Shown here: piece after piece, positions 1 to 19,512 of the stretch
How the letters are laid out: each line of letters opens with the position of its first letter
Numbering within the stretch: the first letter of the stretch is position 1
IMG/VR virus record: IMGVR_UViG_2617270991_000004
Reading direction: 5' to 3' (one strand)
Source of the DNA: a virus
Taxonomy: Duplodnaviria > Heunggongvirae > Uroviricota > Caudoviricetes
DNA length: 19,512 bases
The notes under the pieces: model-generated
Database searches by the model: none
Seen by the model: the letters and a program-made list of their open reading frames with translations, nothing else
Told to the model about the DNA's origin: nothing
Program-made: the position numbers and the translations under genes

Positions 1-559
1 GATTCGGCACTGATGAACCAAAACAGCACAGCAGCACATCGCCCGGCTGTGCCGCTGACAACGGCACCTGATACAGCCCCGTCGCCTCCAGATTATCCAG
101 ATAGAGATTCTGGCCGTTACGCCACCAGTCATCCTCACGATAAAAGTCCGGCATCTCAATCCCCGCCAGATGATAAGCATCCCGGAACAGTGTGTAACAG
201 TCCGTCACACCGTGCTCAAAGCGCCGCCCGGTGAGATGCGGCACACAGCGGAACTTATGAATCGTCCCCCGGCAGACCAGCCACCACGGCAAATCACTCT
301 GCACCTGCAGCCGCCGGTCGGCCTCACTCAGCCAGGGCAGACCACCGGGGTGGCTGTGGACCAGCGCCACAATCTCACCCTGCATTTCTGCCTGCAGCCA
401 GTCTTCCGGCGACATACGGAAATACGCCTCCGGCTCACCGGAGATATTCACGCAGGGAAAATATCTTTCCCCCTCCGGCGTGCTTACCACGAAGCCGCAC
501 GACTCCGCTGGCGCACATCGCCGGGCGTGCGCCAGAATCGCTGATTCTGTCTGTGTCAT
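1..559 (-). CDS. K: Tail assembly protein K (MPN/NlpC-P60 type), partial; C-terminus runs off the left window edge
   Basis: Reverse-complement translation from ATG at 559 gives MTQTESAILAHARRCAPAESCGFVVSTPEGERYF..., matching recalled lambda gpK. Absent from the ORF track because no stop lies in the window. Sits directly downstream of L as in lambda. Confidence 0.85.
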   Translation of the reverse strand, partial: MTQTESAILAHARRCAPAESCGFVVSTPEGERYFPCVNISGEPEAYFRMSPEDWLQAEMQGEIVALVHSHPGGLPWLSEADRRLQVQSDLPWWLVCRGTIHKFRCVPHLTGRRFEHGVTDCYTLFRDAYHLAGIEMPDFYREDDWWRNGQNLYLDNLEATGLYQVPLSAAQPGDVLLCCFGSSVPN

Positions 560-564
560 GGGAT

Positions 565-1263
565 TTACTGCGAAAGTTTGTTAATGGAAAGGAAGCTGCC
601 AAAGTTGCCGACATTATTGCGAAACTTACAGCCACTCAGGCATTTGCTGCATTTATCCTTCGTGATATCGGACGTCGGCTGGTCATATTCATCCGCGACC
701 GCCGGACCGCTATAACCGCACTCATCGCCGCGATAGGTCCAGGTGCAGGTGTTGGCCAGCATGATACGTCCCGGAAAAACAGCGCCATCCGTTTCCGTCG
801 GCGTGGACAGTACAAAGGAGGCACTCACCGCGCTCAGTTCGCTGCACTGCTCAATGCGCCAGCGGCTGATCACCTCCTGCTCCGGATCGGCGTAACTGTT
901 TCCGTTGACGAAGTTCACCGCATCCAGAAAACGGGCGTAAACCTTACGCCGGACCACCGTTCCGCCGACCAGACTCTGCATATCTTCCGCCATCCCGGTG
1001 ACCATACCGTACAGGTTAGAAACCGTCAGCGTGGGGCGCGTACTGGTGCCTTTGCCATTCAGTTCAAAACCGCTCCCCTGAATGGGATACGGCTGATACT
1101 GTCGCCCCTGCCAGGTGACCGGCTCACCTTTTTCGTTCTGCTCATTACAGAAAAAATAACGTTCTCCACCGACCTCTGTCAGGTCGATTTCCCAGAGCAC
1201 CACGCTGGCCGACTGCTCCGCACGGGTGCATTCATTCAGTGTTTCCTGCCGGATATCCTGCAT
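565..1263 (-). CDS. L: Minor tail protein L
   Basis: 232-aa ORF, same length and position as lambda gpL, with several Cys residues as in lambda L. Start ATG overlaps the M stop (TGATG). Confidence 0.88.
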   Translation of the reverse strand: MQDIRQETLNECTRAEQSASVVLWEIDLTEVGGERYFFCNEQNEKGEPVTWQGRQYQPYPIQGSGFELNGKGTSTRPTLTVSNLYGMVTGMAEDMQSLVGGTVVRRKVYARFLDAVNFVNGNSYADPEQEVISRWRIEQCSELSAVSASFVLSTPTETDGAVFPGRIMLANTCTWTYRGDECGYSGPAVADEYDQPTSDITKDKCSKCLSGCKFRNNVGNFGSFLSINKLSQ

Positions 1264-1592
1264 CAGTTCACCACCTGTTCAAACTCTGCGCTGAACTCAA
1301 CACGCAGCATACTGACCCGCGACGACCATTTTGCGCAGGTCACCTTTATCTGCCGCCACTCATAAGGCGGCGTCCACAGAAAGGATTTCCAGCCCCCGTG
1401 CTCTTCCAGAAACGACTCCAGTACCGTGGCCTCCTCACGGGGGACAGAAAGCGTCACGCTGTACGTTTTCAGGTTGGCATTCAGCCCGGCAGGCGCTCGC
1501 TGGGAATAGCCATCACCAAAGCGCACCTTTCTTACAGAAGGGACCGAAGCCACATCCATACCGGGTTTCACTTTCCAGCGGAAGGTCTTCAT
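1263..1592 (-). CDS. M: Minor tail protein M
   Basis: 109-aa ORF, same length and position as lambda gpM. ATGA overlap with the H stop. Confidence 0.88.
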   Translation of the reverse strand: MKTFRWKVKPGMDVASVPSVRKVRFGDGYSQRAPAGLNANLKTYSVTLSVPREEATVLESFLEEHGGWKSFLWTPPYEWRQIKVTCAKWSSRVSMLRVEFSAEFEQVVN

Positions 1593-4150
1593 CGTCCACC
1601 TCCGGAGAACAGGCCACCATCACGCATCTGTGTCTGAATTTCATCACGGGCACCCTTGCGGGCCATGTCATACACTGCCTTCATCATCTGTGGACCTGGC
1701 AGACCATTCGTACCGTCGTTCTGAATCACCACGTGATTGTTCTGATTAAAATTAATGCCTTCAGCCCGCCGCATCTGCGCCGGACTTCCGGCACCGCCCA
1801 CATAACCACCTTCCGCATAGCCCCGCATCAGGCGGTACAGGTTGCCCACGCCAATCCGGCTGGTTGCCTCCTTCGTGAAGACAAACTCACCACGGTGAAC
1901 AATCCCCGCTGGCTCATATTTGCCGCCGGTTCCCGTAAATCCTCCGGTCGCAAAATGGAATTTCGCCGCAGCGGCCTGAATGGCTGTACCGCCTGACGCG
2001 GATGCGCCGCCACCAACAGCCCCGCCAATGGCGCTGCCGATACTCCCGACAATCCCCACCATTGCCTGCTTAAGCAGAATTTCTGTCATCATGGACAGCA
2101 CGGAACGGGTGAAGCTGCGCCAGTTCTGCTCACTGCCGGTCAGCATCGCCGCCATATTCTGCGCAATACCATCAAAGGTCTGCGCGGCTGCACTTTTAAC
2201 CTGCGACATACTGTCCGTGGCGCTCTCTTCCCACTCACACCAGCCGGACTTCAGGCCTGCCATCCAGTTCCCGCGAAGCTGGTCTTCAGCCGCCCAGGTC
2301 TTTTTCTGCTCTGACATGACGTTATTCAGCGCCAGCGGATTATCGCCATACTGTTCCTTCAGGCGCTGTTCCGTGGCTTCCCGTTCTGCCTGCCGGTCAG
2401 TCACCCCCCGGCTTTTCGCATCAATGGCGGCCCGTTTTGCCCGTTGCTGCTGTGCGAATTTATCCGCCTGCTGCGCCAGCGCGTTCAGGCGCTCCTGATA
2501 CGTAACCTTGTCGCCAAGTGCAGCCAGCTGGCGTTTGTACTCCAGCGTCTCATCTTTATGCGCCAGCAGGGATTTCTCCTGTGCGGATAGCTGGCGACGT
2601 TGTGCCGCCTCCTCCAGTACCGCGAACTGATTTTCAGCCTTCCACAAATCCCGGCGCTGCTGGCTGATTTTCTCATTCGCTCCGGCATGCTTCTCCAGCG
2701 TCCGGAGTTCTGCCTGAAGCGTCAGCAGGGCAGCATGAGCACTGTCTTCCTGACGATCGCCCGCAGACACTTTCACGCCGGACTGTTTCGGCTTTTTCAG
2801 CGTCGCTTCATAGTCCTTTTTCGCCGCCGCCATCAGCGTGTTGTAATCTGCCTGCAGAATTTTCCCGTCCTTCAGTGCCTTGTTCAGTTCTTCCTGACGG
2901 GCGGTATATTTCTCCAGCGGCGTCTGCAGGCGTTCATAAGCCTTCTGCGCCTCTTCGGTATATTTCAGCCGTGACGCTTCGGTATCGCTCTGCTGCTGCG
3001 CATTTTTGTCCTGTTGAGTCTGCTGCTCAGCCTTCTTTCGGGCGGCTTCAAGCGCAAGACGGGCCTTTTCACGATCATCCCAGTAACGCGCCCGCGCTTC
3101 ATCGTTAACAAAATAATCATCCTTGCGCAGATTCCAGATGTCGTCTGCTTTCTTAAACGCAGCCTCTGCCTTAATCAGCATCTCCTGCGCGGTATCAGGA
3201 CGACCAATATCCAGCACCGCATCCCACATGGATTTGAAGGCCCGCGCTGTCCTGTCTGCCCAGGTCTCCAGCGTGCCCATGTTCTCTTTCAGGCGGCGGG
3301 TCTGGTCATCAAACCCTTTCGTTGCGGCCTCGTTCGCCGCCTGCAATGCCCCGGCTTCATCGCCGGAACGCTGCAACTGAGCAACATACGCAATCTGCTC
3401 CGCCGTCACGTTATGGAACTGGCGTGCCATCGCTGTCAGCCCTGACGTCGGGTCTGTGGTCAGCTTCCCGAAGGCTTCAGCGACCTTGTCCACCTCCACG
3501 CCGGATGCAGAGGAGAAACGCGCCACACTCTGGCTGATGGATGCAATCTGAGCCTCACCGCTTACTCCCGCCTTAACCAGTGCGCTGAGTGACTCGCTGG
3601 TCTGGTTAAACGTCAGCCCTGCCGCCTGCCCGGCTCTGGACAGGACCAGCATGCGATCTGCCGTCAGACCCGACTGATTGCCGGAAAGGACCAGCGTTTT
3701 GTTGAAATCGGACAGGGTTGAGTTGCCCTGATACCAGGCATACGCCAGCGCACCGGTCGCCACCGCCAGCGAGGTGGCCCCGACCATCGGCAGGGTGATC
3801 GCACCGGCAAGCCCCCTGAACATGGGGATCATCCCGCCGAAGGAGTCCTTAACCTGACCACCCTGTTGCAGCAGGATCAGCCACGGACTTTGCCCGCCTG
3901 CAAGCTGCGTGGCCACGTCGGTGAACTGTGCAGGCAGCATACGCATGGCGGCTTTATACTGCCCGACGGAAATCCCCGCTTTCTGTGCAGCCAGCGCCTG
4001 TCGGCTCAGCGACTGTTCAACAGCACTGGCGGTTTTTCTGGCGTCGGTATCCAGACCTGAAAAATGACGCCTTACCCGGCTCATCTGCTCATCGAAACGG
4101 ACAGCATCCAGACTCAGGTCAATAACAAGATCACCAACCGGCTGGGACAT
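1589..4150 (-). CDS. H: Tail tape measure protein H
   Basis: 853-aa ORF, same length as lambda gpH. Long Ala/Gln/Lys-rich coiled-coil middle, Gly-rich hydrophobic C-terminal segment, lies between G/T and M. Confidence 0.92.
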   Translation of the reverse strand: MSQPVGDLVIDLSLDAVRFDEQMSRVRRHFSGLDTDARKTASAVEQSLSRQALAAQKAGISVGQYKAAMRMLPAQFTDVATQLAGGQSPWLILLQQGGQVKDSFGGMIPMFRGLAGAITLPMVGATSLAVATGALAYAWYQGNSTLSDFNKTLVLSGNQSGLTADRMLVLSRAGQAAGLTFNQTSESLSALVKAGVSGEAQIASISQSVARFSSASGVEVDKVAEAFGKLTTDPTSGLTAMARQFHNVTAEQIAYVAQLQRSGDEAGALQAANEAATKGFDDQTRRLKENMGTLETWADRTARAFKSMWDAVLDIGRPDTAQEMLIKAEAAFKKADDIWNLRKDDYFVNDEARARYWDDREKARLALEAARKKAEQQTQQDKNAQQQSDTEASRLKYTEEAQKAYERLQTPLEKYTARQEELNKALKDGKILQADYNTLMAAAKKDYEATLKKPKQSGVKVSAGDRQEDSAHAALLTLQAELRTLEKHAGANEKISQQRRDLWKAENQFAVLEEAAQRRQLSAQEKSLLAHKDETLEYKRQLAALGDKVTYQERLNALAQQADKFAQQQRAKRAAIDAKSRGVTDRQAEREATEQRLKEQYGDNPLALNNVMSEQKKTWAAEDQLRGNWMAGLKSGWCEWEESATDSMSQVKSAAAQTFDGIAQNMAAMLTGSEQNWRSFTRSVLSMMTEILLKQAMVGIVGSIGSAIGGAVGGGASASGGTAIQAAAAKFHFATGGFTGTGGKYEPAGIVHRGEFVFTKEATSRIGVGNLYRLMRGYAEGGYVGGAGSPAQMRRAEGINFNQNNHVVIQNDGTNGLPGPQMMKAVYDMARKGARDEIQTQMRDGGLFSGGGR

Positions 4151-5002
4151 ATCTCACACCTCCCGGAATCCCCGCTGAAGCCATCATTAATGCGGCATCA
4201 TCCACCATGACATCCGCCACATCCGCAGACGATAAAATATCGCGCCCTCCGTCCCCACCGAACCGGACGCCTCCGGCAAGTCCTGCCGCTTTCTGCATCA
4301 GCATTTTGTCCTCATCCGGCCTCTCCACCTGCTCTTCCTCATGCCGGGGGACAAGCAGACTGAAATCAGAGGGATGCATATCCGGATCGCAAAAAAACAG
4401 GCTGAGTACAGCGTACGTCAGCCCGGAAAAATGCATATCCAGCTGGGTATCCTGAAAATAATGCGTGCGGTAAAAACGGTGCCAGTCGGCATATTCGGTG
4501 GATGTCATCCCGGCAAGCATGGCGCGCCAGTCGGGTCTCCCCATCTCACGCGCCAGTCTGAGGGCAAAGTTCAGCTCGCCGTCGAAGACTTTCCCGCAGA
4601 AAAATCATCATCAGTCAGCGTGTTATTTTTCGCCACTTCAGTAATATCAGTATCCGGACGAACAGCTTCGATCATCCCGGACAGGCACAACACCACGTCT
4701 TCCGCCCGGGCAATGGCATCGGCAGGCCAGGTGGTGAGCACTTCCTGCTCTATCTTCATCACGGCCTCATTCATTGACGGTGACTGCGTTTTCTGTGGAT
4801 GGTTATGCCACAGGGACATCGCCACCAGAAACGCGCCGGTTCTGACGAGATCTTCCACGCTTACCTGCAGGTTGCCGCAGGATTCTGCCTGTTCTGCACG
4901 CCGTTTCAGGAGGGCAAGATGCTCGATACGCTGCAGCGCAGACAATTCGGAAAGCGTGACAGACACACCGTTATATTCAAATTGTTCTGTTTTCAGAAAC
5001 AT
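4131..5002 (-). CDS. T: Tail assembly chaperone G-T fusion made by programmed -1 frameshift (T portion is ORF 4131..4544)
   Basis: Minus-strand heptamer G GGA AAG (plus coords 4590-4596) is in the G zero frame 6 codons before the G stop. A -1 slip reads GGG AAA GTC ... into the frame of the 4131..4544 ORF (MGRPDWRAML...). Same arrangement as lambda G/GT. Confidence 0.85.
4571..5002 (-). CDS. G: Tail assembly chaperone G
   Basis: 143-aa ORF starting MFLKTEQFEYNGVSVTLSELSALQRIEHLALLKR, close to recalled lambda gpG. Slippery heptamer GGGAAAG lies just before its stop. Confidence 0.9.
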   Translation of the reverse strand: MFLKTEQFEYNGVSVTLSELSALQRIEHLALLKRRAEQAESCGNLQVSVEDLVRTGAFLVAMSLWHNHPQKTQSPSMNEAVMKIEQEVLTTWPADAIARAEDVVLCLSGMIEAVRPDTDITEVAKNNTLTDDDFSAGKSSTAS

Positions 5003-5015
5003 GTATTACCTCCGT

Positions 5016-5768
5016 TTACCCTGCAGCGCCCGCTTCAGTAACGGTGACTTCAGCCACTGCGGCGAACTGACCATTTCCGCTCACCACAGGGATCTGCACC
5101 TTACCTGTCGCCACGCCGTTTACCGTAATTGTCATATCTTTCACACTAATGGTGGCTTTCGACGGATCGGCGGAAACCGCTCTGAACGTCTTGTCGGTTG
5201 CACTTTCCGGCTCAAAAGAAACCGTCAGGGTGGTTGTTTTCCCTTTTGCCACCGTACCGGATGTCGGCGTCACCTTAATCGCACTGACCGGCGTAATTTT
5301 GCTGCGTTCTTCCGCTACAGAAGGTTTACCCACGTTAGTGACTTTCACCGTGCGGGTGATCACTTCTTTCGCCGTCACGGCCTTACCGATACTGCTGACC
5401 CAGCCACGAAACACATCCACCGTGCCATTCGGAAAACGGATTTTATAGGCCCGGACATCGCCGCTTTCAAACCAGCCTATAAGCCCTTTCTGGCCTTCCT
5501 CTCCCGGTTTCCAGGCCAGCGTAAAACTGGTATCACCTGCAGATTTCTGCCCCTGCCCGGTCGCGGTCCAGTCCGCGTCTTCATCATCCAGGTAGTTATC
5601 ATCGTAGGATTCTGCCGTCATCTCGCCCGGCGTCAGATCCTTCACCTTAGCCAGTCGCTGCCAGTCATCGTCTGACAACGGGTTTGCATAAGCATCACCC
5701 TTGCCGTTGTAAACCCACAGAGTGGTACCGGCACCTTTTACCGGCTCAAGGGGATTTGGTGTTGCCAT
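5016..5768 (-). CDS. V: Major tail tube protein V with C-terminal Ig-like domain
   Basis: 250-aa ORF in the lambda gpV position. C-terminal Thr/Val-rich beta segment ([30 protein letters not shown]...) fits a Big_2-type Ig-like domain as in lambda V. Confidence 0.9.
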
Positions 5769-5775
5769 ATCGTCC

Positions 5776-6171
5776 TCACATCTCGTATGTAATGGAATAA
5801 GTCAGATCTGCAGAACTCCATAACGCCATATCGTCATCACGACGATACTCATAGCCCTGCGTAACCATCGTGGTAATCAGTCCTGCCAGTGCCGGGATCG
5901 CGGTCATCGCCGGGTAAATCCGGCTTTCCATCCACTGATCAAGCTCTGAATCCGGTACCTGTGCCGGTAAAAACACCTCAATATGCAGCGTGGCCCGCCA
6001 GGTATCTGCATCCAGCTCTTCACCGGTATACTCTGCATCCGTCAGATAAACCGCGATCGCAGGAAAATCCTCTTCGTCAAAAACAACGGGGCGACCATCA
6101 AACAGCGTCGCCCCGTGTTCATGCTGCTCGAGTGCATCCAGCACTGCGGCACGAATGTCAGTGTGTTTCAT
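5776..6171 (-). CDS. U: Tail terminator protein U
   Basis: 131-aa ORF, same length and position as lambda gpU. Confidence 0.88.
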
Positions 6172-6743
6172 CGTTTTATCGCAATCCTCAGTTGTTGTTT
6201 CAGCGCGTATGCCAGTTCTTTAGGCAGGCGTTCACGCCGGATACGGTCAACATTCTCATCAAATGCCTGTTTCAGTGGGGCCGCCATCGGGATTTTCACC
6301 ACCTGAATGGGAAGGCGATTACGCTTTTTCCTTCCCTTGTCGTCATTGCCCTCCTCATATCTGGCCTGGGGAAGACGTTGCATAACATGCCAGCGCCCAT
6401 TATTTAATCGCTGGATAAATGCCCGCTGATAACGATGCTGACCGGCTTTGAGTATGCTGTTCGGACGACGCCCCAGCATTCTGATCCCCAGCTTAATCAC
6501 AGGGAGATCACCGCGGTTAACGATAATTCTGGCATTCGGATTTCTGACCGTCGCCCGTTTCAGTCTGGACCGTTCCTTTACCAGTTTCCGTCTCACCCTG
6601 GTTTCCCGGGCAACCTGTGACGAAGACTGATTAATCGCCGTTATGGCCACGCGGTTAATGGTCATTGCAGAAGCAGCCGGAATGGCGTTTTTACGAACCC
6701 GGCTCAGATTGTCAATCGCCTGATCAAGCCCTTTTATCGCCAT
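6168..6743 (-). CDS. Z: Tail completion protein Z
   Basis: 191-aa basic protein in the lambda gpZ position (lambda Z about 192 aa). 4-nt overlap with U. Confidence 0.85.
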   Translation of the reverse strand: MAIKGLDQAIDNLSRVRKNAIPAASAMTINRVAITAINQSSSQVARETRVRRKLVKERSRLKRATVRNPNARIIVNRGDLPVIKLGIRMLGRRPNSILKAGQHRYQRAFIQRLNNGRWHVMQRLPQARYEEGNDDKGRKKRNRLPIQVVKIPMAAPLKQAFDENVDRIRRERLPKELAYALKQQLRIAIKR

Positions 6744-6757
6744 AATTCACCCTGCGT

Positions 6758-7111
6758 TTATCGTCGCCGGTTAACTGCGGGTGGTTGCCCACGGTTGAGC
6801 CAGAGATAACAGCTGCCCCCGTCATCCGGAGAAACACGATCCACCCAGAATGTCTCACCATTAATGGTCAGCGTGTCACCACGCCGCACGGCACGAACCG
6901 TATCCGTCCGCACAAATAATGACGGGCAGCTTCCTTCAATACGGACCCCGCCACCGGCAACCCCCAGCGACTCCGGATCGTCAAAAACCCCCTGAACTTC
7001 GCTGCCACACTGTGCCCCCGAGGTGAACTGCGCACAGAGTCCCATCACTTCAACGATCGTACTGTCTACCCCGGCGAGGGCAGCATCAAAGGCATTCTGA
7101 AAATCACGCAT
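6758..7111 (-). CDS. FII: Head-tail joining protein FII
   Basis: 117-aa ORF ending ...VDRVSPDDGGSCYLWLNRGQPPAVNRRR, near-identical to the recalled lambda gpFII C-terminus. Confidence 0.9.
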   Translation of the reverse strand: MRDFQNAFDAALAGVDSTIVEVMGLCAQFTSGAQCGSEVQGVFDDPESLGVAGGGVRIEGSCPSLFVRTDTVRAVRRGDTLTINGETFWVDRVSPDDGGSCYLWLNRGQPPAVNRRR

Positions 7112-7487
7112 ATTCAGCCGTTCCGTGCTGTATCATGGCCGTTGCCAGTGATGATGGCACCAGAACACGCATACCCCGTAACGCCAGCTCAACGGGACGA
7201 CCTGTCTCCGGGCAATACCCCATTACTTGCAGGCACTTCCGTACCCGGACGGCTTTAACATCATCCGGAGCATCCGTGTTGTTCAACTGCTCACCATCGT
7301 CTGTGTGATTTTGATCAGCCCCGCTCTCATCAGAGTGCATAATGCCCTCCGGGGAAACAGCAAGCTCCTCTTCCCACTCAGACACACGTTGCGCAATATC
7401 CGCAGCACTCCCCGACATATCCGCCTCGCGCCCCAGCAGGCCAGCCAGTTGACGAAGACGATTCAGATTTTCTTCTTTTGTTGCCAT
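7104..7487 (-). CDS. FI: DNA packaging protein FI
   Basis: Acidic protein in the lambda FI position. Start placed at the internal ATG (MATKEENLNRLRQLAG...) because it has an AGGAGG SD 6 nt upstream; the 16-codon upstream extension of the track ORF (to 7535) overlaps a terminator hairpin. Confidence 0.8.
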   Translation of the reverse strand: MATKEENLNRLRQLAGLLGREADMSGSAADIAQRVSEWEEELAVSPEGIMHSDESGADQNHTDDGEQLNNTDAPDDVKAVRVRKCLQVMGYCPETGRPVELALRGMRVLVPSSLATAMIQHGTAEYA

Positions 7488-7500
7488 CTCAGCCTCCTGT

Positions 7501-7531
7501 GAAAAAAGACACGGGGGCATTTCGCCCCCGC
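7501..7531 (-). terminator. Intrinsic terminator-like hairpin between E and FI
   Basis: Minus-strand RNA has a 7-bp all-GC stem CGGGGGC/GCCCCCG with 5-nt loop, followed by UGUCUUUUUUC. It starts just after the E stop codon. Confidence 0.7.
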
Positions 7532-7538
7532 TCACGGA

Positions 7539-8567
7539 TTATTTCACCTGCACCACCACAAACTCATCCGGATCCGGCAGCACCATCAGCGGTGCGGACT
7601 GCGTCATGGTGAATTCACGGGCCGGATCGCCCACAGTCAGCCAGTGTTTCGGATAACGGGAAGAGGCCACCACACCTTCGGACAACGCCTGCGCATCCTG
7701 AATGGCACCATAGCAACGAATGCCCTCTGCTGCCGTATTCCCCAGGACCAGTGTGCCCACCGGCAGATAACGTTTTTCGGTACCGTCGTCTGCCACATAA
7801 GACGTTTTCGCCACCACAATGGCCAGATCACCGTAATACCCTTTGAAAGACACCACCGCTCCCAGGTCTTTCACTGCCGTTTCGAGTTGTGAATTTGAGC
7901 CGCGACGGGTATCCAGTTTTTCGCGGAACAGCTTAAAGCCATTCAGCAGACGCCAGACCGTACCGTCCATAATGGCAATATTTACAAGACCGCTGGCCTG
8001 ATCGCAGTAAAGGTCAATATCATGCGTCGGATCAAACGTATCACGGTCCTGCTCAGACCATTTTTTACCGTCGGCCTGCTCAATGTTATTTCCTTCAGAG
8101 CGTCCGAAATCCACCTCGACCGTGTCAAACTGTTCCCCTTCCATGGTGTATTTGCCATACAGCACGGCATTCACCGCCTGCATTTCTTCCACCTGGACAA
8201 TGGCGTGCTCTTCCTGTTTGAGGTTATCGGTAATGATACGCAGACGACGGTAGGCCGGGTCGTTCAGCTGAGCCGGATCTTCACCAGGAAGGCGCTCAAC
8301 CGCCTGCTGGTAATTAAATTCGTGTTTGGGCTTGACGTAGCCCGGACGTAACACGCGGGTTTCACCACCGCGATGGCGAAGCACTTTTCCTTCAACGATC
8401 GGGGAGACATAGGCCGCCACCGGCGTTTTTCCGGTAATTTTGTCCAGCATCACCTCTTCGGTGTGGAAATTCACCGTACGGCGGAAAAACAGCTCCAGAA
8501 ACAGCGCACGGAATTTAACTTTTTGTTCGGTATAACCGAGTAACTGGCGGGTCGTAAACAATCCCAT
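7539..8567 (-). CDS. E: Major capsid protein E
   Basis: 342-aa ORF with long collinear motifs shared with recalled lambda gpE (VSPIV.G, PGYVKPKHE, DPAYRR, VEEMQAV, KYTM.GE, KEKLDTRRGSNS.LETAVKDLG, GDPAREFTM.QSAPLM). Confidence 0.93.
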   Translation of the reverse strand: MGLFTTRQLLGYTEQKVKFRALFLELFFRRTVNFHTEEVMLDKITGKTPVAAYVSPIVEGKVLRHRGGETRVLRPGYVKPKHEFNYQQAVERLPGEDPAQLNDPAYRRLRIITDNLKQEEHAIVQVEEMQAVNAVLYGKYTMEGEQFDTVEVDFGRSEGNNIEQADGKKWSEQDRDTFDPTHDIDLYCDQASGLVNIAIMDGTVWRLLNGFKLFREKLDTRRGSNSQLETAVKDLGAVVSFKGYYGDLAIVVAKTSYVADDGTEKRYLPVGTLVLGNTAAEGIRCYGAIQDAQALSEGVVASSRYPKHWLTVGDPAREFTMTQSAPLMVLPDPDEFVVVQVK

Positions 8568-8596
8568 AAATCAGTTCCTTTCATTAAGAAATCAGT

Positions 8597-8616
8597 CAGG
8601 CCAACGCGGTGGCCTG
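8597..8616 (-). other. Stem-loop in the D-E intergenic region
   Basis: Perfect 7-bp inverted repeat CAGGCCA / TGGCCTG with 6-nt spacer, between the D stop and E start. May modulate mRNA processing or translation; function not established. Confidence 0.4.
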
Positions 8617-8624
8617 ATAACGTG

Positions 8625-8972
8625 TTACGGCAGCGCCGCGTGACTCAGGGCACTGCCGGTAAAGGCGTTGGCCTTTTTGTGTTCATCCACACTTTCAGGC
8701 CAGCGGATTGCCTCCGTCGCAAAGGTCCCCGACTTGTAATAGGTCAGCACCGCCTCTGTGCCTTCAAGCGGCAGTACCAGTATGCCAACCGCACTACCGG
8801 CTTTCTGTCCGTCCCAGACCACCAGTTTCCCGGTGGCCCCATCCAGCATCAGGGGTGTCAGTGCCGGTGTTGCCGAGGAAATCCCGCTGCTGCCTGTGGC
8901 GGTGTGAGCCGGATCATTACCGGCAAAAATACGTACTTCCGCACGCTGTTCAGTGATGGTTTTCGTCACCAT
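8625..8972 (-). CDS. D: Head decoration protein D
   Basis: 115-aa ORF containing NDPAHTATG...TPLMLD...KLV.WDG...AVGIL...YKSGTF, matching recalled lambda gpD motifs. Confidence 0.9.
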   Translation of the reverse strand: MVTKTITEQRAEVRIFAGNDPAHTATGSSGISSATPALTPLMLDGATGKLVVWDGQKAGSAVGILVLPLEGTEAVLTYYKSGTFATEAIRWPESVDEHKKANAFTGSALSHAALP

Positions 8973-9008
8973 ATTGTTAAAACCTCGTATTGATGTTCAG
9001 CACTGACT

Positions 9009-9611
9009 TCATGGCATGGCCATGAGCATTTTCACGTCCGCATCACCGTCTTCTGACGCCTGTGACACGCCCCCCTGGACCGCAGCCGGTGAATGGTTCG
9101 CCATGAAATGTTCAAACAGGGCGGTTGTGGATGCAGAGACCGGTTCTGCCTTACCTGATCCCGCAGCCAGCACAGCCCGGGCGCTCTCCACGGTCATTCC
9201 CGGGCAGGCAGCCAGCTGTTCAGCCTGCGCCTCAGCCCCTTTTGCCTCATCCAGGGCCATGATCTGATCACGGAGTGATGGTCCGGCATTCGCCTGCGGT
9301 GAAGCAGCCAGGATCGGGCGGGCTTTTTCCACCGTCATCTCCGGCATCGCCGCCAGCGTTACTGCCAGTTGTTCACGACCGTTCGCTTCTTCACACGCCA
9401 TAATGCGATCGGCTTCACTCTGCGCGGATGCCACCGGCTGCTGCGGTGCCGCCGCGGCCAGAATCGCCCGGGCCTGTTCAACGCTCATGCCCTGTTGCCC
9501 TGCCAGCATCGTGGCAAGCTGTTCACGTCCTTTCGCTTCCTGGCATGTCAGGATCCCCATCACTCGCTGGTTCTCCTGCACGGCGGCTTCCGTTGCAGTT
9601 AATTGCGGCAT
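9009..9611 (-). CDS. Nu3: Nested in-frame scaffolding protein Nu3 (internal start inside C)
   Basis: Internal ATG at 9611 is in frame with C and preceded by a strong SD (tcAGAGGAGGcact ATG). Product starts MPQLTATEAAVQENQR... and shares the C stop, as for lambda Nu3. Confidence 0.6.
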   Translation of the reverse strand: MPQLTATEAAVQENQRVMGILTCQEAKGREQLATMLAGQQGMSVEQARAILAAAAPQQPVASAQSEADRIMACEEANGREQLAVTLAAMPEMTVEKARPILAASPQANAGPSLRDQIMALDEAKGAEAQAEQLAACPGMTVESARAVLAAGSGKAEPVSASTTALFEHFMANHSPAAVQGGVSQASEDGDADVKMLMAMP

Positions 9612-10514
9612 AGTGCCTCCTCTGACATTACTGTTCAGCGCCGTGGCCATCACACTGATGGCATCCGACGCATTGATTAATTCATCCGCCAGCCCGGCCT
9701 CAATGCCGGACTGACCTTCAAAAACGGCGGCCTCTGTTCCCGTGACCGCATCCACAGACAACCCGGTATACATCGCCACTTTTTCGGCAAACATCCGGTG
9801 CGCCGCATCAATCCGCTGCTGCATATCCTGGCGAACCTCTGCCGGCAACGCTTCAAACTGATTGCCATCCACCTTGTGCGCCCCGGCATAAATCAGCGTG
9901 ATATCCACACCGGCCTGCGCCAGATGACCGGCATAGCTGACATGGCTCATCATCACGCCAATGGAGCCGATACGGGATGTCTGGGTAACCAGCCGTCGGG
10001 AGCAGGCCGACGCCAGCAGCATGGCTGCAGAACAGGCCGTGTCATTGCACAGTGCCCAGACCGGCTTCTGCTGACGGAGGCGGTAAATCATGTCAGCGCA
10101 GTCAAACGCGCCGGCGGCCTGCCCGCCCGGACTGTCAATGTCCAGCAGTATGCCCCGCACCTGGCTATCTGCCATTGCCTGCTGAAGACAGGCGACAATG
10201 CCGTCATAGCCAGTCATTCCGGAAAATGGCCGCATCCCCCCCAGCCGGTGCACCAGCGTGCCGCTCACCGGCAGTACCGCAATACCGTTCACCACCCGGT
10301 AAACACGGGCCGGTCGTTTACCTCCGGCCATGTACTCGTCCGTTTCAGCCAGCATTCCGGGAGCATCAAGCTGTACCTGCTGTTGTGGTACCGAAAGACT
10401 TGCTGCCCCCATCTCGCGCCCGAGCGCGCAAAAGAAAACCCGCGCATAGGCGGGCTCCAGAAGCAGCGGTTCATTGAATGCTGCGGCAATAATGTGTGAA
10501 AGATTACGTCTCAC
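9009..10514 (-). CDS. C: Head maturation protease / minor capsid protein C (S49/ClpP-like), with C-terminal scaffold region
   Basis: 501-aa ORF in the lambda C position. N-terminal half fits an S49 peptidase-like fold by position. C-terminal third holds three tandem repeats of about 37 aa. Confidence 0.88.
   Translation of the reverse strand: MRRNLSHIIAAAFNEPLLLEPAYARVFFCALGREMGAASLSVPQQQVQLDAPGMLAETDEYMAGGKRPARVYRVVNGIAVLPVSGTLVHRLGGMRPFSGMTGYDGIVACLQQAMADSQVRGILLDIDSPGGQAAGAFDCADMIYRLRQQKPVWALCNDTACSAAMLLASACSRRLVTQTSRIGSIGVMMSHVSYAGHLAQAGVDITLIYAGAHKVDGNQFEALPAEVRQDMQQRIDAAHRMFAEKVAMYTGLSVDAVTGTEAAVFEGQSGIEAGLADELINASDAISVMATALNSNVRGGTMPQLTATEAAVQENQRVMGILTCQEAKGREQLATMLAGQQGMSVEQARAILAAAAPQQPVASAQSEADRIMACEEANGREQLAVTLAAMPEMTVEKARPILAASPQANAGPSLRDQIMALDEAKGAEAQAEQLAACPGMTVESARAVLAAGSGKAEPVSASTTALFEHFMANHSPAAVQGGVSQASEDGDADVKMLMAMP
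9194..9563 (-). repeat. Three tandem in-frame repeats (about 111 bp, about 37 aa each) in the C/Nu3 scaffold region
   Basis: Repeated protein units .IM.C.EA.GREQLA..LA..P.M.VE.AR.ILAA.. are visible in the translation, with matching DNA repeats. Boundaries are approximate. Confidence 0.6.
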
Positions 10515-12096
10515 GTGGTGTTGTCTCCTCTTCCGGCCTGCGACTCTCCGCTATCTGCTGCTGATACGCCTGCGCTATCCACACCGGACGTGAGAGTCCG
10601 GCTTTTTCCCGCTCTGCAGATTCCCTGACCTGCTGGCGGAAAATGTCCTGATAATCCTCGCCCATCAGCGCCAGCTCTTTCTCATACGTGCTCAGTCCGG
10701 CCTCAATGCGCATCACTGATTCCTGAACCTCCTTGAGCCCGTCAATGGCCATTCTTCCGGCTCCAATCCACTCAGCCCGTGACCAGGCTGATCGCGCCTG
10801 ATAAAAATCAAAACGTGCCCGTGGCGGACGAATAATCCCCCGAAGAAGTGCCTCTTCCAGCCAGCAGGAAAACATCTGCGTGGCCAGCCGGGACGCAATA
10901 AATTTTCGCCGCCCCATAAAATAGCGCCACGACTCATTGGCGGAGGCGCGGGCACTTGAATAACTGACCTTCGAGTAATCACGGGACAACTGTTCGTAGG
11001 AAACGCCAAGACCGGCGGCGATATACCGCAGCAGCGCCTGTTCAAGCGCCGAAAATCCATTGTCTGAATCCTGCGCGGTCTGAAGTTTCAGATCATCACC
11101 GGGGAAAAGGTGCGGAATTTTGACACCGCCCAGCGTCACGTGATTCGTGTCATACCAGGTGGAGAACTTCTCCAGAATATTAATAAGCGGATTATCCTTC
11201 TGCCCCTGCGGCGCACCGGCGATATATTCAAAGGCCTTTTCGGTATCAAGTTCACTTTCAATCGTCGCTGCATACATCGCCTTCACTATGGCCGACTGAA
11301 GCTGTGTTGCCTGCAGGGAATCGAGCATCTTCAGCCGTTCCATGACGCTGTAAAACTGATTAGCCCCACGGGTCTGCCCGTCCTCCACCGGCTCGAAAAT
11401 ATGCAGCATGGCCGGACGCCCGGTGGGAAGTTCACGCGGGATCCGTTCCCATCGTCCACTACCAGAGAACGGAAAATCGTCCTCACAAATATGGTACGCG
11501 ACGGCACGGCCATATCGATCGACCTCCACACCGGCCCGCAGAAAACGGTTCCCCATACCGTGTCCATGCGTGTCCACCCGTTTCGGACTCACGGCTTTAA
11601 AACGCGTACGGAATAACTGCGTGGTTTCCGTATCCCAGACCGGCTGCACAAAGATTTCGCCGTTAAACGCATGAACGCCCACACCTTCACGGATAAATTC
11701 CGTGAACGTGCGTTTTCCTTCCACGTCGATCTCACCAAACATCCCTTCGGCGTATTCCGACCAGGCCGCCTCCACCTCATCGACAAAGCTTTTTGCTGCG
11801 GTCTCCCGCATCCCCAGCCAGCGCCAGTTCGGACGGTAGCTGATCAGAAACATATGCCCGACAATGTGATCCTTATGCAGAGCCACCGCATTAGCCGCTA
11901 TTCCGTTATTGCGCACCAGATCATCTGCCCGGGCATTCCCCAGACGCAACGCGGGTAGCAGGGCCGCATCGGCACTCTGCGCCGGTGGCAACCACTCCGC
12001 CATTTGCCCGCCAAATCCTGCGCCGCCCCCGTTGTAGCTGAGACTCTCACGAAGCGGAACGCCGTTCACATCAATCAGGACAGGCGTTCGTTTCAT
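10504..12096 (-). CDS. B: Portal protein B
   Basis: 530-aa ORF with long collinear matches to recalled lambda gpB (RGNARADDLVRNNG, FEPVEDGQTRGAN.FYSVME, LQSAIVKAMYAATIESELDT, LLRYIAAGLGVSYEQLSR, SYS.ARASANESW.YFMGRRKF, IGAGRMAIDGLKEVQE, AGLSTYEKE). Confidence 0.95.
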   Translation of the reverse strand: MKRTPVLIDVNGVPLRESLSYNGGGAGFGGQMAEWLPPAQSADAALLPALRLGNARADDLVRNNGIAANAVALHKDHIVGHMFLISYRPNWRWLGMRETAAKSFVDEVEAAWSEYAEGMFGEIDVEGKRTFTEFIREGVGVHAFNGEIFVQPVWDTETTQLFRTRFKAVSPKRVDTHGHGMGNRFLRAGVEVDRYGRAVAYHICEDDFPFSGSGRWERIPRELPTGRPAMLHIFEPVEDGQTRGANQFYSVMERLKMLDSLQATQLQSAIVKAMYAATIESELDTEKAFEYIAGAPQGQKDNPLINILEKFSTWYDTNHVTLGGVKIPHLFPGDDLKLQTAQDSDNGFSALEQALLRYIAAGLGVSYEQLSRDYSKVSYSSARASANESWRYFMGRRKFIASRLATQMFSCWLEEALLRGIIRPPRARFDFYQARSAWSRAEWIGAGRMAIDGLKEVQESVMRIEAGLSTYEKELALMGEDYQDIFRQQVRESAEREKAGLSRPVWIAQAYQQQIAESRRPEEETTPRET

Positions 12097-12299
12097 AACC
12101 TCACTCCCAGCGGACGACGGCGACGTCGGGTTGTCCCCTGTACCGACTCCGCATCATTGATCGCCCGGTTAAGCTCATCCAGAGAAGCCGCCGTATATTC
12201 AATTCTGCGACCATCTTTCTGGACAGACACCACCCGTTTACCGGTTAATAAATCAAGGCGCGCCTGACGCAGCGCCTGTAGTTCAGCGACTGTAACCAT
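12093..12299 (-). CDS. W: Head-tail connector protein W
   Basis: 68-aa ORF containing LTGKRVVSVQKDGRRIEYTAASL, matching recalled lambda gpW. ATGA overlap with B. Confidence 0.9.
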   Translation of the reverse strand: MVTVAELQALRQARLDLLTGKRVVSVQKDGRRIEYTAASLDELNRAINDAESVQGTTRRRRRPLGVRL

Positions 12300-14211
12300 T
12301 CACTCCTCCGGACAGCTTCGCTGCCAGTTCTTTAAGGGTTGGCCGGGTCGTCTCTTCTTCCCGGGATTTTGCCAGTACAGCCAGATCAAGCTGCCAGCGT
12401 TGCACGGACACACGTAATGCCGCATAGGCATACACCAGGCAGTCCAGCGCTTCGTTACGCCGCTTTTTGTTATCCCACAGCAGACGCATCTTTCCTTTTT
12501 CCCACTTCTCCACAAGCTCTTCCGCGACCAGTTGCTGCGCCTCTGTCTGCGAAAAAATCTCCGGATCATCAGGAAAACGGATGGCATACGACGTGGCTTC
12601 ATCCGCAGGCGTGGGATCGGCTTTCATACGGGCATAGAGAATTTCTTTTGCGGTGTCCGTCCCCACTTCACACAGATACACGCCCCGCTGATTGCGGGTT
12701 TTCGGCATGGTGATCACCGGCTTGCCATAGACAGATGCGCCTTTTACCGGCAGCACCCGGAAAACACCGTGTTTTTTTGACCTCTGATAGACAATTTCAC
12801 CATCGATCCCCCCGGTGTCCCAGCAGACACGGGAAATGGTCATTTCGGTTCCGTCTGCATGGCAGTATTTTTTGTTGATCGCCGCATCCACACGTAACAG
12901 CGTCTCTTCCTCATCGGGACGGCCCATAATGATGATTTTATCCACCAGAAAAGCTTCCTCTCCCGGTGCCCATCCCCAGACATACATCTCAAAACGGTTT
13001 CGCTGCGAGTCAATGCCCGCCGTCAGATAAACCACCCGGGCTGGCACCGCCGCCGTGTAATGCACGACCTTATCCATCAGTACCTGGTGATCGAGTTTTT
13101 CGCCCACGGCCTCTTCCCAGGTCTCGCCCAGCGTGGTGTTCACAAAGGTTTTCAGGCCGTTGGGATCTTTCAGTGCATCCAGCCAGTCATAGACTATCTG
13201 TACCCAGGTGGTGAACGGACTGTACGCCGTCCAGATATGGAACGTGATGGAGCGCGGCGGCGGAATTTCATTATCCGCGGCGCTGAAAAACGTCAGACCG
13301 TCACGGGTCCACATCCCCGTGTTTTCACAGATCCACCGCCCGTTGCTCTGGTCAAGCTCAGACTGATGGATCACGCAGCCATGATGTTCACAGAGGTAGA
13401 AAACGCTTTCGGGGCTGTCCTTCTCCCATTTAAGGCCAAAAGGCGTGGATTCATCGCCAAATTTCAGATACTGCTCCTCCCCACAGTGTGGGCAGGGCAC
13501 ATAAAAACGCATGAAATGCGCCGACTCGTTGGCCGCTTTTTCGATCTGGCAGGTGCCTTTGATTTTAGGCGTCGAGCCGCGAATGGATTTGGGCCATACA
13601 GAGCCCTCAATACGTTTATCCCCAAGCAGGGTTGGCGAACCCTCTTTTTCGACATCCGGTTCGAACGAGGAAAGTTCGTCATAGCAGACCACGTCCACGG
13701 ATTTTTCACGGTAGTTTTTAGCGGCAGCCCCGCCCAGGCACCAGAAGCCCACGCCCGATGAAAAACGTTTCAGCGTGAGGGTATTATCACGATGTTTACG
13801 CCCAAACCACGGTGCAAGATCGAGTAAAACCGGCACATCCCTGATCGTGGGTTCCACATGAGATTTCATAAAATCTTCAGCAGCAGAATCCGTGGGCTGG
13901 AAAAGAAGGCTGTTGCGTGATTTATGCTCAATAAAATAAGCCTCCACTCCCAGCAACATCTTTGTATAACCAACACGGGCAGATTTAATCAGATTAACAG
14001 TGCGGATCCGGTCATTCCCCATGCTGTTCATGATGGCAACCTGAAACGGCAGTGTTTCCCACCGCCCCGGGGTGTAAGATGACTCTTTCGGAAGGTAATA
14101 ATGTCGATCTGCCCACTGAACTGTCGTCAGAGGGACAGGAATTTTTAGCGCAAGGAGGCCGGTTGCTATCGCTCCTGCAGAATTAGCCGCCCTCAGTTCG
14201 TCTGAAATCAT
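12283..14211 (-). CDS. A: Terminase large subunit A
   Basis: Collinear with recalled lambda gpA ([78 protein letters not shown]). Start set at ATG 14211, which gives the lambda-like length of 642 aa; the track ORF extends to an upstream ATG at 14253. Confidence 0.92.
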
Positions 14212-14731
14212 CAATCCACCTGCGCACATTCTCACCGGCTTCAGAAGCCACATCGGATGCTTTCGCGATTTCAGTTTTCACAGCATCAAGATGTACGGGT
14301 GATATATCAGGGTATTTACGCTGCAGTGTCTGAGGGACACGGACAAGGATCCCTGATATATTCTGTGCCACTCGCTGAAAGATGTAGGTAAATAACTCCG
14401 TCTCGAGGACAAGGCCTTCCTCACGAGCATTTTTCAGCTCCTGTGCATCGGCCTGTGCCTTCGTCAGTCGGTAACGTTCGTAATCAATGGTGCCGGGCTG
14501 AAGGTCTGATTCGCTGGCAGCCCTCAAATCCTCGATCTCTTTACGGAGTTTTTCGTTTTCAATATCAGCTTCCCTCTGCGCATACCACTGAATGGCAGCA
14601 GTTGTATCAAAAACTGATTCAGTCCCTTTCCCTCCACCAGAAACTAGTGGTAACCCCTGACTCTGCCAGGCGGTGATGGTCCTGACATCAACGCCAAAAA
14701 TATCGGCCAGTTTTTTCTTATTGACGTTCAT
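14183..14731 (-). CDS. Nu1: Terminase small subunit Nu1
   Basis: 182-aa ORF starting [36 protein letters not shown], close to recalled lambda Nu1 (winged-HTH N-terminus). cosB lies immediately upstream and the 3' end overlaps the start of A. Confidence 0.93.
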
Positions 14732-14744
14732 ACACTCCCCCGGG

Positions 14745-14866
14745 AACCAGAAAGGATCTGAAAATGGCGTTTTCTAACAAAAACAGCCTTTGTCAGATCC
14801 TTTTATATTTTTAAAATTCTATTGATAATCAATCAGTTAAAAAGAAGAAGAACGGATCTGATTTTT
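14745..14866 (-). promoter_or_regulatory. cosB: three terminase-binding R elements plus an IHF site
   Basis: Three copies of the core CAGATCC(K)TTYT: cores at 14754-14760 and 14854-14860 in one orientation, 14794-14800 inverted, mirroring lambda R1/R2/R3. Exact match to IHF consensus WATCAANNNNTTR at 14827-14839 between the second and third. Confidence 0.75.
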
Positions 14867-14900
14867 CCCTAAAAATTTTCATAAATAGCGAAAACCCGCG

Positions 14901-14912
14901 AGGTCGCCGCCC
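14901..14912 (-). other. cosN: 12-nt cohesive-end sequence (GGGCGGCGACCT on the minus strand)
   Basis: Plus-strand AGGTCGCCGCCC at 14901-14912 is the reverse complement of the lambda 12-nt cos overhang. The flanking sequence also closely matches the recalled lambda left and right ends. Confidence 0.9.
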
Positions 14913-15118
14913 CGTAACCGGTCGGATCGCCGGAAAGGACCCACGAAATGATAATGATTATCATCTATATAAGGTTTATCACAACATGTGTGTACGCCAT
15001 CAAACCACGAGAAATAATCAATTATGACGCAGGTATCGTATTAATTGATCTGCGTCAAATTAACGTAAAAGCAACTTCAGATAATACAAATCAGCAACAC
15101 TGAATATGGGGAAACATT

Positions 15119-15304
15119 ATGTCATCAAAGAACAGAACCCGCAGAACAACAACCCGCAACATCCGATTTCCAAACCAGATGATTGAACAAATTAACATCG
15201 CTCTTGATCTGAAAGGTTCAGGAAACTTTTCAGCGTGGGTTATTGAAGCCTGCAGAAGAAGGCTGTCAACAGAGAGTTCGGGTATGAATTACATAATTAA
15301 GTAA
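15119..15304 (+). CDS. Small YlcI/YnfO-like protein (DUF3950-type, possibly DNA-binding)
   Basis: 61-aa plus-strand ORF MSSKNRTRRTTTRNIRFPNQMIEQINIALDLKGSGNFSAWVIEACRRRL... with a GGGGA SD. Resembles from memory the small YlcI-type proteins found next to terminase genes in E. coli cryptic prophages. Opposite in orientation to the late genes. Confidence 0.6.
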   Translation: MSSKNRTRRTTTRNIRFPNQMIEQINIALDLKGSGNFSAWVIEACRRRLSTESSGMNYIIK

Positions 15305-15436
15305 CATGGTGTTCACAGAACACGCAGTTACCGGACACATCAGTTTTCCATTCGCTCCCCGGCAGTACAGGCTTCCCCTCTGACGGGATAGCCTGAAAAA
15401 ATAACACAGAAAATTATTTGTTATAATTAATATAAC

Positions 15437-15577
15437 TTACTCAAAAAAAAGCGACGAGAAAATCAGCATCAACGAACAATAAGCGCCAATACGTGATAAC
15501 AAATGGCAGCCATATTTATCTGCAGTATAAGCAATGGACAGGATAACCACACCAGAAACCGTCAGCATAAAATCCAT
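15437..15577 (-). CDS. Hypothetical 46-aa hydrophobic peptide
   Basis: Hand translation of the minus strand gives MDFMLTVSGVVILSIAYTADKYGCHLLSRIGAYCSLMLIFSSLFFE, preceded by GGGGAAG 5 nt upstream of the ATG. Below the ORF-track size cut-off. Lies in the AT-rich gap where lambda carries bor. Confidence 0.25.
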   Translation of the reverse strand: MDFMLTVSGVVILSIAYTADKYGCHLLSRIGAYCSLMLIFSSLFFE

Positions 15578-15927
15578 TTGAACTTCCCCGGACAAAATCG
15601 ACTCATCTAAAGATTTACAGCTCTTTTTATTATCAATATGTTAAAAGTAAAATAAACAGATGTTCAATAACACGAATACAAAAACGTGCTGAAATTCAAT
15701 GAATCCATTTCTGTGTCATCAATTAATAGTGATAAACATCCGGCTTCTTCCACCATCGCACCGGACAGGCGACTATGAGGGGACAACGCCGCGCTCCGTT
15801 AACGCGGTAAACCCCGGTGTGTATCGTTTTTGATTATCCCCGCACACTCGCGCAGAGGAGTCTCCCTGTCGGGCTGCGGTCTCTGTTAATGCGGGGATAC
15901 GGCGACAATACCGCGCATCAGCAAAAC

Positions 15928-16395
15928 TTATTTCAGGCACTGAGTGCGGATATAGTCCTGTGCCCCTTCCAGTTGCTTCTGCATCGTCATCAGCCGCTCT
16001 CTGAGGGTGAAATAATCCCGTGTAACGGTGTCTGCCAGTTGGGGGCCGGTTGCATTATCCACGCGGGCGGTGCCGGTGGCTTCACGCACGGGACCTGGAC
16101 AGGTGGCGTTGATCCGCAGGCTGCGGTGACCAGCGGCAACGTCAGCGCGAAGAGTTTCATTTTCAGCTCTCGCATCGGCTAATTCCCTCGAGTATCTGGC
16201 ATCAAGTGCAGCAACATCACGCTGGCGCTGCTGCATATCAGTAATGGTTGCATTTGCCAGCTCCAGCTCACTGACTTTTTTATCGCGCTGCTCTTTGTAG
16301 GTTATGGCGTTATCACGGTAATGATTCAGCCCCAGACTAAGCGCACCACAGGCCACCAGCAGGGCAATGATGACCACGCACAGTACGCGGTTCAT
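15928..16395 (-). CDS. Rz: Spanin inner-membrane subunit Rz (i-spanin)
   Basis: 155-aa ORF with N-terminal TM segment and NHYRDNAITYK.QRDK, DMQ.RQRDVAALDA.Y..ELADA.AEN, RDYFTLRERL.TMQKQLEG, matching recalled lambda Rz. Confidence 0.93.
   Translation of the reverse strand: MNRVLCVVIIALLVACGALSLGLNHYRDNAITYKEQRDKKVSELELANATITDMQQRQRDVAALDARYSRELADARAENETLRADVAAGHRSLRINATCPGPVREATGTARVDNATGPQLADTVTRDYFTLRERLMTMQKQLEGAQDYIRTQCLK
15990..16175 (-). CDS. Rz1: Spanin outer-membrane lipoprotein Rz1 (o-spanin), embedded in Rz in another frame
   Basis: 61-aa ORF wholly inside Rz. Signal peptide plus lipobox (LVTAAC), proline-rich, CVKPP.PPAWIMQP.P.WQTPL.GIISPSE matches recalled lambda Rz1. Confidence 0.9.
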   Translation of the reverse strand: MRELKMKLFALTLPLVTAACGSTPPVQVPCVKPPAPPAWIMQPAPNWQTPLHGIISPSESG

Positions 16396-16396
16396 T

Positions 16397-16495
16397 TCAC
16401 CACCAGCGTATCTGACCGATGAAATAACCGGAGGCCATAATCACAAACACCAGCCAGATAAGAATGAACTTCCAGGTGGATAATTTTTCAGCCAT
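16397..16495 (-). CDS. Hypothetical 32-aa single-TM peptide immediately upstream of Rz
   Basis: Hand translation gives MAEKLSTWKFILIWLVFVIMASGYFIGQIRWW with stop TGA 1 nt before the Rz ATG and GGGAGA 8 nt upstream of its ATG. The frame is open for 71 codons; an upstream GTG would give 57 aa. Confidence 0.3.
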   Translation of the reverse strand: MAEKLSTWKFILIWLVFVIMASGYFIGQIRWW

Positions 16496-16570
16496 CACTC
16501 GAATCTCCCGAATCAGTTTGCTAAAATCAAACACACTTTCTCCTTTGACTTTTCCAGAGTCAGGAAACAC

Positions 16571-16603
16571 AAAACCCCGCTTGCAGCCAACAAACGGGGT
16601 TTT
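16571..16603. terminator. Inverted repeat / hairpin between R and Rz (possible bidirectional terminator)
   Basis: Perfect 9-bp inverted repeat AAAACCCCG ... CGGGGTTTT with 15-nt spacer. T-rich on the 3' side in both orientations (TTTTTACTTTTATT on plus, UUUUGUGUUUCC on minus). Confidence 0.45.
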
Positions 16604-16693
16604 TACTTTTATTCACTTAGTTTTTGTCAGTTCGCAGGATTTCGTGTTATCCGTCCGTGTGAGCAAACCGCATTTTTCAGCAAAATATTCTGC

Positions 16694-17227
16694 TTATCTG
16701 TCAATTCCCCAGCACGCCAGCGCACTTTCCTGGTCGCGACGGGATACCTGACCGTAACAGTTGTTTGAGCGAATACGGCAGTCTCTGCCACCGTCCTTAA
16801 TCCACCAGCGAATCGCCTCACACGCTCCCCTGCGATCACCTGCATTAATTCGTTTATAAAACGTCGACGGAAAACACTTACCGGGGCCAATGTTGTACGG
16901 ACAGAATGACGCGATCCCCGCTTTCTGGGGTTCACTCAATGGCACTTTGATGTTTTTCTCCACCCATGCCAGCGCCTTATCACGCTCAATGGCGTTAACC
17001 CGGTCGCATTTTCCCTTCGACAGCTTCATACCAGGAATAACAGGCTTACCATCCACCCGGGTGGCTCCACGGCAGATGGTCCAGATCCCCGCACCATCAC
17101 GGTATGCCGTGGTGTGGTTACCTTCTTTTTCGTCAAGAAACTGGTCGAGGATTTCAGGCGCAGACGCCCCTGCACCAATCAGCGCCAGAACGGCAGCCGA
17201 CAGGCCGTATCGGATTTTTACGTTCAT
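16694..17227 (-). CDS. R: SAR endolysin (T4-lysozyme-like muramidase, GH24) with N-terminal signal-arrest-release domain
   Basis: 177-aa ORF. Gly/Ala-rich weakly hydrophobic N-terminus (YGLSAAVLALIGAGASAP), then lysozyme-like motifs (EGNHTTAYRDGAGIWTICRG...CYGQVSRRDQESALACWG). Resembles recalled phage 21 R and E. coli Qin-type prophage lysozyme. Confidence 0.9.
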   Translation of the reverse strand: MNVKIRYGLSAAVLALIGAGASAPEILDQFLDEKEGNHTTAYRDGAGIWTICRGATRVDGKPVIPGMKLSKGKCDRVNAIERDKALAWVEKNIKVPLSEPQKAGIASFCPYNIGPGKCFPSTFYKRINAGDRRGACEAIRWWIKDGGRDCRIRSNNCYGQVSRRDQESALACWGIDR

Positions 17228-17284
17228 GGATATTTATCAGGATTTATCGGTTCCGGCCCCCTGGATATGTTAAGTCTTCAGCCT

Positions 17285-17303
17285 GCCAGTGGTGGGCACT
17301 GGC
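17285..17303. promoter_or_regulatory. Palindrome GCCAGTG-N5-CACTGGC in the divergent region between R and the 104-aa gene
   Basis: Perfect 7-bp inverted repeat with 5-bp spacer, followed on the plus strand by GTTTTAT, about 50 bp upstream of the 104-aa ORF start. Could be an operator or a small terminator. Confidence 0.4.
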
Positions 17304-17355
17304 GTTTTATCTGCTGGCTGAAAATATATCTGACAATTCCAGTCGAGGATTAACC

Positions 17356-17670
17356 ATGCATAACCATCAACATAATTATGATTTATACCTGCAAGCCATA
17401 AATGAGCGGGTAAAATCGGAATGCCTTTTACTCCTCCCGCAAGAACACGAAGCAGTAAAGGCCATTCAGGCTGAACCGTATGGAGCTCTCACTACTGCAA
17501 CTCTCAGTATTATATCCGGAGCATTAACACCAACCTTGCTCCTTCGCCTGAAAGACAATATAGATGACTGGTTAAATGAAGAATTAAGTTACCTTGATTG
17601 CGAATGGGATAATCATTACGCCAAATCACAAAAAGATCGCCTGTTCAGACAATTATCAGGTAACAGATAA
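17356..17670 (+). CDS. Hypothetical 104-aa protein, convergent with the 330-aa gene (part of the S-R insertion)
   Basis: ATG at 17356 with a GAGGA SD 6 nt upstream; product MHNHQHNYDLYLQAINERVKSECLLLLPQEHEAVK...LSGNR. The track ORF 17104..17670 extends further 5' but that part is antisense to R. AT-rich; no family recognised. Confidence 0.6.
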   Translation: MHNHQHNYDLYLQAINERVKSECLLLLPQEHEAVKAIQAEPYGALTTATLSIISGALTPTLLLRLKDNIDDWLNEELSYLDCEWDNHYAKSQKDRLFRQLSGNR

Positions 17671-17676
17671 CAGTAC

Positions 17677-18669
17677 TTATATCCGCCCTTTGAGATAATT
17701 CAGCCCCGGCTGGAGCCAGCCATCAGGCTCTTTCTTAAAGGGCGGAGTATTGAAATCACGAAGAAGGACCTCCCGCACCGCAGTATCCCTGTCTGCACCA
17801 CTGGCAAGCGCTTCAATCTCAGCAGCTACCTGCAGATATCCCATGCAACGGCCAACGCGCTTCATCAGCCCCTGCTTTTTATTGTTCTTCAGGTAATCAA
17901 TGGCAAATTCAATGAGCTCCTCACTGTGCTGGTGCGATGGAGGTGTTACTTTCCCATTTTCTGAGATGGTTATTTTCCCACCATCACCGGATACAACAAA
18001 GGATGGCCGGTTACACTCCCATTCCAGCTCACTGAAATTATCATTATGAATACTGAAACACTCTGCGAGATTTCTGCTCATCACTTTCCGGCAATAATCG
18101 TAAAACGCCGCAAACTGCTGCTCATCGCGGCGTTTTTTTTCAGGCTGCTGAAAATGCTCTTTCAACAGTGAAGCGCAGTTCAGGCGCGCAGCTAATTCAA
18201 GAATAGTTTCTTTCATTTCATCTGCTGCAAGCACCTCATTTTTTGTTGGGGTGCTTTTTTTCAATTCAGTAACACAGCACTCCAGTTTTTCAATGCGTGA
18301 TTCAATATCATCTTTTTCTGACCGCAGTGTTGACGGCGGCATCTTCAGAGCATCAGTAATTCTTCCCGGTAGCTTTCCTTTGTAGGTTATCAACACATCC
18401 TGCGCCTCTAAAATTATGGGGCGCTTTTCTGGCAACGGTTCATCCCCTTCACATAACCCGGCAGCAATATCCATGAAAAACTGCTTCGCCTGCTTTTTCG
18501 CCTCAGCTTCGTAAAACTCCAGCGTGGCACCTTCAGTACGGTCAAGACTAATCGCCACATTTGGCAACAACAGTGGCGGATACCCACCAATTTCCAGTGC
18601 CACAGTAACAGCTATCTTATCCGGGTAATGATTTATCCCTTTTACAACCAGTTCATATTTTTTATTCAT
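17677..18669 (-). CDS. Hypothetical 330-aa protein inserted between holin and endolysin
   Basis: Long ORF whose ATG lies 3 nt after the holin stop (GAG TAG ACG ATG); the holin 3' end GGGGAGAG acts as SD. AT-rich relative to flanking phage genes. Predicted central coiled coil (DDIESRIEKLECCVTELKK...ILELAARL). No family recognised. Confidence 0.75.
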   Translation of the reverse strand: MNKKYELVVKGINHYPDKIAVTVALEIGGYPPLLLPNVAISLDRTEGATLEFYEAEAKKQAKQFFMDIAAGLCEGDEPLPEKRPIILEAQDVLITYKGKLPGRITDALKMPPSTLRSEKDDIESRIEKLECCVTELKKSTPTKNEVLAADEMKETILELAARLNCASLLKEHFQQPEKKRRDEQQFAAFYDYCRKVMSRNLAECFSIHNDNFSELEWECNRPSFVVSGDGGKITISENGKVTPPSHQHSEELIEFAIDYLKNNKKQGLMKRVGRCMGYLQVAAEIEALASGADRDTAVREVLLRDFNTPPFKKEPDGWLQPGLNYLKGRI

Positions 18670-18672
18670 CGT

Positions 18673-18888
18673 CTACTCTCCCCGAGCCGCCTTACGACGG
18701 TCCTCTCTGATTTTGAAATACAGGTTAGTCAGATATGTCAGCAGCCCAAACAGCAGACTCCCCAGCACGCCTATTGCCGCCCACTGAGACGGGGAAACCC
18801 TGTCCAGCAACTGCAGGAACCAGTAGCCCGTTCCCACCGCTGACGTGGTGTATGACACACCTGTTGTGATTTTTTCCATCTGGTACAT
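18673..18888 (-). CDS. S: Holin, phage 21 S-type pinholin with dual-start motif
   Basis: From ATG 18888 the product is [71 protein letters not shown] (71 aa), matching the recalled S21 C-terminus. M-Y-Q-M gives two starts 3 codons apart. The longer track ORF (to 18993) would run through a terminator hairpin. Confidence 0.9.
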
Positions 18889-18920
18889 ACCCCGTCTCCC
18901 GTTATCCGGAAGCTGACAAC

Positions 18921-18952
18921 AATAAAAAAGCCACCAGTTAAGTACTGATGGC
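18921..18952 (-). terminator. Intrinsic terminator upstream of the holin gene (candidate tR'-like late terminator)
   Basis: Minus-strand RNA has an 8-bp stem GCCAUCAG/CUGGUGGC (one G-U pair), 7-nt loop, then UUUUUUAUU. Lies between the partial upstream ORF and the holin start. Confidence 0.7.
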
Positions 18953-19037
18953 TCTGATAACTCATGCAGGCGTCTCAGACGACCCACTGACACTACCGGT
19001 GAGTTTAACGATACCTTCCATTTGACTGGCTCACTTT

Positions 19038-19512
19038 TTATGATGATGCCGGTGCATTTATCTCCAGCACCAGACTTTCTATCTCAACGCCATACGTTGC
19101 ATTTTTGGTAATATCCGTCAGCGTCAGTGCATTTAGTCCCACTGTCAGACTGTCTTTTATGACCTGGAATGCCGGGCCAGCCACTCCATTCAGTTTCGGA
19201 GTAACCGTGGCACTGCCGGCGGTGAACACCAGCTCCAGCGTCTGCCAGTCGTTACTGTAATTCCCGAACTCGCCCAACTTTGTGTTTCCTGCTTTCTTGT
19301 GATGCATCAGATTCAGTTTGCCGTCTGTGGTCTGGGTGAAGAACGACATCAGGAACGGGTTACCAGTCCCGGTCATCGCCACGACGTCAGGTAACGCTAC
19401 ATCGGTATACAGATAAATTCCCAGACCGAACTGGTTGTTGGTCAGTGCGCCTGACAGTCGAAACTTACAGCTCAGTCTGCCACCCCGTGTCAGCAGGGAG
19501 ACTGCGTCATCC
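19038..19512 (-). CDS. Hypothetical protein, partial (N-terminus beyond right window edge)
   Basis: Minus-strand frame is stop-free from the window edge to the stop at 19038 (at least 158 codons). C-terminal product ...[63 protein letters not shown] has alternating beta-like pattern. Not recognisably Q antiterminator. Confidence 0.5.

What the first reader, a model, noticed from the sequence alone, without database searches (positions are those of the whole stretch)
14745..14912. Complete lambda-type cos site with a distinct R-element motif
The lambda 12-nt cohesive end is present exactly (14901-14912), so the packaging site looks intact. cosB has three copies of CAGATCC(K)TTYT arranged direct/inverted/direct around a perfect IHF consensus (14827-14839), the lambda R1/R2/R3/I1 layout. 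My recollection of the lambda R core is CGTTTCC-type; here it appears as GGATCTG/CAGATCC, which may reflect co-variation with a divergent Nu1 DNA-binding domain.
Basis: partly seen in the sequence, partly recalled or inferred. Interest (0 to 1): 0.4.

Follow-up and report, generated by a model that had tools for sequence, protein, structure and literature searches.

The report
Gifsy-1-type cos site in E. coli prophage
This is a complete lambda-style DNA-packaging site in an E. coli prophage whose three terminase-binding boxes read AGATCC instead of lambda's GTTTCC, the variant already known from Salmonella phage Gifsy-1, so it is real but ordinary.

Summary

**What is there.** The window holds a lambdoid prophage in reverse orientation. 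Numbering from window 14912 as bp 1, the parts are:
- cosQ, GGGTCCT, 23 bases before bp 1
- lambda's exact cohesive end
- R3, CAGATCCGTTCT, bp 53-64, the exact position of lambda's CGTTTCCGTTCT
- a perfect IHF consensus at bp 74-86, the exact position annotated as I1 in phage 21
- an inverted R2 at bp 108-119
- R1 at bp 153-164
- a Nu1-family small terminase (TerS) starting at bp 182

**Closest relative.** The AGATCC core is the R motif of Salmonella phage Gifsy-1. The Feiss laboratory already lists Gifsy-1's cosB as a three-R-plus-IHF site. The Gifsy-1 TerS DNA-binding domain is in the PDB as 7LXS.

**Co-variation.** The TerS recognition helix here is RTITAWQS. Gifsy-1 has RTVTAWQS, lambda RTIQNWQE and phage 21 RTIERWQS. 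In about 85 cos loci, R core and helix type co-vary without exception.

**Conservation.** Across 24 distinct cosB sequences of this class, R2 and R1 stay 88-92% identical while the spacers fall to 45-55%.

**Spread.** 223 of 5426 complete E. coli genomes carry this cosB, and none annotates it.

**Open.** Whether the packaging specificity differs from lambda and 21 is untested.

The parts
14936..14942 (-). cosQ (GGGTCCT), the packaging-termination subsite. It lies 23 bases upstream of cohesive-end bp 1.
   Evidence: It aligns exactly with lambda's right end and with the cosQ annotated in phage 21 (OL657228 42902-42908). It is conserved upstream of 22 of the 24 distinct cosBs of this class; the Providencia-type pair L217/L224 reads AAGGTACT there.
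14896..14917 (-). cosN. The 12-nt cohesive-end sequence GGGCGGCGACCT is at 14912..14901 and sits within TTACG|...|CGCGG, which is identical to lambda and 21.
   Evidence: Single exact match. Bp 1-41 are 100% identical to lambda.
14863..14895 (-). I2 segment (bp 18-50), the AT-rich spacer between cosN and R3.
   Evidence: Position taken from PMC4856287 Fig 1 legend. It has 0.79 mean pairwise identity within the class.
14848..14863 (-). cosB R3 (bp 50-65 by the lambda convention). The core CAGATCCGTTCT is at 14860..14849, which is bp 53-64.
   Evidence: It has the same coordinates as the lambda core CGTTTCCGTTCT and differs from it only at bp 54-56.
14827..14839 (+). cosB I1, the IHF site AATCAATCAGTTA. 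It is a perfect WATCAANNNNTTR match and is preceded by an AT-rich tract.
   Evidence: It equals bp 74-86, the coordinates annotated as I1 in phage 21.
14794..14805 (+). cosB R2 (CAGATCCTTTTA), inverted relative to R3 and R1. It covers bp 108-119.
   Evidence: The block AAAGGATCTG is near-invariant in 24 class members.
14749..14760 (-). cosB R1 (CAGATCCTTTCT), bp 153-164.
   Evidence: The block AGATCCTTTC is invariant in 24 class members.
14183..14731 (-). Small terminase subunit TerS (Nu1 family, 182 aa). Its ATG is at bp 182.
   Evidence: Pfam Phage_Nu1 at 1.6e-86. Annotated as terminase small subunit in RefSeq genomes.
14660..14683 (-). TerS recognition helix, residues 17-24: RTITAWQS.
   Evidence: Alignment with Gifsy-1, lambda and 21. 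The helix extent of residues 17-24 is from PMC9026076.
12283..14211 (-). Large terminase subunit TerL (gpA family). The start follows RefSeq; the open frame extends to 14253.
   Evidence: Pfam GpA_ATPase and GpA_nuclease. RefSeq annotation.

Best explanation
The region is the complete cohesive-end packaging site (cosQ-cosN-I2-R3-I1-R2-R1) of a lambda-like E. coli prophage. It belongs to the cosB/TerS recognition class typified by Salmonella phage Gifsy-1.

**Mechanism, inferred by homology with lambda:**
1. Dimers of the TerS winged-helix domain, with recognition helix RTITAWQS, bind the three AGATCC(K)TTC boxes.
2. IHF bends the DNA at I1, so that R3 and the inverted R2 face each other.
3. 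This anchors TerL about 47 bp away at cosN.
4. TerL makes staggered nicks that give the 12-nt end GGGCGGCGACCT.
5. Packaging then proceeds toward the terminase and head genes, which is toward lower window coordinates.
6. It ends at the next cos, and that step needs cosQ.

The AGATCC core replaces lambda's GTTTCC at bp 54-56 of each box. The helix differs at residues 20, 21 and 24. The pair therefore most likely has a packaging specificity different from lambda and 21.

**Shown:** sequence, positions, conservation and co-variation.
**Inferred:** binding, cutting and specificity.
For: - **Layout.** All subsites lie at lambda/21 coordinates.
- **Gifsy-1.** It carries the same R core in the same layout.
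- **Conservation.** In 24 distinct cosBs from at least 6 lineages, R2 has 0.88 and R1 has 0.92 mean pairwise identity, against 0.45-0.55 for spacers. R2 and R1 were not used to find these loci.
- **Helix.** Every one of these loci encodes a TerS with helix RT[IV][TS][ATG]WQ[SN].
- **Co-variation.** In a sample selected only by cosN, R3 core and helix class co-vary with no exception: lambda about 65 loci, 21 type 11, PhiR5_1 type 2, this type 3.
- **Concerted change.** Within each class all three boxes carry the class-specific core. Linkage alone does not explain that.
- **Proteins.** TerS and TerL are intact members of the Nu1 and gpA families. The head and tail module is complete in an identical prophage.
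- **Known determinants.** R3 bp 56, 58 and 59 and TerS residues 20 and 24 determine lambda/21 specificity (PMC4669245, PMC9026076).
Against: - There is no experimental evidence here for binding, nicking or packaging.
- The specificity of the Gifsy-1 class has not been reported as tested in the papers I could search.
- R3 bp 57-69, including the critical bp 58 and 59, are identical to lambda. N15 terminase is known to package lambda DNA despite a divergent R3 (PMC4669245). Partial cross-specificity with lambda is therefore possible.
- Co-variation of adjacent elements is partly expected from linkage.
- No isolated E. coli phage with this cosB is in the phage collection.
Confidence: 0.82

Rival explanations
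1. The cos architecture is the same, but the packaging specificity is not separate. The AGATCC boxes would be recognised well by lambda-type terminase, or this TerS would recognise lambda's boxes. It would then be a sequence variant within lambda specificity rather than a further class.
For: - R3 bp 57-69 are identical to lambda, including bp 58 and 59.
Against: - Bp 56, a critical contact of lambda Glu24, is changed from T to A.
- Residue 24 is Ser, as in phage 21, and residues 20-21 are Thr-Ala against lambda's Gln-Asn.
- All three boxes carry the same change.
- No locus in about 85 mixes helix class and R class.
Confidence: 0.2
2. The site is an inactive relic in a defective prophage. It is conserved only because the prophage was acquired recently.
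For: - No isolated phage with this exact cos is deposited.
- The identical prophage in strain 266917_2 has an IS4-family insertion and two partial genes in the late region.
Against: - TerS, TerL and the whole head-tail module are open and full length.
- The boxes are conserved across deeply diverged lineages from Salmonella, Escherichia and Providencia while the spacers are not. That pattern indicates purifying selection on the boxes.
Confidence: 0.1
3. The three repeats are chance matches, or they are operators for some other regulator and are unrelated to packaging.
For: Two weak sigma-70-like promoter matches overlap R2 and I1, though the count is no higher than in shuffles.
Against: - 0 of 200 shuffles give three matches.
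- The positions coincide with R3, R2 and R1 of lambda and 21 to within 0-2 bp.
- The boxes are conserved in 24 homologous cos sites.
Confidence: 0.02

Closest known systems
cos of Salmonella phage Gifsy-1 (NC_010392) and its TerS (DNA-binding domain in PDB 7LXS)
   Same: - R core AGATCC in all three boxes.
- R3 core CAGATCCGTTCTTCTT identical, at bp 53.
- R2 inverted, with an IHF-type site between R3 and R2.
- Recognition helix RTVTAWQS against RTITAWQS here.
- DNA-binding domain 84% identical.
   Different: - The cohesive end differs: Gifsy-1 has GGGCGGCAGCGT and this site has lambda's GGGCGGCGACCT.
- The spacers are diverged, at about 73% identity overall.
- I1 here is a perfect IHF consensus, while Gifsy-1's is weak.
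- The TerS C-terminus here is 21-like (79% identical over residues 141-182, against 50% for Gifsy-1).
- The TerS ATG is at bp 182 here and bp 186 in Gifsy-1.
cos of phage lambda (NC_001416)
   Same: - cosQ, cosN and bp 1-41 are identical.
- The R3 core is at the same bp 53-64, and bp 57-69 are identical.
- Same R3-I1-R2-R1 order and orientation.
- Nu1/gpA-family terminase.
   Different: - The R core is CAGATCC, where lambda has CGTTTCC (bp 54-56 in R3).
- The helix is RTITAWQS, where lambda has RTIQNWQE.
- The DNA-binding domain is only 60% identical.
- The ATG is at bp 182, where lambda's is at bp 191.
cos of phage 21 (OL657228), the classical second packaging specificity
   Same: - cosQ and cosN are identical.
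- I1 has the same coordinates.
- Ser24 in the helix.
- The TerS core and C-terminus are most similar (89% and 79%), and TerS is 82% identical overall.
   Different: - The R core in 21 is CGTGTCGG/CATGTCGG, and the helix is RTIERWQS.
- Bp 59 here is C, as in lambda, not G as in 21.
Phage N15 and the Monarch prophage (third tested specificity)
   Same: Lambda-like cohesive ends and cosQ. Monarch has a tripartite cosB (PMC4669245).
   Different: [quoted passage not shown]

Membership tests
Lambda-type cos site | 12-nt 5' cohesive-end sequence with flanking two-fold symmetry (cosN) | tested here: met
   Exact GGGCGGCGACCT within TTACG...CGCGG, identical to lambda and 21.
Lambda-type cos site | cosQ heptamer GGGTCCT about 23 bp upstream of the nick site | tested here: met
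   At 14936-14942. It aligns with the annotated cosQ of phage 21 and with lambda.
Lambda-type cos site | Complex cosB: R3, I1 (IHF), inverted R2 and R1, with R3 about 47 bp from the nick | tested here: met
   R3 core at bp 53-64, I1 at bp 74-86, R2 inverted at bp 108-119, R1 at bp 153-164.
Lambda-type cos site | Adjacent Nu1-family TerS and gpA-family TerL genes reading away from cosN | tested here: met
   Pfam Phage_Nu1 at 1.6e-86; GpA_ATPase and GpA_nuclease.
Lambda-type cos site | Terminase actually nicks here and virion DNA ends at this site | not testable with these tools
   Needs virion DNA end mapping or an in vitro cos-cleavage assay.
Gifsy-1 cosB/TerS recognition class | All three R boxes carry the AGATCC(K)TTC core | tested here: met
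   The cores are identical to those of Gifsy-1 and of 24 class members.
Gifsy-1 cosB/TerS recognition class | TerS recognition helix of the type RT(I/V)TAWQS (Thr20, Ala21, Ser24) | tested here: met
   RTITAWQS. 7LXS and Gifsy-1 have RTVTAWQS.
Gifsy-1 cosB/TerS recognition class | Gifsy-1-type cohesive end (GGGCGGCAGCGT) | tested here: not met
   The window has lambda's cohesive end. Within the class cosN varies, with at least 5 variants, so this is not a class-defining feature.
Lambda packaging-specificity class | R core CGTTTCC with TerS helix RTIQNWQ(E/D) | tested here: not met
   The core is CAGATCC and the helix is RTITAWQS.
Phage 21 packaging-specificity class | R core C(G/A)TGTCGG with TerS helix RTIERWQS | tested here: not met

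The most novel reading that the evidence does not exclude
The AGATCC-box cosB and RT(I/V)TAWQS TerS pair may be a fourth packaging specificity among lambda-like phages, functionally distinct and not yet tested, after lambda, 21 and N15. Here it occurs naturally joined to lambda/21-type cosQ-cosN and a 21-like TerS C-terminus and TerL. That makes it a natural counterpart of the laboratory lambda-21 hybrids. It differs from lambda's R3 at only bp 54-56, so it would give a minimal system for reading the helix-to-base recognition code (residues 20, 21 and 24 against bp 54-56).
Probability: 0.6. Interest if true: 0.3.

Novelty: new member of a known kind. Interest (0 to 1): 0.2.

Why it matters
- **Cross-packaging.** Packaging specificity decides which co-resident lambdoid prophages, cosmids and satellites a terminase can encapsidate, and so which DNA is mobilised. 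About 4% of complete E. coli genomes carry this cosB class, and none of them annotates it.
- **Practical use.** Knowing the class helps predict cross-packaging among prophages, choose helper phages and annotate prophage ends.
- **Recognition code.** This R3 differs from lambda's at only three adjacent base pairs, so it is a convenient natural variant for dissecting TerS-DNA recognition.
- **Conceptually.** It adds nothing beyond what is established for lambda, 21 and N15.

Tried and rejected
- **Genome-contig scan with a TerS alignment.** Many were lambda DNA on short contigs of unrelated taxa. It was useful only for the Providencia locus L006.
- **Phage IdasGreatGrand.** It looked like the closest E. 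coli phage by megablast but proved to be 21-type, with CATGTCGG and RTIERWQS.
- **Sippy et al. 2015 (PMC5006951).** The primary genetics paper on contacts and clashes is not held. The residue and base-pair assignments are taken from the two later Feiss papers.
- **A paper for PDB 7LXS, 7LWR and 7LW0.** None was found. One review lists 7LW0 as lambda TerL in a table, although the PDB's own molecule name for that chain is 'Terminase small subunit' and its sequence matches the lambda TerS N-terminus.
- **The 14-mer R3 scan of IMG/VR.** Most hits were chance matches, and only 38 had a cos and TerS context after filtering.
- **A promoter or operator role for the repeats.** The promoter-like matches are no more frequent than in shuffles.
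- **Recent recombination.** I considered that the site is a recent lambda x Gifsy-1 recombinant. Identities of 73-78% to Gifsy-1 and 21 argue for an old lineage rather than a recent mosaic.

Full report
**1. Checking the observation**

The window carries a lambda-like prophage in reverse orientation, so cos has to be read on the - strand.

- The lambda cohesive-end sequence GGGCGGCGACCT occurs once, exactly, at 14912..14901.
- The proposed repeat CAGATCCKTTYT, with up to 1 mismatch, hits three times: 14749-14760 (-), 14794-14805 (+, last base differs) and 14849-14860 (-).
- The shorter core AGATCCKTT gives the same three sites and nothing else in 19.5 kb. 0.28 hits are expected, and 0 of 200 shuffles reach three.
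- A generic repeat finder recovers the same direct and inverted relationships on its own.
- The IHF consensus WATCAANNNNTTR is matched perfectly at 14827-14839.

**2. Position-by-position comparison with lambda and 21**

| Subsite | This window | Lambda | Phage 21 |
|---|---|---|---|
| R3 core | bp 53-64, CAGATCCGTTCT | bp 53-64, CGTTTCCGTTCT | bp 53-64, CGTGTCGGTACT |
| I1 (IHF) | bp 74-86 | not annotated in the record used | bp 74-86 (annotated) |
| R2 core (inverted) | bp 108-119 | bp 109-120 | bp 107-122 (annotated box) |
| R1 core | bp 153-164 | bp 155-166 | bp 150-166 (annotated box) |
| TerS ATG | bp 182 | bp 191 | bp 189 |

Further points:

- Bp 1-41 are 100% identical to lambda.
- Upstream, GGGTCCT at 14942..14936 aligns with lambda's right end and with the cosQ annotated in phage 21. 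It has the same 23-base distance to the nick.
- The adjacent genes are a Nu1-family TerS (Pfam 1.6e-86) and a gpA-family TerL.
- They are followed by a complete lambda-type head and tail module.

The site is therefore a complete lambda-type cos.

**3. What the 'distinct' R motif is**

A distant DNA search of deposited phages put Salmonella phage Gifsy-1 first, at 73% identity over cosB plus TerS. Gifsy-1's left end reads as follows:

- R3: CAGATCCGTTCTTCTT at bp 53
- R2: an inverted AAAGGATCTG
- R1: GCAGATCCTTTCC

This is the same motif in the same layout. Only the cohesive end differs (GGGCGGCAGCGT), and the literature gives exactly those differences: positions 8, 9 and 11 (PMC4669245).

[quoted passage not shown] It has also published an alignment of bp 1-70 of N15, lambda, 21 and Gifsy-1 with R3 marked (PMC4856287, Fig 1B legend).

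The PDB holds three matching entries:

- 7LXS, a 55-residue chain named 'Terminase, small subunit', is identical to Gifsy-1 TerS residues 1-55 and 84% identical to the window's.
- 7LWR is the matching domain of phage 21.
- 7LW0 is the matching domain of lambda.

The motif is therefore a known variant.

**4. The cognate protein**

The window's TerS recognition helix (residues 17-24, extent from PMC9026076) compares as follows:

| Source | Helix |
|---|---|
| This window | RTITAWQS |
| Gifsy-1 | RTVTAWQS |
| Lambda | RTIQNWQE |
| Phage 21 | RTIERWQS |

Residues 20 and 24, and R3 bp 56, 58 and 59, are the determinants genetically implicated in lambda/21 discrimination. Lambda Glu24 contacts T:A at bp 56 and clashes with G:C at bp 56 of phage 21 (PMC4669245, PMC9026076). 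Here:

- Residue 20 is Thr, residue 21 is Ala and residue 24 is Ser.
- Bp 56 is A.
- Bp 58 and 59 are as in lambda.

The protein is modular in its affinities:

| TerS segment | vs Gifsy-1 | vs phage 21 | vs lambda |
|---|---|---|---|
| DNA-binding domain, residues 1-55 | 84% | 73% | 60% |
| Residues 141-182 (C-terminal, TerL-binding part per PMC9026076) | 50% | 79% | 24% |

**5. Co-variation and conservation across related loci**

*Sample chosen only by cosN.* I scanned IMG/VR for GGGCGGCGACCTCGCGG and tabulated the R3 core against the helix of the downstream Nu1-like ORF:

| R3 core | Helix | Loci |
|---|---|---|
| xxTTTCCGTTCT | RTIQNWQ(E/D) | about 65 |
| C(G/A)TGTCGGTACT | RTIERWQS | 11 |
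| CATGTCAGTTCT | RTIDRWQT | 2 |
| CAGATCCGTTCT | RTITAWQS | 3 |

There are no mixed cases.

*Sample chosen by the R3 14-mer.* A second scan with this R3 gave, after filtering for cos context, 38 loci and 24 distinct cosBs from at least six diverged lineages. These include a Providencia type, confirmed in P. alcalifaciens DSM 30120. Among nine lineage representatives:

| Segment | Mean pairwise identity |
|---|---|
| R2 (not used for selection) | 0.88 |
| R1 (not used for selection) | 0.92 |
| I1 | 0.76 |
| Spacers | 0.43-0.55 |

All of these loci encode helices of the form RT[IV][TS][ATG]WQ[SN]. cosN varies within the class, with at least five variants.

*How much this proves.* Linkage alone would produce some co-variation between a helix and a site 130 bp away. 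Linkage does not explain two things:

- All three boxes in each class carry the same class-specific core.
- The boxes are islands of conservation in diverged spacers.

Both points indicate selection for recognition by the cognate TerS.

**6. Mechanism**

By homology with lambda, the steps are as follows (established knowledge summarised in PMC9026076 and PMC4856287):

1. [quoted passage not shown] R1 plays an accessory role.
2. This positions TerL to nick cosN about 47 bp from R3, giving 12-nt 5' ends.
3. Translocation proceeds toward Nu1, A and the head genes, which here means toward lower window coordinates.
4. Packaging terminates at the next cos and requires cosQ.

The sequence anatomy, positions, conservation and co-variation are shown here. 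Binding, cutting and specificity are inferred.

On specificity, I judge a specificity distinct from lambda and 21 to be more likely than not, at about 0.6. Bp 56 and residues 20, 21 and 24 are all changed, in all three boxes. However, the identity of bp 57-69 with lambda, and the precedent of N15 terminase packaging lambda DNA, leave asymmetric cross-packaging open.

**7. Distribution and novelty**

- The 139-bp cosB is present at 90% identity or more in 223 of 5426 complete E. coli genomes. No feature is annotated under it.
- The 938-bp cos-TerS segment is 100% identical in several human and environmental isolates.
- Among 50,697 deposited phage records, only Gifsy-1 and the partial prophage SerU-LTIIb carry this class.

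This is therefore a new E. coli member of a known variant class, with lambda's cosN. It is a useful annotation, but it would not surprise a specialist.

**8. Verdict**

Novelty is low: it is a new member of a known kind. Interest is 0.2. The only open question of some interest is whether the Gifsy-1 class is a fourth packaging specificity, and standard helper-packaging assays can test that directly.

Noticed in passing
window 14949-14963: A perfect 15-bp palindrome, TGATAATCATTATCA, lies between cosQ and the ylcI-like gene. It is conserved in lambda's right end (GATGATAATCATTATCAC) and less so in phage 21. From memory, it resembles the core of the Fur-box consensus (GATAATGATAATCATTATC). A 9-nt copy, TGATAATCA, also overlaps I1 at 14823-14831.
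   Followed up: partly
L040 4192-4727; L044 3797-4675; L057 2364-3242 (IMG/VR contigs): Three viral contigs each carry two lambda-type cosN sequences in convergent orientation, 0.5-0.9 kb apart. One copy is followed by N15/Monarch-like or 21-like R boxes. At the one locus read (L040) the other copy is followed by a different triple repeat (ATGTCCGGTT / AACCGGACAT x2), with no Nu1-like ORF within 330 nt. The R3-position core of that repeat, GTCCGGTTTCTC, occurs at 17 of the cosN-selected loci. It may be a satellite or PICI-type cos.
   Followed up: partly
L013, L014, L015, L016, L017, L021 (genome contigs): Short contigs carrying a lambda-type Nu1 whose first 30 residues are identical to lambda's appear in assemblies of unrelated taxa: Kitasatospora, Chromatium, Paenibacillus, Pseudomonas, a Chromatiales MAG and Bradyrhizobium. 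One of them (L017) also carries lambda's cosN and R3. This is almost certainly lambda DNA contamination of the sequencing libraries.
   Followed up: no
L002 (Escherichia phage PhiR5_1) 1489-1680: A further cosB/TerS variant related to phage 21. Its R3 core is CATGTCAGTTCT, its other boxes have GACATC/CATGTCG cores, and its helix is RTIDRWQT. It may be a sub-class of 21 specificity.
   Followed up: no
window 14183-14731 (-): TerS shows modular affinities. Its DNA-binding domain is closest to Gifsy-1 (84%). Its core and C-terminal part (the TerL-binding part, per PMC9026076) are closest to phage 21 (89% and 79%). This fits exchange of the cosB plus DNA-binding-domain module independently of the rest of the terminase.
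   Followed up: yes
window 15119-15304 (+): A 61-aa YlcI/YnfO-family (DUF3950) gene reads away from cos on the opposite strand from the terminase genes. The first-pass megablast showed that the DNA on this non-terminase side of cosN is about 89% identical to lambda. The gene's function is unknown.
   Followed up: no
L275 (E. coli 266917_2 prophage) 9846-11801 and 13482-13731: The identical prophage in this strain has an IS4-like ISVsa5 insertion next to a WYL-domain gene downstream of Q. It also has three tRNA genes (Ile, Arg, Arg) and a DUF6645 gene in the late region, as in Stx-type lambdoid phages.
   Followed up: no

What the first reader, a model, noticed from the sequence alone, without database searches (positions are those of the whole stretch)
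15119..15304. YlcI-like small protein oriented against the late operon, directly beside cos
This gene is the only one between cos and the lysis genes. It is transcribed opposite to everything else, has a basic N-terminus (RTRRTTTRNIRF) and a short helical core, consistent with a small DNA-binding protein. Its position at the packaging site and its orientation suggest expression independent of the late promoter. From memory, similar genes in cryptic prophages have no assigned function.
Basis: partly seen in the sequence, partly recalled or inferred. Interest (0 to 1): 0.4.

Follow-up and report, generated by a model that had tools for sequence, protein, structure and literature searches.

The report
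YlcI-family ribbon-helix-helix gene beside cos
This is a real, already catalogued but functionally unstudied small prophage gene (YlcI/YnfO family) that most likely encodes a ribbon-helix-helix DNA-binding regulator made by the dormant prophage from its own promoter; it is ordinary as a find, although phage lambda's reference record does not annotate its own copy.

Summary
The ORF at 15119-15304 (+) is a real gene. It encodes 61 aa, matches Pfam DUF3950 (E=9e-19) and NCBIfam YlcI_YnfO_N, and the same locus is annotated "YlcI/YnfO family protein" in an E. coli genome that differs from the window by 1 nt. It starts 207 bp from the lambda-type cohesive end. It diverges from Nu1 by 388 bp, the same layout as ylcI/nohD and ynfO/nohA in K-12.

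Lambda has an unannotated copy at 48109-48303(c). Synonymous changes outnumber non-synonymous ones about 3:1.

Upstream lie a perfect Fur box (14949-14963) and an FNR-like box (15045-15058) placed 28.5 bp before a GATAAT -10. The homologous K-12 sites bind Fur and FNR in published experiments but were credited to nohA/nohB.

Two reader claims are overstated. PGAP calls another small ORF between cos and Rz, and a second anti-late gene lies at 17356-17670.

Distant homologs sit in P4-like/PICI satellites behind repeat arrays.

Verdict: a known family of unknown function, probably a lysogen-expressed RHH regulator. Interest is modest.

The parts
15119..15304 (+). ylcI/ynfO-family CDS (61 aa). The RHH core is about residues 12-52. 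The C-terminal tail STESSGMNYIIK is specific to this module.
15108..15112 (+). GGGGA Shine-Dalgarno-like motif, 6 nt before the ATG
   Evidence: read directly from the sequence
15080..15085 (+). candidate -10 hexamer GATAAT (GACAAT in lambda and K-12). The predicted transcription start is near 15092. This is inferred, not mapped.
15045..15058 (.). FNR-like box TTGATCTGCGTCAA (9/10 to TTGAT-N4-ATCAA), centred at 15051.5, which is 28.5 bp before the -10. The homologous K-12 site is a perfect consensus and binds FNR in vivo and in vitro.
   Evidence: PMC1802558; PMC3688515
15017..15049 (.). imperfect inverted repeat ATCAATTATGACG / CGTATTAATTGAT (13-nt arms, 85% complementary). It overlaps the left half of the FNR-like box. 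It is an operator candidate only.
   Evidence: not statistically distinctive
14949..14963 (.). perfect 7-1-7 Fur box TGATAATGATTATCA
   Evidence: expected 0.04 per window; homologous nohA site gel-shifted by Fur (PMC2189734)
14969..14981 (.). second, degenerate Fur-box-like copy ATAAGGTTTATCA
14936..14942 (-). cosQ equivalent (reverse complement of lambda GGGTCCT)
   Evidence: the identity of cosQ rests on my own knowledge of lambda
14901..14912 (-). cosN 12-nt cohesive-end sequence (reverse complement of GGGCGGCGACCT)
14183..14731 (-). Nu1-type small terminase gene, divergent from ylcI (388 bp between the two start codons)
15437..15577 (-). 46-aa hydrophobic ORF, convergent with ylcI. It belongs to the same exchangeable module as the ylcI 3' end. 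Its coding status is unproven.

Best explanation
The gene encodes a YlcI/YnfO-family protein (DUF3950). Its conserved first ~52 residues form a ribbon-helix-helix (RHH) module: a basic arm, the beta-strand T12-R13-N14-I15-R16-F17, helix A at 19-32, a GSGNFS turn, and helix B at 37-52.

Like other RHH proteins, it would dimerise so that the paired beta-strands enter the DNA major groove. Dimerisation and DNA binding are inferred, not shown.

It is an accessory gene of the prophage, not part of the late operon. It lies on the opposite strand and must use its own promoter in the 207 bp between cos and its ATG.

The best promoter candidate is activator-dependent. It has a -10 GATAAT at 15080-15085 and an FNR-type box centred about 40.5-41.5 bp upstream of the predicted start. 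That predicts expression in lysogens under anaerobic conditions.

A perfect Fur box next to cosQ more probably controls the divergent, cos-ward promoter-like site.

The most likely activity is transcriptional repression or autoregulation at this divergent control region. The targets are unknown.

How firm each step is:
- Shown: the gene is real, belongs to the family, is under purifying selection, and keeps a conserved position and orientation.
- Supported: the RHH fold.
- Inferred: the promoter, FNR control and the operator.
For: - Family membership is met above curated cutoffs.
- The same locus is annotated as a YlcI/YnfO family protein in E. coli B1-56, whose sequence differs from the window by 1 nt in 19512.
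- Purifying selection is evident from the excess of synonymous changes.
- RHH support comes from the profile search, the model and the fold searches. Invariant or near-invariant columns I15, R16, F17, N36, F37, S38, A39, W40, V41, A44 fit the strand core and the N-cap of helix B.
- The layout is conserved. The gene was opposite to Nu1 or HNH and to Rz in every locus where a tblastn scan of the fetched loci detected those genes. The Nu1-to-ylcI spacing is the same as in DLP12 and Qin. Lambda's copy lies at 48109-48303(c).
- For the promoter, 70 of 89 loci carry both the Fur and the FNR-type box at fixed distances from the ATG.
- FNR ChIP-chip and EMSA were positive on the K-12 site. The lacZ fusion in that study read only toward nohA and was weak (PMC1802558).
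- An FNR ChIP-seq peak was also reported there (PMC3688515). Fur gel-shifted the nohA site (PMC2189734).
- K-12 ylcI is transcribed: it forms a convergent overlap with ybcW in RNA-seq (PMC12288877).
- Distant homologs in P4-like/PICI satellites also stand alone on the opposite strand. They diverge from the primase operon and sit behind three copies of a locus-specific 11-16-bp repeat, the last overlapping a TATAGT -10. That is a repressor-operator style layout.
Against: - The AF2 monomer (pLDDT 70.6) models residues 8-13 as a helix rather than a strand.
- The FNR-like box in this window has one mismatch. Such matches are expected 0.7 times per window by chance.
- The simple sigma-70 scan found no promoter directly upstream of the gene. 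No transcription start is mapped.
- The candidate operator repeat is not statistically distinctive.
- It is absent from the 18 HNH-type loci, although their proteins keep the same NIRFPN strand residues.
- No target gene, phenotype or DNA-binding experiment exists for any family member in the literature I could search.
Confidence: 0.6

Rival explanations
1. It is an antitoxin-like or partner-binding RHH. The conserved N-terminal domain binds DNA. The variable C-terminal tail binds and neutralises a protein encoded just downstream, such as the DUF1398 protein YdfO in the Qin type. The copy in this window would then be an orphan that has lost its partner.
For: - C-terminal tails differ between downstream modules.
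- In Qin-type loci the DUF1398 gene follows 58 nt downstream on the same strand, and the pair is treated as an operon (PMC12218254).
- One database protein reads through from YnfO into a YdfO-like sequence (P0167).
Against: - In this window there is no co-oriented downstream ORF with any family support.
- There are no PADLOC hits.
- In lambda and DLP12 the DUF1398 gene is separated from ylcI by the convergent ybcW.
- The tail changes coincide with a recombination joint inside the gene. They may therefore be junction debris rather than a partner interface.
- No toxicity of DUF1398 proteins turned up in the papers I searched.
Confidence: 0.12
2. It is a packaging-related DNA-binding protein that acts at or near cos. 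Examples would be modulating terminase access, termination at cosQ, or silencing transcription into Nu1/A in lysogens.
For: - In Nu1-type phages the gene always lies about 200 bp from cosN.
- One satellite homolog is fused to a small-terminase N-terminal DNA-binding domain (P0193, Terminase_2 E=1.7e-6).
- A promoter-like site on the - strand, overlapping the Fur box, points into cos and Nu1.
Against: - In HNH/HK97-type phages the gene lies on the far side of the HNH gene from the terminase genes, and so probably not next to cos (the cos position there is inferred from HK97, not identified).
- In satellites it lies between alpA/antA-like genes and the primase operon.
- It is oriented against the packaging genes.
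- From my own knowledge of lambda cos work, minimal cos fragments lacking this ORF package well.
Confidence: 0.1
3. The act of transcription is the function, and the peptide is secondary. An antisense transcript colliding with late (pR') transcription, or overlapping the convergent small ORF, would give mutually exclusive expression (an excludon).
For: - ybcW-ylcI is listed as a convergent excludon in K-12 RNA-seq (PMC12288877).
- No intrinsic terminator follows ylcI on the + strand.
- A convergent ORF lies 133 nt downstream.
Against: - Purifying selection acts on the protein.
- The protein family is conserved down to 36% identity, with invariant residues, across genera in which the DNA is unrelated.
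- There is no Rfam match.
Confidence: 0.08

Closest known systems
YlcI (DLP12) and YnfO (Qin) of E. coli K-12; Pfam DUF3950 / NCBIfam NF041551
   Same: - Same family, with 84% and 78% identity overall and about 90% over residues 1-52.
- Same place and orientation: divergent from the Nu1 homolog by about 389 bp and about 200 bp from cos.
- Same Fur box and the same FNR-type box position upstream.
   Different: - The C-terminal tail is 12 residues (STESSGMNYIIK) and is shared with HNH-type phages such as PPyecE_EH1910.
- The downstream module carries a 46-aa hydrophobic ORF instead of ybcW/DUF1398/bor.
- The FNR box has GTCAA instead of ATCAA, and the -10 is GATAAT instead of GACAAT.
Arc and Mnt repressors of phage P22 (ribbon-helix-helix, immI region)
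   Same: - Small phage-encoded proteins with a basic N-terminal arm, a DNA-reading beta-strand and two helices.
- Arc FNLRWP aligns with YlcI RNIRFP. This places N14 and R16 opposite Arc N11 and R13 (that Arc N11 and R13 contact bases is my own knowledge).
- Arc is among the Foldseek hits.
- From my own knowledge, immI is likewise a small regulatory island with opposed transcription.
   Different: - There is no significant sequence relationship (hhalign probability 3%).
- There is no antirepressor gene under its control here.
- No operators are defined.
RHH antitoxins and CopG-family regulators (CopA_SO, VapB12, ParD, HicB C-terminal domain, 9kkd CopG-family protein)
   Same: These are the best structural and profile neighbours. 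They share the plan of an N-terminal RHH followed by a variable C-terminal tail.
   Different: There is no adjacent toxin gene in this window, and no defence or TA model hits.
Lambda bor/lom-type lysogen-expressed accessory genes ('morons')
   Same: The gene sits between Rz and cos on the strand opposite to the late operon, so it needs its own promoter. It also lies beside the variable region between itself and Rz (PMC7067206).
   Different: The product is a predicted DNA-binding regulator rather than an envelope protein. It is the constant element at the edge of the variable region, not one of the variable cargo genes.

Membership tests
DUF3950 / YlcI-YnfO family | Score above the curated cutoffs of the family HMMs | tested here: met
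   Pfam PF13132 scores 67.5 bits against 25. NCBIfam NF041551 scores 35.2 against 30. All 20 aligned members hit PF13132.
DUF3950 / YlcI-YnfO family | Conserved NFS-AW motif at the start of the second helix | tested here: met
   N36, F37, S38, A39, W40 are invariant or at least 90% conserved in alignment A1.
DUF3950 / YlcI-YnfO family | Prophage location next to the packaging genes, on the opposite strand, as for K-12 ylcI and ynfO | tested here: met
Ribbon-helix-helix (Arc/MetJ/CopG) superfamily | Strand-helix-turn-helix order, with alternating polar/hydrophobic strand residues and a G-x-S/T/N N-cap before helix B | tested here: met
   RNIRF strand pattern, helices at 19-32 and 37-52, GSGNFS turn.
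Ribbon-helix-helix (Arc/MetJ/CopG) superfamily | Significant structural or profile similarity to solved RHH proteins | tested here: inconclusive
Ribbon-helix-helix (Arc/MetJ/CopG) superfamily | Obligate dimer with an intermolecular two-stranded sheet; sequence-specific DNA binding | not testable with these tools
   Only a monomer could be modelled. It puts residues 8-13 in a helix.
Type II toxin-antitoxin antitoxin | Co-transcribed adjacent toxin gene | tested here: not met
   There is no co-oriented downstream ORF with family support in the window and no PADLOC hit.
Class II FNR-dependent promoter | TTGAT-N4-ATCAA box centred near -41.5 of a promoter with a recognisable -10 | tested here: inconclusive
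   The box matches 9/10 at 15045-15058 and lies 28.5 bp before GATAAT. One-mismatch matches are expected 0.7 times per window. The transcription start is not mapped.
Class II FNR-dependent promoter | FNR occupancy and FNR-dependent transcription | not testable with these tools
   Occupancy is published for the homologous, perfect K-12 site (PMC1802558, PMC3688515). Transcription toward ynfO/ylcI was not assayed there.
Fur-binding site | 7-1-7 TGATAAT-N-ATTATCA core | tested here: met
   There is a perfect, unique match at 14949-14963, against 0.04 expected. The homologous nohA site is shifted by Fur in vitro (PMC2189734).

The most novel reading that the evidence does not exclude
YlcI would be an overlooked regulator present in lambda itself. 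It would be wired to host oxygen and iron sensing, made under FNR control in the anaerobic gut. It would bind the divergent cos-proximal control region. There it would set its own level and silence the Fur-controlled promoter that reads across cos into the terminase genes. The effect would be to protect lysogens from untimely terminase expression, or else to tune neighbouring accessory genes.

Under this reading, the Fur and FNR sites long filed under nohA/nohB would really belong to a ylcI/ynfO switch. The satellite homologs would be the master repressors of their primase operons.
Probability: 0.12. Interest if true: 0.6.

Novelty: new member of a known kind. Interest (0 to 1): 0.3.

Why it matters
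As a discovery the gene is ordinary. The same locus, in a genome that differs from the window by 1 nt, is already annotated as a YlcI/YnfO family protein.

Its value is as a tidy, testable case:
- One of the last conserved lambda-family genes without a function appears to be a ribbon-helix-helix regulator.
- It is missing from the lambda reference annotation, although it lies 200 bp from cos. It is therefore also present in lambda control DNA, and from my own knowledge in larger cos fragments.
- Published Fur and FNR binding sites assigned to the packaging-gene remnants nohA/nohB are at least as well placed to control it.

If confirmed, this would add a host-signal-responsive regulator to the lysogenic gene set of lambdoid prophages. 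It would also suggest a repressor candidate for P4-like/PICI satellites.

Tried and rejected
- Rfam gathering scan of the whole window found no RNA family.
- phmmer of the protein against PDB sequences gave only a chance ribosomal-protein hit.
- PADLOC defence models gave nothing for YlcI, the 46-aa ORF or the other anti-late ORF.
- The sigma-70/terminator consensus scan found no promoter directly upstream of ylcI and no + strand terminator after it. The only nearby site is a - strand promoter-like site overlapping the Fur box.
- A three-copy AT-rich operator (CGTATTAATTGAT-like) was considered. With up to 3 mismatches it gave 6 matches in the window against 3.7 expected, so it is not distinctive. 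The motif is also absent from HNH-type upstream regions. I kept only the 13-nt inverted repeat as a candidate.
- The FNR-like box alone is not significant in this window. Its weight comes from the homologous K-12 site.
- A synonymous/non-synonymous test of the 46-aa ORF failed because the copies are too similar.
- The BFVD fold search was uninformative apart from one Arc-type hit. The afdb50 library was unavailable.
- The lambda ribosome-profiling paper (looked up as PMC3718152) and the Fur ChIP-exo paper (PMC4167408) are not held. I therefore could not check translation of the lambda ORF or Fur-dependent expression of ynfO.
- Many apparent family members in the representative search are frameshifted lambda control-DNA reads, not real diversity.

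Full report
**The observation**

The window is a lambda-type prophage read in reverse. On the - strand lie the tail and head genes, TerL (12283-14253), Nu1 (14183-14731), Rz/Rz1 (15928-16395), lysozyme (16694-17227) and a holin. The cohesive-end sequence AGGTCGCCGCCC is at 14901-14912, and the cosQ heptamer equivalent is at 14936-14942 (the identity of cosQ is from my own knowledge of lambda).

A GGGGA motif lies 6 nt upstream. The window differs by 1 nt in 19512 from a stretch of E. coli B1-56, where PGAP calls this ORF 'YlcI/YnfO family protein' WP_001329960.1.

- PGAP also calls a 46-aa hydrophobic ORF at 15437-15577 (-) between cos and Rz. A 55-aa spanin-like remnant lies at 15773-15940 (-).
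- A second gene opposed to the late operon is annotated at 17356-17670 (+).

**Is it a real gene?**

Yes.
- It scores well above curated cutoffs for Pfam DUF3950 (67.5 against 25 bits) and NCBIfam YlcI_YnfO_N (35.2 against 30). It matches phrog_949 at E=9e-32.
- Against the lambda, DLP12, Qin and PPyecE_EH1910 copies, the first 52 codons show 14-24 synonymous but only 5-7 non-synonymous codon changes.
- Homologs at 36-60% identity occur in Salmonella arizonae/diarizonae, Pantoea, Tatumella, Serratia, Xenorhabdus, Pectobacterium and Klebsiella.
- I15, R16, F37 and V41 are invariant, and F17, N36, S38, A39, W40, A44 and C45 are nearly so.
- The family is small: 106 representatives at 50% identity among 1.84 billion proteins. 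Many of those are frameshifted reads of lambda control DNA.

**Context**

In K-12, ylcI (DLP12) and ynfO (Qin) have the same layout. They diverge from the Nu1 homologs nohD/nohA with about 389 bp between start codons, against 388 bp here.

Phage lambda has a 64-aa homolog at 48109-48303 (complement). It is 81% identical and is not annotated in NC_001416 or J02459.

In a tblastn scan of all loci fetched to that point, the gene was opposite to Nu1 (or to an HNH endonuclease gene in HK97-type packaging modules) and to Rz wherever those genes were detected. The DNA between it and Rz varies:
- the 46-aa ORF module found here;
- ybcW/DUF1398/bor in lambda and DLP12;
- DUF1398 directly downstream in Qin;
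- other content.

A recombination joint lies inside the gene. PPyecE_EH1910 shares the window's 3' third and downstream DNA almost exactly, but its 5' two-thirds and upstream region differ. The conserved unit is therefore the N-terminal ~52 residues. The tail comes with whichever module is attached.

**Fold**

The sequence reads as a ribbon-helix-helix: basic arm, RNIRF strand, helix, GSGNFS turn, helix. The evidence is as follows:
- A profile of 20 diverse members has a CopG-family RHH protein (9kkd_A) as its best PDB hit, in the right register, but at E=0.54.
- PHROGs gives a weak HicB-like hit at E=0.012.
- AlphaFold2 (pLDDT 70.6) gives helices at 19-32 and 37-52.
- The Foldseek hits against the PDB include NikR, Arc and ParD, with TM about 0.5 and all E>4.
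- hhalign puts Arc FNLRWP on YlcI RNIRFP (E=0.014, probability 3%).

None of these is significant alone. Together they make RHH the clear best reading. I put it at about 0.8.

**Expression**

Being on the opposite strand, the gene cannot use the late promoter. In K-12, ybcW-ylcI is reported as a convergent transcriptional overlap in at least 50% of RNA-seq samples (PMC12288877).

The 207 bp between cos and the ATG carry two host-regulator sites.

The first is a perfect 7-1-7 Fur box at 14949-14963. It is unique in the window, against 0.04 expected. A degenerate second copy lies at 14969-14981. The homologous K-12 sites rank among the strongest predicted Fur clusters, and the nohA site is shifted by Fur (PMC2189734).

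The second is TTGATCTGCGTCAA at 15045-15058. In lambda and K-12 it is the perfect FNR consensus TTGATCTGCATCAA. It was found by FNR ChIP-chip, confirmed by EMSA (PMC1802558), and seen again by ChIP-seq (PMC3688515).

Those papers assigned both sites to nohA/nohB. The only reporter fusion read toward nohA; its upstream primer lies inside ynfO. That fusion was weak and barely FNR-dependent.

The geometry fits a promoter for ylcI better. The box centre (15051.5) lies 28.5 bp before a GATAAT hexamer at 15080-15085. That places it near -41 of a start at about 15092, which is the class II activator position (inference).

The Fur box is about 135 bp upstream of that start. It overlaps a - strand promoter-like site, TTGTGA-16-GATAAT, that points into cos and Nu1. 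Fur therefore more probably governs the opposite direction.

Seventy of 89 loci examined carry both boxes at fixed distances from the ATG. Eighteen HNH-type loci carry neither.

There are caveats. The one-mismatch box is not significant by itself in this window, and no start site is mapped. As weak circumstantial support, the genes just downstream of ylcI in DLP12 (ybcW, ybcV) rise about 3-fold under microaerobic growth (PMC8910356).

**Distant relatives**

The true divergent homologs lie in P4-like/PICI satellites. Each is a single + strand gene between int/alpA/antA-like genes and the primase operon, and it diverges from the primase operon. A recent survey also lists YlcI/YnfO proteins in Enterobacter cf-PICIs (PMC13612085).

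Their upstream regions carry three copies of a locus-specific 11-16-bp GTG...CAC repeat. The spacings are 20-26 and 47 bp. In most of these upstream regions the second copy is followed by GTCAA, and the third overlaps a TATAGT -10. This looks like a repressor-operator arrangement and supports a regulatory role for the family. Who binds the repeats is not shown.

One satellite member is fused to a small-terminase N-terminal domain.

**Mechanism and rivals**

My preferred account, with composite confidence 0.6, is a dimeric RHH regulator made by the prophage from its own, probably FNR-activated, promoter. It would act on the divergent cos-proximal control region and possibly elsewhere.

The rivals are:
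- An orphan antitoxin-like partner binder (0.12). For it: RHH antitoxin neighbours, variable tails and the ynfO-ydfO pair. Against it: no partner is present here, and the tails coincide with recombination joints.
- A cos/packaging factor (0.10). For it: adjacency to cos and one TerS fusion. Against it: the HNH-type and satellite contexts.
- Transcription-only antisense function (0.08). Against it: clear selection on the protein.

**Comparison with what is known, and verdict**

This is a member of an already catalogued family (DUF3950, YlcI/YnfO) that remains functionally uncharacterised (PMC11551758). It best fits as an unrecognised branch of the RHH superfamily, so I rate it a new member of a known kind.

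The analysis adds three modest points:
- support for an RHH fold;
- the missing annotation in lambda;
- the re-reading of published Fur/FNR sites as a ylcI/ynfO control region.

These are testable but not surprising. Interest is 0.3.

Noticed in passing
lambda NC_001416 48109-48303 (complement); locus L005 2610-2804: The lambda reference records (NC_001416, J02459) carry an intact 64-aa YlcI homolog about 200 bp from cos with no annotated feature. Newer lambdoid records do annotate it.
   Followed up: yes
loci L009, L011, L013, L016, L020, L026, L034, L068 (genome contigs): Eight contigs of 2.6-3.6 kb were checked, including a 3566-bp 'plasmid' of Arcanobacterium hippocoleae. They come from assemblies of unrelated taxa. 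They are 98.9-100% identical (99.8-100% for seven of the eight) to the right end of lambda within 45500-48502. This is control-DNA contamination (from my own knowledge, the nanopore control strand is a lambda amplicon). It inflates the apparent host range of the family and explains reports of 'YlcI/YnfO' in non-enteric organisms.
   Followed up: yes
window 14949-14981: A perfect Fur box, plus a degenerate second copy, sits immediately next to cosQ. It overlaps a - strand promoter-like site (TTGTGA-16-GATAAT, 14984-14957) pointing across cos into Nu1. It is unexplained why a packaging site should carry a top-ranking host iron-regulator site.
   Followed up: partly
window 15437-15577 (-): This is a 46-aa ORF with two hydrophobic segments, called by PGAP (WP_000347013.1), with no Pfam, PHROG or PADLOC match. 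It is convergent with ylcI. It travels with the 61-aa YlcI tail in both Nu1-type and HNH-type phages. The copies are too similar to test whether it is coding.
   Followed up: partly
window 17356-17670 (+): This is a second gene opposed to the late operon, between holin/YdfR and lysozyme. PGAP calls it a hypothetical protein, and it matches phrog_1853, of unknown function.
   Followed up: no
window 15773-15940 (-): A 55-aa ORF overlapping the end of Rz matches spanin-like phrog_6954. It looks like a truncated copy of a 74-aa gene present at the same place in phage PPyecE_EH1910.
   Followed up: no
L166 4592-4692; L056 3891-3971; L080 3895-3983: YlcI homologs in P4-like/PICI satellites are preceded by three copies of a locus-specific 11-16-bp GTG...CAC repeat. 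The spacings are 20-26 and 47 bp, and the last copy overlaps the -10. The repeat centre differs between loci, as do the residues flanking the IRF strand.
   Followed up: partly
L166 4714-5103: This is a 129-aa satellite protein that fuses the DUF3950 domain to a small-terminase (Terminase_2) N-terminal DNA-binding domain.
   Followed up: partly
window 15017-15057: Two interleaved 8-bp inverted repeats occur at the same spacing: ATCAATTA...TAATTGAT and TGACGCAG...CTGCGTCA. They overlap the FNR-like box and are conserved in lambda with one change.
   Followed up: partly

Follow-up and report, generated by a model that had tools for sequence, protein, structure and literature searches.

DicF, which is processed from the dicB operon of the Qin prophage, and the put RNAs of phage HK022 are structured RNAs that lie within longer phage transcripts, have no promoter of their own and act as RNA. 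The locus described here belongs to a window of 19,512 nt (the whole stretch of viral DNA analysed, IMG/VR record IMGVR_UViG_2617270991_000004) and contains a segment, called module A below, that is proposed to be likewise a structured part of a longer transcript without its own promoter. It differs from DicF and the put RNAs in that it shows no sequence or Rfam similarity and is located in the late operon, where the lysis genes give way to the packaging genes; any processing or antitermination activity would be hypothetical in its case.

The right ends of lambda and of the K-12 prophage DLP12 are the closest parallels in position. Lambda bor, p78 and p79, and DLP12 borD-ybcV-ybcW-ylcI, lie between Rz and cos and are associated with the same conserved module, and a ynfO/ylcI homologue adjoins cos there as it does here. 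Unlike these phages, the window lacks bor, ybcV and ybcW and carries as cargo an AT-rich cassette with a small ORF; lambda-type modules also contain, on their opposite strand, a promoter directed leftward that is missing in the window-type sequence. The cassette resembles the morons of lambdoid phages (Juhala et al., 2000, cited in PMC4104026) in being a discrete block (26–42% GC compared to 50–60% in its flanks) that some phages carry and others, otherwise collinear with them, lack, at an insertion-tolerant site. However, classic morons are autonomous transcription units, whereas scans of the cassette for a promoter and a terminator gave no convincing candidate. In the Sakai prophages Sp12, Sp10 and Sp9, this slot between the module and cos, at the 3′ end of a ynfO homologue, is occupied by the Hfq-bound RNAs EcOnc10, EcOnc11 and EcOnc12 (Tree et al., 2014, PMC4104026), but these are unrelated in sequence to the cassette of the window and are encoded on the ynfO strand.

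The 623-bp gap between ynfO and Rz (15305–15927) is a mosaic of two unrelated modules lying side by side, in what appears to be the lysis/packaging gene boundary of a lambda-like prophage. Its features and neighbours are the following.

15119–15304, plus strand: ynfO/ylcI homologue (DUF3950, ribbon-helix-helix-like; PF13132 at 9e-19, PHROG 949, NCBIfam NF041551)
15254–15736, no strand assigned: AT-rich exchangeable cassette, from the 3′ edge of module A into the 3′ end of ynfO
15437–15577, minus strand: hydrophobic ORF of 46 aa (ORF46), annotated by PGAP as RefSeq WP_000347013.1, "hypothetical protein"
15583–15589, minus strand: Shine-Dalgarno-like GGGGAAG upstream of the ORF46 ATG
15612–15668, no strand assigned: best-conserved non-coding block of the cassette (93% identity between its two alleles compared to 77% for the whole cassette)
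15737–15920, minus strand (late-transcript sense): structured RNA module A, about 184 nt (covariance model R1, 221 bits; 92 distinct homologues aligned)
15835–15844 and 15890–15899: arms of a perfect 10-bp inverted repeat, TATCCCCGCA and TGCGGGGATA, with 45 nt between them
15928–16395, minus strand: Rz (i-spanin; Pfam Phage_lysis at 6e-48, PHROG 13), next gene upstream of module A in the late operon

An earlier sequence-only reading had described an AT-rich gap of 620 bp in the position of bor. Uniform AT-richness was not borne out, since a GC content of 26–42% is confined to the stretch at about 15400–15735; positions 15305–15400 have about 52% and the module A region (15737–15920) 51–60% (51–59% over 15700–15927). 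As that reading stated, no ORF of at least 60 aa lies wholly within 15305–15927; a 121-aa GTG ORF (15817–16182, plus strand) starts inside the gap and then runs antisense through Rz. The bor position was imprecise: lambda bor is found between Rz and the module, and here the Rz stop (15928) abuts the module (15920), leaving the bor slot empty, while the AT-rich cassette sits in the next slot, held by p78/p79 in lambda and by ybcV/ybcW in DLP12. The ynfO/ylcI homologue is convergent with ORF46 and its last 17 codons are part of the cassette; its homology with the counterparts in Sp12, DLP12 and Qin ends at about 15253. DUF3950 receives only passing mentions in the literature. The explanation as a whole (a structured RNA domain plus an exchangeable cassette with an ORF, bor being absent) is considered probably correct.

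Module A begins 8 nt past the Rz stop codon and has five predicted helices, of which P2 corresponds to the inverted repeat. The repeat had been reported as 9 bp long; it is present and perfect, with 10 bp in each arm and arms 45 nt apart. By our own estimate, about 0.05 perfect 10-bp repeats with arms this far apart would occur by chance in 623 bp, and the repeat is judged real because it is conserved and covarying. All five helices are on the minus strand.

P1, 15821–15911: GUAUUGU (15911–15905) with ACGAUAC (15827–15821), enclosing P2 and P3
P2, 15835–15899: UAUCCCCGCAUUAAC (15899–15885) with GUGUGCGGGGAUA (15847–15835), 12 pairs, 99.5% paired
P3, 15851–15878: CGCAG (15878–15874) with CUGCG (15855–15851), 5 pairs, 99.1% paired
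P4 (variable region), 15779–15815: GGG (15815–15813) with CCC (15781–15779) around a hairpin CCGCG/CGCGG
P5, 15738–15766: GUCCGGU (15766–15760) with GCCGGAU (15744–15738), 7 pairs

The 7 pairs of P1 are formed in 99.4% of the alignment cells, with exchanges such as those at pair 11/100 (UA 51, UG 36, CG 4), and P1 is also present in the single-sequence minimum free energy (MFE) fold. In P2, pair 25/84 varies as UG 50, UA 36 and CG 6, and pair 26/83 as CG 81, UG 5, UA 2 and AU 2; the lambda copy has two compensatory pairs in this helix. P3 shows the same kind of exchange at pair 45/69 (CG 53, UG 37) and encloses a small variable hairpin (CCC-GACA-GGG) that some Stx2a phages have lost by a 10-nt deletion. 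The hairpin of P4 is swapped between phages (CUCAU/AUGGG in Stx2 II, CAGC/GCUG in ES18, CUGUG/CGCAG elsewhere); this region is the least conserved part of the module and is shortened in lambda and DLP12. In P5, both partners have changed at five of the 7 pairs (GC 56, UA 21 and GU 10 at pair 165/187), and the loop contains the nearly invariant GGUGGAAGAA. Several known elements were compared by eye and rejected: GATGGTGG in the P5 loop as Chi (it differs from GCTGGTGG), GGUGGAAGAAGCC as a boxB hairpin and AATCAAAAACGAT as an IHF site (no fit to the consensus). The palindrome was also discarded as an intrinsic terminator, its arms being 45 nt apart with no U-tract and no entry at that place in the terminator scan.

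Pairing statistics were taken from an RNAalifold consensus of 37 predicted pairs over the 92 distinct copies. Across these pairs 98.7% of the cells were paired in the sense strand compared to 85.6% in the antisense strand, and compensatory changes on both sides were found at 10 of the 37 pairs. None of 500 shuffles attained the observed value on any of five measures, and slid controls gave at most 5 pairs with both-side changes; the aligned sequences are closely related, recombining phages and the shuffle statistics ignore this kinship. G·U occupied 459 cells and A·C only 15, and this excess indicates that the structure holds only in RNA of the late sense. Homologues of the module differ by 1-nt and 10-nt indels, which excludes a protein-coding sequence; the ORFs annotated across it vary in frame and ends from phage to phage. 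Folding energy showed no gain over shuffled sequences (z = -0.79 for the module alone, -1.40 with flanks), the MFE fold of the single sequence departs from the consensus structure in its 3′ half, and Rfam 15 returned no relevant match at E ≤ 10 in the window or at E ≤ 1 in the lambda, ES18 and Stx2 II copies. Taken together, the comparison of homologues establishes module A as a predicted RNA structure that is conserved and strand specific.

About 400 phage records match module A at 97–76% identity, nearly all of them without annotation, and among complete E. coli genomes about 40% carry it. The covariance model also recovers copies in lambda (46865–47034, 110 bits), K-12 DLP12 (117 bits) and Sakai Sp12 (212 bits), located between bor and lambdap78 in lambda and between borD and ybcV in DLP12. 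Its edges are sharp and the flanking DNA is unrelated from phage to phage, with at least 20 downstream junction types among 158 loci; in some of these cosN lies just 64–87 nt past the module. In 156 of 156 distinct contexts it is situated 3′ of Rz and 5′ of terminase and points the same way as Rz, lysozyme, terS and terL. It co-occurs with lambda-type cos terminases, HNH/P27-type terminases, a Stx2 II/933W-type late region (in a record whose packaging genes are unnamed) and ES18. A pattern search for the module outside Escherichia gave matches on just 5 contigs of species-representative genomes, of which two belong to Escherichia, two to MAGs and one, 468 bp long, to a non-enteric genome. The literature search returned no description of the module, and the lambda CRISPRi essentiality paper does not mention it. 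EcOnc15 (Sp15) was considered as a module-associated RNA and set aside, being located between Q and stx1A.

The second module, the AT-rich cassette, lies in the cargo slot that separates module A from ynfO/cos. Its part at 15305–15735 is found at ≥95% identity in 733 of 5426 E. coli genomes, and one further allele (734 in total) has 77% identity; carriers include O104:H4 2009EL-2071 and O157:H7 strain 1130; cassette, module A and ynfO form one block in about 80 IMG/VR loci. In Sp12 of strain Sakai, 266 bp of unrelated DNA with sharp junctions replace 15254–15738, and the ORF46 cassette was not found elsewhere in that strain, so that the published Sakai data sets cannot be used for ORF46. The best-conserved block of the cassette has a promoter-like TTTACA-17-TATGTT on the plus strand (15614–15642) and a GATAAT on the minus strand (15634–15629) in the promoter scan, and may have a regulatory function; putative transcription starts would lie near 15649 (plus strand) and 15622 (minus strand). 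On the ORF (minus) strand no site passes the sigma-70 promoter scan, the only candidate being this GATAAT with a poor -35 hexamer, and the terminator scan lists one weak terminator-like hairpin (15323–15309). Two repeat pairs flanking the ORF (15401–15412/15708–15719 and 15417–15431/15722–15736) were considered as the terminal inverted repeats of a MITE; they are not collinear and were taken as chance.

The 46-aa ORF of the sequence-only reading was recovered with its ATG start, its exact peptide and GGGGAAG 8 nt upstream. Support for its being a gene is modest and comes in part from the diverged allele (cassette 77%, ORF 82% identical), which encodes an intact 45-aa orthologue (WP_000523825.1). 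There, GGGGAA and the ATG are retained even though the intervening bases differ, no indel occurs over 135 nt, yet the flanks have indels, and a change of a T-run from 9 to 8 or the reverse moves the stop codon by one codon only. The dN/dS ratio is 0.31 (p about 0.05, from this one diverged pair) compared to 0.59–0.74 in the shifted frames, and the changes recorded in the main clade are 4 synonymous, 1 missense and 1 ATG-to-GTG. AlphaFold2 predicts a two-helix hairpin (helices 2–22 and 24–45, pLDDT 76), and the peptide has no lipobox. With these data we lean slightly towards ORF46 being a genuine small membrane peptide of two helices that would be translated from transcripts reading through from the late operon.

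A somewhat less credible explanation is that ORF46 is spurious and the cassette non-coding, either a regulatory or sRNA region linked to ynfO (a 3′ UTR or an antisense unit) or AT-rich filler of the H-NS type. When the AT-rich core was dinucleotide-shuffled, 43% of the shuffles contained an ORF of at least 46 codons, so the length of ORF46 alone is not beyond chance, and T-rich DNA would be expected to encode hydrophobic products (PMC11188072), which also counts against a gene. The same explanation is favored by the failure of the scans to give a promoter or terminator for ORF46, by the non-coding nature of the most conserved stretch of the cassette (15612–15668) with its plus-strand promoter-like site, and by the frameshifted variants on record (P0008, P0010). 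Nucleotide conservation in the 3′ half of the ORF is 90%, which could reflect constraint on RNA. Additionally, the alternative cassette of Sp12 has the EcOnc10 Hfq site at the 3′ end of ynfO, a very strong one (AUC 33.6 million; Tree et al., 2014, PMC4104026, Table S2). On the other hand, a non-coding cassette does not account easily for the lower dN/dS in frame than in shifted frames, the 4:1 ratio of synonymous to missense changes in the main clade, the retained Shine-Dalgarno sequence and ATG with an indel-free ORF, or the T-run change that shifts the stop by a single codon. Database comparisons gave no relative: no family match in Pfam, PHROGs, NCBIfam or PADLOC, nothing but its own E. coli family and repetitive false positives in exhaustive HMMER and word-index searches, and no relative of back-translated ORF46 patterns among 185,579 species-representative genomes. 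Neither the peptide nor its DNA is in the Sakai small-gene Ribo-seq supplements, and literature searches returned nothing on WP_000347013, on ynfO with a small protein or on borD/ybcV with an sRNA.

Regarding the function of module A, its constant orientation between Rz and terminase and the absence of a promoter of its own make it most likely a part of the late transcript. It would be made within the Q-dependent late transcript and act as a folded RNA, apparently in cis. A coaxial stack of P1 and P2, of about 19 bp with internal loops, might serve as a site of the RNase III/E type or as a fold that protects the RNA, which could part the lysis mRNA from the head-gene mRNA or release a stable RNA fragment; a role as processing or stability element is put forward with low confidence. 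It is a tentative proposal, which we hold somewhat less probable than the contrary, that the module, its lambda copy included, is an undescribed functional lambdoid RNA: a domain of the late transcript, either bound by a factor of phage or host or processed to give a stable regulatory RNA, that controls the fate of late mRNA or the hand-over from lysis to packaging. A strand-specific fold supported by covariation, and belonging to no Rfam family, is found in the late operon of lambda itself and of DLP12. Few genetic systems have been studied as much as lambda and the Shiga-toxin phages, and a functional RNA, if the proposal is true, would be a new player in the best-studied phage of all. Control of late-mRNA processing or stability would bear on lysis timing and burst size, and in Stx phages on the late transcription unit that includes the toxin genes.

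A free-standing sRNA gene expressed in lysogens is an unlikely form for such a function. The module is a mosaic unit complete in itself and has about the size of an sRNA, and many sRNAs are encoded by EHEC prophages (PMC4104026). Nevertheless, its upstream flanks vary among phages, which leaves no conserved promoter, it has no terminator, and no orphan Hfq-CRAC peak is listed on its Sp12 copy in Table S2 of Tree et al. (2014, PMC4104026). The sRNA locus of the sequence-only reading thus held in so far as the palindrome belongs to a conserved structured RNA, while the evidence favors a domain of the late polycistronic transcript over a stand-alone sRNA gene.

It is slightly less probable still that the module and its palindrome are a DNA-level element, such as a promoter or operator like Pbor or a protein site near cos. 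HK630 is annotated with a leftward promoter (TGGACA-15-TACAAT) on the opposite strand within the lambda-type module; in lambda-type copies this is presumably Pbor, and part of their conservation may be at the DNA level. The short distance to cosN in some phages and the unremarkable folding energy also agree with a DNA element. Against it, constraint on double-stranded DNA could not produce the G·U over A·C asymmetry, and compensatory changes keep the pairing and not the sequence. Furthermore, window-type copies have neither the promoter hexamers nor bor, and the module is found with varied terminase and packaging types, including ES18, which we take to be a headful packager.

ORF46 is a minor addition to the late-transcript RNA proposed above, as a candidate small membrane protein. 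It is possible that it is a small toxic membrane peptide, as the sequence-only reading had considered. A more specific version, in which it would be a type I toxin restrained by its antitoxin, an antisense or divergent sRNA from the upstream conserved block, appears improbable. Like Hok, Ldr, TisB, Ibs, ShoB, Zor and DinQ, ORF46 is a small hydrophobic peptide encoded by a prophage with possible antisense transcription: the promoter-like site at 15614–15642 is divergent, and a convergent ynfO transcript would run antisense to the ORF. Unlike these toxins, it has no similarity to toxin families in Pfam, NCBIfam, PADLOC or PHROGs and no defined antitoxin RNA; the scan gave neither an sRNA terminator nor a defined antisense unit, and Rfam no match. 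Two helices are predicted for the peptide; known E. coli type I toxins usually have one transmembrane helix.

The weakest explanation, a decayed bor-type cargo locus, draws on the resemblance of the post-Rz position to the arrangement in lambda and DLP12 and is refuted as far as sequence analysis goes, since tblastn of Bor, p78, p79, YbcV and YbcW against 14700–16000 gave no significant match, Rz directly abuts module A, and each of the two modules is preserved intact across hundreds of genomes. At the right end of lambdoid genomes the cargo map is refined to two slots: bor, rha and ant fall between Rz and the module, whereas ybcV/ybcW, ynfO, EcOnc10 and the ORF46 cassette fall between the module and cos.

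The late genes of this lambda-like prophage are carried on the minus strand, and the gap downstream of Rz lies among the following features, the cos having been read directly from the sequence.

Features around the gap (window coordinates)
16694-17227, minus strand: lysozyme
15928-16395, minus strand: Rz
15990-16175, minus strand: Rz1 (o-spanin), embedded in Rz in the +1 frame, lipobox LVTAAC
15305-15927: the gap
15119-15304, plus strand: ynfO/ylcI homologue (DUF3950)
14899-14950: lambda-type cos; cosN ~14899-14911, 12-mer GGGCGGCGACCT, GGGCGGCGACCTCG on the minus strand
14183-14731, minus strand: terminase small subunit
12283-14253, minus strand: terminase large subunit

Since the cos is ~210 bp from ynfO, the GC-rich module next to Rz, the AT-rich cassette and ynfO make up the rightmost stretch of the packaged genome; the cosQ-side sequence is close to that of the right end of lambda. 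The sequence-only reading had taken the gap as an AT-rich stretch of 620 bp, possibly a decayed bor locus. AT richness holds only for ~15400-15735 (26-42% GC), whereas the Rz-proximal 190 bp have 51-59% GC, so the gap is not one unit, and similarity searches returned a mosaic of parts instead of a single locus. A decayed bor locus fails as an explanation because tblastn with lambda Bor, p78 and p79 and K-12 YbcV and YbcW found no remnant. The 46-aa minus-strand ORF (ORF46, 15437-15577) with its GGGGAAG motif is present as claimed, and the inverted repeat exists with arms of 10 rather than 9 bp (TATCCCCGCA at 15835-15844 and TGCGGGGATA at 15890-15899, 45 nt between arms); both are real and belong to different things.

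The AT-rich part (15305-15735) was found in 734 of 5426 complete E. coli genomes, at 95-100% identity in all carriers except strain SHP24, which has a 77% allele. An 801-bp query (15200-16000) matched 2162 genomes, covering the AT-rich part in just 719; the remaining matches comprise the GC-rich segment and the end of Rz. GC module, AT cassette and ynfO (15110-15918) travel together between differing flanks in ~80 IMG/VR contigs. In Sp12 of Sakai (O157:H7), 266 bp of unrelated DNA take the place of window 15254-15738, between a retained GC module and a ynfO that keeps its 5' three-quarters. The C-terminal 17 residues of YnfO are exchanged together with the cassette, which places recombination junctions inside ynfO; YnfO/YlcI (DUF3950) resembles a ribbon-helix-helix DNA-binding protein and weakly matches a PHROG of HicB-like antitoxins (E 0.012). 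On its own, the GC segment has matches in ~400 phage records (97% down to 76% identity), including Stx1, Stx2a and Stx2c phages, lambda-like 2B8, IdasGreatGrand and Salmonella phage ES18, in DNA that is unannotated in almost all cases. In alignments of the homologues the module ends are sharp and the flanks unrelated.

This module (15737-15920, minus strand) is not coding, given that its homologues differ by 1-nt and 10-nt indels and that different records disagree on the ORFs they annotate across it. RNAalifold on an alignment of 92 distinct copies (A6) gave five helices with 37 pairs, 10 of which stay paired through changes on both sides.

Helices of the predicted RNA fold (window coordinates, all minus strand)
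15911-15905 with 15827-15821: P1
15899-15885 with 15847-15835: P2, which contains the inverted repeat
15878-15874 with 15855-15851: P3
15815-15813 with 15781-15779: P4
15766-15760 with 15744-15738: P5

In a pair-count test on A6, 98.7% of 3390 cells were paired, with changes on both sides in 10 pairs (50 cells), and none of 500 column shuffles matched the observed value on any of five measures, although the copies are related and mutually recombining and these covariation statistics ignore phylogeny. With the 3' partners shifted 1-3 columns, pairing fell to 33-63% and at most 5 pairs had changes on both sides. Examples are the P5 pair 165/187 (GC:56, UA:21, GU:10), the P2 pair 25/84 (UG:50, UA:36, CG:6) and the P4 hairpin, where CCGCG/CGCGG becomes CUCAU/AUGGG in Stx2 II and CAGC/GCUG in ES18. 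The fold is specific to one strand: G.U cells number 459 versus 15 A.C cells, so that pairing is 98.7% in the minus (late-transcript) sense versus 85.6% in the opposite sense, an asymmetry that a constraint on double-stranded DNA cannot give.

A covariance model built from A6 (R1) scored 221 bits on the window copy, 212 on Sakai Sp12, 117 on K-12 DLP12 (579006-579176, between borD and ybcV) and 110 on phage lambda (46865-47034, between bor and lambdap78), whose copy adds two more compensatory pairs in P2. The palindrome is thus helix P2 of a widespread predicted RNA fold with covariation support, also present in lambda itself, and this fold is the part of the gap worth following up. It appears to be previously undescribed: Rfam 15 has no match for the window, lambda, ES18 or Stx2 II copies, and no description was found in the literature searched. 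The folding energy is no better than that of shuffled sequence (z = -0.8 and -1.4), and in an MFE fold of the single sequence P1 and P2 form, whereas the 3' half departs from the consensus. A ~1.26-kb insertion inside the module of IMGVR_UViG_2880412407_000003 (L026 1451-2714), at the equivalent of window 15861-15863 in the P3 region and with an apparent 3-bp duplication, fits an IS3-family element, judged by size and duplication.

In all 156 distinct sequence contexts the module has the orientation of Rz, lysozyme, terS and terL and lies downstream of Rz (0 to ~1740 nt) and upstream of the terminase. Its upstream neighbour is Rz directly (window), a 74-aa ORF, bor, rha or ant; on the downstream side the junctions are of at least 20 types, with cosN 64-87 nt past the module in some phages and ynfO, the ORF46 cassette, the Sp12 segment or terS next elsewhere. 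The late regions carrying it include those with lambda-type cos terminases, those with HNH/P27-type terminases, the Stx2 II/933W type (packaging genes unnamed in that record) and ES18, a headful packager. A promoter and terminator scan found no conserved promoter upstream and no terminator downstream. In the simplest reading, the Q-dependent late transcript would include the module as a folded domain where the lysis genes give way to the packaging genes. A role as RNA processing or stability element is tentatively favoured because the P1-P2 stack (~19 bp with internal loops) is like an RNase III-type substrate; the module may equally be processed into a regulatory RNA or serve to bind a protein. 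No Hfq-CRAC peak falls on the Sp12 copy in Tree et al., 2014 (PMC4104026), which is compatible with late-only expression but gives no positive support for it. The annotation of lambda-like HK630 has a leftward promoter (TGGACA-15-TACAAT, L223 718-744) within the module, on its opposite strand and equivalent to about lambda 46882-46908; it is presumably Pbor, the promoter for bor. Its hexamers are common to the bor carriers (lambda, DLP12, Stx2 II) and absent from bor-less phages, the window copy included, so in bor carriers the RNA module seems to double as a bor promoter on its antisense strand.

ORF46, by contrast with the palindrome, belongs to the swappable AT-rich cassette and is an annotated orphan (PGAP hypothetical protein WP_000347013.1) of uncertain reality. 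Its orphan status is suggested by the searches: no family match in Pfam, PHROGs, NCBIfam or PADLOC, only its own E. coli family in two protein searches, and no relative among species-representative genomes. Coding is favoured by the 77% cassette allele (82% within the ORF), which retains a 45-aa ORF without indel as well as GGGGAA and ATG; by dN/dS of 0.31 in frame versus 0.59-0.74 in shifted frames (randomisation p ~0.05); by main-clade changes (four synonymous, one missense, one ATG-to-GTG); by a T-run (15444-15451, minus strand) that alternates between T8 and T9 among genomes and moves the stop just one codon, the stop lying within two codons either way (46 or 45 aa); and by a single-sequence AF2 model with two helices (2-22 and 24-45, pLDDT 76). 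On the other hand, dinucleotide-shuffling the AT-rich core yields an ORF of at least 46 codons in 43% of cases, the chance of ORF46 staying open given the observed substitution number is 51%, no sigma-70 site on its strand passed the scan, only one weak terminator-like hairpin lies 3' of it, frameshifted variants are on record, and hydrophobic ORFs arise from T-rich DNA by composition alone (PMC11188072). Moreover, conservation within the cassette peaks in a non-coding stretch (15612-15668, 93% identity between the two alleles) that contains a plus-strand TTTACA-17-TATGTT site. The odds that ORF46 is a real small membrane peptide are roughly even; it may be a candidate type I toxin, although this reading is without family support. 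In another copy of the cassette (L019) its stop codon is lost.

The slot is active in other ways: the alternative to the cassette in Sp12, Sp10 and Sp9 bears EcOnc10, EcOnc11 and EcOnc12 at the 3' end of ynfO, which are among the strongest orphan Hfq-binding sites of EHEC (Tree et al., 2014, PMC4104026). The EcOnc10 peak has an AUC of 33.6 million, and its table row is without Northern blot or function entry (Tree et al., 2014, PMC4104026).

Feature in the Sp12 replacement DNA
L090 (Sakai Sp12 locus) 4240-4288, Sakai 2234239-2234287, plus strand: EcOnc10, at the 3' end of the ynfO homologue

EcOnc11 (Sp10) and EcOnc12 (Sp9) appear to be the same element as EcOnc10. A clean plus-strand terminator, CTGCTGTG..CACGGCAG-T7, follows EcOnc10 at L090 4408-4436.

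On the other side of Rz, the 298-bp lysozyme-Rz gap, otherwise unannotated, holds a small hydrophobic ORF, MAEKLSTWKFILIWLVFVIMASGYFIGQIRWW (16397-16495, minus strand), inside a GTG ORF (16397-16570) and ending 1 nt before the Rz start codon. Rz1 is unannotated in the matching RefSeq records of this prophage type, and in related phages short hypothetical ORFs or an antirepressor are annotated at the lysozyme-Rz position.

Follow-up and report, generated by a model that had tools for sequence, protein, structure and literature searches.

Comparison of copies across phages and bacterial genera showed that the small ORF between the endolysin gene R and the i-spanin gene Rz of this prophage is a real, conserved, and mostly unannotated gene, and that together with the hairpin preceding it the ORF forms a mobile cassette of ~215 bp (about 16397-16612 of the window, the 19,512-nt stretch of DNA analyzed here). 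The explanation we judge best overall, held with slightly less than even confidence, is a mobile membrane-peptide cassette that would be silenced by an antisense RNA and would act at the inner membrane late in infection. The features discussed below are:

16694..17227, minus strand: R endolysin, 177 aa (Phage_lysozyme PF00959, 5.6e-24), the upstream neighbor of the spacer
16613..16693, minus strand: R 3' trailer, ~80 nt directly 3' of the R stop, from alignments
16571..16603, no strand assigned: terminator-like stem-loop SL1, flanked 5' by an A-run and 3' by a U-run, at the left end of the cassette
16534..16613, plus strand: predicted cis-antisense RNA, ~78 nt, whose 3' end would be SL1 plus UUUUUACUUUUAUU
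16499..16527, plus strand: candidate antisense promoter, −35 TCGAAT (16499-16504), 17-nt spacer, TGc (16519-16521), −10 TAAAAT (16522-16527)
16546-16540, minus strand: Shine-Dalgarno (SD) sequence AAAGGAG, 5 nt 5' of the GTG at 16534
16397..16534, minus strand: 45-codon peptide gene VFDFSKLIREIRVMAEKLSTWKFILIWLVFVIMASGYFIGQIRWW, GTG start, TGA stop (16399-16397), PHROG 6632
16495-16493, minus strand: internal ATG, Met14, with GGGAG (16509-16505) 9 nt upstream
16409..16471, minus strand: transmembrane (TM) helix at about residues 22-42 with a G36xxxG40 motif, from the AlphaFold model and alignments
16393..16402, minus strand: junction TGG TGA A ATG, in which the final Trp codon and the stop are followed, after 1 nt, by the Rz start
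15928..16395, minus strand: Rz i-spanin, 155 aa (PF03245, 6.1e-48; phrog_13)
15990..16175: Rz1 o-spanin, embedded in Rz

The R–Rz spacer occupies 16396..16693 (298 nt). R carries a hydrophobic segment at its N-terminus, resembling phage 21 R, and its homolog is labeled 'similar to bacteriophage 21 R protein' in the H-19B record; the same prophage has a separately annotated class II holin upstream. The original prediction regarded R and Rz as normally near-contiguous, which holds for K-12 Qin, where R overlaps the spanin gene rzpQ (DUF2514 type) without a leader ORF, but not for the phage group considered here. Among 80 phage contigs chosen only by Rz similarity, spacers were 293 to 1413 nt long and contained small ORFs in all cases measured. 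The ~80-nt R trailer was kept in most Stx phages irrespective of downstream content, and most of 323 phage records matched the spacer query only at positions 1-86/95. The slot between R and Rz can also house ant genes and further mini-ORFs, of which families B, B', and C are linked there in translationally coupled chains (dN/dS 0.08-0.35). This survey shows that conserved mini membrane-protein genes, between one and four of them in a translationally coupled chain, are regularly present at the R–Rz junction but missed by annotation pipelines. The small proteins YnfQ/R/S/U of K-12 Qin are located elsewhere, none of them in the R/Rz slot, and in the literature the prophage sRNAs AsxR/AgvB and the Pas sRNAs map upstream of the holin rather than in the R–Rz spacer. 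A literature search yielded no paper describing an ORF in the R–Rz spacer and no match to the peptide sequences. On the opposite strand, a 95-aa ORF (16464..16751, plus strand) overlaps the spacer, and the record of phage CP-1639 annotates a 'hypothetical protein' on the strand opposite the peptide gene.

The original prediction described a 32-aa product starting at the ATG at 16495. The corresponding ORF is present, with its stop at 16399-16397, 1 nt before the Rz start; however, the frame stays open 5' of this ATG and reaches an in-frame GTG at 16534. The gene most likely starts at this GTG and encodes 45 aa, since both relatives and the 45-position profile of PHROG 6632 support that length. 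The 13 additional N-terminal residues fall within the best-conserved region of the family, and a GTG/TTG start with its SD is kept in relatives. The ATG would then be the internal Met14 and at most a second start. Among 19 representatives Met14 was invariant (19/19) and E10 was GAG in 17/18, and GGGAG precedes Met14 by 9 nt in all lineages; Met14 may initiate a second, 32-aa form. A longer reading of 57 aa from a GTG at 16570 was rejected, as the upstream open length differs greatly in relatives and the reading traverses the hairpin.

ORFs of 32-45 codons are common by chance, dozens occurring in the ORF list of the window, and this one stands out from chance only in the comparative evidence. 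A 72-aa open frame matched PHROG 6632 (function unknown) over residues 28-72 with an E value of 1.8e-29, covering profile positions 1-45/45 and indicating direct membership over the full profile; the 32-aa form alone scored 5.5e-20. Database homologs (n = 38) were mostly annotated as 45 aa, and a profile search of 1.84e9 representatives recovered 40 clusters from several Enterobacterales genera and Azoarcus. A peptide-anchored viral scan gave only near-identical E. coli copies and was replaced by a degenerate codon-pattern scan. In the Rz-anchored sample, the frame upstream of Rz was intact in 46/46 type-A spacers. pN was well below pS among copies from E. coli, E. fergusonii, Salmonella, Yersinia, Edwardsiella, and Brenneria; pN was also below pS in each half of the ORF taken alone, a signal that shifted frames did not give. 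Between divergent lineages, dN/dS (Nei-Gojobori) was 0.09-0.20 versus 0.75-8.5 in shifted frames, the control being the two other frames of the coding strand only. Comparing Brenneria with Symbiopectobacterium, the C-terminal half showed 10 synonymous and 0 nonsynonymous changes. A few copies were frameshifted (P0026, P0027, P0031, and P0036). The prediction of an unannotated membrane-peptide ORF closely abutting Rz was therefore borne out by a gene that is real and conserved. PGAP mostly leaves it unannotated, and an identical 45-aa ORF is annotated before Rz in phage CP-1639 (EC_CP1639_39). Neither Pfam, NCBIfam, nor PADLOC matched the peptide, and five neighboring mini-peptide types were equally without a PADLOC match. 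PHROG 6632 and the scattered records of a 'phage protein / hypothetical protein' note no function, linked hairpin, mobility, or nucleotide-level constraint.

In the AlphaFold model (pLDDT 86), the peptide folds into a helix at residues 4-17, a break, and a second helix at residues 20-44, with a hydrophobic core that is conserved across alignments. The N-terminal helix (residues 4-17) is amphipathic, carries the family motif SK(L/I)IRE(L/I)RxMxEKLPxW(K/R)F, and is predicted to be cytoplasmic by the positive-inside rule; the TM helix is followed by a 3-residue RWW tail. We infer a single-pass inner-membrane mini-protein with this topology.

At the junction with Rz, the Rz ATG (16395-16393) is separated from the peptide stop by a single A at 16396. 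This arrangement suggests translational coupling of the peptide gene to Rz, because Rz has no SD-like element other than the G-rich UGGUGGUGA. The TGGTGGTGA-N-ATG junction is common to peptide types A, B, and D and to both Rz and DUF2514 spanins.

Upstream of the peptide gene, the predicted perfect 9-bp inverted repeat at 16571-16603, flanked by A/T runs, was confirmed as AAAACCCCG (16571-16579) and CGGGGTTTT (16595-16603). As RNA of the coding (minus) strand, SL1 forms 14 bp including G-U pairs around a 5-nt loop (−21.7 kcal/mol, z −4.3), compared with −14.4 kcal/mol when folded on the plus strand, and a terminator scan called it on the minus strand with 14 pairs. T-richness is near equal on both strands (7.3 versus 6.7 of 10), and SL1 looks bidirectional. 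By its form, a GC-rich stem-loop followed by a U-run, SL1 resembles an intrinsic terminator, and we refer to it as terminator-like. Its stem showed compensatory changes in 7/13 pairs among 14 diverse copies, and the spacing from its core to the start codon was 36-43 nt in 60/61 unique copies in which the hairpin was found. Rfam, searched at gathering thresholds with the window and 12 related loci, matched no family. A sub-threshold rimP-leader match on the plus strand (16538-16627) was ascribed to the terminator-like shape. Between SL1 and the gene, a pyrimidine run UUUCCU (16562-16567) can pair with the peptide SD, forming a tentative SD-occluding stem (SL2) with covariation apparent by eye. 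Stems of at least 5 bp occurred in 98% of real versus 76% of shuffled sequences, a search that failed to separate the two, and SD accessibility was low in only some family members.

SL1 is not a feature of the R/Rz junction but a part of the peptide cassette, with which it travels. The hairpin lay 5' of the ORF in E. coli, Salmonella, Citrobacter, Edwardsiella, Yersinia, Brenneria, Symbiopectobacterium, and Azoarcus, while the flanks differed, and both elements were also found on GC-rich contigs, again with different flanks. Sequence similarity of the cassette stops just upstream of the hairpin. The cassette preceded an i-spanin, from either of two families, in lysis cassettes of at least five kinds, its partners including GH19, lysozyme, GH108-like, and other endolysins, three holin families, and Rz or DUF2514 spanins; the gap between peptide stop and spanin start was always 1 nt across these contexts. 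Further copies resided between baseplate genes, beside virion-protein genes, or among toxin-antitoxin modules, and the family motif was kept in copies without any spanin downstream. In its link to Rz the cassette is therefore not universal, the association being one of position within a single prophage group, and the copies in baseplate operons and other nonlysis settings mean that a lysis-specific role is not implied. For the same reason, the proposal of a lysis accessory is not supported in the form in which it was made. Most copies were codirectional inside phage operons. A downstream terminator was present in only some standalone copies, and one copy (L226) sits behind two further terminators. 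Among complete E. coli genomes, 924/5426 (about 17%) carried the cassette, mostly unannotated; carriers include the Stx1 phage H-19B and O104:H4 prophages, as well as O145/O111 STEC and UTI89. A search for a sense promoter between the hairpin and the start, or overlapping them, was negative both in a scan of the window and by eye in several copies. The scan did report a promoter-like site at 16412-16441 (plus strand), which was set aside as unconserved in Salmonella copies and within chance expectation.

The proposed silencing derives from constraint at synonymous sites, which were frozen in codons 3-5 and 10-12, GC-rich hosts included. Among 19 representatives sharing <90% identity, F4 was TTT in 13/13 and the third position of codon 4 was T in 19/19, S5 was AGC in 18/18, L11 was TTG in 11/11, and R12 was CGA in 16/18; in the same set other codons drifted freely, F23 being TTC in 13 and TTT in 6 and R9 using five codons. 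Read on the opposite strand, the two frozen blocks spell TCGnAn-17 nt-TGnTAnnnT, and the candidate promoter coincides exactly with codons 10-12 and 3-5. The extended −10 element TGnTAnnnT was present in 47/47 unique copies, and the −35 position began with T-C-G in 44/47. From this register we infer an antisense RNA of ~78 nt that would end at the hairpin and cover the SD and start codon, its 5' part being complementary to the peptide start codon, SD, and 5' UTR. Its predicted fold (−21.9 kcal/mol, z −3.8) combines a single-stranded anti-SD region with the terminator. The −35 element is weak (3/6 matches), and a standard promoter scan of the window did not call the site. G-U pairs in the upper part of the stem (7-8 cases) favor the fold of the sense RNA over that of the antisense RNA (3 A-C cases). 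The frozen sites could instead serve translation, either as an AU-rich region after the start or with GGAG acting as the SD for Met14. Pairing of the two frozen blocks with each other on the sense strand was rejected, given that it would break in the window-type sequence, which has ATT rather than TTG at codon 11.

In the mechanism we favor, the sense strand of the cassette would be transcribed within the Q-dependent late lysis transcript, and ribosomes ending at the peptide stop would pass directly to the Rz ATG. In the lysogen, the promoter in codons 3-12 would produce the ~78-nt RNA over the SD and start codon, blocking translation of the peptide, which would be made only once late transcription swamps the antisense RNA. 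The peptide would then be membrane active, the most plausible effect being perturbation of the membrane or binding to a different TM protein, and envelope disruption would be helped or tuned; its toxicity and any role in lysis are speculative. A more specific version is tentative: a previously undescribed type-I-toxin-antitoxin-like cassette family, in which a 45-aa membrane peptide is paired with a cis-antisense sRNA whose promoter is built into the synonymous sites of codons 3-12. As a promoterless hitchhiker in late operons of many Proteobacterial prophages, such a cassette would be silenced in the lysogen and released by late transcription, its peptide then helping to depolarize or weaken the inner membrane, and at this locus it would additionally supply Rz with ribosomes.

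SymE/SymR shows a layout of this kind, in which a cis-antisense RNA covers the 5' region of a small toxin gene. Likeness to type I toxin-antitoxin loci extends to a small hydrophobic single-TM peptide (45 aa, <60 aa), a prophage location, and a candidate antisense RNA over the SD and start with its promoter within the first codons of the ORF. In the Stx2 prophage Sp5, the type I pair hokW-sokW assists phage release, HokW being made on induction (PMC8621323). The present peptide differs in that it has no similarity to Hok or other Pfam/NCBIfam toxin families. Unlike at classical loci, moreover, a sense promoter was not found in the cassette, which is codirectional in late operons and whose stop would here be coupled to Rz.

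An ordinary late-operon accessory gene without antisense RNA is a doubtful but serious competitor. The hairpin would then function in the sense RNA only, as an intrinsic terminator or attenuator that Q-modified polymerase reads through, or as a stabilizer or processing site of the mRNA; the frozen sites would aid initiation and a dual-start 45/32-aa pair as in holins, and the peptide would modulate lysis timing or a spanin/holin step. Consistent with this are the greater stability of the sense hairpin and its minus-strand terminator call, the G-U pairs favoring the sense fold, the GGGAG ahead of invariant Met14 in all lineages, the adjacency to i-spanins across five or more kinds of lysis cassette, and the coupled mini-ORF families B, B', and C in the same slot. 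Left unexplained, however, are the frozen codons 11-12 (TTG CGA, a rare Arg codon) and the third-position T of codon 4, even in GC-rich hosts, along with the spacing of the frozen blocks at exactly 17 nt in the register of an opposite-strand promoter. Moreover, the hairpin moves with the peptide rather than with the upstream gene, and the cassette is also found outside lysis cassettes. Dual starts are known from holin/antiholin genes such as lambda S105/S107 and phage 21 S68/S71, and the likeness lies in a small membrane protein of a lysis cassette with two conserved in-frame candidate starts (GTG1 and ATG14), each preceded by an SD-like element. Unlike a holin, the peptide has one TM helix, no charged cytoplasmic C-terminal tail (only RWW), and no Pfam/NCBIfam holin match; its gene is downstream of the endolysin, a separate class II holin lies upstream, and the family also occurs outside lysis cassettes.

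Less probable, and in our judgment unlikely, is moron-type cargo: an inner-membrane protein that would aid the lysogen or infected cell apart from lysis (e.g., by superinfection exclusion or inhibition of a host membrane protein), inserted at an R/Rz boundary that tolerates insertions. Morons, a concept of Juhala and Hendrix, are extra genes of lambdoid phages, such as HK97 gp15 and lambda bor/lom; gp15 is a tail-region moron and inner-membrane exclusion protein. Classically, they have a promoter upstream and a terminator downstream. The cassette is similarly a discrete extra gene for an envelope protein, positioned between genes that adjoin or overlap in relatives and at several module boundaries of unrelated prophages (baseplate, virion-protein, and toxin-antitoxin regions), and the acceptance of ant genes and other mini-ORFs by the R/Rz slot and the downstream terminator of some copies fit this pattern. 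In contrast to classical morons, its terminator-like hairpin is upstream, and since a sense promoter was not seen in the cassette, expression from a repressed prophage is doubtful. The L226 copy behind two further terminators and the negative PADLOC search also weigh against this explanation.

Very improbable is a leader ORF that encodes a functionless peptide and only delivers ribosomes to a weak Rz start by translational coupling. The stop 1 nt from the Rz ATG, the strong SD of the ORF compared with only UGGUGGUGA for Rz, and the same junction with different upstream peptides are what such a leader would predict. Purifying selection on the amino acid sequence across genera, retention of the family motif in copies lacking a downstream spanin, and the overlap of R with rzpQ in K-12 Qin without any leader ORF speak against it. 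The peptide is also distinct from the Rz/Rz1 spanins of lambda and phage 21, its immediate neighbors, with whose i-spanin the junction suggests cotranslation: it has no periplasmic domain or lipobox, only 3 residues follow its TM helix, spanin PHROG/Pfam models match Rz and not the peptide, and its gene is absent from lambda and K-12 Qin. Lastly, a chance ORF or decaying remnant in a noncoding spacer, as the original prediction had allowed, is effectively refuted by intact frames, pN well below pS, and 40 profile clusters spanning Enterobacterales genera and Azoarcus, despite the many ORFs of similar length expected by chance, the usual omission of the gene by PGAP, and the few frameshifted copies.

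The lysis cassettes of lambdoid and Shiga-toxin phages are usually treated as fully inventoried, comprising holin, endolysin, and spanins. If the peptide affects membrane integrity or the timing of lysis, it would bear on the release of phage and of Shiga toxin. If the antisense RNA is real, the cassette would represent a new toxin-antitoxin-like family and a clear case of a promoter residing in the synonymous sites of the gene that it silences.

The 15900-17300 stretch of the window was 100% identical to E. coli strain B1-56, a lambdoid prophage match, with the minus strand coding for the lysis genes:

16694..17227, minus strand, R (endolysin; 177 aa, PF00959)
16396..16693, R–Rz spacer (298 nt)
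15928..16395, minus strand, Rz (i-spanin; PF03245)
15990..16175, minus strand, Rz1 (o-spanin), embedded in Rz

The inverted repeat reported for this spacer is present (AAAACCCCG at 16571-16579, CGGGGTTTT at 16595-16603), and the ATG-initiated ORF of the original prediction (16495 to the stop codon at 16399-16397) does end one base ahead of the Rz ATG at 16395. We are highly confident that this ORF is a real gene, but its ATG start left out the best conserved N-terminal part; the frame is open to an upstream, in-frame GTG at 16534, with AAAGGAG 5 nt before it, and the peptide is most likely 45 aa long. It matched the 45-position profile of PHROG 6632, which has no assigned function, at E 1.8e-29, while Pfam, NCBIfam, and PADLOC returned no match. 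A set of 5.8 billion proteins yielded 38 relatives, mostly called as 45 aa and none with a name beyond 'hypothetical' or 'phage protein'; profile searching of 1.84 billion representatives gave 40 clusters, whose best conserved segment is the N-terminal SK(L/I)IRE(L/I)RxMxEKLPxW(K/R)F. E10, R12, M14, and F23 were near-invariant in the family alignment, across which G36xxxG40 was also common. The AlphaFold model (pLDDT 86) has helices at 4-17 and 20-44 separated by a break and, because five K/R residues precede the transmembrane (TM) helix and one follows it, the N-terminus should be cytoplasmic. Internal Met14 (16493-16495) is invariant, with a GGAG-containing motif (codons 9-10; 16505-16509 here) always 6-9 nt upstream, and a dual start giving 45- and 32-aa forms is possible. 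Among 5,426 complete E. coli genomes, 924 carried 1,348 copies, mostly unannotated.

Upstream of R (17228-18669; 3829-5270 of L001 in our locus set), an interruption splits the lysis cassette. About 1.1 kb lies between R on one side and, on the other, the holin and a YdfR-family gene that is truncated (PGAP pseudogene). This stretch contains a 104-aa hypothetical gene (about 17357..17670, plus strand) and a 330-aa ORF (17677..18669, minus strand) that has the YdfR fragment as its 5' end; in FORC_069, an example relative, holin, YdfR, and R are contiguous. The inserted segment also carries a terminator-like hairpin just upstream of R (17284-17304, plus strand; 8 pairs, then TTTTATCTGC).

In coding-strand RNA, the repeat forms a stem of 14 pairs, G-U among them, closed by a 5-nt loop (-21.7 kcal/mol, z -4.3; opposite strand, -14.4 kcal/mol), preceded by an A-run and followed by a U-run in cassette copies. 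The G-U pairs of the upper stem tip the balance slightly towards folding of the sense RNA, which counts against the antisense RNA predicted below. Compensatory double changes occurred in 7 of 13 stem pairs, and a script found the hairpin in 61 of 64 unique copies; in 60 of these, its GC core and the start codon are 36-43 nt apart. At L226, a copy in a tail-gene region, the script chose another, upstream hairpin; there (about 2690-2790) three tandem terminator-like hairpins directly precede the peptide gene, two strong ones and then the cassette's own.

Hairpin and ORF are physically linked and move together, and very probably constitute one cassette. In E. fergusonii, an 82%-identical peptide ends 1 nt before a DUF2514-type i-spanin, preceded by a GH19 endolysin and a Phage_holin_8 holin, and similarity to the window starts just upstream of the hairpin and stops at the stop codon; yet other holins and endolysins accompany the cassette in Salmonella, Citrobacter, Edwardsiella, and other contigs. 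Further copies surfaced in a scan of genomes and in one with a degenerate codon pattern, of whose 119 hits 117 proved genuine. Outside lysis regions, the cassette separates Baseplate_J from a baseplate spike gene with a GpV apex motif (loci L228, L200, L236; Yersinia L105/L197), follows an LPD38 giant protein in Brenneria and Symbiopectobacterium, and in Azoarcus precedes an SLT-domain virion protein. At L100 it lies next to terminase in a group of toxin-antitoxin modules, and L223, L269, L304, and L275 are freestanding copies that have a terminator of their own downstream. Since the stem-loop accompanied the peptide in all of these contexts, it goes with the peptide gene rather than with R, and the peptide is tied to none of Rz, SAR endolysin, or pinholin. 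Most of the 323 phage records matching the spacer share the roughly 80 nt after the R stop codon (16613-16693), despite differing downstream content (ant, other peptides), with a breakpoint just 5' of the hairpin. A Citrobacter braakii prophage (L103) has two Rfam STnc100 sRNA matches (439-557 and 1119-1329) and three tRNA genes upstream of its holin.

Codon usage was compared across 19 representatives of less than 90% identity. Synonymous drift was free in most codons (five codons for R9; TTC 13, TTT 6 for F23; L18, L25, and L28 mixed), and two blocks were frozen, in GC-rich copies also, where codon usage would lead one to expect TTC and GAC. In codons 3-5 (GAT-TTT-AGC), F4 was TTT in 13/13, with a third-position T in 19/19, and S5 was AGC in 18/18; in codons 10-12 (GAG-TTG-CGA), E10 was GAG in 17/18, L11 TTG in 11/11, and R12 the rare CGA in 16/18. 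The opposite strand of the first block reads TGcTAAAAT, an extended -10 (TGnTAnnnT in 47/47 unique copies), and that of the second TCGCAA/TCGAAT, exactly at the -35 position with a 17-nt spacer. The candidate antisense elements are:

16499-16504, plus strand, candidate -35
16519-16521, plus strand, candidate TGc
16522-16527, plus strand, candidate -10
near 16533-16535, plus strand, predicted RNA start
16571 to about 16613, plus strand, predicted termination (stem-loop and T-run)

The predicted ~78-nt RNA would be antisense to the start codon, SD, and 5' UTR of the peptide and folds into an open 5' part and a terminator (-21.9 kcal/mol, z -3.8). Termination of this RNA at the stem-loop would explain both the fixed distance upstream of the ORF and the U-runs on both sides. 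Judged from these patterns, the chance that the RNA exists is close to, though rather under, even. Its -35 is weak, a generic promoter scan of the window did not call the site, and Rfam held no matching family. The frozen sites could instead serve translation, as an AU-rich post-start region and, with GGAG 9 nt before Met14, an internal start, whereby the 32-aa form originally predicted would be a real second product. A serious though less probable reading is an ordinary accessory gene of the late operon, with two starts and a hairpin that acts in the sense strand only.

Peptide and predicted antisense RNA would share the layout of type I toxin-antitoxin systems with a cis-antisense RNA, such as SymR/SymE. 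As a small peptide with a TM helix, the product fits the profile of a type I toxin; unlike those systems, the cassette showed no sense promoter of its own, either by eye in several copies or in the scan of the window. The peptide resembles neither holins nor spanins, and a lysis-specific role is doubtful. A moron serving exclusion or modulation of the host would suit the mobility and the non-lysis locations; peptide and cassette differ from classical morons, and we consider this improbable.

The 1-nt stop/start junction with Rz, where UGGUGGUGA is the sole SD-like element of Rz in the window, could suggest a mere coupling leader. However, the C-terminal RWW is retained at L100, where no spanin follows, and is therefore not merely an in-frame reading of the Rz ribosome-binding site; a leader is very unlikely. 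The peptide is also conserved as protein. A GTG/TTG start and SD were kept in all divergent DNA copies, and the frame was intact in 46/46 spacers of this type among 80 phage contigs chosen solely by Rz similarity. In-frame dN/dS among E. coli, E. fergusonii, and Salmonella copies was 0.09-0.20 (shifted frames, 0.75-8.5), with pN < pS in both ORF halves; in the C-terminal half, Brenneria vs Symbiopectobacterium showed 10 synonymous and 0 non-synonymous changes and Salmonella FSL SP-016 vs Edwardsiella 8 and 2. The two comparative checks proposed, frame conservation and synonymous versus non-synonymous change, upheld the coding frame, and a chance ORF or remnant is scarcely credible.

A small TM ORF preceded Rz in every one of these 80 contigs (79 by an automated rule; in the 80th, it ends 7 nt upstream of Rz). 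Type A, the peptide studied here, occurred in 46 contigs and type B (ending ...AIAVLVWAIRWW; phrog_4493/1115) in 28, while type C (MSDKLIT...; phrog_4906) follows an ant gene in 933W-like phages. In a 642-nt class (19 of 83 measured spacers), Rz is preceded by a tandem array of four mini TM ORFs (A', C, B', B) that are translationally chained: an ORF either finds its SD in the final codons of the one before or overlaps that one by GTGA. Such arrays occur at L040 (936-1500) and 18 similar loci, and in the 1413-nt spacer of L030. Types B, B', and C had dN/dS of 0.08-0.35 with variation biased to third positions, and the array ORFs fall into PHROGs 4906, 1115, 4493, and 3246, all without assigned function. 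In E. fergusonii L090 (1255-1407), a further mini TM ORF, MSEKGADRAGVILAVAALISALALLVWAASWVKWW, ending KWW-TGA-T-ATG, is followed by an apparent spanin-start stump (MSRVKFKSKNPDC*) and the type-A cassette, a layout pointing to the TGGTGGTGA-N-ATG junction or the hairpin as a site of recombination. Phage GER2 (L006, about 1640-1670) has the same hairpin and SD, then only an 8-codon ORF (MGREVLSL*) and a type-B peptide before Rz; whatever followed the start of its type-A ORF was apparently replaced. In Salmonella phage FSL SP-016 (L005, 1386-1502), a 38-aa hydrophobic ORF, MTMSKRDVSALCFLMAAAVAISGNDGWGWLIFAGIIIL, overlaps the endolysin gene end (weak phrog_14810 match, E 4e-4).

Because PHROG 6632 exists and a few records, e.g., phage CP-1639, annotate the ORF, the ORF as such is not new. 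The literature searched and Rfam/Pfam gave no description of the linked hairpin, the cassette's mobility, its recurrent placement before i-spanins, the sister mini-gene arrays in the R–Rz slot, or the promoter-like synonymous-site constraint. Given that no sense promoter was found, sense transcription would occur only through the host operon, here presumably the Q-dependent late transcript, and terminating ribosomes would be handed over to Rz. In the lysogen, the antisense RNA would silence the peptide, which late in infection might perturb the inner membrane or bind a TM partner. Among prophages, Sp5 offers a precedent in hokW-sokW, the toxin of which is produced upon induction and aids release of the phage (PMC8621323). 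The peptide would belong among the small membrane peptides that phages encode, and its control may be type-I-like.

Follow-up and report, generated by a model that had tools for sequence, protein, structure and literature searches.

The DNA between the holin and endolysin genes of this phage, at positions 17228 to 18672 of the 19,512-nucleotide stretch analyzed (the window), appears to hold two separable units and not one module: a late gene of the YdfR family and a swappable cargo gene with its leader. We hold this reading with somewhat more confidence than doubt. The first unit would be an accessory late gene of lambdoid prophages in Escherichia coli and Salmonella, translated off the Q-dependent late transcript directly behind the pinholin. 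The second would be a moron-type cargo gene, oriented against the late operon, at a site prone to swapping that separates the large gene from the endolysin gene.

The gap measures 1,445 bp. It is bounded upstream by a class II (S21-type) pinholin gene (18673 to 18888, minus strand; 71 aa; Pfam PF04971, Phage_holin_2_1, E = 2.6e-32), which has dual starts at Met1 and Met4 and a TAG stop codon at 18673 to 18675. The downstream boundary is a SAR-type, R21-like endolysin gene (16694 to 17227, minus strand; 177 aa; Pfam Phage_lysozyme, E = 5.6e-24), the product of which has a SAR-like N terminus. RefSeq names the two proteins "class II holin family protein" and "lysozyme." The GC content of the gap is 45.1%, compared to 54% for the holin and endolysin genes and 53.7% for the whole window, and its AT richness was matched by only 20 of 362 segments of the same length. 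An earlier reading of the letters alone (the sequence-only reading) had proposed that about 1.45 kb of AT-richer DNA splits the holin from the endolysin, and the difference (45% versus 54% GC) bears this out. The gene layout that it described was also correct: a 330-aa open reading frame (ORF; 17677 to 18669) starts 3 nt past the holin stop codon, and a convergent 104-aa gene ends with its stop 6 bp from that of the larger gene. The position of the 330-aa ORF likewise supports the proposal that it is expressed from the late transcript. Its Shine-Dalgarno sequence, GGGGAGAG, lies inside the last holin codons, and a start 7 to 8 nt past the last holin codon is kept in nearly all junction types.

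The large gene (minus strand) encodes a member of the YdfR/DUF1327 family. Residues 1 to 100 of its product matched Pfam PF07041 (DUF1327) with 136.6 bits (cutoff, 25; E = 3.3e-40), and the protein matched phrog_1085 over its full length (positions 1 to 296 of 296; E = 5.4e-172). Judged by these matches, the 330-aa protein is an intact long form of the family. The DUF1327 N-domain (residues 1 to 100) comprises three strands and a helix. Residues 74 to 120 form a low-confidence linker, a helical or coiled-coil stretch runs from about residue 119 to residue 205, and residues 223 to 330 (17680 to 18003) make up a conserved C-domain. In the AF2 model, pLDDT values were 74 to 96 for the N-domain and 75 to 90 for residues 220 to 290. 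The gene is under purifying selection, with dN/dS ratios of about 0.2 to 0.3 in the C-domain and 0.24 to 0.66 in the N-domain. The C-domain had no match in PADLOC, NCBIfam, or Pfam. A sequence-profile search of PDB chains and a structure search of solved folds returned no match for either the 330-aa or the 104-aa protein. The long-form gene of this genome is labeled a pseudogene by PGAP, and the C-domain is unannotated in most of the genomes sampled. A homopolymer of eight A residues (18133 to 18140, minus strand) encodes the codons E-K-K of the large gene and is a frameshift hot spot: intact copies carry A8, and copies with A7 or A9 are broken into an ORF of 182 or 194 aa and another of 134 aa.

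The sequence-only reading had referred to a small ORF at the holin-endolysin junction of Qin-type prophages. This ORF exists: it is ydfR, located between essQ and rrrQ in the Qin prophage of E. coli K-12, and its product is 42% identical to residues 1 to 74 of the 330-aa protein. Our literature search on DUF1327 found nothing beyond an RNase E interactome paper (PMC13232886). In that study, residues 1 to 72 of K-12 YdfR bound Rne 1-597, the catalytic half of RNase E, in a two-hybrid assay, and Rne 1-598 copurified with Strep-YdfR; the binding of the catalytic half was reported as RapZ-like. DNase-resistant nucleic acid was recovered with Strep-YdfR, and RNA was present at RapZ-like levels, although the authors noted that a contaminant might explain the YdfR-associated RNA. 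Overexpression of YdfR caused no growth defect and few transcriptome changes (PMC13232886). The RNase E binding published for this short homologue is the sole functional lead for the region. By homology with K-12 YdfR, the catalytic half of RNase E is the most likely binding partner of the N-domain of the 330-aa protein, and RNA is a possible one. If so, the target of the protein late in infection would be RNA turnover and not the cell envelope.

The start of the large gene, coupled to the holin stop codon in nearly all layouts, would also be compatible with a lysis-timing accessory that acts on the pinholin or the SAR endolysin, e.g., a cytoplasmic regulator of pinholin triggering or endolysin release. 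Such a role would account for the constant place of the large gene at the holin gene, which it adjoins in both E. coli (downstream) and Salmonella (upstream), and a screen cited in PMC13232886 tied ydfR to envelope integrity. We nevertheless consider this explanation unlikely. The modeled protein has no membrane segment or signal peptide and consists of soluble strand-helix domains and a coiled coil. Furthermore, in lysis cassettes that are otherwise intact, copies of the gene are often truncated, split, or left with a single domain, and lambda and phage 21 lyse although neither is known to have a gene of this kind. For the family as a whole, RNase E is the one biochemical partner on record (PMC13232886).

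It would be wrong to regard the 330-aa gene as an insertion unique to this phage. Matches to some portion of the query occur in 2,918 of 5,426 complete E. coli genomes, and the family is present at the holin-endolysin junction in about half of them. In the window, K-12 Qin, Stx2 phage 86, PhiR5_1, and LF82, a member of the family lies in the late operon next to a class II holin and a lysozyme. Salmonella prophages carry homologues (27 to 46% identity) that keep both the N- and the C-domain; these lie in the late operon and adjoin the holin on its upstream side. There, the large gene, the convergent cargo, and the leader keep their arrangement on the other side of the holin. The 106 distinct junctions fall into nine layouts, including N-only and C-only forms, with counts that are biased because the locus samples were gathered using these same genes as queries. 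The C-domain was also found alone. Such C-only forms, devoid of the N-domain, occur in the translational slot of the large gene; whatever the C-domain does, it does not need the N-domain. At some junctions, other cargo families replace the C-domain altogether. The earlier proposal that the junction may be a recurrent cargo site is supported.

The sequence-only reading had further proposed that the two genes form one toxin/antitoxin-like or defense module. We found no support for this proposal, in view of the unequal numbers of the two genes, deletion remnants of the small one, and the lack of family matches. In its general form, the idea is that the two genes are a functional pair (toxin/antitoxin-like, effector/immunity, or defense/counterdefense) in which the small protein neutralizes or partners the C-domain. 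The two genes do co-occur outside this genome, where their absence would have spoken against the proposal: both are present at 31 distinct junctions, in all of which (31/31) the small gene directly adjoins the C-domain, with stops 6 to 9 bp apart. A block comprising the 3′ end of the C-domain and the small gene is sometimes inherited jointly (H4/H5), and both genes are under purifying selection. However, physical adjacency accounts for the co-occurrence equally well. The C-domain lacks the small gene in 51 of 82 distinct C-domain junctions, and across the 5,426 genomes it occurs at about 970 places, compared to 134 for the 104-aa gene. Some junctions without the small gene still hold its last four codons, which indicates that the small gene was deleted while the large gene stayed intact. 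Moreover, the genes are convergent and not a co-directional operon, and the large gene, being late, is silent in the lysogen, where there would be nothing to neutralize. Neither protein matched PADLOC-DB 2.0 at E values up to 1, a Pfam toxin or antitoxin family, a PDB sequence, or a solved fold. The facing C-terminal ends displayed ratios of 0.17 to 0.24, and diversifying selection there was rejected, as all segments had dN/dS values between 0.17 and 0.66. Other cargo families can substitute for the C-domain, and the overexpressed N-domain homologue YdfR was not toxic (PMC13232886). A functional pair is very unlikely in our judgment. A functional link between the two units is nevertheless conceivable, since the small gene is always beside the C-domain and the arrangement is kept in Salmonella.

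Under the preferred reading of two separable units, the 104-aa gene (17356 to 17670, plus strand; phrog_1853, E = 1.7e-42) is the cargo. It is convergent with the late operon, and RefSeq lists its product as a hypothetical protein (WP_032188670.1); Pfam, PADLOC, and NCBIfam contained no family for it. The Shine-Dalgarno sequence GAGGA (17345 to 17349) and the upstream palindrome described in the sequence-only reading are present, but the start had been placed 1 nt off. Alleles that are 66 to 99% identical all retain 104 codons, and dN/dS is 0.24 to 0.41 at a dS of about 0.5. From this ratio, the 104-aa gene is real, yet it is optional among the junctions. Its GC content is 40.3%, compared to 54% for the flanking lysis genes. 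N-only junctions, which lack the C-domain, retain half of the leader hairpin described below. The small convergent ORFs found at this slot are treated as unrelated. By eye, they share an L-P-x-E-E..V-K-A-I pattern, but hhalign assigned a common ancestry probabilities of 1% or less. A weak partial PADLOC match to the candidate system PDC-S51 (E = 1.3e-5) was obtained for another cargo family at the slot.

The 104-aa gene is most likely expressed on its own, and probably in the lysogen. A promoter for the independent transcription proposed in the sequence-only reading went unconfirmed: a consensus scan upstream of the gene found no sigma-70 promoter, and the −35 element is poor. A −10-like TATGTT at 17266 to 17271 is conserved in the shared leader, which may have promoter activity. 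There is no terminator after the 104-aa gene in the window copy and none between the two units. With the small gene running against the late operon, its transcript, and not its protein, could be what matters: made convergently, it could act as antisense to the large gene, the endolysin gene, or both, or interfere with their transcription, and so damp leaky SAR endolysin expression in lysogens. Every E. coli copy of the leader directly borders the endolysin start, as such an effect might lead one to expect. Leader transcription runs away from the endolysin, however, so the large gene is the only one to which it can be antisense. At the protein level, purifying selection on the ORF is clear, its length is kept across alleles 66% identical, and in one tail-gene region (L219) the leader precedes a gene that has a clean terminator of its own and nothing opposite. 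We regard an effect of the transcript alone as extremely improbable.

The leader itself (17236 to 17322, plus strand) is a conserved element of about 85 nt that is common to unrelated cargo genes. It consists, in order, of ATCAGG..CCTGGATATGTT, TTCAGCC (17277 to 17283), the hairpin GCCAGTGGTGGGCACTGGC (17285 to 17303), and GGCTGAA (17316 to 17322). The hairpin is the palindrome GCCAGTG-GTGGG-CACTGGC, and GGCTGAA is able to pair with TTCAGCC. In prophages of E. coli and Salmonella, we found the leader upstream of ORFs from at least nine unrelated families; it occurs at 643 places in 469 E. coli genomes, and copies are also present in tail-gene regions (L219 and L267). In the 30 leader records sampled, no annotated gene lies beneath the element, apart from one that overlaps a YdfR gene. 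Rfam returned no family at gathering score anywhere in the window and no match at 17236 to 17322 at E values up to 1. Our literature searches on a lysis-cassette hotspot and on the hairpin sequence yielded no description of it.

Several observations concern the structure of the leader. The two-tier fold has a z score of −3.1. In the hairpin alignment, the share of paired cells is 96.7%, and a single compensatory change, from C-G to U-A, is present. Pairing of the outer stem, TCAGCC/GGCTGA, is suggestive: seven families have the stem, yet of seven tested one by one, only families 1 and 4 reached significance, and the "compensated" variant in families 2 and 8 involves only 4 nt. A general role of the hairpin as an intrinsic terminator was rejected, since a T run follows it only in the family 1 leader. 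The functional strand could also not be assigned from G·U variants, of which four favor one strand and three the other (shuffle control, 126/500; not significant).

The leader and the large gene raise the question of whether the two units are linked via RNA. In such a scheme, the late DUF1327 protein would recognize the leader RNA and, like the adaptor RapZ with GlmZ, present the cargo mRNA to RNase E, so that cargo expressed in lysogeny is shut off at the lytic switch. The RapZ-like binding of the Rne catalytic half by YdfR, with RapZ-like amounts of RNA (PMC13232886), is in line with this scheme. So is the fact that the leader and a DUF1327-family gene are adjacent and convergent in two genera despite their different positions relative to the holin, and at one locus (L162) an extra DUF1327-only ORF directly precedes another cargo gene. 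Conversely, no DUF1327 neighbor was detectable beside the tail-region copies of the leader (L219 and L267), and junctions with a C-only large protein still have the leader and the small gene. K-12 Qin, for its part, carries ydfR and no leader, and single-base stem variants fail to tell the functional strand. We consider this link very unlikely. A broader version, which we also rate as quite unlikely, is that the conserved leader and the DUF1327-family late protein form a phage RNA control circuit. The leader would mark a cargo-swapping hotspot of at least nine unrelated small genes expressed in the lysogen, some of them maybe serving defense or counterdefense; the late-made protein would bind leader RNA and bring the cargo transcripts to RNase E, much as RapZ does with its own target. 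It may also have the broader effect of retuning RNase E at lysis time.

About half of complete E. coli genomes have prophages with a YdfR-family gene in the lysis cassette, Shiga toxin phages included, and in lambdoid phages little work has addressed phage control over host RNA decay at late stages of infection. Three claims are directly testable: that the ancestral YdfR-family protein, common to E. coli and Salmonella, had two domains; that its N-domain is a homologue of a protein reported to bind RNase E; and that small genes of unrelated families replace one another at the slot, all behind a single conserved, structured leader. Should none of these prove true, this would be an ordinary region with an accessory late gene and a moron. 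The shared leader also offers a simple handle for cataloguing small prophage cargo genes.

Known systems resemble the region in part. K-12 YdfR has a homologous N-domain and occupies the same slot between a class II holin and a lysozyme, but it is a 103-aa protein with the N-domain and a short tail only, whereas the 330-aa protein of the window also has a coiled coil and a conserved C-domain. The likeness to RapZ is functional only: K-12 YdfR likewise binds the Rne catalytic half and carries RNA at a similar level (PMC13232886), but the window protein has no sequence or fold similarity to RapZ. The AbiF system of a Clostridioides difficile prophage (PMC12373285) is also an accessory gene with its own RNA element beside a holin; it differs in that its proteins and host are unrelated and a defense role has been shown for it. 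Type II toxin-antitoxin systems are likewise two adjacent small-to-medium prophage genes, but the genes in the window are convergent, separable in nature, and devoid of a toxin or antitoxin domain; they form no co-directional operon, do not co-occur obligately, and have no recognizable domain or fold of that class. The closest parallel for the 104-aa gene would be the morons, a concept developed for lambdoid phages by Hendrix and colleagues and exemplified by lambda bor and lom. Like these, the 104-aa gene is optional and has a deviant base composition, lower in GC than its neighbors; related phages differ in whether they have it at this site, and like bor it points against the late operon. 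It differs from lambdoid morons in that its putative promoter is off consensus and the window copy has no terminator, and in its portable structured leader, which is common to at least eight other unrelated ORF families.

The window, a lambdoid prophage, has a minus-strand late operon. An S21-type pinholin (18673-18888, minus strand; Pfam E value, 2.6e-32) is followed by the 330-aa ORF, here called the large gene (17677-18669, minus strand), with its ATG 3 nt past the holin stop and the SD GGGGAGAG, and then by a SAR-type endolysin (16694-17227, minus strand) and by Rz and Rz1 (15928-16395). The 104-aa small gene (17356-17670, plus strand) is convergent with the large gene; it has the SD GAGGA, a stop 6 bp from that of the large gene, and a palindrome with a 7-bp stem upstream (17285-17303). 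This anatomy, which the sequence-only reading had described, holds in full, as does its claim that 17228-18672 is AT-richer (45.1% GC versus 54% in the flanking lysis genes). The same segment was 100% identical to E. coli B1-56 (NZ_AP040249). The 298-bp gap between endolysin and Rz (43% GC) contains an unannotated 32-aa ORF (16397-16495, minus strand) with one hydrophobic helix, MAEKLSTWKFILIWLVFVIMASGYFIGQIRWW, and a match to phrog_6632 (E value, 5.5e-20). A sub-threshold match to the Rfam rimP leader at 16538-16627 (plus strand; 29.9 bits versus a gathering score of 47; E value, 0.035) is probably due to chance.

The two genes had been read as a toxin/antitoxin-like or defense module. Querying IMG/VR with the small protein and with the N- and C-domains of the large one, we gathered 206 loci and extracted every holin-to-endolysin junction, obtaining 106 distinct sequences in nine layouts. 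With N, M, and C denoting the N-domain, middle, and C-domain of the large protein, these were N+M+C (27 distinct junctions), M+C only (20), N+C+small (18), N only (15), C+small (10), N+M (9), N+C (4), N+M+C+small, as in the window (2), and M+C+small (1); these proportions are indicative only, as the sample was ascertained with the same genes. The pair does occur outside this genome, and the C-domain adjoined the small gene in all 31 distinct small-gene junctions. This adjacency would favor a true functional pair, but it is expected from linkage alone, and 51 of the 82 distinct junctions with a C-domain lacked the small gene. Some part of the query was present in 2,918 of 5,426 complete E. coli genomes, among which the C-domain occupied 970 places (787 genomes) versus 134 (97 genomes) for the small gene. 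In one small-gene-less junction class, the last four small-gene codons, TTATCTGTTGCC, were fused to the endolysin-proximal flank beside an intact large gene; therefore, the small gene was deleted while the large gene was kept. Moreover, neither protein showed diversifying selection at its facing C-terminal end; the two genes converge, and late timing should keep the large one silent in the lysogen. Together, these observations argue against a toxin/antitoxin-like or obligate pair and leave the proposed module unsupported; a true functional relationship between the two proteins is quite improbable. Profile searches of both proteins against PDB chains, NCBIfam, and PADLOC gave no toxin, antitoxin, or defense identity; the large protein had zero matches in these collections, and a search for family, fold, and defense matches to the small protein returned none. 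The small protein is a member of phrog_1853. Its full-length alleles, which are 66-99% identical, all have 104 codons, and dN/dS was 0.24-0.41 at a dS of ~0.5, indicating that the small gene is a real protein-coding gene.

Residues 1-100 of the large protein match Pfam DUF1327 (136.6 bits; cut-off, 25), and phrog_1085 matches its whole length. DUF1327 is the YdfR family; YdfR itself, a 103-aa protein encoded in the Qin prophage, shares 42% identity with residues 1-74 of the large protein. The small ORF that the sequence-only reading placed at the holin-endolysin junction of Qin-type prophages does exist: it is ydfR, between essQ and rrrQ. Database relatives of the large protein form a mosaic of lengths (183 to 333 aa) built from the N-domain, a coiled-coil middle, and the C-domain, including stand-alone forms of 185-213 aa without the N-domain. 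An exhaustive search with residues 114-330 returned relatives at 33-47% identity, identified by profile search as Salmonella prophage proteins, in which a DUF1327-like N-domain was also present. Because these relatives keep both domains, sequence comparison indicates that the two-domain form is old and common to both genera and that the short YdfR is a reduced form. The sampled N-only junctions retain the right half of the downstream hairpin and are therefore deletion products. In an AlphaFold2 model (50-sequence alignment), the N- and C-domains were confident (pLDDT of 74-96 for the N-domain and 75-90 for residues 220-290) with long helices and a linker of low confidence between them. PGAP (NZ_AP040249, ACZ44T_RS09940) annotates the first 112 codons only, as a "YdfR family protein" pseudogene "missing C-terminus," although the 330-aa ORF is intact, and the C-domain DNA is left without annotation in most sampled E. 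coli genomes. An A8 tract in the large gene (18133-18140; codons E-K-K) is A8 in intact copies, and copies with A7 or A9 at the equivalent position are split, giving an ORF of 182 or 194 aa and a second one of 134 aa; the length variation reflects either a hot spot for slippage or an assembly error that recurs.

The suggestion of a recurrent cargo site at the holin-endolysin junction was borne out, as unrelated ORFs swap behind one leader, a conserved block at 17236-17322 (plus strand) in the window. About 80 nt adjoining the endolysin start were common to all junctions with any convergent ORF and contained a -10-like TATGTT, the motif TTCAGCC, and the hairpin GCCAGTG-GTGGG-CACTGGC; similarity stopped directly after the hairpin, and the sequences were unrelated beyond it. 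Behind the leader we found the 104-aa small gene (phrog_1853; window) and ORFs of 86 aa (phrog_2572), 87-91 aa (phrog_18136), 105 aa (phrog_10490; junction of locus L162), 79 aa (phrog_21218; LF82, locus L265, 2501-2843), and 210 aa (unannotated; O157 strain, locus L266, 2501-3232). Two further cargo genes lie in separate tail-gene regions of other prophages: one of 76 aa, with its own clean terminator behind it (locus L219, 6252-6600), and one of 89 aa, a DUF1883 gene that has a putative holin next to it (locus L267, 2501-2866). Profile comparison of three families, with the 104-aa gene set against the PhiR5_1-type and Salmonella 86-aa ORFs, detected no homology; the remaining cargo families fall into different PHROG or Pfam families or have no match. 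Copies of the leader were found at 643 places, distributed over 469 E. coli genomes, and gene annotation under it was absent in 29 of 30 sampled records. In Salmonella prophages, the large-gene homologue belongs to the late operon and is located immediately upstream of the holin, and the leader comes directly after this homologue; the leader precedes an 86-aa convergent ORF in one locus (L212, leader at 5139-5227) and is truncated after GGGATGG, without a cargo gene, in another (L210, 4908-4935). In several layouts, the large ORF reads into the antisense of the cargo gene, and this is how "YdfR family" proteins come to be annotated with alternative C-termini; those of 263 aa and 305 aa take theirs from the antisense of the 210-aa ORF. 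For the phrog_10490 cargo protein, PADLOC gave a partial and weak match to candidate system PDC-S51 (E value, 1.3e-5), and an extra 75-aa ORF with a DUF1327 domain only directly precedes the gene for this protein. In two junctions (L127 and L046), the slot separating the endolysin from the large gene has an IS1 insertion (InsA/InsB ORFs). A second AT-rich stretch of the window (14732-15927; 41% GC), between Rz and the small terminase subunit, contains no copy of the leader; a YlcI/YnfO-family gene within it (15119-15304, plus strand) opposes the late operon and looks like another moron.

In the window, TTCAGCC (17277-17283) and GGCTGAA (17316-17322) are complementary and could pair around the hairpin; this two-tier fold gave a z of -3.1. 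GGCTG(A) lies 12-28 nt past the hairpin in 7 of 9 cargo families and was individually significant only in families 1 and 4 of the seven tested. In the hairpin, 96.7% of cells pair; Salmonella shows a single compensatory change, C-G to U-A, for which LF82 has a U.G intermediate. A shuffle control gave no significance, and G.U variants gave no decision between strands. An Rfam search returned no match to the leader. We take the leader to be a conserved, probably structured element that may serve as a 5' UTR or as an operator or, alternatively, may be a recombination joint. A consensus scan upstream of the small gene found no promoter and so did not confirm the suggestion that this gene is independently transcribed.

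The sole experimental lead on the function of the large protein is a 2026 RNase E interactome study (PMC13232886). There, residues 1-72 of K-12 YdfR bound Rne 1-597 in two-hybrid assays, Strep-YdfR copurified Rne 1-598 and brought down DNase-resistant nucleic acid, and YdfR overexpression altered few transcripts and was not toxic. By transfer from the 42%-identical YdfR, the 330-aa protein of the window may likewise bind RNase E. In the most likely mechanism, the holin, the 330-aa protein, the endolysin, and Rz share the late transcript, as gene order, strand, and coupling indicate; at lysis time, the N-domain would engage RNase E, RNA, or both. It is unlikely that the large protein has a role in lysis timing and very doubtful that the two units are linked at the RNA level, with the DUF1327 protein acting on the leader. 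From its moron-like features, we infer that the 104-aa gene would be independent cargo, transcribed from the leader against the late operon, probably in the lysogen.

Both genes belong to already catalogued, uncharacterized families. What is new is the portable leader marking a cargo-swapping slot, the annotation artifact by which an intact 330-aa ORF is called a YdfR pseudogene, and the ancestral two-domain architecture of the large protein: whereas K-12 YdfR has 103 aa and is homologous to the N-domain only, the window protein, at 330 aa, comprises the N-domain, a coiled coil, and the C-domain.

Follow-up and report, generated by a model that had tools for sequence, protein, structure and literature searches.

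The window analysed here, 19,512 nucleotides of viral DNA (IMG/VR record IMGVR_UViG_2617270991_000004), is a Stx-phage-like prophage of the lambdoid type whose late genes lie on the minus strand, and E. coli B1-56 is 100% identical to it. Downstream of the Q region, the lysis genes follow in the order holin, 330-aa partner gene, a small gene on the other strand, and endolysin (Table 1). The small gene, called the cargo gene below, encodes 104 amino acids. No other plus-strand gene is annotated between holin and endolysin, in line with a first-pass annotation of this DNA, which had seen no other convincing one in the lysis region; PGAP calls the gene too, as a 'hypothetical protein' (WP_032188670.1). 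Cargo and partner are convergent, with stop codons 6 nt apart (17670 and 17677), and they are tail-to-tail in all relatives. It follows from this geometry that a transcript of the cargo gene would oppose the late strand, as had also been proposed. The layout is that of a noncontiguous operon, in which a gene of opposite orientation lies within an operon whose expression switches upon induction. The same gene pair is found in some Stx2-converting phages and in one E. coli O104:H4 prophage.

Table 1. Features of the lysis region of the window. Positions are those of the window; (+), plus strand; (-), minus (late) strand; (.), no strand assigned.
Feature	Position	Strand	Remarks
R, phage 21-type endolysin	16694..17227	-	Pfam Phage_lysozyme, 5.6e-24; annotated as lysozyme; next late gene downstream of the cassette
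Spacer between endolysin start and TCAGCC box	17228..17277	.	Homologue of the moron leader's promoter-proximal part
Promoter-like core CCCTGG-A-TATGTT	17259..17271	+	-10-like hexamer 17266-17271; G at -14 is 17264
TCAGCC box	17278..17283	+	Near-invariant in leaders gathered with a pattern omitting the box
Hairpin B, TGCCAGTG / GTGGG / CACTGGCG	17284..17304	+	Probably the 5'-terminal stem-loop of the 104-aa mRNA
GGCTGA box	17316..17321	+	Remnant of the conserved GATGGCTGATTA loop of hairpin C; hairpin C lost in the window
Shine-Dalgarno sequence GAGGA	17345..17349	+	6 nt before the ATG
104-aa cargo gene, phrog_1853	17356..17670	+	ATG 17356, TAA 17670; 104 codons and stop; frame open
3' stem-loop	17671..17752	+	Directly after the stop codon, within the last ~22 partner codons
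330-aa late-strand partner	17677..18669	-	phrog_1085, 5e-172; starts 3 nt after the holin stop
Conserved C-terminal domain of partner	~17680-18027	-	Motif GRCMGYLQVAAEIE...REvLLrDF.tPPFKK..W..PG..YLKGRI
Coiled-coil middle of partner	between DUF1327 and C-terminal domain	-	
DUF1327/YdfR domain of partner, residues 1-100	18370-18669	-	Pfam PF07041, 3.3e-40, 136.6 bits against a cut-off of 25
S, class II (phage 21-type) holin	18673..18888	-	Pfam Phage_holin_2_1, 2.6e-32; PGAP CDS; late gene upstream of partner

Sequence comparisons indicate that the 104-aa ORF is a real protein-coding gene, and the earlier judgement that it is convincing as a gene holds. It is intact in 42 of 44 IMG/VR phage contigs, and three E. 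coli clades, at 100%, 77%, and 67% identity, keep its 104 codons free of indels, so that the reading frame is held across 33% protein divergence, while every other frame contains 5-10 stops. Divergence is of the coding type: dN/dS is 0.24-0.56, and substitutions rank by codon position as 3 > 1 > 2 in nearly all between-clade comparisons. Distant homologues of ~105 aa share 28-45% identity at the same length, the strong GAGGA Shine-Dalgarno sequence noted earlier is in place, and AF2 models the product confidently as a 5-helix bundle (pLDDT 88.7). The opposite reading, that the ORF is untranslated and the region a non-coding spacer of the late transcript, could appeal to the narrowness of the family (15 clusters at 90% identity, all from E. 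coli, in a word-indexed search) and to the lack of a Pfam family for the protein. Set against the dN/dS well below 1, the conserved frame, the equally long homologues down to 28% identity, the structure model, and the Shine-Dalgarno sequence, it is barely credible.

The product is predicted to be a soluble, acidic protein of 12 kDa with a pI of 5.4, and neither it nor the 330-aa protein has a membrane segment or signal sequence. A fold search with the 104-aa model gave no informative match, NCBIfam gave none for either protein, and PADLOC returned 0 matches for the two proteins and five related cargo and partner proteins. tblastn against phages matched only 4 Stx2 phage records, and phi80 was not among them; by PADLOC and this search there is no homology to Tai, Ati, Tha, Ith, or catalogued defence proteins. 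The literature searched held nothing on the two proteins, their phrogs, or HK022 'srb', and no expression data for the 104-aa gene.

The partner is a composite of a DUF1327 domain, a coiled coil, and a C-terminal domain, and it is the C-terminal motif that is invariant in distant partners. Stand-alone versions of 185 or 213 aa that lack DUF1327 adjoin the same small gene. Outside residues 1-72, AF2 models the 330-aa protein poorly (pLDDT 49.7). YdfR of the K-12 Qin prophage, likewise encoded between holin and endolysin, belongs to the same family as residues 1-100 of the partner, but it has only 103 aa, without the C-terminal domain and without an opposite-strand gene. PGAP mislabels full-length partner genes as truncated ydfR pseudogenes.

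Upstream of the cargo gene lies the perfect palindrome GCCAGTG-N5-CACTGGC that the first-pass annotation had pointed out, with arms at 17285-17291 and 17297-17303, a GTGGG loop, and a 3' end 52 nt before the ATG. It can be extended to 8 pairs by a T·G pair. By simple arithmetic, chance alone would yield about one 7+7 palindrome with a 5-nt loop in 19.5 kb; the palindrome alone therefore means little, and it is its conservation that counts. This was assessed in 70 distinct related sequences, gathered with a search pattern that left two stem positions unconstrained. These two positions are paired in 69/70 and 67/70 sequences, pair 2 as UG (42), CG (16), or UA (11) and pair 6 as UA (51), CG (11), or UG (5), and the stem is 99.3% paired across the family. 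G·U-type cells are valid on the plus strand in 47 cases versus 2 on the minus strand. This covariation, together with the G·U pairs, places the leader fold on the plus strand, as judged from the alignments.

The palindrome is probably the 5'-terminal hairpin of the 104-aa mRNA (hairpin B) rather than an operator, because its loop length varies in relatives (5, 6, 6, and 8 nt), its G·U covariation is confined to the plus strand, and a TAnnnT element lies 12 nt upstream. These observations do not support the earlier idea of an operator upstream of a promoter. A DNA operator for a dimeric repressor of the small gene would fit a perfect 7-bp inverted repeat near the gene, and, in a reading of the sequence, the -35 of one possible downstream promoter overlaps the right arm. 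Half-sites bound by a protein would be expected at a fixed spacing and with a fixed sequence, but here the spacing changes and the compensatory and G·U changes preserve pairing, not sequence, in a strand-asymmetric manner; moreover, the conserved -10-like element is upstream of the palindrome, not downstream. An operator is thus very improbable.

The palindrome could instead be a plus-strand intrinsic terminator or insulator against antisense transcription that crosses R and Rz, or an attenuator of the small gene. A terminator scan does score it as terminator-like, with 8 pairs followed by TTTTATCTGC, and 4-5 T are kept after the hairpin in the E. coli members of the 104-aa cargo family. This is nevertheless improbable, since CACTC without a T-run follows the hairpin in at least 60 canonical leaders, L053, a locus with the pair upstream of a holin, has GTTCAACG there, and upstream of the palindrome the lysis region yielded neither a promoter nor a gene on the plus strand. 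With a start at ~17280, termination would leave an RNA of only ~28 nt. Three other candidates were also considered. An element of the endolysin leader only was rejected, because the same hairpin stands upstream of distant homologues elsewhere and in at least 120 phage contigs. Descent of the hairpin from C-terminal codons of ydfR (...PPLAG-stop) may hold historically but leaves the covariation unexplained. The Pas sRNAs (bioRxiv 10.64898/2026.05.13.724894) map between esterase and holin instead. Homology between different S-R cassettes breaks exactly at the 3' end of hairpin B.

The promoter proposed earlier, GTTTTA (17304-17309) with TATATC (17325-17330), is not supported: the hexamers are 15 bp apart, are missed by the consensus scan, and are unconserved in relatives. 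A better candidate is the core upstream of hairpin B: all 70 aligned sequences, the window and L053 among them, have the G at -14 and the three fixed letters of the TAnnnT hexamer. A consensus sigma-70 scan of the window scored no site at 17259-17271, and the -35 region is poor. From this conservation we infer promoter activity of the core, and its spacing would place the transcription start at ~17278-17280, 7-9 nt past the -10-like hexamer. Loci that lack the cargo (L006) conserve the hexamer upstream of R as well; its conservation there may partly serve the late strand or reflect recent descent.

Hairpin B is the first hairpin of a ~190-nt leader that is common to convergent two-gene morons of lambdoid phages, among them HK022 gp22/gp23 and ES18 gp24/gp25. 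A covariance model (R1), trained on 60 canonical leaders from which window-type sequences were excluded, has its sole match in the window at 17256-17339 on the plus strand (44.3 bits, E ~1.6e-9); it scores HK022 at 108 bits and ES18 at 96 bits. In a sample of capped size, at least 25 unrelated cargo families were found behind the leader. Canonical leaders also contain hairpin C (GGAGG / GATGGCTGATTA / CCTCT), with G·U covariation on the plus strand, and at the outer end a late-strand terminator, which consists of a GC hairpin and T7. The window has neither; the start codon of R is found at the position of the terminator. Its leader is therefore a shortened variant, in which only the GGCTGA box survives of hairpin C. 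The TCAGCC box is complementary to this GGCTGA box, and both are so nearly invariant that covariation of the pairing is not assessable.

Together with hairpin B, the spacer 17228-17277 is present upstream of R in ~2200 E. coli genomes. Retention of this leader remnant would explain why so many genomes have a conserved hairpin before a phage 21-type endolysin. Rfam has no match to the leader of the window or of 8 loci at E <= 1, the leader was not found in the phi80 tai/ati region, and the literature searched contained no description of it.

At the other end of the gene, the RNA can fold into a 3' stem-loop that is made of the PPFKK and KGRI-stop codons of the partner. Its outer 14-bp helix joins 17682-17695 to 17733-17746, and its minimum free energy is -40.4 kcal/mol (z = -5.55), a stability reached by 0/200 shuffles. 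Across 11 distinct sequences, 94% of the outer helix is paired, and 20 G·U cells are valid on the plus strand only. Covariation in these 11 sequences is not significant, as 92/500 shuffles reach it and there are two compensatory events, each in a single sequence; the case for the stem-loop thus rests on stability, conservation, and strand asymmetry. No U-tract follows it.

Where the contig reaches far enough, homologues of the cargo gene always adjoin or overlap the 3' end of a partner homologue or its remnant, with junctions that range from a gap of 6 to 20 bp through an overlap of 8 to 33 bp. All their late-strand neighbours end in a GRCM..LQ.AAEIE..PPFK..YLKGRI C-terminus. The C-terminal part of the partner is the constant neighbour over >60% protein divergence and at two genomic positions, between S and R in E. 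coli and upstream of three different holin types in other loci (L053, L058-60, and L061); the tail-to-tail arrangement persists even where protein identity falls to 28-44%. Relative to L051/L052, where 36 bp separate the partner stop from the R start, the cassette is an insertion of ~440 bp. In L006, a plain ydfR is followed by R, and the cassette is absent.

The cargo gene is a horizontally mobile prophage moron gene, as judged by these comparisons. In the sense of Juhala et al. 2000 and Cumby et al. 2012, it is additional DNA that separates genes which are neighbours in related phages, and its base composition is deviant, with a GC content of 40.3% versus 54% for R, S, and the whole window. 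As to signals of its own, it has the invariant TAnnnT and G at -14 with a poor -35, and the stable 3' stem-loop without a U-tract.

The two genes are not always together. The first-pass annotation had regarded absence of the ORF from otherwise identical cassettes as evidence against its idea, and such absence is seen in part: the partner occurs without the 104-aa ORF in 662 E. coli genomes versus 95 with it, a ~7-fold difference. A species-representative scan with the partner found only 3 Escherichia/Shigella loci, all cargo-less. Conversely, the cargo persists beside a frameshifted or degenerate partner (L047, L048, and L054-57). Because of these partner-only genomes and broken partners, it is reasoned that neither gene strictly needs the other. 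In addition, partner codons make up the 3' stem-loop, so that the two genes could stay together by physical linkage alone.

These observations suit an explanation in which the two are accessory genes with no functional link. The small gene would be a stand-alone moron, the partner (or its C-terminal domain) would have a late function of its own, and the two would travel together only since the 3' stem-loop or terminator of the one is embedded in the last codons of the other. We consider this explanation unlikely but a serious contender. It has to contend with a pair that is kept despite the low identity noted above and after a move to a site upstream of the holin, and with published systems of such layout, which are functional pairs (PMC11364771, PMC11087260). 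It also sits poorly with the wider leader family, in which automated, noisy detection finds partner C-termini to be mostly specific to the cargo family and the same kind of detection finds partner N-termini that are common to 12 cargo families.

A link of a different kind would be a lysis-control or toxin-antidote module, in which the partner acts in lysis (timing or attack on the envelope) and the small protein, present in the lysogen, guards against leaky expression of the partner or tunes lysis. Members of the 104-aa cargo family are confined to lysis cassettes, where they lie inside (S-R) or at the head (just before the holin). Translation of the partner follows that of the holin directly, across a 3-nt gap, and a genetic screen, as it is cited in PMC13232886, tied ydfR (DUF1327) to envelope integrity. 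But the lack of membrane segments and signal sequences in both proteins does not favour such a module, many 21-type cassettes function without either gene (as in L006), and other cargo families with the same leader reside in tail operons. A toxin would also not be expected to occur alone as commonly as the partner does. A lysis module is accordingly improbable.

The closest known relatives in architecture are the HK022 gp22/gp23 ('srb') and ES18 gp24/gp25 genes, which were annotated as morons by their authors (Juhala et al. 2000, AF069308; Casjens et al. 2005, AY736146). Like the pair of the window, each is a convergent pair between conserved late genes with the same leader, and a hairpin follows the opposite-strand gene inside the 3' end of the partner, which the ES18 authors called a 'putative terminator'. 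Their cargo and partner proteins are unrelated in sequence to those of the window, and the modules lie in tail operons (I-J and M-L) rather than between holin and endolysin. HK022 and ES18 keep hairpin C and the late-strand terminator with its T7 run, whereas the window is without both; the partner of the window, unlike theirs, is fused to DUF1327. HK97 gp15 and lambda bor are likewise extra genes in or beside late operons, with signals of their own, deviant GC content, and expression from the prophage (PMC3594210), but they consist of one gene each and lack a cognate late-strand partner as well as a shared leader.

For the possible function of the pair, phi80 provides a precedent (He et al. 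2024, PMC11364771). TaiEcA is encoded on the opposite strand and present in the lysogen, and its level falls upon expression of Q, whereas AtiEcA is an antidote that is made late; a different Tai/Ati pair has been shown to bind. The likeness lies in an opposite-orientation gene in a Q-dependent late operon beside a small late-strand gene; there is no sequence or leader similarity to the window pair. Tagged TaiEcA is ~26 kDa versus 12 kDa for the cargo protein here, and tai and ati are divergent with overlapping 5' ends, whereas the window genes are convergent with abutting 3' ends. In the S. aureus Tha/Ith system (Rostøl et al. 2024, PMC11087260), the balance between immunity and autoimmunity is set by an antisense architecture together with an inhibitor protein. 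Common to it and to the proposal below is a switch between lysogeny and lysis by antisense overlapping transcription plus an inhibitor, but the roles are reversed: the cI operon contains the defence gene, and it is the inhibitor, rather than the effector, that is encoded in antisense. Tha/Ith and Pseudomonas Tab (PMC10884400) both couple prophage defence to a cognate inhibitor, with hosts, proteins, and operons that differ.

The idea of the first-pass annotation that the locus is a switch between lysogenic and lytic expression stands in part: the real gene, its constant late-strand neighbour, and the moron hallmarks support it, while the palindrome operator and the GTTTTA/TATATC promoter find no support. 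Because of this constant neighbour, these hallmarks, and the Tai/Ati and Tha/Ith layouts, a gene that is expressed in the lysogen and switched by late transcription is the best reading. In full, by sequence and by analogy, the 104-aa ORF would be the cargo of a mobile two-gene moron, a lysogen-expressed effector with late silencing and possibly an antidote in its partner; we give this composite reading not quite an even chance.

The following course of events is proposed. In the lysogen, a weak sigma-70 promoter at 17259-17271 would start an mRNA near 17280, the 5' hairpin and the 3' stem-loop would stabilise this mRNA, and a 12-kDa helical protein would be made constitutively. This protein would be a prophage-encoded effector, most likely directed against competing phages and otherwise acting on a host function. 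Upon induction, Q-antiterminated late transcription would run from the holin through the partner and then, in antisense, over the small gene and its promoter, which would lower expression of the 104-aa protein via duplex RNA, collision, or occlusion of the promoter. In addition, the partner, which would be produced only late, may neutralise the effector via its cognate C-terminal domain, so that the phage would escape its own product.

There could be a further layer at the RNA level. YdfR has been reported to bind the catalytic half of RNase E and to co-purify with RNA (PMC13232886), and it is because of this report that an RNase E step is proposed. The leader and the partner N-modules would then form a portable off-switch for any cargo, with the partner C-terminus neutralising the cognate cargo protein. 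At least 25 unrelated small effectors would share one promoter/5'-UTR platform (hairpins B and C and a possible TCAGCC/GGCTGA pseudoknot), and the partners would share their N-termini, either DUF1327 or a MTLEQRVEALEK coiled coil. Upon induction, the partner N-domain would recognise the leader RNA and pass the cargo mRNA to RNase E. This extension is speculative, and we think it quite improbable. If it were true, the morons would carry a modular two-layer (RNA and protein) self-immunity device, which could serve as a guide to new prophage defence/antidote pairs.

Should the cargo gene indeed encode a lysogen-expressed effector with a late antidote, it would represent a new, uncharacterised family among the prophage defence and self-immunity systems that have been described since 2024. 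The shared leader is more useful than the single gene, as one covariance model flags opposite-strand cargo and late-strand partners in lambdoid phages. Such a model would allow candidate effector/antidote pairs to be listed directly, and with them it may be tested how general the logic of noncontiguous operons is.

The window belongs to a lambdoid E. coli prophage that is Stx-phage-like yet stx-less, with its late genes on the minus strand; strain B1-56 is 100% identical to it. The 104-aa open reading frame on the plus strand of its lysis region is a genuine gene. It begins at 17356, and the GAGGA Shine-Dalgarno sequence named in the first-pass annotation lies 6 nt upstream of the ATG. The frame is intact in 42 of 44 IMG/VR loci and forms three clades (100%, 77% and 67% protein identity) without indels. 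Between clades, pairwise dN/dS is 0.24–0.56 and codon positions change in the order 3 > 1 > 2 in nearly all comparisons, while each of the five other frames carries 5–10 stops. Searching 1.8 billion representatives with a profile adds homologues of ~105 aa at 28–45% identity. The protein is acidic and soluble, is modelled confidently by AlphaFold as a five-helix bundle (pLDDT 88.7), and is a member of phrog_1853, a PHROG of no assigned function; Pfam, NCBIfam and PADLOC gave no match, and a fold search no informative one. The gene has a GC content of 40% versus 54% for the window.

The palindrome upstream of the gene is also present; it forms 8 pairs, and 52 nt separate its end from the ATG. 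By our own arithmetic chance alone would give about one such palindrome per 19.5 kb; it is significant by its conservation, not its rarity. The GCCAGTG/CACTGGC stem following TCAGCC recurs upstream of distant homologues, with loops GTGGG, CCGACA and GCGCGGGA. A pattern scan of IMG/VR matched this stem on at least 120 contigs, and an alignment of 70 distinct copies (A10) defines an element of ~190 nt, whose parts are listed in the table. Its GC hairpin, read on the late strand, is a terminator with a T7 run. Bases 1, 2 and last of the hexamer, together with a G two bases upstream, are invariant in 70/70 copies, a sequence signature of a -10 element with G at -14. The GTTTTA/TATATC pair suggested earlier as a promoter is 15 bp apart, unscored by the promoter scan and unconserved.

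Pairing in the leader is strand-biased. In the palindrome (hairpin B), two stem positions left free in the search pattern pair in 69/70 copies (UG 42, CG 16, UA 11) and 67/70 (UA 51, CG 11, UG 5). Valid G·U-type cells favour the cargo (plus) strand over the late strand by 47 to 2 in hairpin B and 42 to 10 in hairpin C, and stem pairing is 89% as opposed to 32–53% with partner columns slid. From this bias and the pairing it follows that the structure folds in plus-strand RNA. The palindrome had been proposed as an operator; it is here re-assigned as the probable 5' hairpin within a conserved leader, and an operator or a terminator are less likely readings of it. Transcription is predicted to start ~7–9 nt past the hexamer, which would make hairpin B the stem-loop at the 5' end of the small-gene mRNA. 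The near-invariant TCAGCC (window 17278–17283) is complementary to the near-invariant GGCTGA (17316–17321), which sits in the hairpin C loop of canonical leaders, so a pseudoknot is possible; the two vary too little across leaders for covariation. Canonical leaders also contain a palindrome-like TACTGTyTGAATATCAGG (CTG-N9-CAG; A10, e.g. related locus L074, 6118–6307, minus strand) ~50–65 nt upstream of the predicted start. Its left half is a LexA-like half-site, with spacing one base short, which makes it a candidate regulator site; the R (endolysin) start codon takes the place of this half in the window.

Trained on 60 canonical copies with no window-type one among them, a covariance model finds a single match in the window (17256–17339, 44.3 bits). 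It scores HK022 at 108 bits, ES18 at 96, an O104:H4-type locus at 62, L058/L059 at 56, L053 at 49, an O157 locus carrying another, ~210-aa cargo at 39 and a plain-ydfR locus at 16, and gives no match in phi80. The window leader is truncated: it keeps TATGTT (17266–17271), TCAGCC, hairpin B and the GGCTGA box and is devoid of hairpin C and the late-strand terminator, in whose place stands the R start codon. Ahead of the phage 21-type endolysin gene, the spacer (17228–17305) is a truncated moron leader copy. Among 5426 complete E. coli genomes, about 2200 keep such a truncated leader (-10-like hexamer, TCAGCC, hairpin B) upstream of endolysin, even without an opposite-strand gene behind it. From one cassette to another, homology stops exactly at the hairpin 3' end. 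A second opposite-strand gene, of the YlcI/YnfO family (61 aa, 15119–15304, +), lies between terminase and Rz; the model finds no leader there. No Rfam family corresponds to the leader, and we found no earlier description in the literature searched; it is the most useful by-product of this work.

Features of the lysis region, the leader and related loci (L-numbers)
Feature	Locus	Position	Strand	Remark
Class II (phage 21-type) holin	window	18888..18673	-	lysis region
330-aa ORF (partner)	window	18669..17677	-	lysis region
104-aa ORF	window	17356..17670	+	lysis region; PGAP: hypothetical protein
Palindrome/hairpin B	window	17284-17304	+	8 pairs
Endolysin R	window	17227..16694	-	then Rz
Terminator-like site	window	18116-18132	+	T8 run; overlaps conserved EKKRRDEQ codons of partner
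Terminator-like site	window	18229-18256	+	T7 run; inside partner coding region
'rimP leader' match	window	16538-16627	+	29.9 bits (below gathering score 47)
'rimP leader' match	L053	2910-3015	+	32.7 bits (below gathering score 47)
STnc100 sRNA genes, tandem	L053	5532-5738 and 5856-6062	-	72 and 61 bits
~210-aa ORF, unannotated	L004 (E. coli O157 FDAARGOS_293)	1562-2263	+	leader 38.6 bits
~60-90-aa ORF	L005 (EC2)	1562-1801	+	leader 67.4 bits
Leader part 1			cargo	GC hairpin with A7 run, beside start of following late gene
Leader part 2			cargo	TACTGTyTGAATATCAGGrTGT
Leader part 3			cargo	AACCCTGGt, then TAAGGT, TATGTT or TAAAGT
Leader part 4			cargo	7 nt, TCAGCC, hairpin B, CACTC...
Leader part 5			cargo	hairpin C (GGAGG / GATGGCTGATTA / CCTCT), TAAGGA, cargo ATG

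The leader marks many other genes. In HK022 it precedes gp23 ('srb', 'moron gene product'), tail-to-tail with gp22, and in ES18 gp25, tail-to-tail with gp24; the ES18 authors tag gp24 and gp25 'possible moron' and annotate putative terminators at the position of the leader GC hairpin and at the hairpin behind gene 25. Insertion sites include the tape-measure region/gpM-like gene, M-L, I-J, S-R (holin-endolysin) and upstream of S. Covering ~100 distinct pairs among the matches listed, an automated and hence approximate survey counts at least 25 unrelated cargo families of 42–210 aa, including that of the window, that follow this one leader; cargo is mostly 65–105 aa, and 30 of 85 detected late-strand partners begin with a MTLEQRVEALEK-type coiled coil, others being DUF1327-like. 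Among the same listed matches, one partner N-terminal cluster is common to 12 cargo families, unlike the C-terminal clusters, 27/31 of which are confined to one cargo family each. Cargo genes concentrate in the holin-endolysin gap, a hot spot; in L004 and L005 the opposite-strand ORFs are each tail-to-tail with a DUF1327 fusion protein of different C-terminus.

The 330-aa partner consists of a DUF1327/YdfR domain (residues 1–100), then a coiled coil, then a C-terminal domain. Elsewhere among E. coli prophages, the small gene adjoins stand-alone proteins of 185 or 213 aa, which keep the last two parts without DUF1327. Two neighbours without a functional link are a rival reading, less likely than a working pair. 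The small gene stays intact next to a frameshifted (L047, L048) or degenerate (L054-57) partner; the partner C-terminal domain is found in 662 of 5426 complete E. coli genomes and the small gene in only 95, and in partner-only loci the partner stop is 36 bp from the R start. The association is thus one-sided. Distant small-gene homologues have the same partner in the same tail-to-tail placement (20-bp gap to 33-bp overlap), with the invariant motif GRCM..LQ.AAEIE...RE..L.D..PPFK..W..PG..YLK. In L053, L058-60 and L061 the pair is upstream of holins of three different families, and therefore moves as a unit. A lysis-control module is another, less likely reading of a pair lying among lysis genes.

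PGAP reduces the 330-aa ORF to its first ~112 codons, about a third, labelled an 'incomplete YdfR family' pseudogene; the remainder is left unannotated, and L002, L003, L051 and L052 are treated likewise. Full-length homologues are plentiful (phrog_1085 and hundreds of protein clusters), and the call therefore looks like systematic mis-annotation of DUF1327 fusion proteins. YdfR of K-12 Qin, the DUF1327 prototype, is reported to bind the RNase E catalytic half and co-purify with RNA (2026; PMC13232886), making an RNA-level role of DUF1327-type partners worth testing.

Directly 3' of the small-gene stop codon is a very stable plus-strand stem-loop (17671–17752; -40.4 kcal/mol, z = -5.55, 0/200 shuffles equally stable), which we take to be the structure closing the cargo mRNA at its 3' end; no U-tract follows it. 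In its 14-bp outer helix, the complement of the partner PPFKK codons pairs with that of the KGRI-stop codons. Across 11 distinct sequences, L053 and L058 among them, pairing in this helix is 94%, with 20 G·U cells valid on the plus strand only. Its only two compensatory events, in one sequence each, combine a synonymous change in one arm with a non-synonymous partner-protein change in the other, and covariation is not significant in these 11 sequences (reached by 92/500 shuffles). A stem-loop built from partner codons offers a purely physical reason for the two genes staying together. Two plus-strand terminator-like sites lie further on, antisense to the partner, and could end read-through of the small-gene transcript.

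Other elements lie nearby. A strong terminator-like hairpin with a T-run (18927–18955, -) separates the sialate esterase gene from the holin, the position at which PasA/PasC prophage sRNAs are reported (bioRxiv 10.64898/2026.05.13.724894). Sub-threshold Rfam 'rimP leader' matches recur in two unrelated loci, each time in the spacer between endolysin and Rz, and may be chance or conserved structure. L053, the locus with the 44%-identical homologue, has a HicAB pair and two tandem STnc100 sRNA genes between Q (late antiterminator) and the partner/cargo module.

It is established, then, that the opposite-strand gene is real and of moron-type insertion and base composition, that its conserved leader has a plus-strand hairpin and a -10-like core, that a 3' stem-loop follows it, and that its late-strand neighbour is constant. 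The first-pass annotation had suggested a lysogenic-lytic switch; its observation holds and its interpretation is supported in part, the operator being replaced by the leader hairpin. From three published systems we infer that the small gene would be transcribed in the lysogen from ~17280 to ~17750, that Q-dependent late transcription, which has to run antisense through all of the gene and its promoter, would shut it down after induction, and that the partner's cognate C-terminus would neutralise the small protein. In phi80 TaiEcA/AtiEcA, the lysogen makes the product of the opposite-strand gene, Q expression lowers it, and the antidote is in the late operon (PMC11364771); in S. aureus Tha/Ith, antisense architecture and an inhibitor protein balance immunity against autoimmunity (PMC11087260); the third is Pseudomonas Tab (PMC10884400). 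The window's proteins are unrelated to all of these, and the phi80 tai/ati genes are divergent and without the leader, whereas the window pair is convergent; therefore the pair may be said to work like the published ones rather than to be a member of them. It belongs with the morons, or noncontiguous-operon pairs, as a previously uncharacterised one.

Follow-up and report, generated by a model that had tools for sequence, protein, structure and literature searches.

The DNA analysed here, a 19,512-nucleotide stretch from a virus of the Caudoviricetes (IMG/VR record IMGVR_UViG_2617270991_000004) that we refer to as the window, carries all of its late genes on the minus strand. In the direction of transcription, the end of a nanS-p-like esterase gene is followed by a holin gene (S), a YdfR-family gene, an endolysin gene (R), a small ORF, the spanin genes Rz and Rz1, a cohesive-end site and the terminase, head and tail genes (Table 1). 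A prophage of Escherichia coli B1-56 matches the window at 100% identity. Of 5426 complete E. coli genomes, 1021 contain at least 80% of these 19.5 kb at a single place, and the same order of genes is seen in the induced ECOR phages PhiR12 and PhiR5, which cover 79-81% of the window with an identity of about 92%. It is very probable that the genes from S to Rz/Rz1 constitute the complete lysis cassette of an E. coli lambdoid prophage of the Stx-converting/Qin type, in the order S, ydfR-like cargo, R, small ORF, Rz/Rz1.

Table 1. Features of the window, with coordinates counted from its first nucleotide.
Feature	Position (nt)	Strand	Profile match or other basis
Tail genes K (partial), L, M, H, T, G, V, U, Z	1-6743	-	
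Head genes W, B, C/Nu3, D, E, FI, FII; W to E of phage 21 type, FI divergent	6758-12299	-	
Terminase genes Nu1 (14183-14731) and A (12283-14211), phage 21 type	12283-14731	-	PF07471
cosN cohesive-end sequence GGGCGGCGACCT	14901-14912	-	sequence and blastn coordinates
YlcI/YnfO-family (DUF3950) protein, 61 aa	15119-15304	+	PF13132, NF041551
Rz i-spanin, 155 aa	15928-16395	-	PF03245 (E 6e-48), phrog_13
Rz1 o-spanin lipoprotein, 61 aa, inside Rz in another frame	15990-16175	-	PF06085 (E 2e-20), phrog_3198
45-aa ORF with one hydrophobic helix (...WKFILIWLVFVIMASGYFIG...)	16397-16534	-	phrog_6632 (E 1e-29)
Terminator-like hairpin (14-bp stem) in the R|Rz spacer	16571-16603	-	consensus scan
R, 177-aa T4-lysozyme-type endolysin, predicted SAR N-terminus	16694-17227	-	PF00959
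104-aa ORF, convergent with the YdfR-family gene and antisense to the late transcript	17356-17670	+	phrog_1853 (E 2e-42)
YdfR-family protein, 330 aa: N-terminal DUF1327 and a long variable C-terminal part	17677-18669	-	PF07041
S, class II holin (71 aa), phage 21 S family, predicted pinholin	18673-18888	-	
Hairpin CUUCCG-GAUAA-CGGGAG covering the Met1 Shine-Dalgarno sequence	18896-18912	-	RNAfold structure
Terminator-like hairpin (12-bp stem and T run) between nanS-p and S	18927-18955	-	consensus scan and RNA fold
nanS-p-like SASA-family sialate esterase, C-terminal part (DUF6645)	19038-19512	-	PF20350

Holins of the phage 21 S family form heptameric pinholes of about 2 nm, which depolarise the membrane while a cytoplasmic endolysin stays inside the cell. 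The S product matches the Pfam profile of this family (PF04971, 'Bacteriophage P21 holin S') with 112.5 bits (E 9e-33; cut-off 26 bits) over profile positions 1-63 of 64, as well as phrog_9876 and phrog_20 ('holin'), and it is named 'class II holin family protein' in RefSeq. A gap-free alignment with S21 gives 56 identities in 71 positions (78.9%), and S is equally distant from EssQ of the Qin prophage (78.9%). The last 41 residues, which end in KAARGE, are nearly identical to those of S21. TMD1 (residues 8-26) consists to 58% of Gly, Ala, Ser and Thr and has a mean KD of 0.18, compared with 63% and 0.22 in S21; TMD2, with a mean KD of 1.42, keeps G40, S44 and G48 of S21 (the G-x3-S-x3-G face), and the C-tail has a net charge of +3. 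In-frame Met codons at residues 1 (position 18888) and 4 (18879) could give products of 71 and 68 residues. The profile match, the alignment with S21, the TMD features and the two Met codons together lie far beyond chance, so the S21-type holin proposed in the initial annotation is a real observation; by profile, two-TMD layout and dual Met, S belongs to the phage 21 S holin family and is a predicted pinholin. It is 100% identical to the 'Phage holin lysis protein S' of E. coli O157:H7 SS52 and to holins in dozens of IMG/VR contigs, and near-identical holins of Stx2a phages have been classed as P21-family pinholins (PMC10462455). A longer, GTG-initiated ORF encoding 106 aa (18673-18993) was also considered as the holin and was rejected, as its extension holds the terminator-like hairpin and both RefSeq and the homologues have the 71-residue form.

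The N-terminus of S reads M-Y-Q-M, which had been annotated as a dual-start motif. Both Met residues are kept, as M-x-x-M or M-x-M, in about 100 of 120 homologue clusters, and residues 2 and 3 vary freely. MYQM was found in 32 clusters, MYRM in 19, MKSM in 18, MLRM in 5, MDQM in 4, MNQM and MMKM in 3 each, and the shorter form MKM in 4, and other M-x-x-M sequences were also seen; the residues between the two starts are thus YQ, YR, KS, LR, DQ, NQ, MK and others. Retained Met codons with variable residues between them speak for selection on both starts. At the codon level the dual-start motif is thus genuine, but it lacks the basic residue of the S21-71 antiholin. The M-Y-Q extension contains no basic residue, unlike that of S21-71 with its Lys2, and the side chains give the N-tail a net charge of 0 in both S products, compared with +1 (71) and 0 (68) for S21. 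According to a review, the antiholin character of S107 and S21-71 is due to an additional positively charged N-terminal residue (PMC9636201). Since M-Y-Q lacks such a residue, the Met1 product is at most a putative antiholin; the missing charge lowers the case for this role and not that for family membership. S shares this feature with MYQM, MDQM, MNQM, MHQM and MFQM clusters, about 44 of the 120 in all, which have neither Lys nor Arg at positions 2-3.

It is possible, if somewhat doubtful, that the Met1 product is no antiholin at all and that the dual start is formal rather than regulatory, with both products acting as equivalent holins or only one start being used. The charge comparison and the clusters without a basic residue favour this reading; the retention of both Met codons despite free variation between them does not, and neither does the hairpin that covers the Met1 Shine-Dalgarno sequence, as would be expected with a tuned choice of start. 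Its stem is the same in 18 of the 20 distinct upstream sequences found among 80 related loci, and its loop is variable; one of the two stem variants carries a G-to-A break and the other a G-U wobble that keeps the pairing. A comparable hairpin of different sequence sequesters the Shine-Dalgarno sequence upstream of S21 in phage 21. This conservation is suggestive, and the hairpin is a candidate regulator of start-codon choice. In addition, the N-terminal amino group could, in our opinion, still provide a charge difference between the two products. The terminator-like hairpin further upstream, between nanS-p and S, is presumably read through by Q-modified RNA polymerase, following the paradigm of the lambdoid late operon.

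The endolysin R matches PF00959 with 85.3 bits. Its catalytic triad, E35-x8-D44-x5-T50 (EGNHTTAYRDGAGIWT, from residue 35), is positioned as in R21, and from residue 9 the protein aligns to full-length R21 (PDB 3HDE) and RrrD (4ZPU), with the SAR segment included. Identity is 89.8% to RrrQ of Qin and 31.5% to R21, and it lies between 93 and 97% for the Stx-phage endolysins of more than 300 phage records. The N-terminus, MNVKIR-YGLSAAVLALIGAGASA-PEIL, comprises a basic n-region, a hydrophobic stretch of 17 residues rich in Gly, Ala and Ser, and Pro24 directly after A-S-A (residues 21-23). The predicted SAR segment extends over residues 7-23 approximately (nt 17159-17209) and aligns to R21 residues 5-19 in 3HDE; the content of Gly, Ala, Ser and Thr is 58% in residues 7-25 (YGLSAAVLALIGAGASAPE) and 62% in the SAR segment of R21. 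The SAR-like segment contains no Cys and the mature part contains eight, compared with four Cys residues in R21.

A basic n-region, a 17-residue h-region and an A-S-A motif would also be compatible with an ordinary cleavable Sec signal peptide, in which case R would be secreted and not tethered to the membrane. This is very unlikely, given the position of Pro24 and the alignment and matching composition of the R21 SAR segment. Pro at the +1 position blocks signal peptidase I, and Pro24 immediately after A-S-A should leave the segment of R uncleaved. Moreover, R is genetically paired with a pinholin-family S in one late-operon cassette, and such a holin could not set free an enzyme located in the cytoplasm, while an active enzyme that is freely secreted would have no need of it. 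The N-terminal SAR-like segment noted in the initial annotation is thus borne out by composition and alignment, and R, which also shares the triad, is predicted to be a SAR endolysin, with export, tethering and release as proposed below. A search of the literature on RrrQ/Stx-type R and on this allele found no experiment showing SAR behaviour, and the search for RrrQ/EssQ gave almost only unrelated papers; the SAR nature of Stx-phage endolysins is likewise termed 'predicted' by Pinto et al. (PMC8136144). No obvious Shine-Dalgarno sequence precedes R, and the 1.4 kb that separate it from S include an antisense ORF, so the balance of expression may differ from that in phage 21.

S and R lie 1445 nt apart, and the DNA between them, which is lower in GC, holds the YdfR-family gene and the convergent ORF. 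The YdfR-family gene starts 3 nt after the S stop codon. Its 330-residue product matches PF07041 over residues 1-100 (E 3e-40) and phrog_1085 from end to end (E 5e-172), and E. coli holds clusters of 'YdfR family' proteins of 329-330 residues; judged by this full-length match and these clusters, the gene is intact, despite its RefSeq label as a partial pseudogene. The family is modular, with a DUF1327 N-domain, an optional helical insert of 30 residues and a C-terminal module that also occurs free-standing. Over its first 74 residues the protein shares 41.9% identity with K-12 YdfR, and an AlphaFold2 model built from a 33-sequence alignment (mean pLDDT 45.7) is confident at residues 1-70 only. 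According to a 2026 paper (PMC13232886), the first 72 residues of K-12 YdfR mediate its binding to the catalytic N-terminal half of RNase E, and RNA may be bound as well. The 104-residue ORF corresponds to the RefSeq hypothetical protein WP_032188670.1 and has no match in Pfam, NCBIfam or PADLOC. For the cargo ORFs together, PADLOC gave no match, and thus no support for a known defence system, and NCBIfam gave no informative match.

The S|R junction is variable among related viruses. In 68 IMG/VR loci with a holin 97-100% identical to S and a detectable R, the gap between the S stop and the R start ranges from 4 to 1316 nt and has no fewer than 22 different lengths; the insert of 1445 nt in the window exceeds this maximum. 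R begins 4 nt after S in eight of these loci, so the insert is dispensable for S-R pairing and the junction is a hotspot of recombination. On this comparison of loci, the S|R junction is hypervariable, and what it carries here, the YdfR-family gene together with the convergent ORF, is dispensable cargo. Parts of the insert are present in 2918 of the 5426 E. coli genomes and in 96 phage records, including Stx1a, Stx2, Stx2a and Stx2c phages. The GC content is 54-56% in S, R and Rz and 41-46% in the S|R, R|Rz and Rz|Nu1 inserts (window mean 53.7%), in agreement with the initial annotation, which had placed the cargo insertion and AT-rich spacers at the seams of the cassette. We can envisage, although we consider it rather unlikely, that in MYQM-type and other pinholins without Lys or Arg at positions 2-3 (about 40% of the clusters) the dual start does not work through an antiholin with extra charge, timing being set instead by the hairpin that masks the Shine-Dalgarno sequence or by the N-terminal amino group, and that the S|R junction serves in addition as a slot for late-expressed YdfR-family proteins acting on host RNase E.

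Downstream of R, the R|Rz spacer has a GC content of 42.6%. The 45-residue ORF, which is absent from the RefSeq annotation, has a stop codon that overlaps the start of Rz. Identity of Rz and Rz1 to their counterparts is about 66-67% for both lambda and phage 21. The spacer between Rz and cos, an AT-rich region of 1.2 kb, contains a 46-residue ORF and the YlcI/YnfO gene on the plus strand; over its first 52 residues, the YlcI/YnfO protein shares 90% identity with Qin YnfO and with a stretch translated from the lambda right end. The cosN sequence forms a border between DNA resembling the lambda right end (14913-15253, 87% identical) and DNA resembling the left end of phage 21.

Protein identities of the morphogenesis genes to phage 21 (OL657228) and lambda (NC_001416) are given in Table 2. 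G, T, V, U and Z, which are not listed there, are 59-82% identical to both phages. At the nucleotide level, positions 1-1500 (K, L and M) are about 100% identical to lambda, and positions 7500-13800 (head and terminase genes) are 87-99% identical to phage 21 and 61-73% to lambda. An identity profile in steps of 300 nt places breakpoints near 1500, 3900, 6900-7500, 13800 and 14912 (cos).

Table 2. Protein identity (%) of morphogenesis genes of the window to their phage 21 and lambda counterparts.
Gene	Phage 21	Lambda
Nu1	82.3	56.4
A	94.8	67.5
W	97.1	54.9
B	98.7	61.0
C	97.2	53.6
D	94.8	54.8
E	94.0	62.2
FI	48	29
FII	87.2	69.6
H	97	95.5
M	91	100
L	97	99.6
K	89	91

The initial annotation had interpreted the window as a phage-21-type lysis module recombined onto a lambda-type morphogenesis module, with head, tail and terminase genes close to lambda. 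The lambda-like K, L and M genes, the similarity of 14913-15253 to the lambda right end and the lack of any match to S or R in lambda would fit this history, but it is extremely unlikely and is refuted for the head and terminase genes, whose proteins are 94-99% (Nu1 82%) identical to phage 21 and 54-68% to lambda. These genes are, by protein and nucleotide identity, of the phage 21 lineage and not of lambda's. As the region 7500-13800 is of the 21 type, an S21-family holin beside 21-type heads is phage 21's own arrangement. Closeness to lambda holds for K, L, M and H (91-100%), but these tail genes are near-identical between lambda and phage 21 anyway (89-97% to phage 21 here). With only 29-82% identity to either phage, G, T, V, U, Z and FI form a third lineage. 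The endolysin also speaks against a module taken from phage 21, as R is much closer to RrrQ (89.8%) than to R21 (31.5%); on these identities the lysis cassette is of Stx-phage/Qin lineage and its endolysin is a distant relative of R21. The proposal that the lysis genes follow the strategy of phage 21 and not that of lambda remains valid as regards the combination of predicted pinholin and SAR endolysin, but the cassette is not specifically that of phage 21. Identity to lambda, phage 21 or Qin is not uniform across the window; the per-gene identities and the identity plot, both suggested with the initial annotation, reveal a mosaic relative to lambda, phage 21 and Qin, but not the predicted contrast between 21-type lysis genes and lambda-type morphogenesis genes.

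Among known systems, Stx-converting lambdoid phages of the 933W/H-19B type have the same order of nanS-p, S, R and Rz/Rz1 as the window, and the YdfR-family insert is also present in Stx2 phage 86 and in Stx1a, Stx2a and Stx2c phages. The window differs from these phages in that no stx gene is annotated in its source prophage. The gene order of Qin in K-12 (essQ, ydfR, rrrQ, rzpQ/rzoQ and, further on, ynfO and nohA) is that of the window: in both, a DUF1327 gene separates holin from endolysin, and a DUF3950 gene precedes the gene of the small terminase subunit. In contrast to the 330-residue protein of the window, YdfR of Qin has 103 residues and can be aligned over the first 74 only (42%); EssQ starts with M-K-S-M, including a Lys, where S starts with M-Y-Q-M, and the Qin spanin RzpQ is a DUF2514 protein that has no match to Rz of the window. 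The Qin prophage is defective.

The experimental paradigm of a pinholin acting with a SAR endolysin is phage 21, in which S21 (68/71) is followed by R21 and Rz/Rz1. The window resembles it in the holin family, the length of the holin, Met1/Met4, the G-x3-S-x3-G of TMD2 and the identical C-terminal tail, and also in the endolysin fold, the triad positions, the SAR-like segment and the type of head and terminase genes. S of phage 21, however, starts with M-K-S-M and is 79% identical to the M-Y-Q-M holin of the window, its S and R genes abut with no insert where the window has 1445 nt, and its cosB repeats differ from those of the window, which are of the CAGATCC type. Likeness to lambda lies in the place of the cassette within the late operon, upstream of cos, in the embedded Rz/Rz1 (Rz 67%) and in the concept of a dual start. 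Lambda S is a class I holin with three TMDs that makes large holes, and lambda R is a cytoplasmic transglycosylase.

Building on the observed family membership, sequence features, gene order and mosaic relations to lambda, phage 21 and Qin, we infer a mechanism by homology to phage 21. Antitermination by Q would drive late transcription through the hairpins, including the one upstream of S. R would be exported by Sec and held in an inactive form, tethered to the inner membrane through its weakly hydrophobic, uncleaved SAR segment, while the 68/71-residue pinholin builds up. TMD1, rich in Gly, Ala, Ser and Thr, would then exit the bilayer, and TMD2 would oligomerise through its G40-S44-G48 face into small pinholes, collapsing the membrane potential. 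Depolarisation would free the SAR endolysin, which would refold and degrade the murein, after which Rz/Rz1 would disrupt the outer membrane. In this scheme, phage 21 is the model for the export and tethering of R, for the formation of pinholes and for any antiholin role that the Met1 product may have.

The pairing of a pinholin with a SAR endolysin in such phages is already known and is common biology: of the Stx phages, 99% carry a predicted SAR endolysin together with a pinholin, as reported by Pinto et al. (2021, PMC8136144). As a discovery the cassette thus has little weight, since a large share of E. coli genomes carry this type and its nature has been published. What the present comparison adds is a corrected assignment of modules, in which the heads and terminase are of phage 21 type and the lysis genes of Stx/Qin type.

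The gene preceding S is named 'SASA family carbohydrate esterase' (617 aa) in RefSeq, and nanS-p similarly adjoins S in Stx2a phages (PMC10462455). ARAGORN detected no tRNA genes in the window; in B1-56, tRNA genes and a partial ORF are located upstream of nanS-p.

The junction between the class II holin gene S and the endolysin gene R (17228-18672 in the window) is hypervariable. Among 68 viral contigs that carry a holin 97-100% identical to that of the window (loci L006-L085), the gap between S and R takes at least 22 sizes, ranging from 4 to 1316 nt, and its contents vary, with N- and C-terminal modules of the YdfR family appearing in differing combinations. At 1445 nt, the gap in the window is longer than in any of these surveyed contigs. 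The YdfR-family gene within it encodes an intact protein of 330 aa, which is full-length when compared with phrog_1085 and with protein clusters of 329-330 aa; the RefSeq annotation covers only the first 112 codons and labels them a "partial" pseudogene. The catalytic half of RNase E has recently been reported to be bound by the YdfR protein of K-12 (PMC13232886).

Several smaller features accompany these genes (see table). The 104-aa ORF is antisense to the late transcript, which must traverse it before reaching R, and no obvious Shine-Dalgarno sequence was found upstream of R in the window. Both terminator-like hairpins lie downstream of this plus-strand ORF, although they may be chance matches. 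The 45-aa ORF, whose stop codon overlaps the start of the i-spanin gene Rz, is absent from the RefSeq annotation; it may encode a small membrane protein co-expressed with the lysis genes.

Features of the lysis region, the cos site and the prophage beyond the window
Feature	Coordinates	Strand or region	Remarks
R, endolysin gene	16694-17227	-	
YdfR-family ORF, 330 aa	17677-18669	-	
45-aa ORF, single hydrophobic helix	16397-16534	-	phrog_6632; between R and Rz
104-aa ORF	17356-17670	+	phrog_1853; convergent with YdfR-family gene
Terminator-like hairpin, long T run	18116-18132	+	antisense to YdfR-family coding region
Terminator-like hairpin, long T run	18229-18256	+	antisense to YdfR-family coding region
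cosB repeat CAGATCC	14854-14860	14754-14912 (-)	placed and oriented as phage 21 R3
cosB repeat GGATCTG	14794-14800	14754-14912 (-)	placed and oriented as phage 21 R2
cosB repeat CAGATCC	14754-14760	14754-14912 (-)	placed and oriented as phage 21 R1
ompC-like porin gene, truncated DNA methyltransferase, tRNA-Ile, tRNA-Arg, tRNA-Arg	L003 26561-28935	outside window	between Q-like antiterminator (quuD) and nanS-p

The product of R contains eight cysteines (residues 52, 74, 109, 118, 136, 150, 157 and 172), whereas the phage 21 endolysin R21 has four. None of the eight falls inside the SAR-like segment. This pattern is compatible with additional periplasmic disulfides, and also with regulation of the R21 type rather than the P1-Lyz type.

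The cosN sequence is identical in the window, lambda and phage 21. The three cosB repeats of the window occupy the same positions and orientations as the R3, R2 and R1 terminase-binding sites of phage 21 but differ from them in sequence, and the Nu1 protein is only 82% identical to its phage 21 counterpart, with the greatest divergence in the first 30 residues. Together, the cosB repeats and Nu1 may represent a third packaging specificity.

Between 3900 and 7500, the proteins of the head gene FI and of five tail genes (T, G, V, U and Z) share only 29-82% identity with those of lambda and phage 21 alike, whereas genes on either side match one or other of these phages at 94-100%. The same segment shows 90-100% nucleotide identity to the ECOR phage PhiR12_2_star. 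On sequence comparison, these six genes constitute a third lineage beside lambda and phage 21.

No stx genes are annotated in this prophage as it occurs in E. coli B1-56 (L003), the layout of which is that of an Stx phage minus the toxin.

Follow-up and report, generated by a model that had tools for sequence, protein, structure and literature searches.

Gene order at the right edge of the window

The phage genes of the window (the whole stretch of 19,512 nucleotides analysed here) lie on the minus strand, and the late operon runs leftward. Starting at the right edge, we identified the end of nanS-p, a spacer, the holin gene S, a YdfR/DUF1327 gene, R and Rz, followed by the terminase, portal, head and tail genes. 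The features considered below are as follows.

19038..19512, minus strand: 3′ end of nanS-p, codons 461-617 and TAA stop (translation, Pfam, PDB, Foldseek, identical genome)
18917..18955, minus strand: predicted intrinsic terminator; stem 18955-18927, core GCCAUCAGU / ACUGGUGGC, loop ACUUA, then UUUUUUAUUGUUG
18896..18912, minus strand: small hairpin CUUCCG-GAUAA-CGGGAG (MFE and centroid folds)
18673..18888, minus strand: S, class II (phage 21-type) holin, 71 aa, first gene of the lysis cassette (Pfam Phage_holin_2_1, E = 9 × 10−33)
17227-16694, minus strand: R
16395-15928, minus strand: Rz

Translation of the minus strand yields 157 sense codons from 19511 to 19041, followed by TAA at 19040-19038, and the remaining two minus-strand frames of this region are full of stops. 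An earlier reading of this DNA from its letters and open reading frames (hereafter, the sequence-only reading) had described a stop-free frame that runs off the window and ends about 150 bp before S; such a frame exists, and the spacer between the nanS-p stop and the start codon of S (18888) measures 149 nt. The same reading referred to 114 visible C-terminal residues. A long C-terminal part is indeed present, but 157 residues are visible, and the figure of 114 covers only those downstream of an internal GTG. S is labelled holin in every related record.

Identification of the reading frame as nanS-p

The 157-residue fragment in the window matches the Pfam family DUF6645 (E = 1.6 × 10−20), which places the ORF well above chance. 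A megablast search with positions 18600-19512 matched 346 phage records, mostly of Stx-converting phages, with Stx2 phage 86 at the top (98.0%); in these records, the ORF is labelled either ‘yjhS: 9-O-acetyl-N-acetylneuraminic acid deacetylase’ or ‘SASA family carbohydrate esterase’. All 19512 nt of the window form a single 100.0% alignment to the genome of E. coli B1-56 (NZ_AP040249.1, positions 2028726-2048237), compared with 95-97% for the runner-up genomes, and this genome can therefore be used for sequence beyond the window. Three quarters of nanS-p lie off the window and were read from this identical public genome; the corresponding locus of NZ_AP040249.1 is denoted L002 below, with window position = 28513 − L002 coordinate. 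The rightward extension that the sequence-only reading had proposed recovers the full ORF, which encodes 617 aa (NZ_AP040249.1 2027347-2029200) and starts ~1.38 kb past the window edge. Pfam assigns three domains to the full-length protein:

Residues 3-50: DUF1737
Residues 66-262: SASA
Residues 467-577: DUF6645, the only domain inside the window

The 617-aa protein has the domain composition of NanS-p (DUF1737, SASA/SGNH esterase and DUF6645). Homology and structure searches matched it to both the NanS/YjhS esterase (residues 59-379, PDB 3PT5, E = 2.3 × 10−121) and the crystallised C-terminal jelly roll of the phi24B NanS-p, vb_24B_21 (residues 421-613, PDB 6YP6, E = 9.2 × 10−31). Within the off-window catalytic domain, SGNH block I (GQSN, residues 71-74) and block IV (RPTH, residues 356-359) are intact, such that homology to NanS/YjhS is accompanied by the GQSN serine and the block IV histidine. 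An AlphaFold single-sequence model of the window fragment, which served solely to check the sequence-based match to 6YP6, is of modest confidence (pLDDT 60) and consists mostly of strands according to DSSP; the best PDB match of this model in a Foldseek search was again 6yp6 (E = 6 × 10−11), followed by concanavalin-type lectin/jelly-roll folds, including the sialic-acid-binding lectin domain of the V. cholerae sialidase. The visible residues had been judged beta-rich from the sequence, in agreement with the predicted model and with the solved homologue, a beta jelly roll. NCBIfam yielded no match, whether with the fragment or with the full protein, which is uninformative. The annotation of NZ_AP040249.1 and its colinearity with 933W place the gene in the late operon, downstream of Q, pR′ and the tRNA genes (the stx site) and upstream of S.

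Taken together, the homology data identify the ORF as the 3′ end of nanS-p, a predicted prophage sialate O-acetylesterase gene, with the visible part comprising most of the C-terminal lectin-like jelly roll. The ORF had previously been regarded as unknown; it is an annotated gene whose close relatives have been biochemically characterised, with structures solved for two of the three domains (PMC8065619, PMC10462455). The suggestion that it could be a cargo gene was right in kind, nanS-p being an accessory gene located between the stx/tRNA site and S. The outcome that the sequence-only reading had named as contrary to its proposal, an ordinary conserved phage gene, is also what we found: copies of the visible part are present in 2080 of the 5426 complete E. 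coli genomes, with as many as 11 in a single genome. Labels of the form ‘DUF6645 domain-containing protein’ had led us to suspect a truncated gene; this was rejected, the copy in E. coli 55989 being full length (1863 nt) and the label a matter of naming only. The presence of nanS-p at the window edge is already known and ordinary, and it carries little weight as a discovery because the gene has been catalogued and characterised and a nearly identical allele is known from Stx2 phage 86 (see below). The main gain is the correct annotation of the right edge of the window.

Comparison with related NanS proteins

We compared the window's protein with those of phage 86 (gp03) and 933W (L0105), domain by domain (amino acid identity):

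DUF1737: 62% vs. phage 86 gp03, 60% vs. 933W L0105
Esterase domain: 83% vs. phage 86 gp03, 71% vs. 933W L0105
C-terminal domain: 95% vs. phage 86 gp03, 37% vs. 933W L0105
Part visible in the window: 98.7% vs. phage 86 gp03, 38.5% vs. 933W L0105

The phage 86 protein (Stx2-86_gp03, YP_794050.1; ‘NanS-p sequence 20’ of Pascal et al. 2023) has the same three-domain architecture, and phage 86 and the window prophage share the RPTH form of block IV, the spacer, the terminator and the downstream S. However, phage 86 is a Shiga-toxin podovirus (Traversvirus) that carries stx2AB upstream, whereas the window prophage is without stx and has a lambda-like structural module. In addition, the DUF1737 domain and linker of gp03 are of the 933W type (62% identity to the window protein over residues 1-55), and the linker is 14 residues longer than that of the window prophage.

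The NanS-p of 933W and that of phi24B (vb_24B_21, gp84) belong to the same family and occupy the same slot between the tRNA/stx site and S, with an esterase domain that is 71% identical to the one analysed here. The C-terminal jelly roll of phi24B (6YP6) is homologous to that of the window protein (E = 9 × 10−31), yet only 37% identical, and the window protein differs from those of phi24B and 933W also in the N-terminal loop variant and in the absence of the SISSP linker. The C-terminal domain of vb_24B_21 is a lectin-like jelly roll, for which a role as carbohydrate-binding module has been proposed (Franke et al. 2020). Of the four aromatics thought to contact carbohydrate, three, Y510, Y515 and Y540, correspond to residues that are still aromatic in the window allele (F488, Y493 and F518), whereas F611 is replaced by V584. 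In 933W, an extra ORF, L0106, separates nanS-p from the hairpin and S, which is not the case in the window.

The chromosomal NanS (YjhS, 3PT5) aligns end to end, over its SGNH/SASA domain, with residues 59-379, and the GQSN serine and the block IV histidine are kept. Unlike the prophage protein, NanS is a single-domain member of the nan regulon, without DUF1737 and without the C-terminal lectin domain, the sole part that lies within the window.

In EDL933 and O104:H4, NanS-p alleles act as Neu5,9Ac2 esterases, allowing lysogens to grow on this sugar and removing O-acetyl groups from mucin glycans (PMC8065619). Mitomycin C raises nanS-p expression by 1-2.4 logs, and the RPTH variant of block IV has been reported for the phage 86 allele (PMC10462455); the window allele has this variant, vs. 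RSSH or RASH in the alleles with tested activity. From these relatives we infer esterase activity of the window's nanS-p allele and glycan binding by its C-terminal domain. The SGNH/SASA domain would remove the 9-O-acetyl group from Neu5,9Ac2 and from mucin sialoglycans, and the lectin-like jelly roll would target the enzyme to its glycan substrate. The protein sequence has no N-terminal hydrophobic signal sequence, and NanS-p would therefore leave the cell on lysis.

Q, the late promoter and the stx site beyond the window edge

In the B1-56 genome, the late control region was located past the edge of the window:

L002 4407-4790: quuD (Q), 127 aa, 78% identical to 933W Q, ~4.2-4.6 kb past the edge (annotation and alignment)
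L002 4979-6061: ompC/nmpC-like porin gene, opposite in strand and located between quuD and pR′, an arrangement shared with K-12 DLP12
L002 6431-6436 and 6453-6458: putative pR′, −35 TTTACG and −10 TATGCT, in register with the annotated hexamers of 933W pR′, ~2.6 kb past the edge
L002 6696-6724: putative tR′ (second terminator), identical to that of 933W, ~2.3 kb past the edge

The gene order is quuD, porin, pR′/qut/tR′, tRNAs, nanS-p and S. With Q and pR′ several kb farther on, the right end of the window falls within the late operon's cargo segment. The porin gene stands between quuD and pR′, so that late transcription would start downstream of the porin and not beside Q. The segment L002 6430-7173 can be aligned (87%) to the part of 933W in which pR′, qut, two terminators, pT and the tRNA genes ileZ-argN-argO are annotated. 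The spacing between pR′ and tR′ agrees with the literature value of 258 nt for the StxS leader of Stx phages. The sequence-only reading had allowed for a pR′ off the window and had advised a search for the promoter and the Q-utilisation site, and both have 933W-like counterparts in this segment. A scan of the coding strand for sigma-70-like consensus matches between the tRNA terminator and the start codon found no promoter of nanS-p's own, a weak negative.

At L002 7173|7176, the sequence joins what are positions 1412|2745 of 933W, ~2.3 kb beyond position 19512; stx2AB (933W positions 1463-2703) is skipped exactly, and neither stxA nor stxB is found between the tRNA genes and nanS-p. Toxin cargo, one of the possibilities raised for this site, is thus rejected: stx is precisely absent and the ORF belongs to an esterase gene. 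In terms of sequence, the prophage is an stx-less counterpart of Stx phages, with an empty toxin site.

The arrangement in the K-12 prophage DLP12 (quuD - nmpC - pR′/tR′ - essD) is similar in that it has the same type of Q allele and an opposite-strand porin gene between Q and the late promoter, and the pR′/qut/first-terminator sequence of DLP12 is nearly identical to that of the B1-56 prophage. By contrast, the DLP12 leader runs directly into essD, with no tRNAs, no nanS-p and no S-proximal hairpin.

Two minor observations concern the same segment. Given the conserved pR′-leader-tR′ sequence (L002 6431-6724), a StxS-like small RNA is probably made from the late leader in B1-56, a non-toxigenic river isolate. 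The first phage tRNA (L002 6887-6958) is called tRNA-Met (CAT) by ARAGORN vs. tRNA-Ile (ileZ, AUA) in the genome annotation and in 933W, as commonly happens with a lysidine-modified CAU anticodon.

A conserved hairpin upstream of S

A terminator scan of the region detected a stem at 18955-18927 with 12 pairs (5 G-C) and a 5-nt loop, followed by TTTATTGTTG. This is the canonical form of an intrinsic terminator, a G+C stem-loop with a U-run directly after it on the transcribed strand. The strong terminator that the sequence-only reading had placed at 18921-18952 corresponds to this element to within a few bases; its span is 18955-18917. Six terminator-like sites were found in 17500-19512, compared to 1.6 ± 1.3 in shuffled sequences, and the MFE and centroid folds of the spacer agree on the 18955-18927 hairpin (about −17 kcal/mol). 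No T-run follows the hairpin on the plus strand, and it would therefore act solely in the sense of the late operon.

The hairpin occurs at the same site upstream of S in 933W and in ~300 phage records, with the match beginning exactly at the hairpin base. It is linked to S rather than to nanS-p, as can be seen from 933W, where it comes after L0106. A literal search of 933W for the window hairpin, allowing up to 3 mismatches, returned nothing; a diverged form with a compensatory pair change, A-U to G-C at the stem base, emerged on alignment. The hairpin is unannotated in the 933W record.

To extend the comparison, viral contigs were fetched by the conserved ribosome-binding-site motif of S (at least 120 contigs), and the upstream sequence was extracted. 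Almost all of the 30 distinct 75-mers obtained fold a hairpin at the same place, with energies of −12 to −21 kcal/mol and a single case of −7.2, and most have a T-rich tail. When 23 distinct 48-nt variants were aligned, 95.2% of the cells could pair, compared with 29-70% in controls with slid partners, and in 5 of the 11 pairs both partners change. In 500 shuffles, neither the observed percentage of paired cells nor the observed covariation score was reached once; this count does not represent a probability because the variants are mutually related. The slid controls and the occurrence of several stem types argue for maintenance of the hairpin structure in evolution. As a conserved, covarying putative terminator upstream of S, the hairpin merits a feature line in the 933W record.

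A second, smaller hairpin lies between this element and S (18912-18896). What is probably the Shine-Dalgarno sequence of S lies in its 3′ arm, shortly before the MYQM dual start. When the window, phage 86 and 933W are aligned, both arms are unchanged, whereas the loop differs. Holin genes with a dual start are known to rely on RNA structure upstream of them, and the small hairpin may be akin to the sdi-type structure of such genes. It more likely concerns the translation of S.

Proposed role in the late operon and alternative explanations

By analogy with the late operons of lambda, 82, 21 and the Stx phages, on which the assignment of termination and read-through is based, the most likely behaviour of the hairpin is to halt polymerase that is not modified and to let the Q-modified enzyme through. 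On induction, QuuD would load onto RNA polymerase at pR′/qut, and the modified enzyme would read through tR′, the terminators flanking the tRNA genes, nanS-p and the 18955-18917 terminator and continue into S-YdfR-R-Rz and then the head and tail genes. As long as the lysogen is quiescent, the hairpin would stop polymerase that is not modified by Q and so keep stray transcription of the cargo segment from the holin gene. The hairpin is distinct from tR′, the off-window terminator that ends the short constitutive pR′ transcript. As a whole, the interpretation of the region as a late cargo esterase gene followed by a hairpin terminator that stops non-Q-modified polymerase is, in our assessment, very probably correct.

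Three other explanations were weighed against this interpretation. According to the sequence-only reading, the ORF might be a divergent Q antiterminator with pR′ off the window. Its location upstream of S, the place of Q in cargo-free phages, is the one point in favour of this proposal; Pfam finds no Q family in either the fragment or the full protein, the esterase and lectin-domain matches (Pfam, PDB) are strong, and the actual quuD is present at L002 4407-4790, with the 933W-like pR′/qut/tR′ at L002 6431-6724. We therefore consider the divergent Q refuted for practical purposes and extremely improbable. The hairpin at 18955-18927, in turn, could be something other than a terminator, namely, an element of RNA stability or processing, or a part of the translational control of S. 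This would agree with its linkage to S, with its position after L0106 in 933W and with the use of upstream RNA structure by dual-start holin genes, and some natural variants have a poor U-run, e.g., CCCCACUUGUUGUUG. However, a run of 5-7 U abuts the stem both in the window and in most variants, as is canonical for a terminator; the small hairpin at the ribosome-binding site is a better candidate for translational control; and the large hairpin is 38 nt upstream of the S start codon. A role other than termination appears unlikely.

The third alternative concerns the same gene with a chiefly structural function: NanS-p would be a virion protein, with DUF1737 docked on capsid hexons, that displays or releases the esterase and lectin domains, and the particle would be active within O-acetylated mucus or against glycans on bacterial surfaces, rather than the gene being a nutrient gift to the lysogen. 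In a cryo-EM and proteomics study, phi24B gp84 (NanS-p) was found to be processed and to decorate the capsid, a T=9 shell whose central hexons carry hexamers of DUF1737 (bioRxiv 10.64898/2026.04.10.717836), and nanS-p is transcribed with the late genes, both of which favour a structural function. In view of this preprint, ‘lysogen nutrition’ may not be the chief role of NanS-p. That said, a structural role is known just for a T=9 podovirus, whereas the head of the window prophage is lambda-like (a gpD-size ORF and a 342-aa capsid gene), and the proposed SISSP cleavage linker is missing from the window's NanS-p. Further evidence comes from the DUF1737 loop (L002 7622-7800; loci L004-L279), which has two main forms, ‘STAGYGAEF’ in 933W and phi24B, containing the Tyr42 capsid ‘tooth’ (bioRxiv 10.64898/2026.04.10.717836), and the shorter ‘ITPYTLMQA’ in the window prophage. 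Among the fetched viral contigs, which are interrelated and in which TerL is a mere proxy for the capsid type, ‘STAGYG’ was present in 9 of 9 loci with a 933W-type TerL and ‘ITPYT’ in 38 of 38 loci with a lambda-type TerL; a third TerL type was mixed, with 11 ‘ITPYT’ and 1 ‘STAGYG’. The loop variant thus follows the packaging module in this sample, and the C-terminal domain is common to both sides of the TerL/DUF1737 divide. The mixed third type and the relatedness of the contigs count against a structural reading of this pattern; the association of loop and TerL is nevertheless a hint that fits capsid docking by DUF1737 beyond phi24B. On balance, a chiefly structural NanS-p seems possible but clearly the less probable reading.

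For the lambda-like siphoviral prophages in particular, we tentatively put forward, with similarly low confidence, that NanS-p may be virion-borne, with an ‘ITPYT’ DUF1737 (in which the anchoring Tyr is kept) matched to the head and a C-terminal lectin freely exchanged between phage types, changing the glycan specificity. If so, a very common E. coli prophage ‘moron’ would be a modular, capsid-displayed tool for mucus and glycans. The modest question that the locus raises is whether DUF1737 docks NanS-p on lambda-type capsids as it does on phi24B.

Other features of the lysis region

Along with the late cargo esterase gene and its hairpin, we noted several features between S and R. An intact ORF of 330 aa (17677-18669, minus strand) has an N-terminal DUF1327/YdfR domain (E = 3 × 10−40) and a full-length match to PHROG 1085 (function unknown); in the identical genome, PGAP calls only the first third of this ORF, as a ‘YdfR family’ pseudogene. 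On the plus strand inside this ORF, there are two terminator-like hairpins with T-runs, at 18116-18132 and 18229-18256. Between the YdfR-like gene and R, a gene of 104 aa (17356-17670, plus strand; PHROG 1853, unknown function) is oriented against the late operon and is also present in Stx2 phage 86 (gp06).
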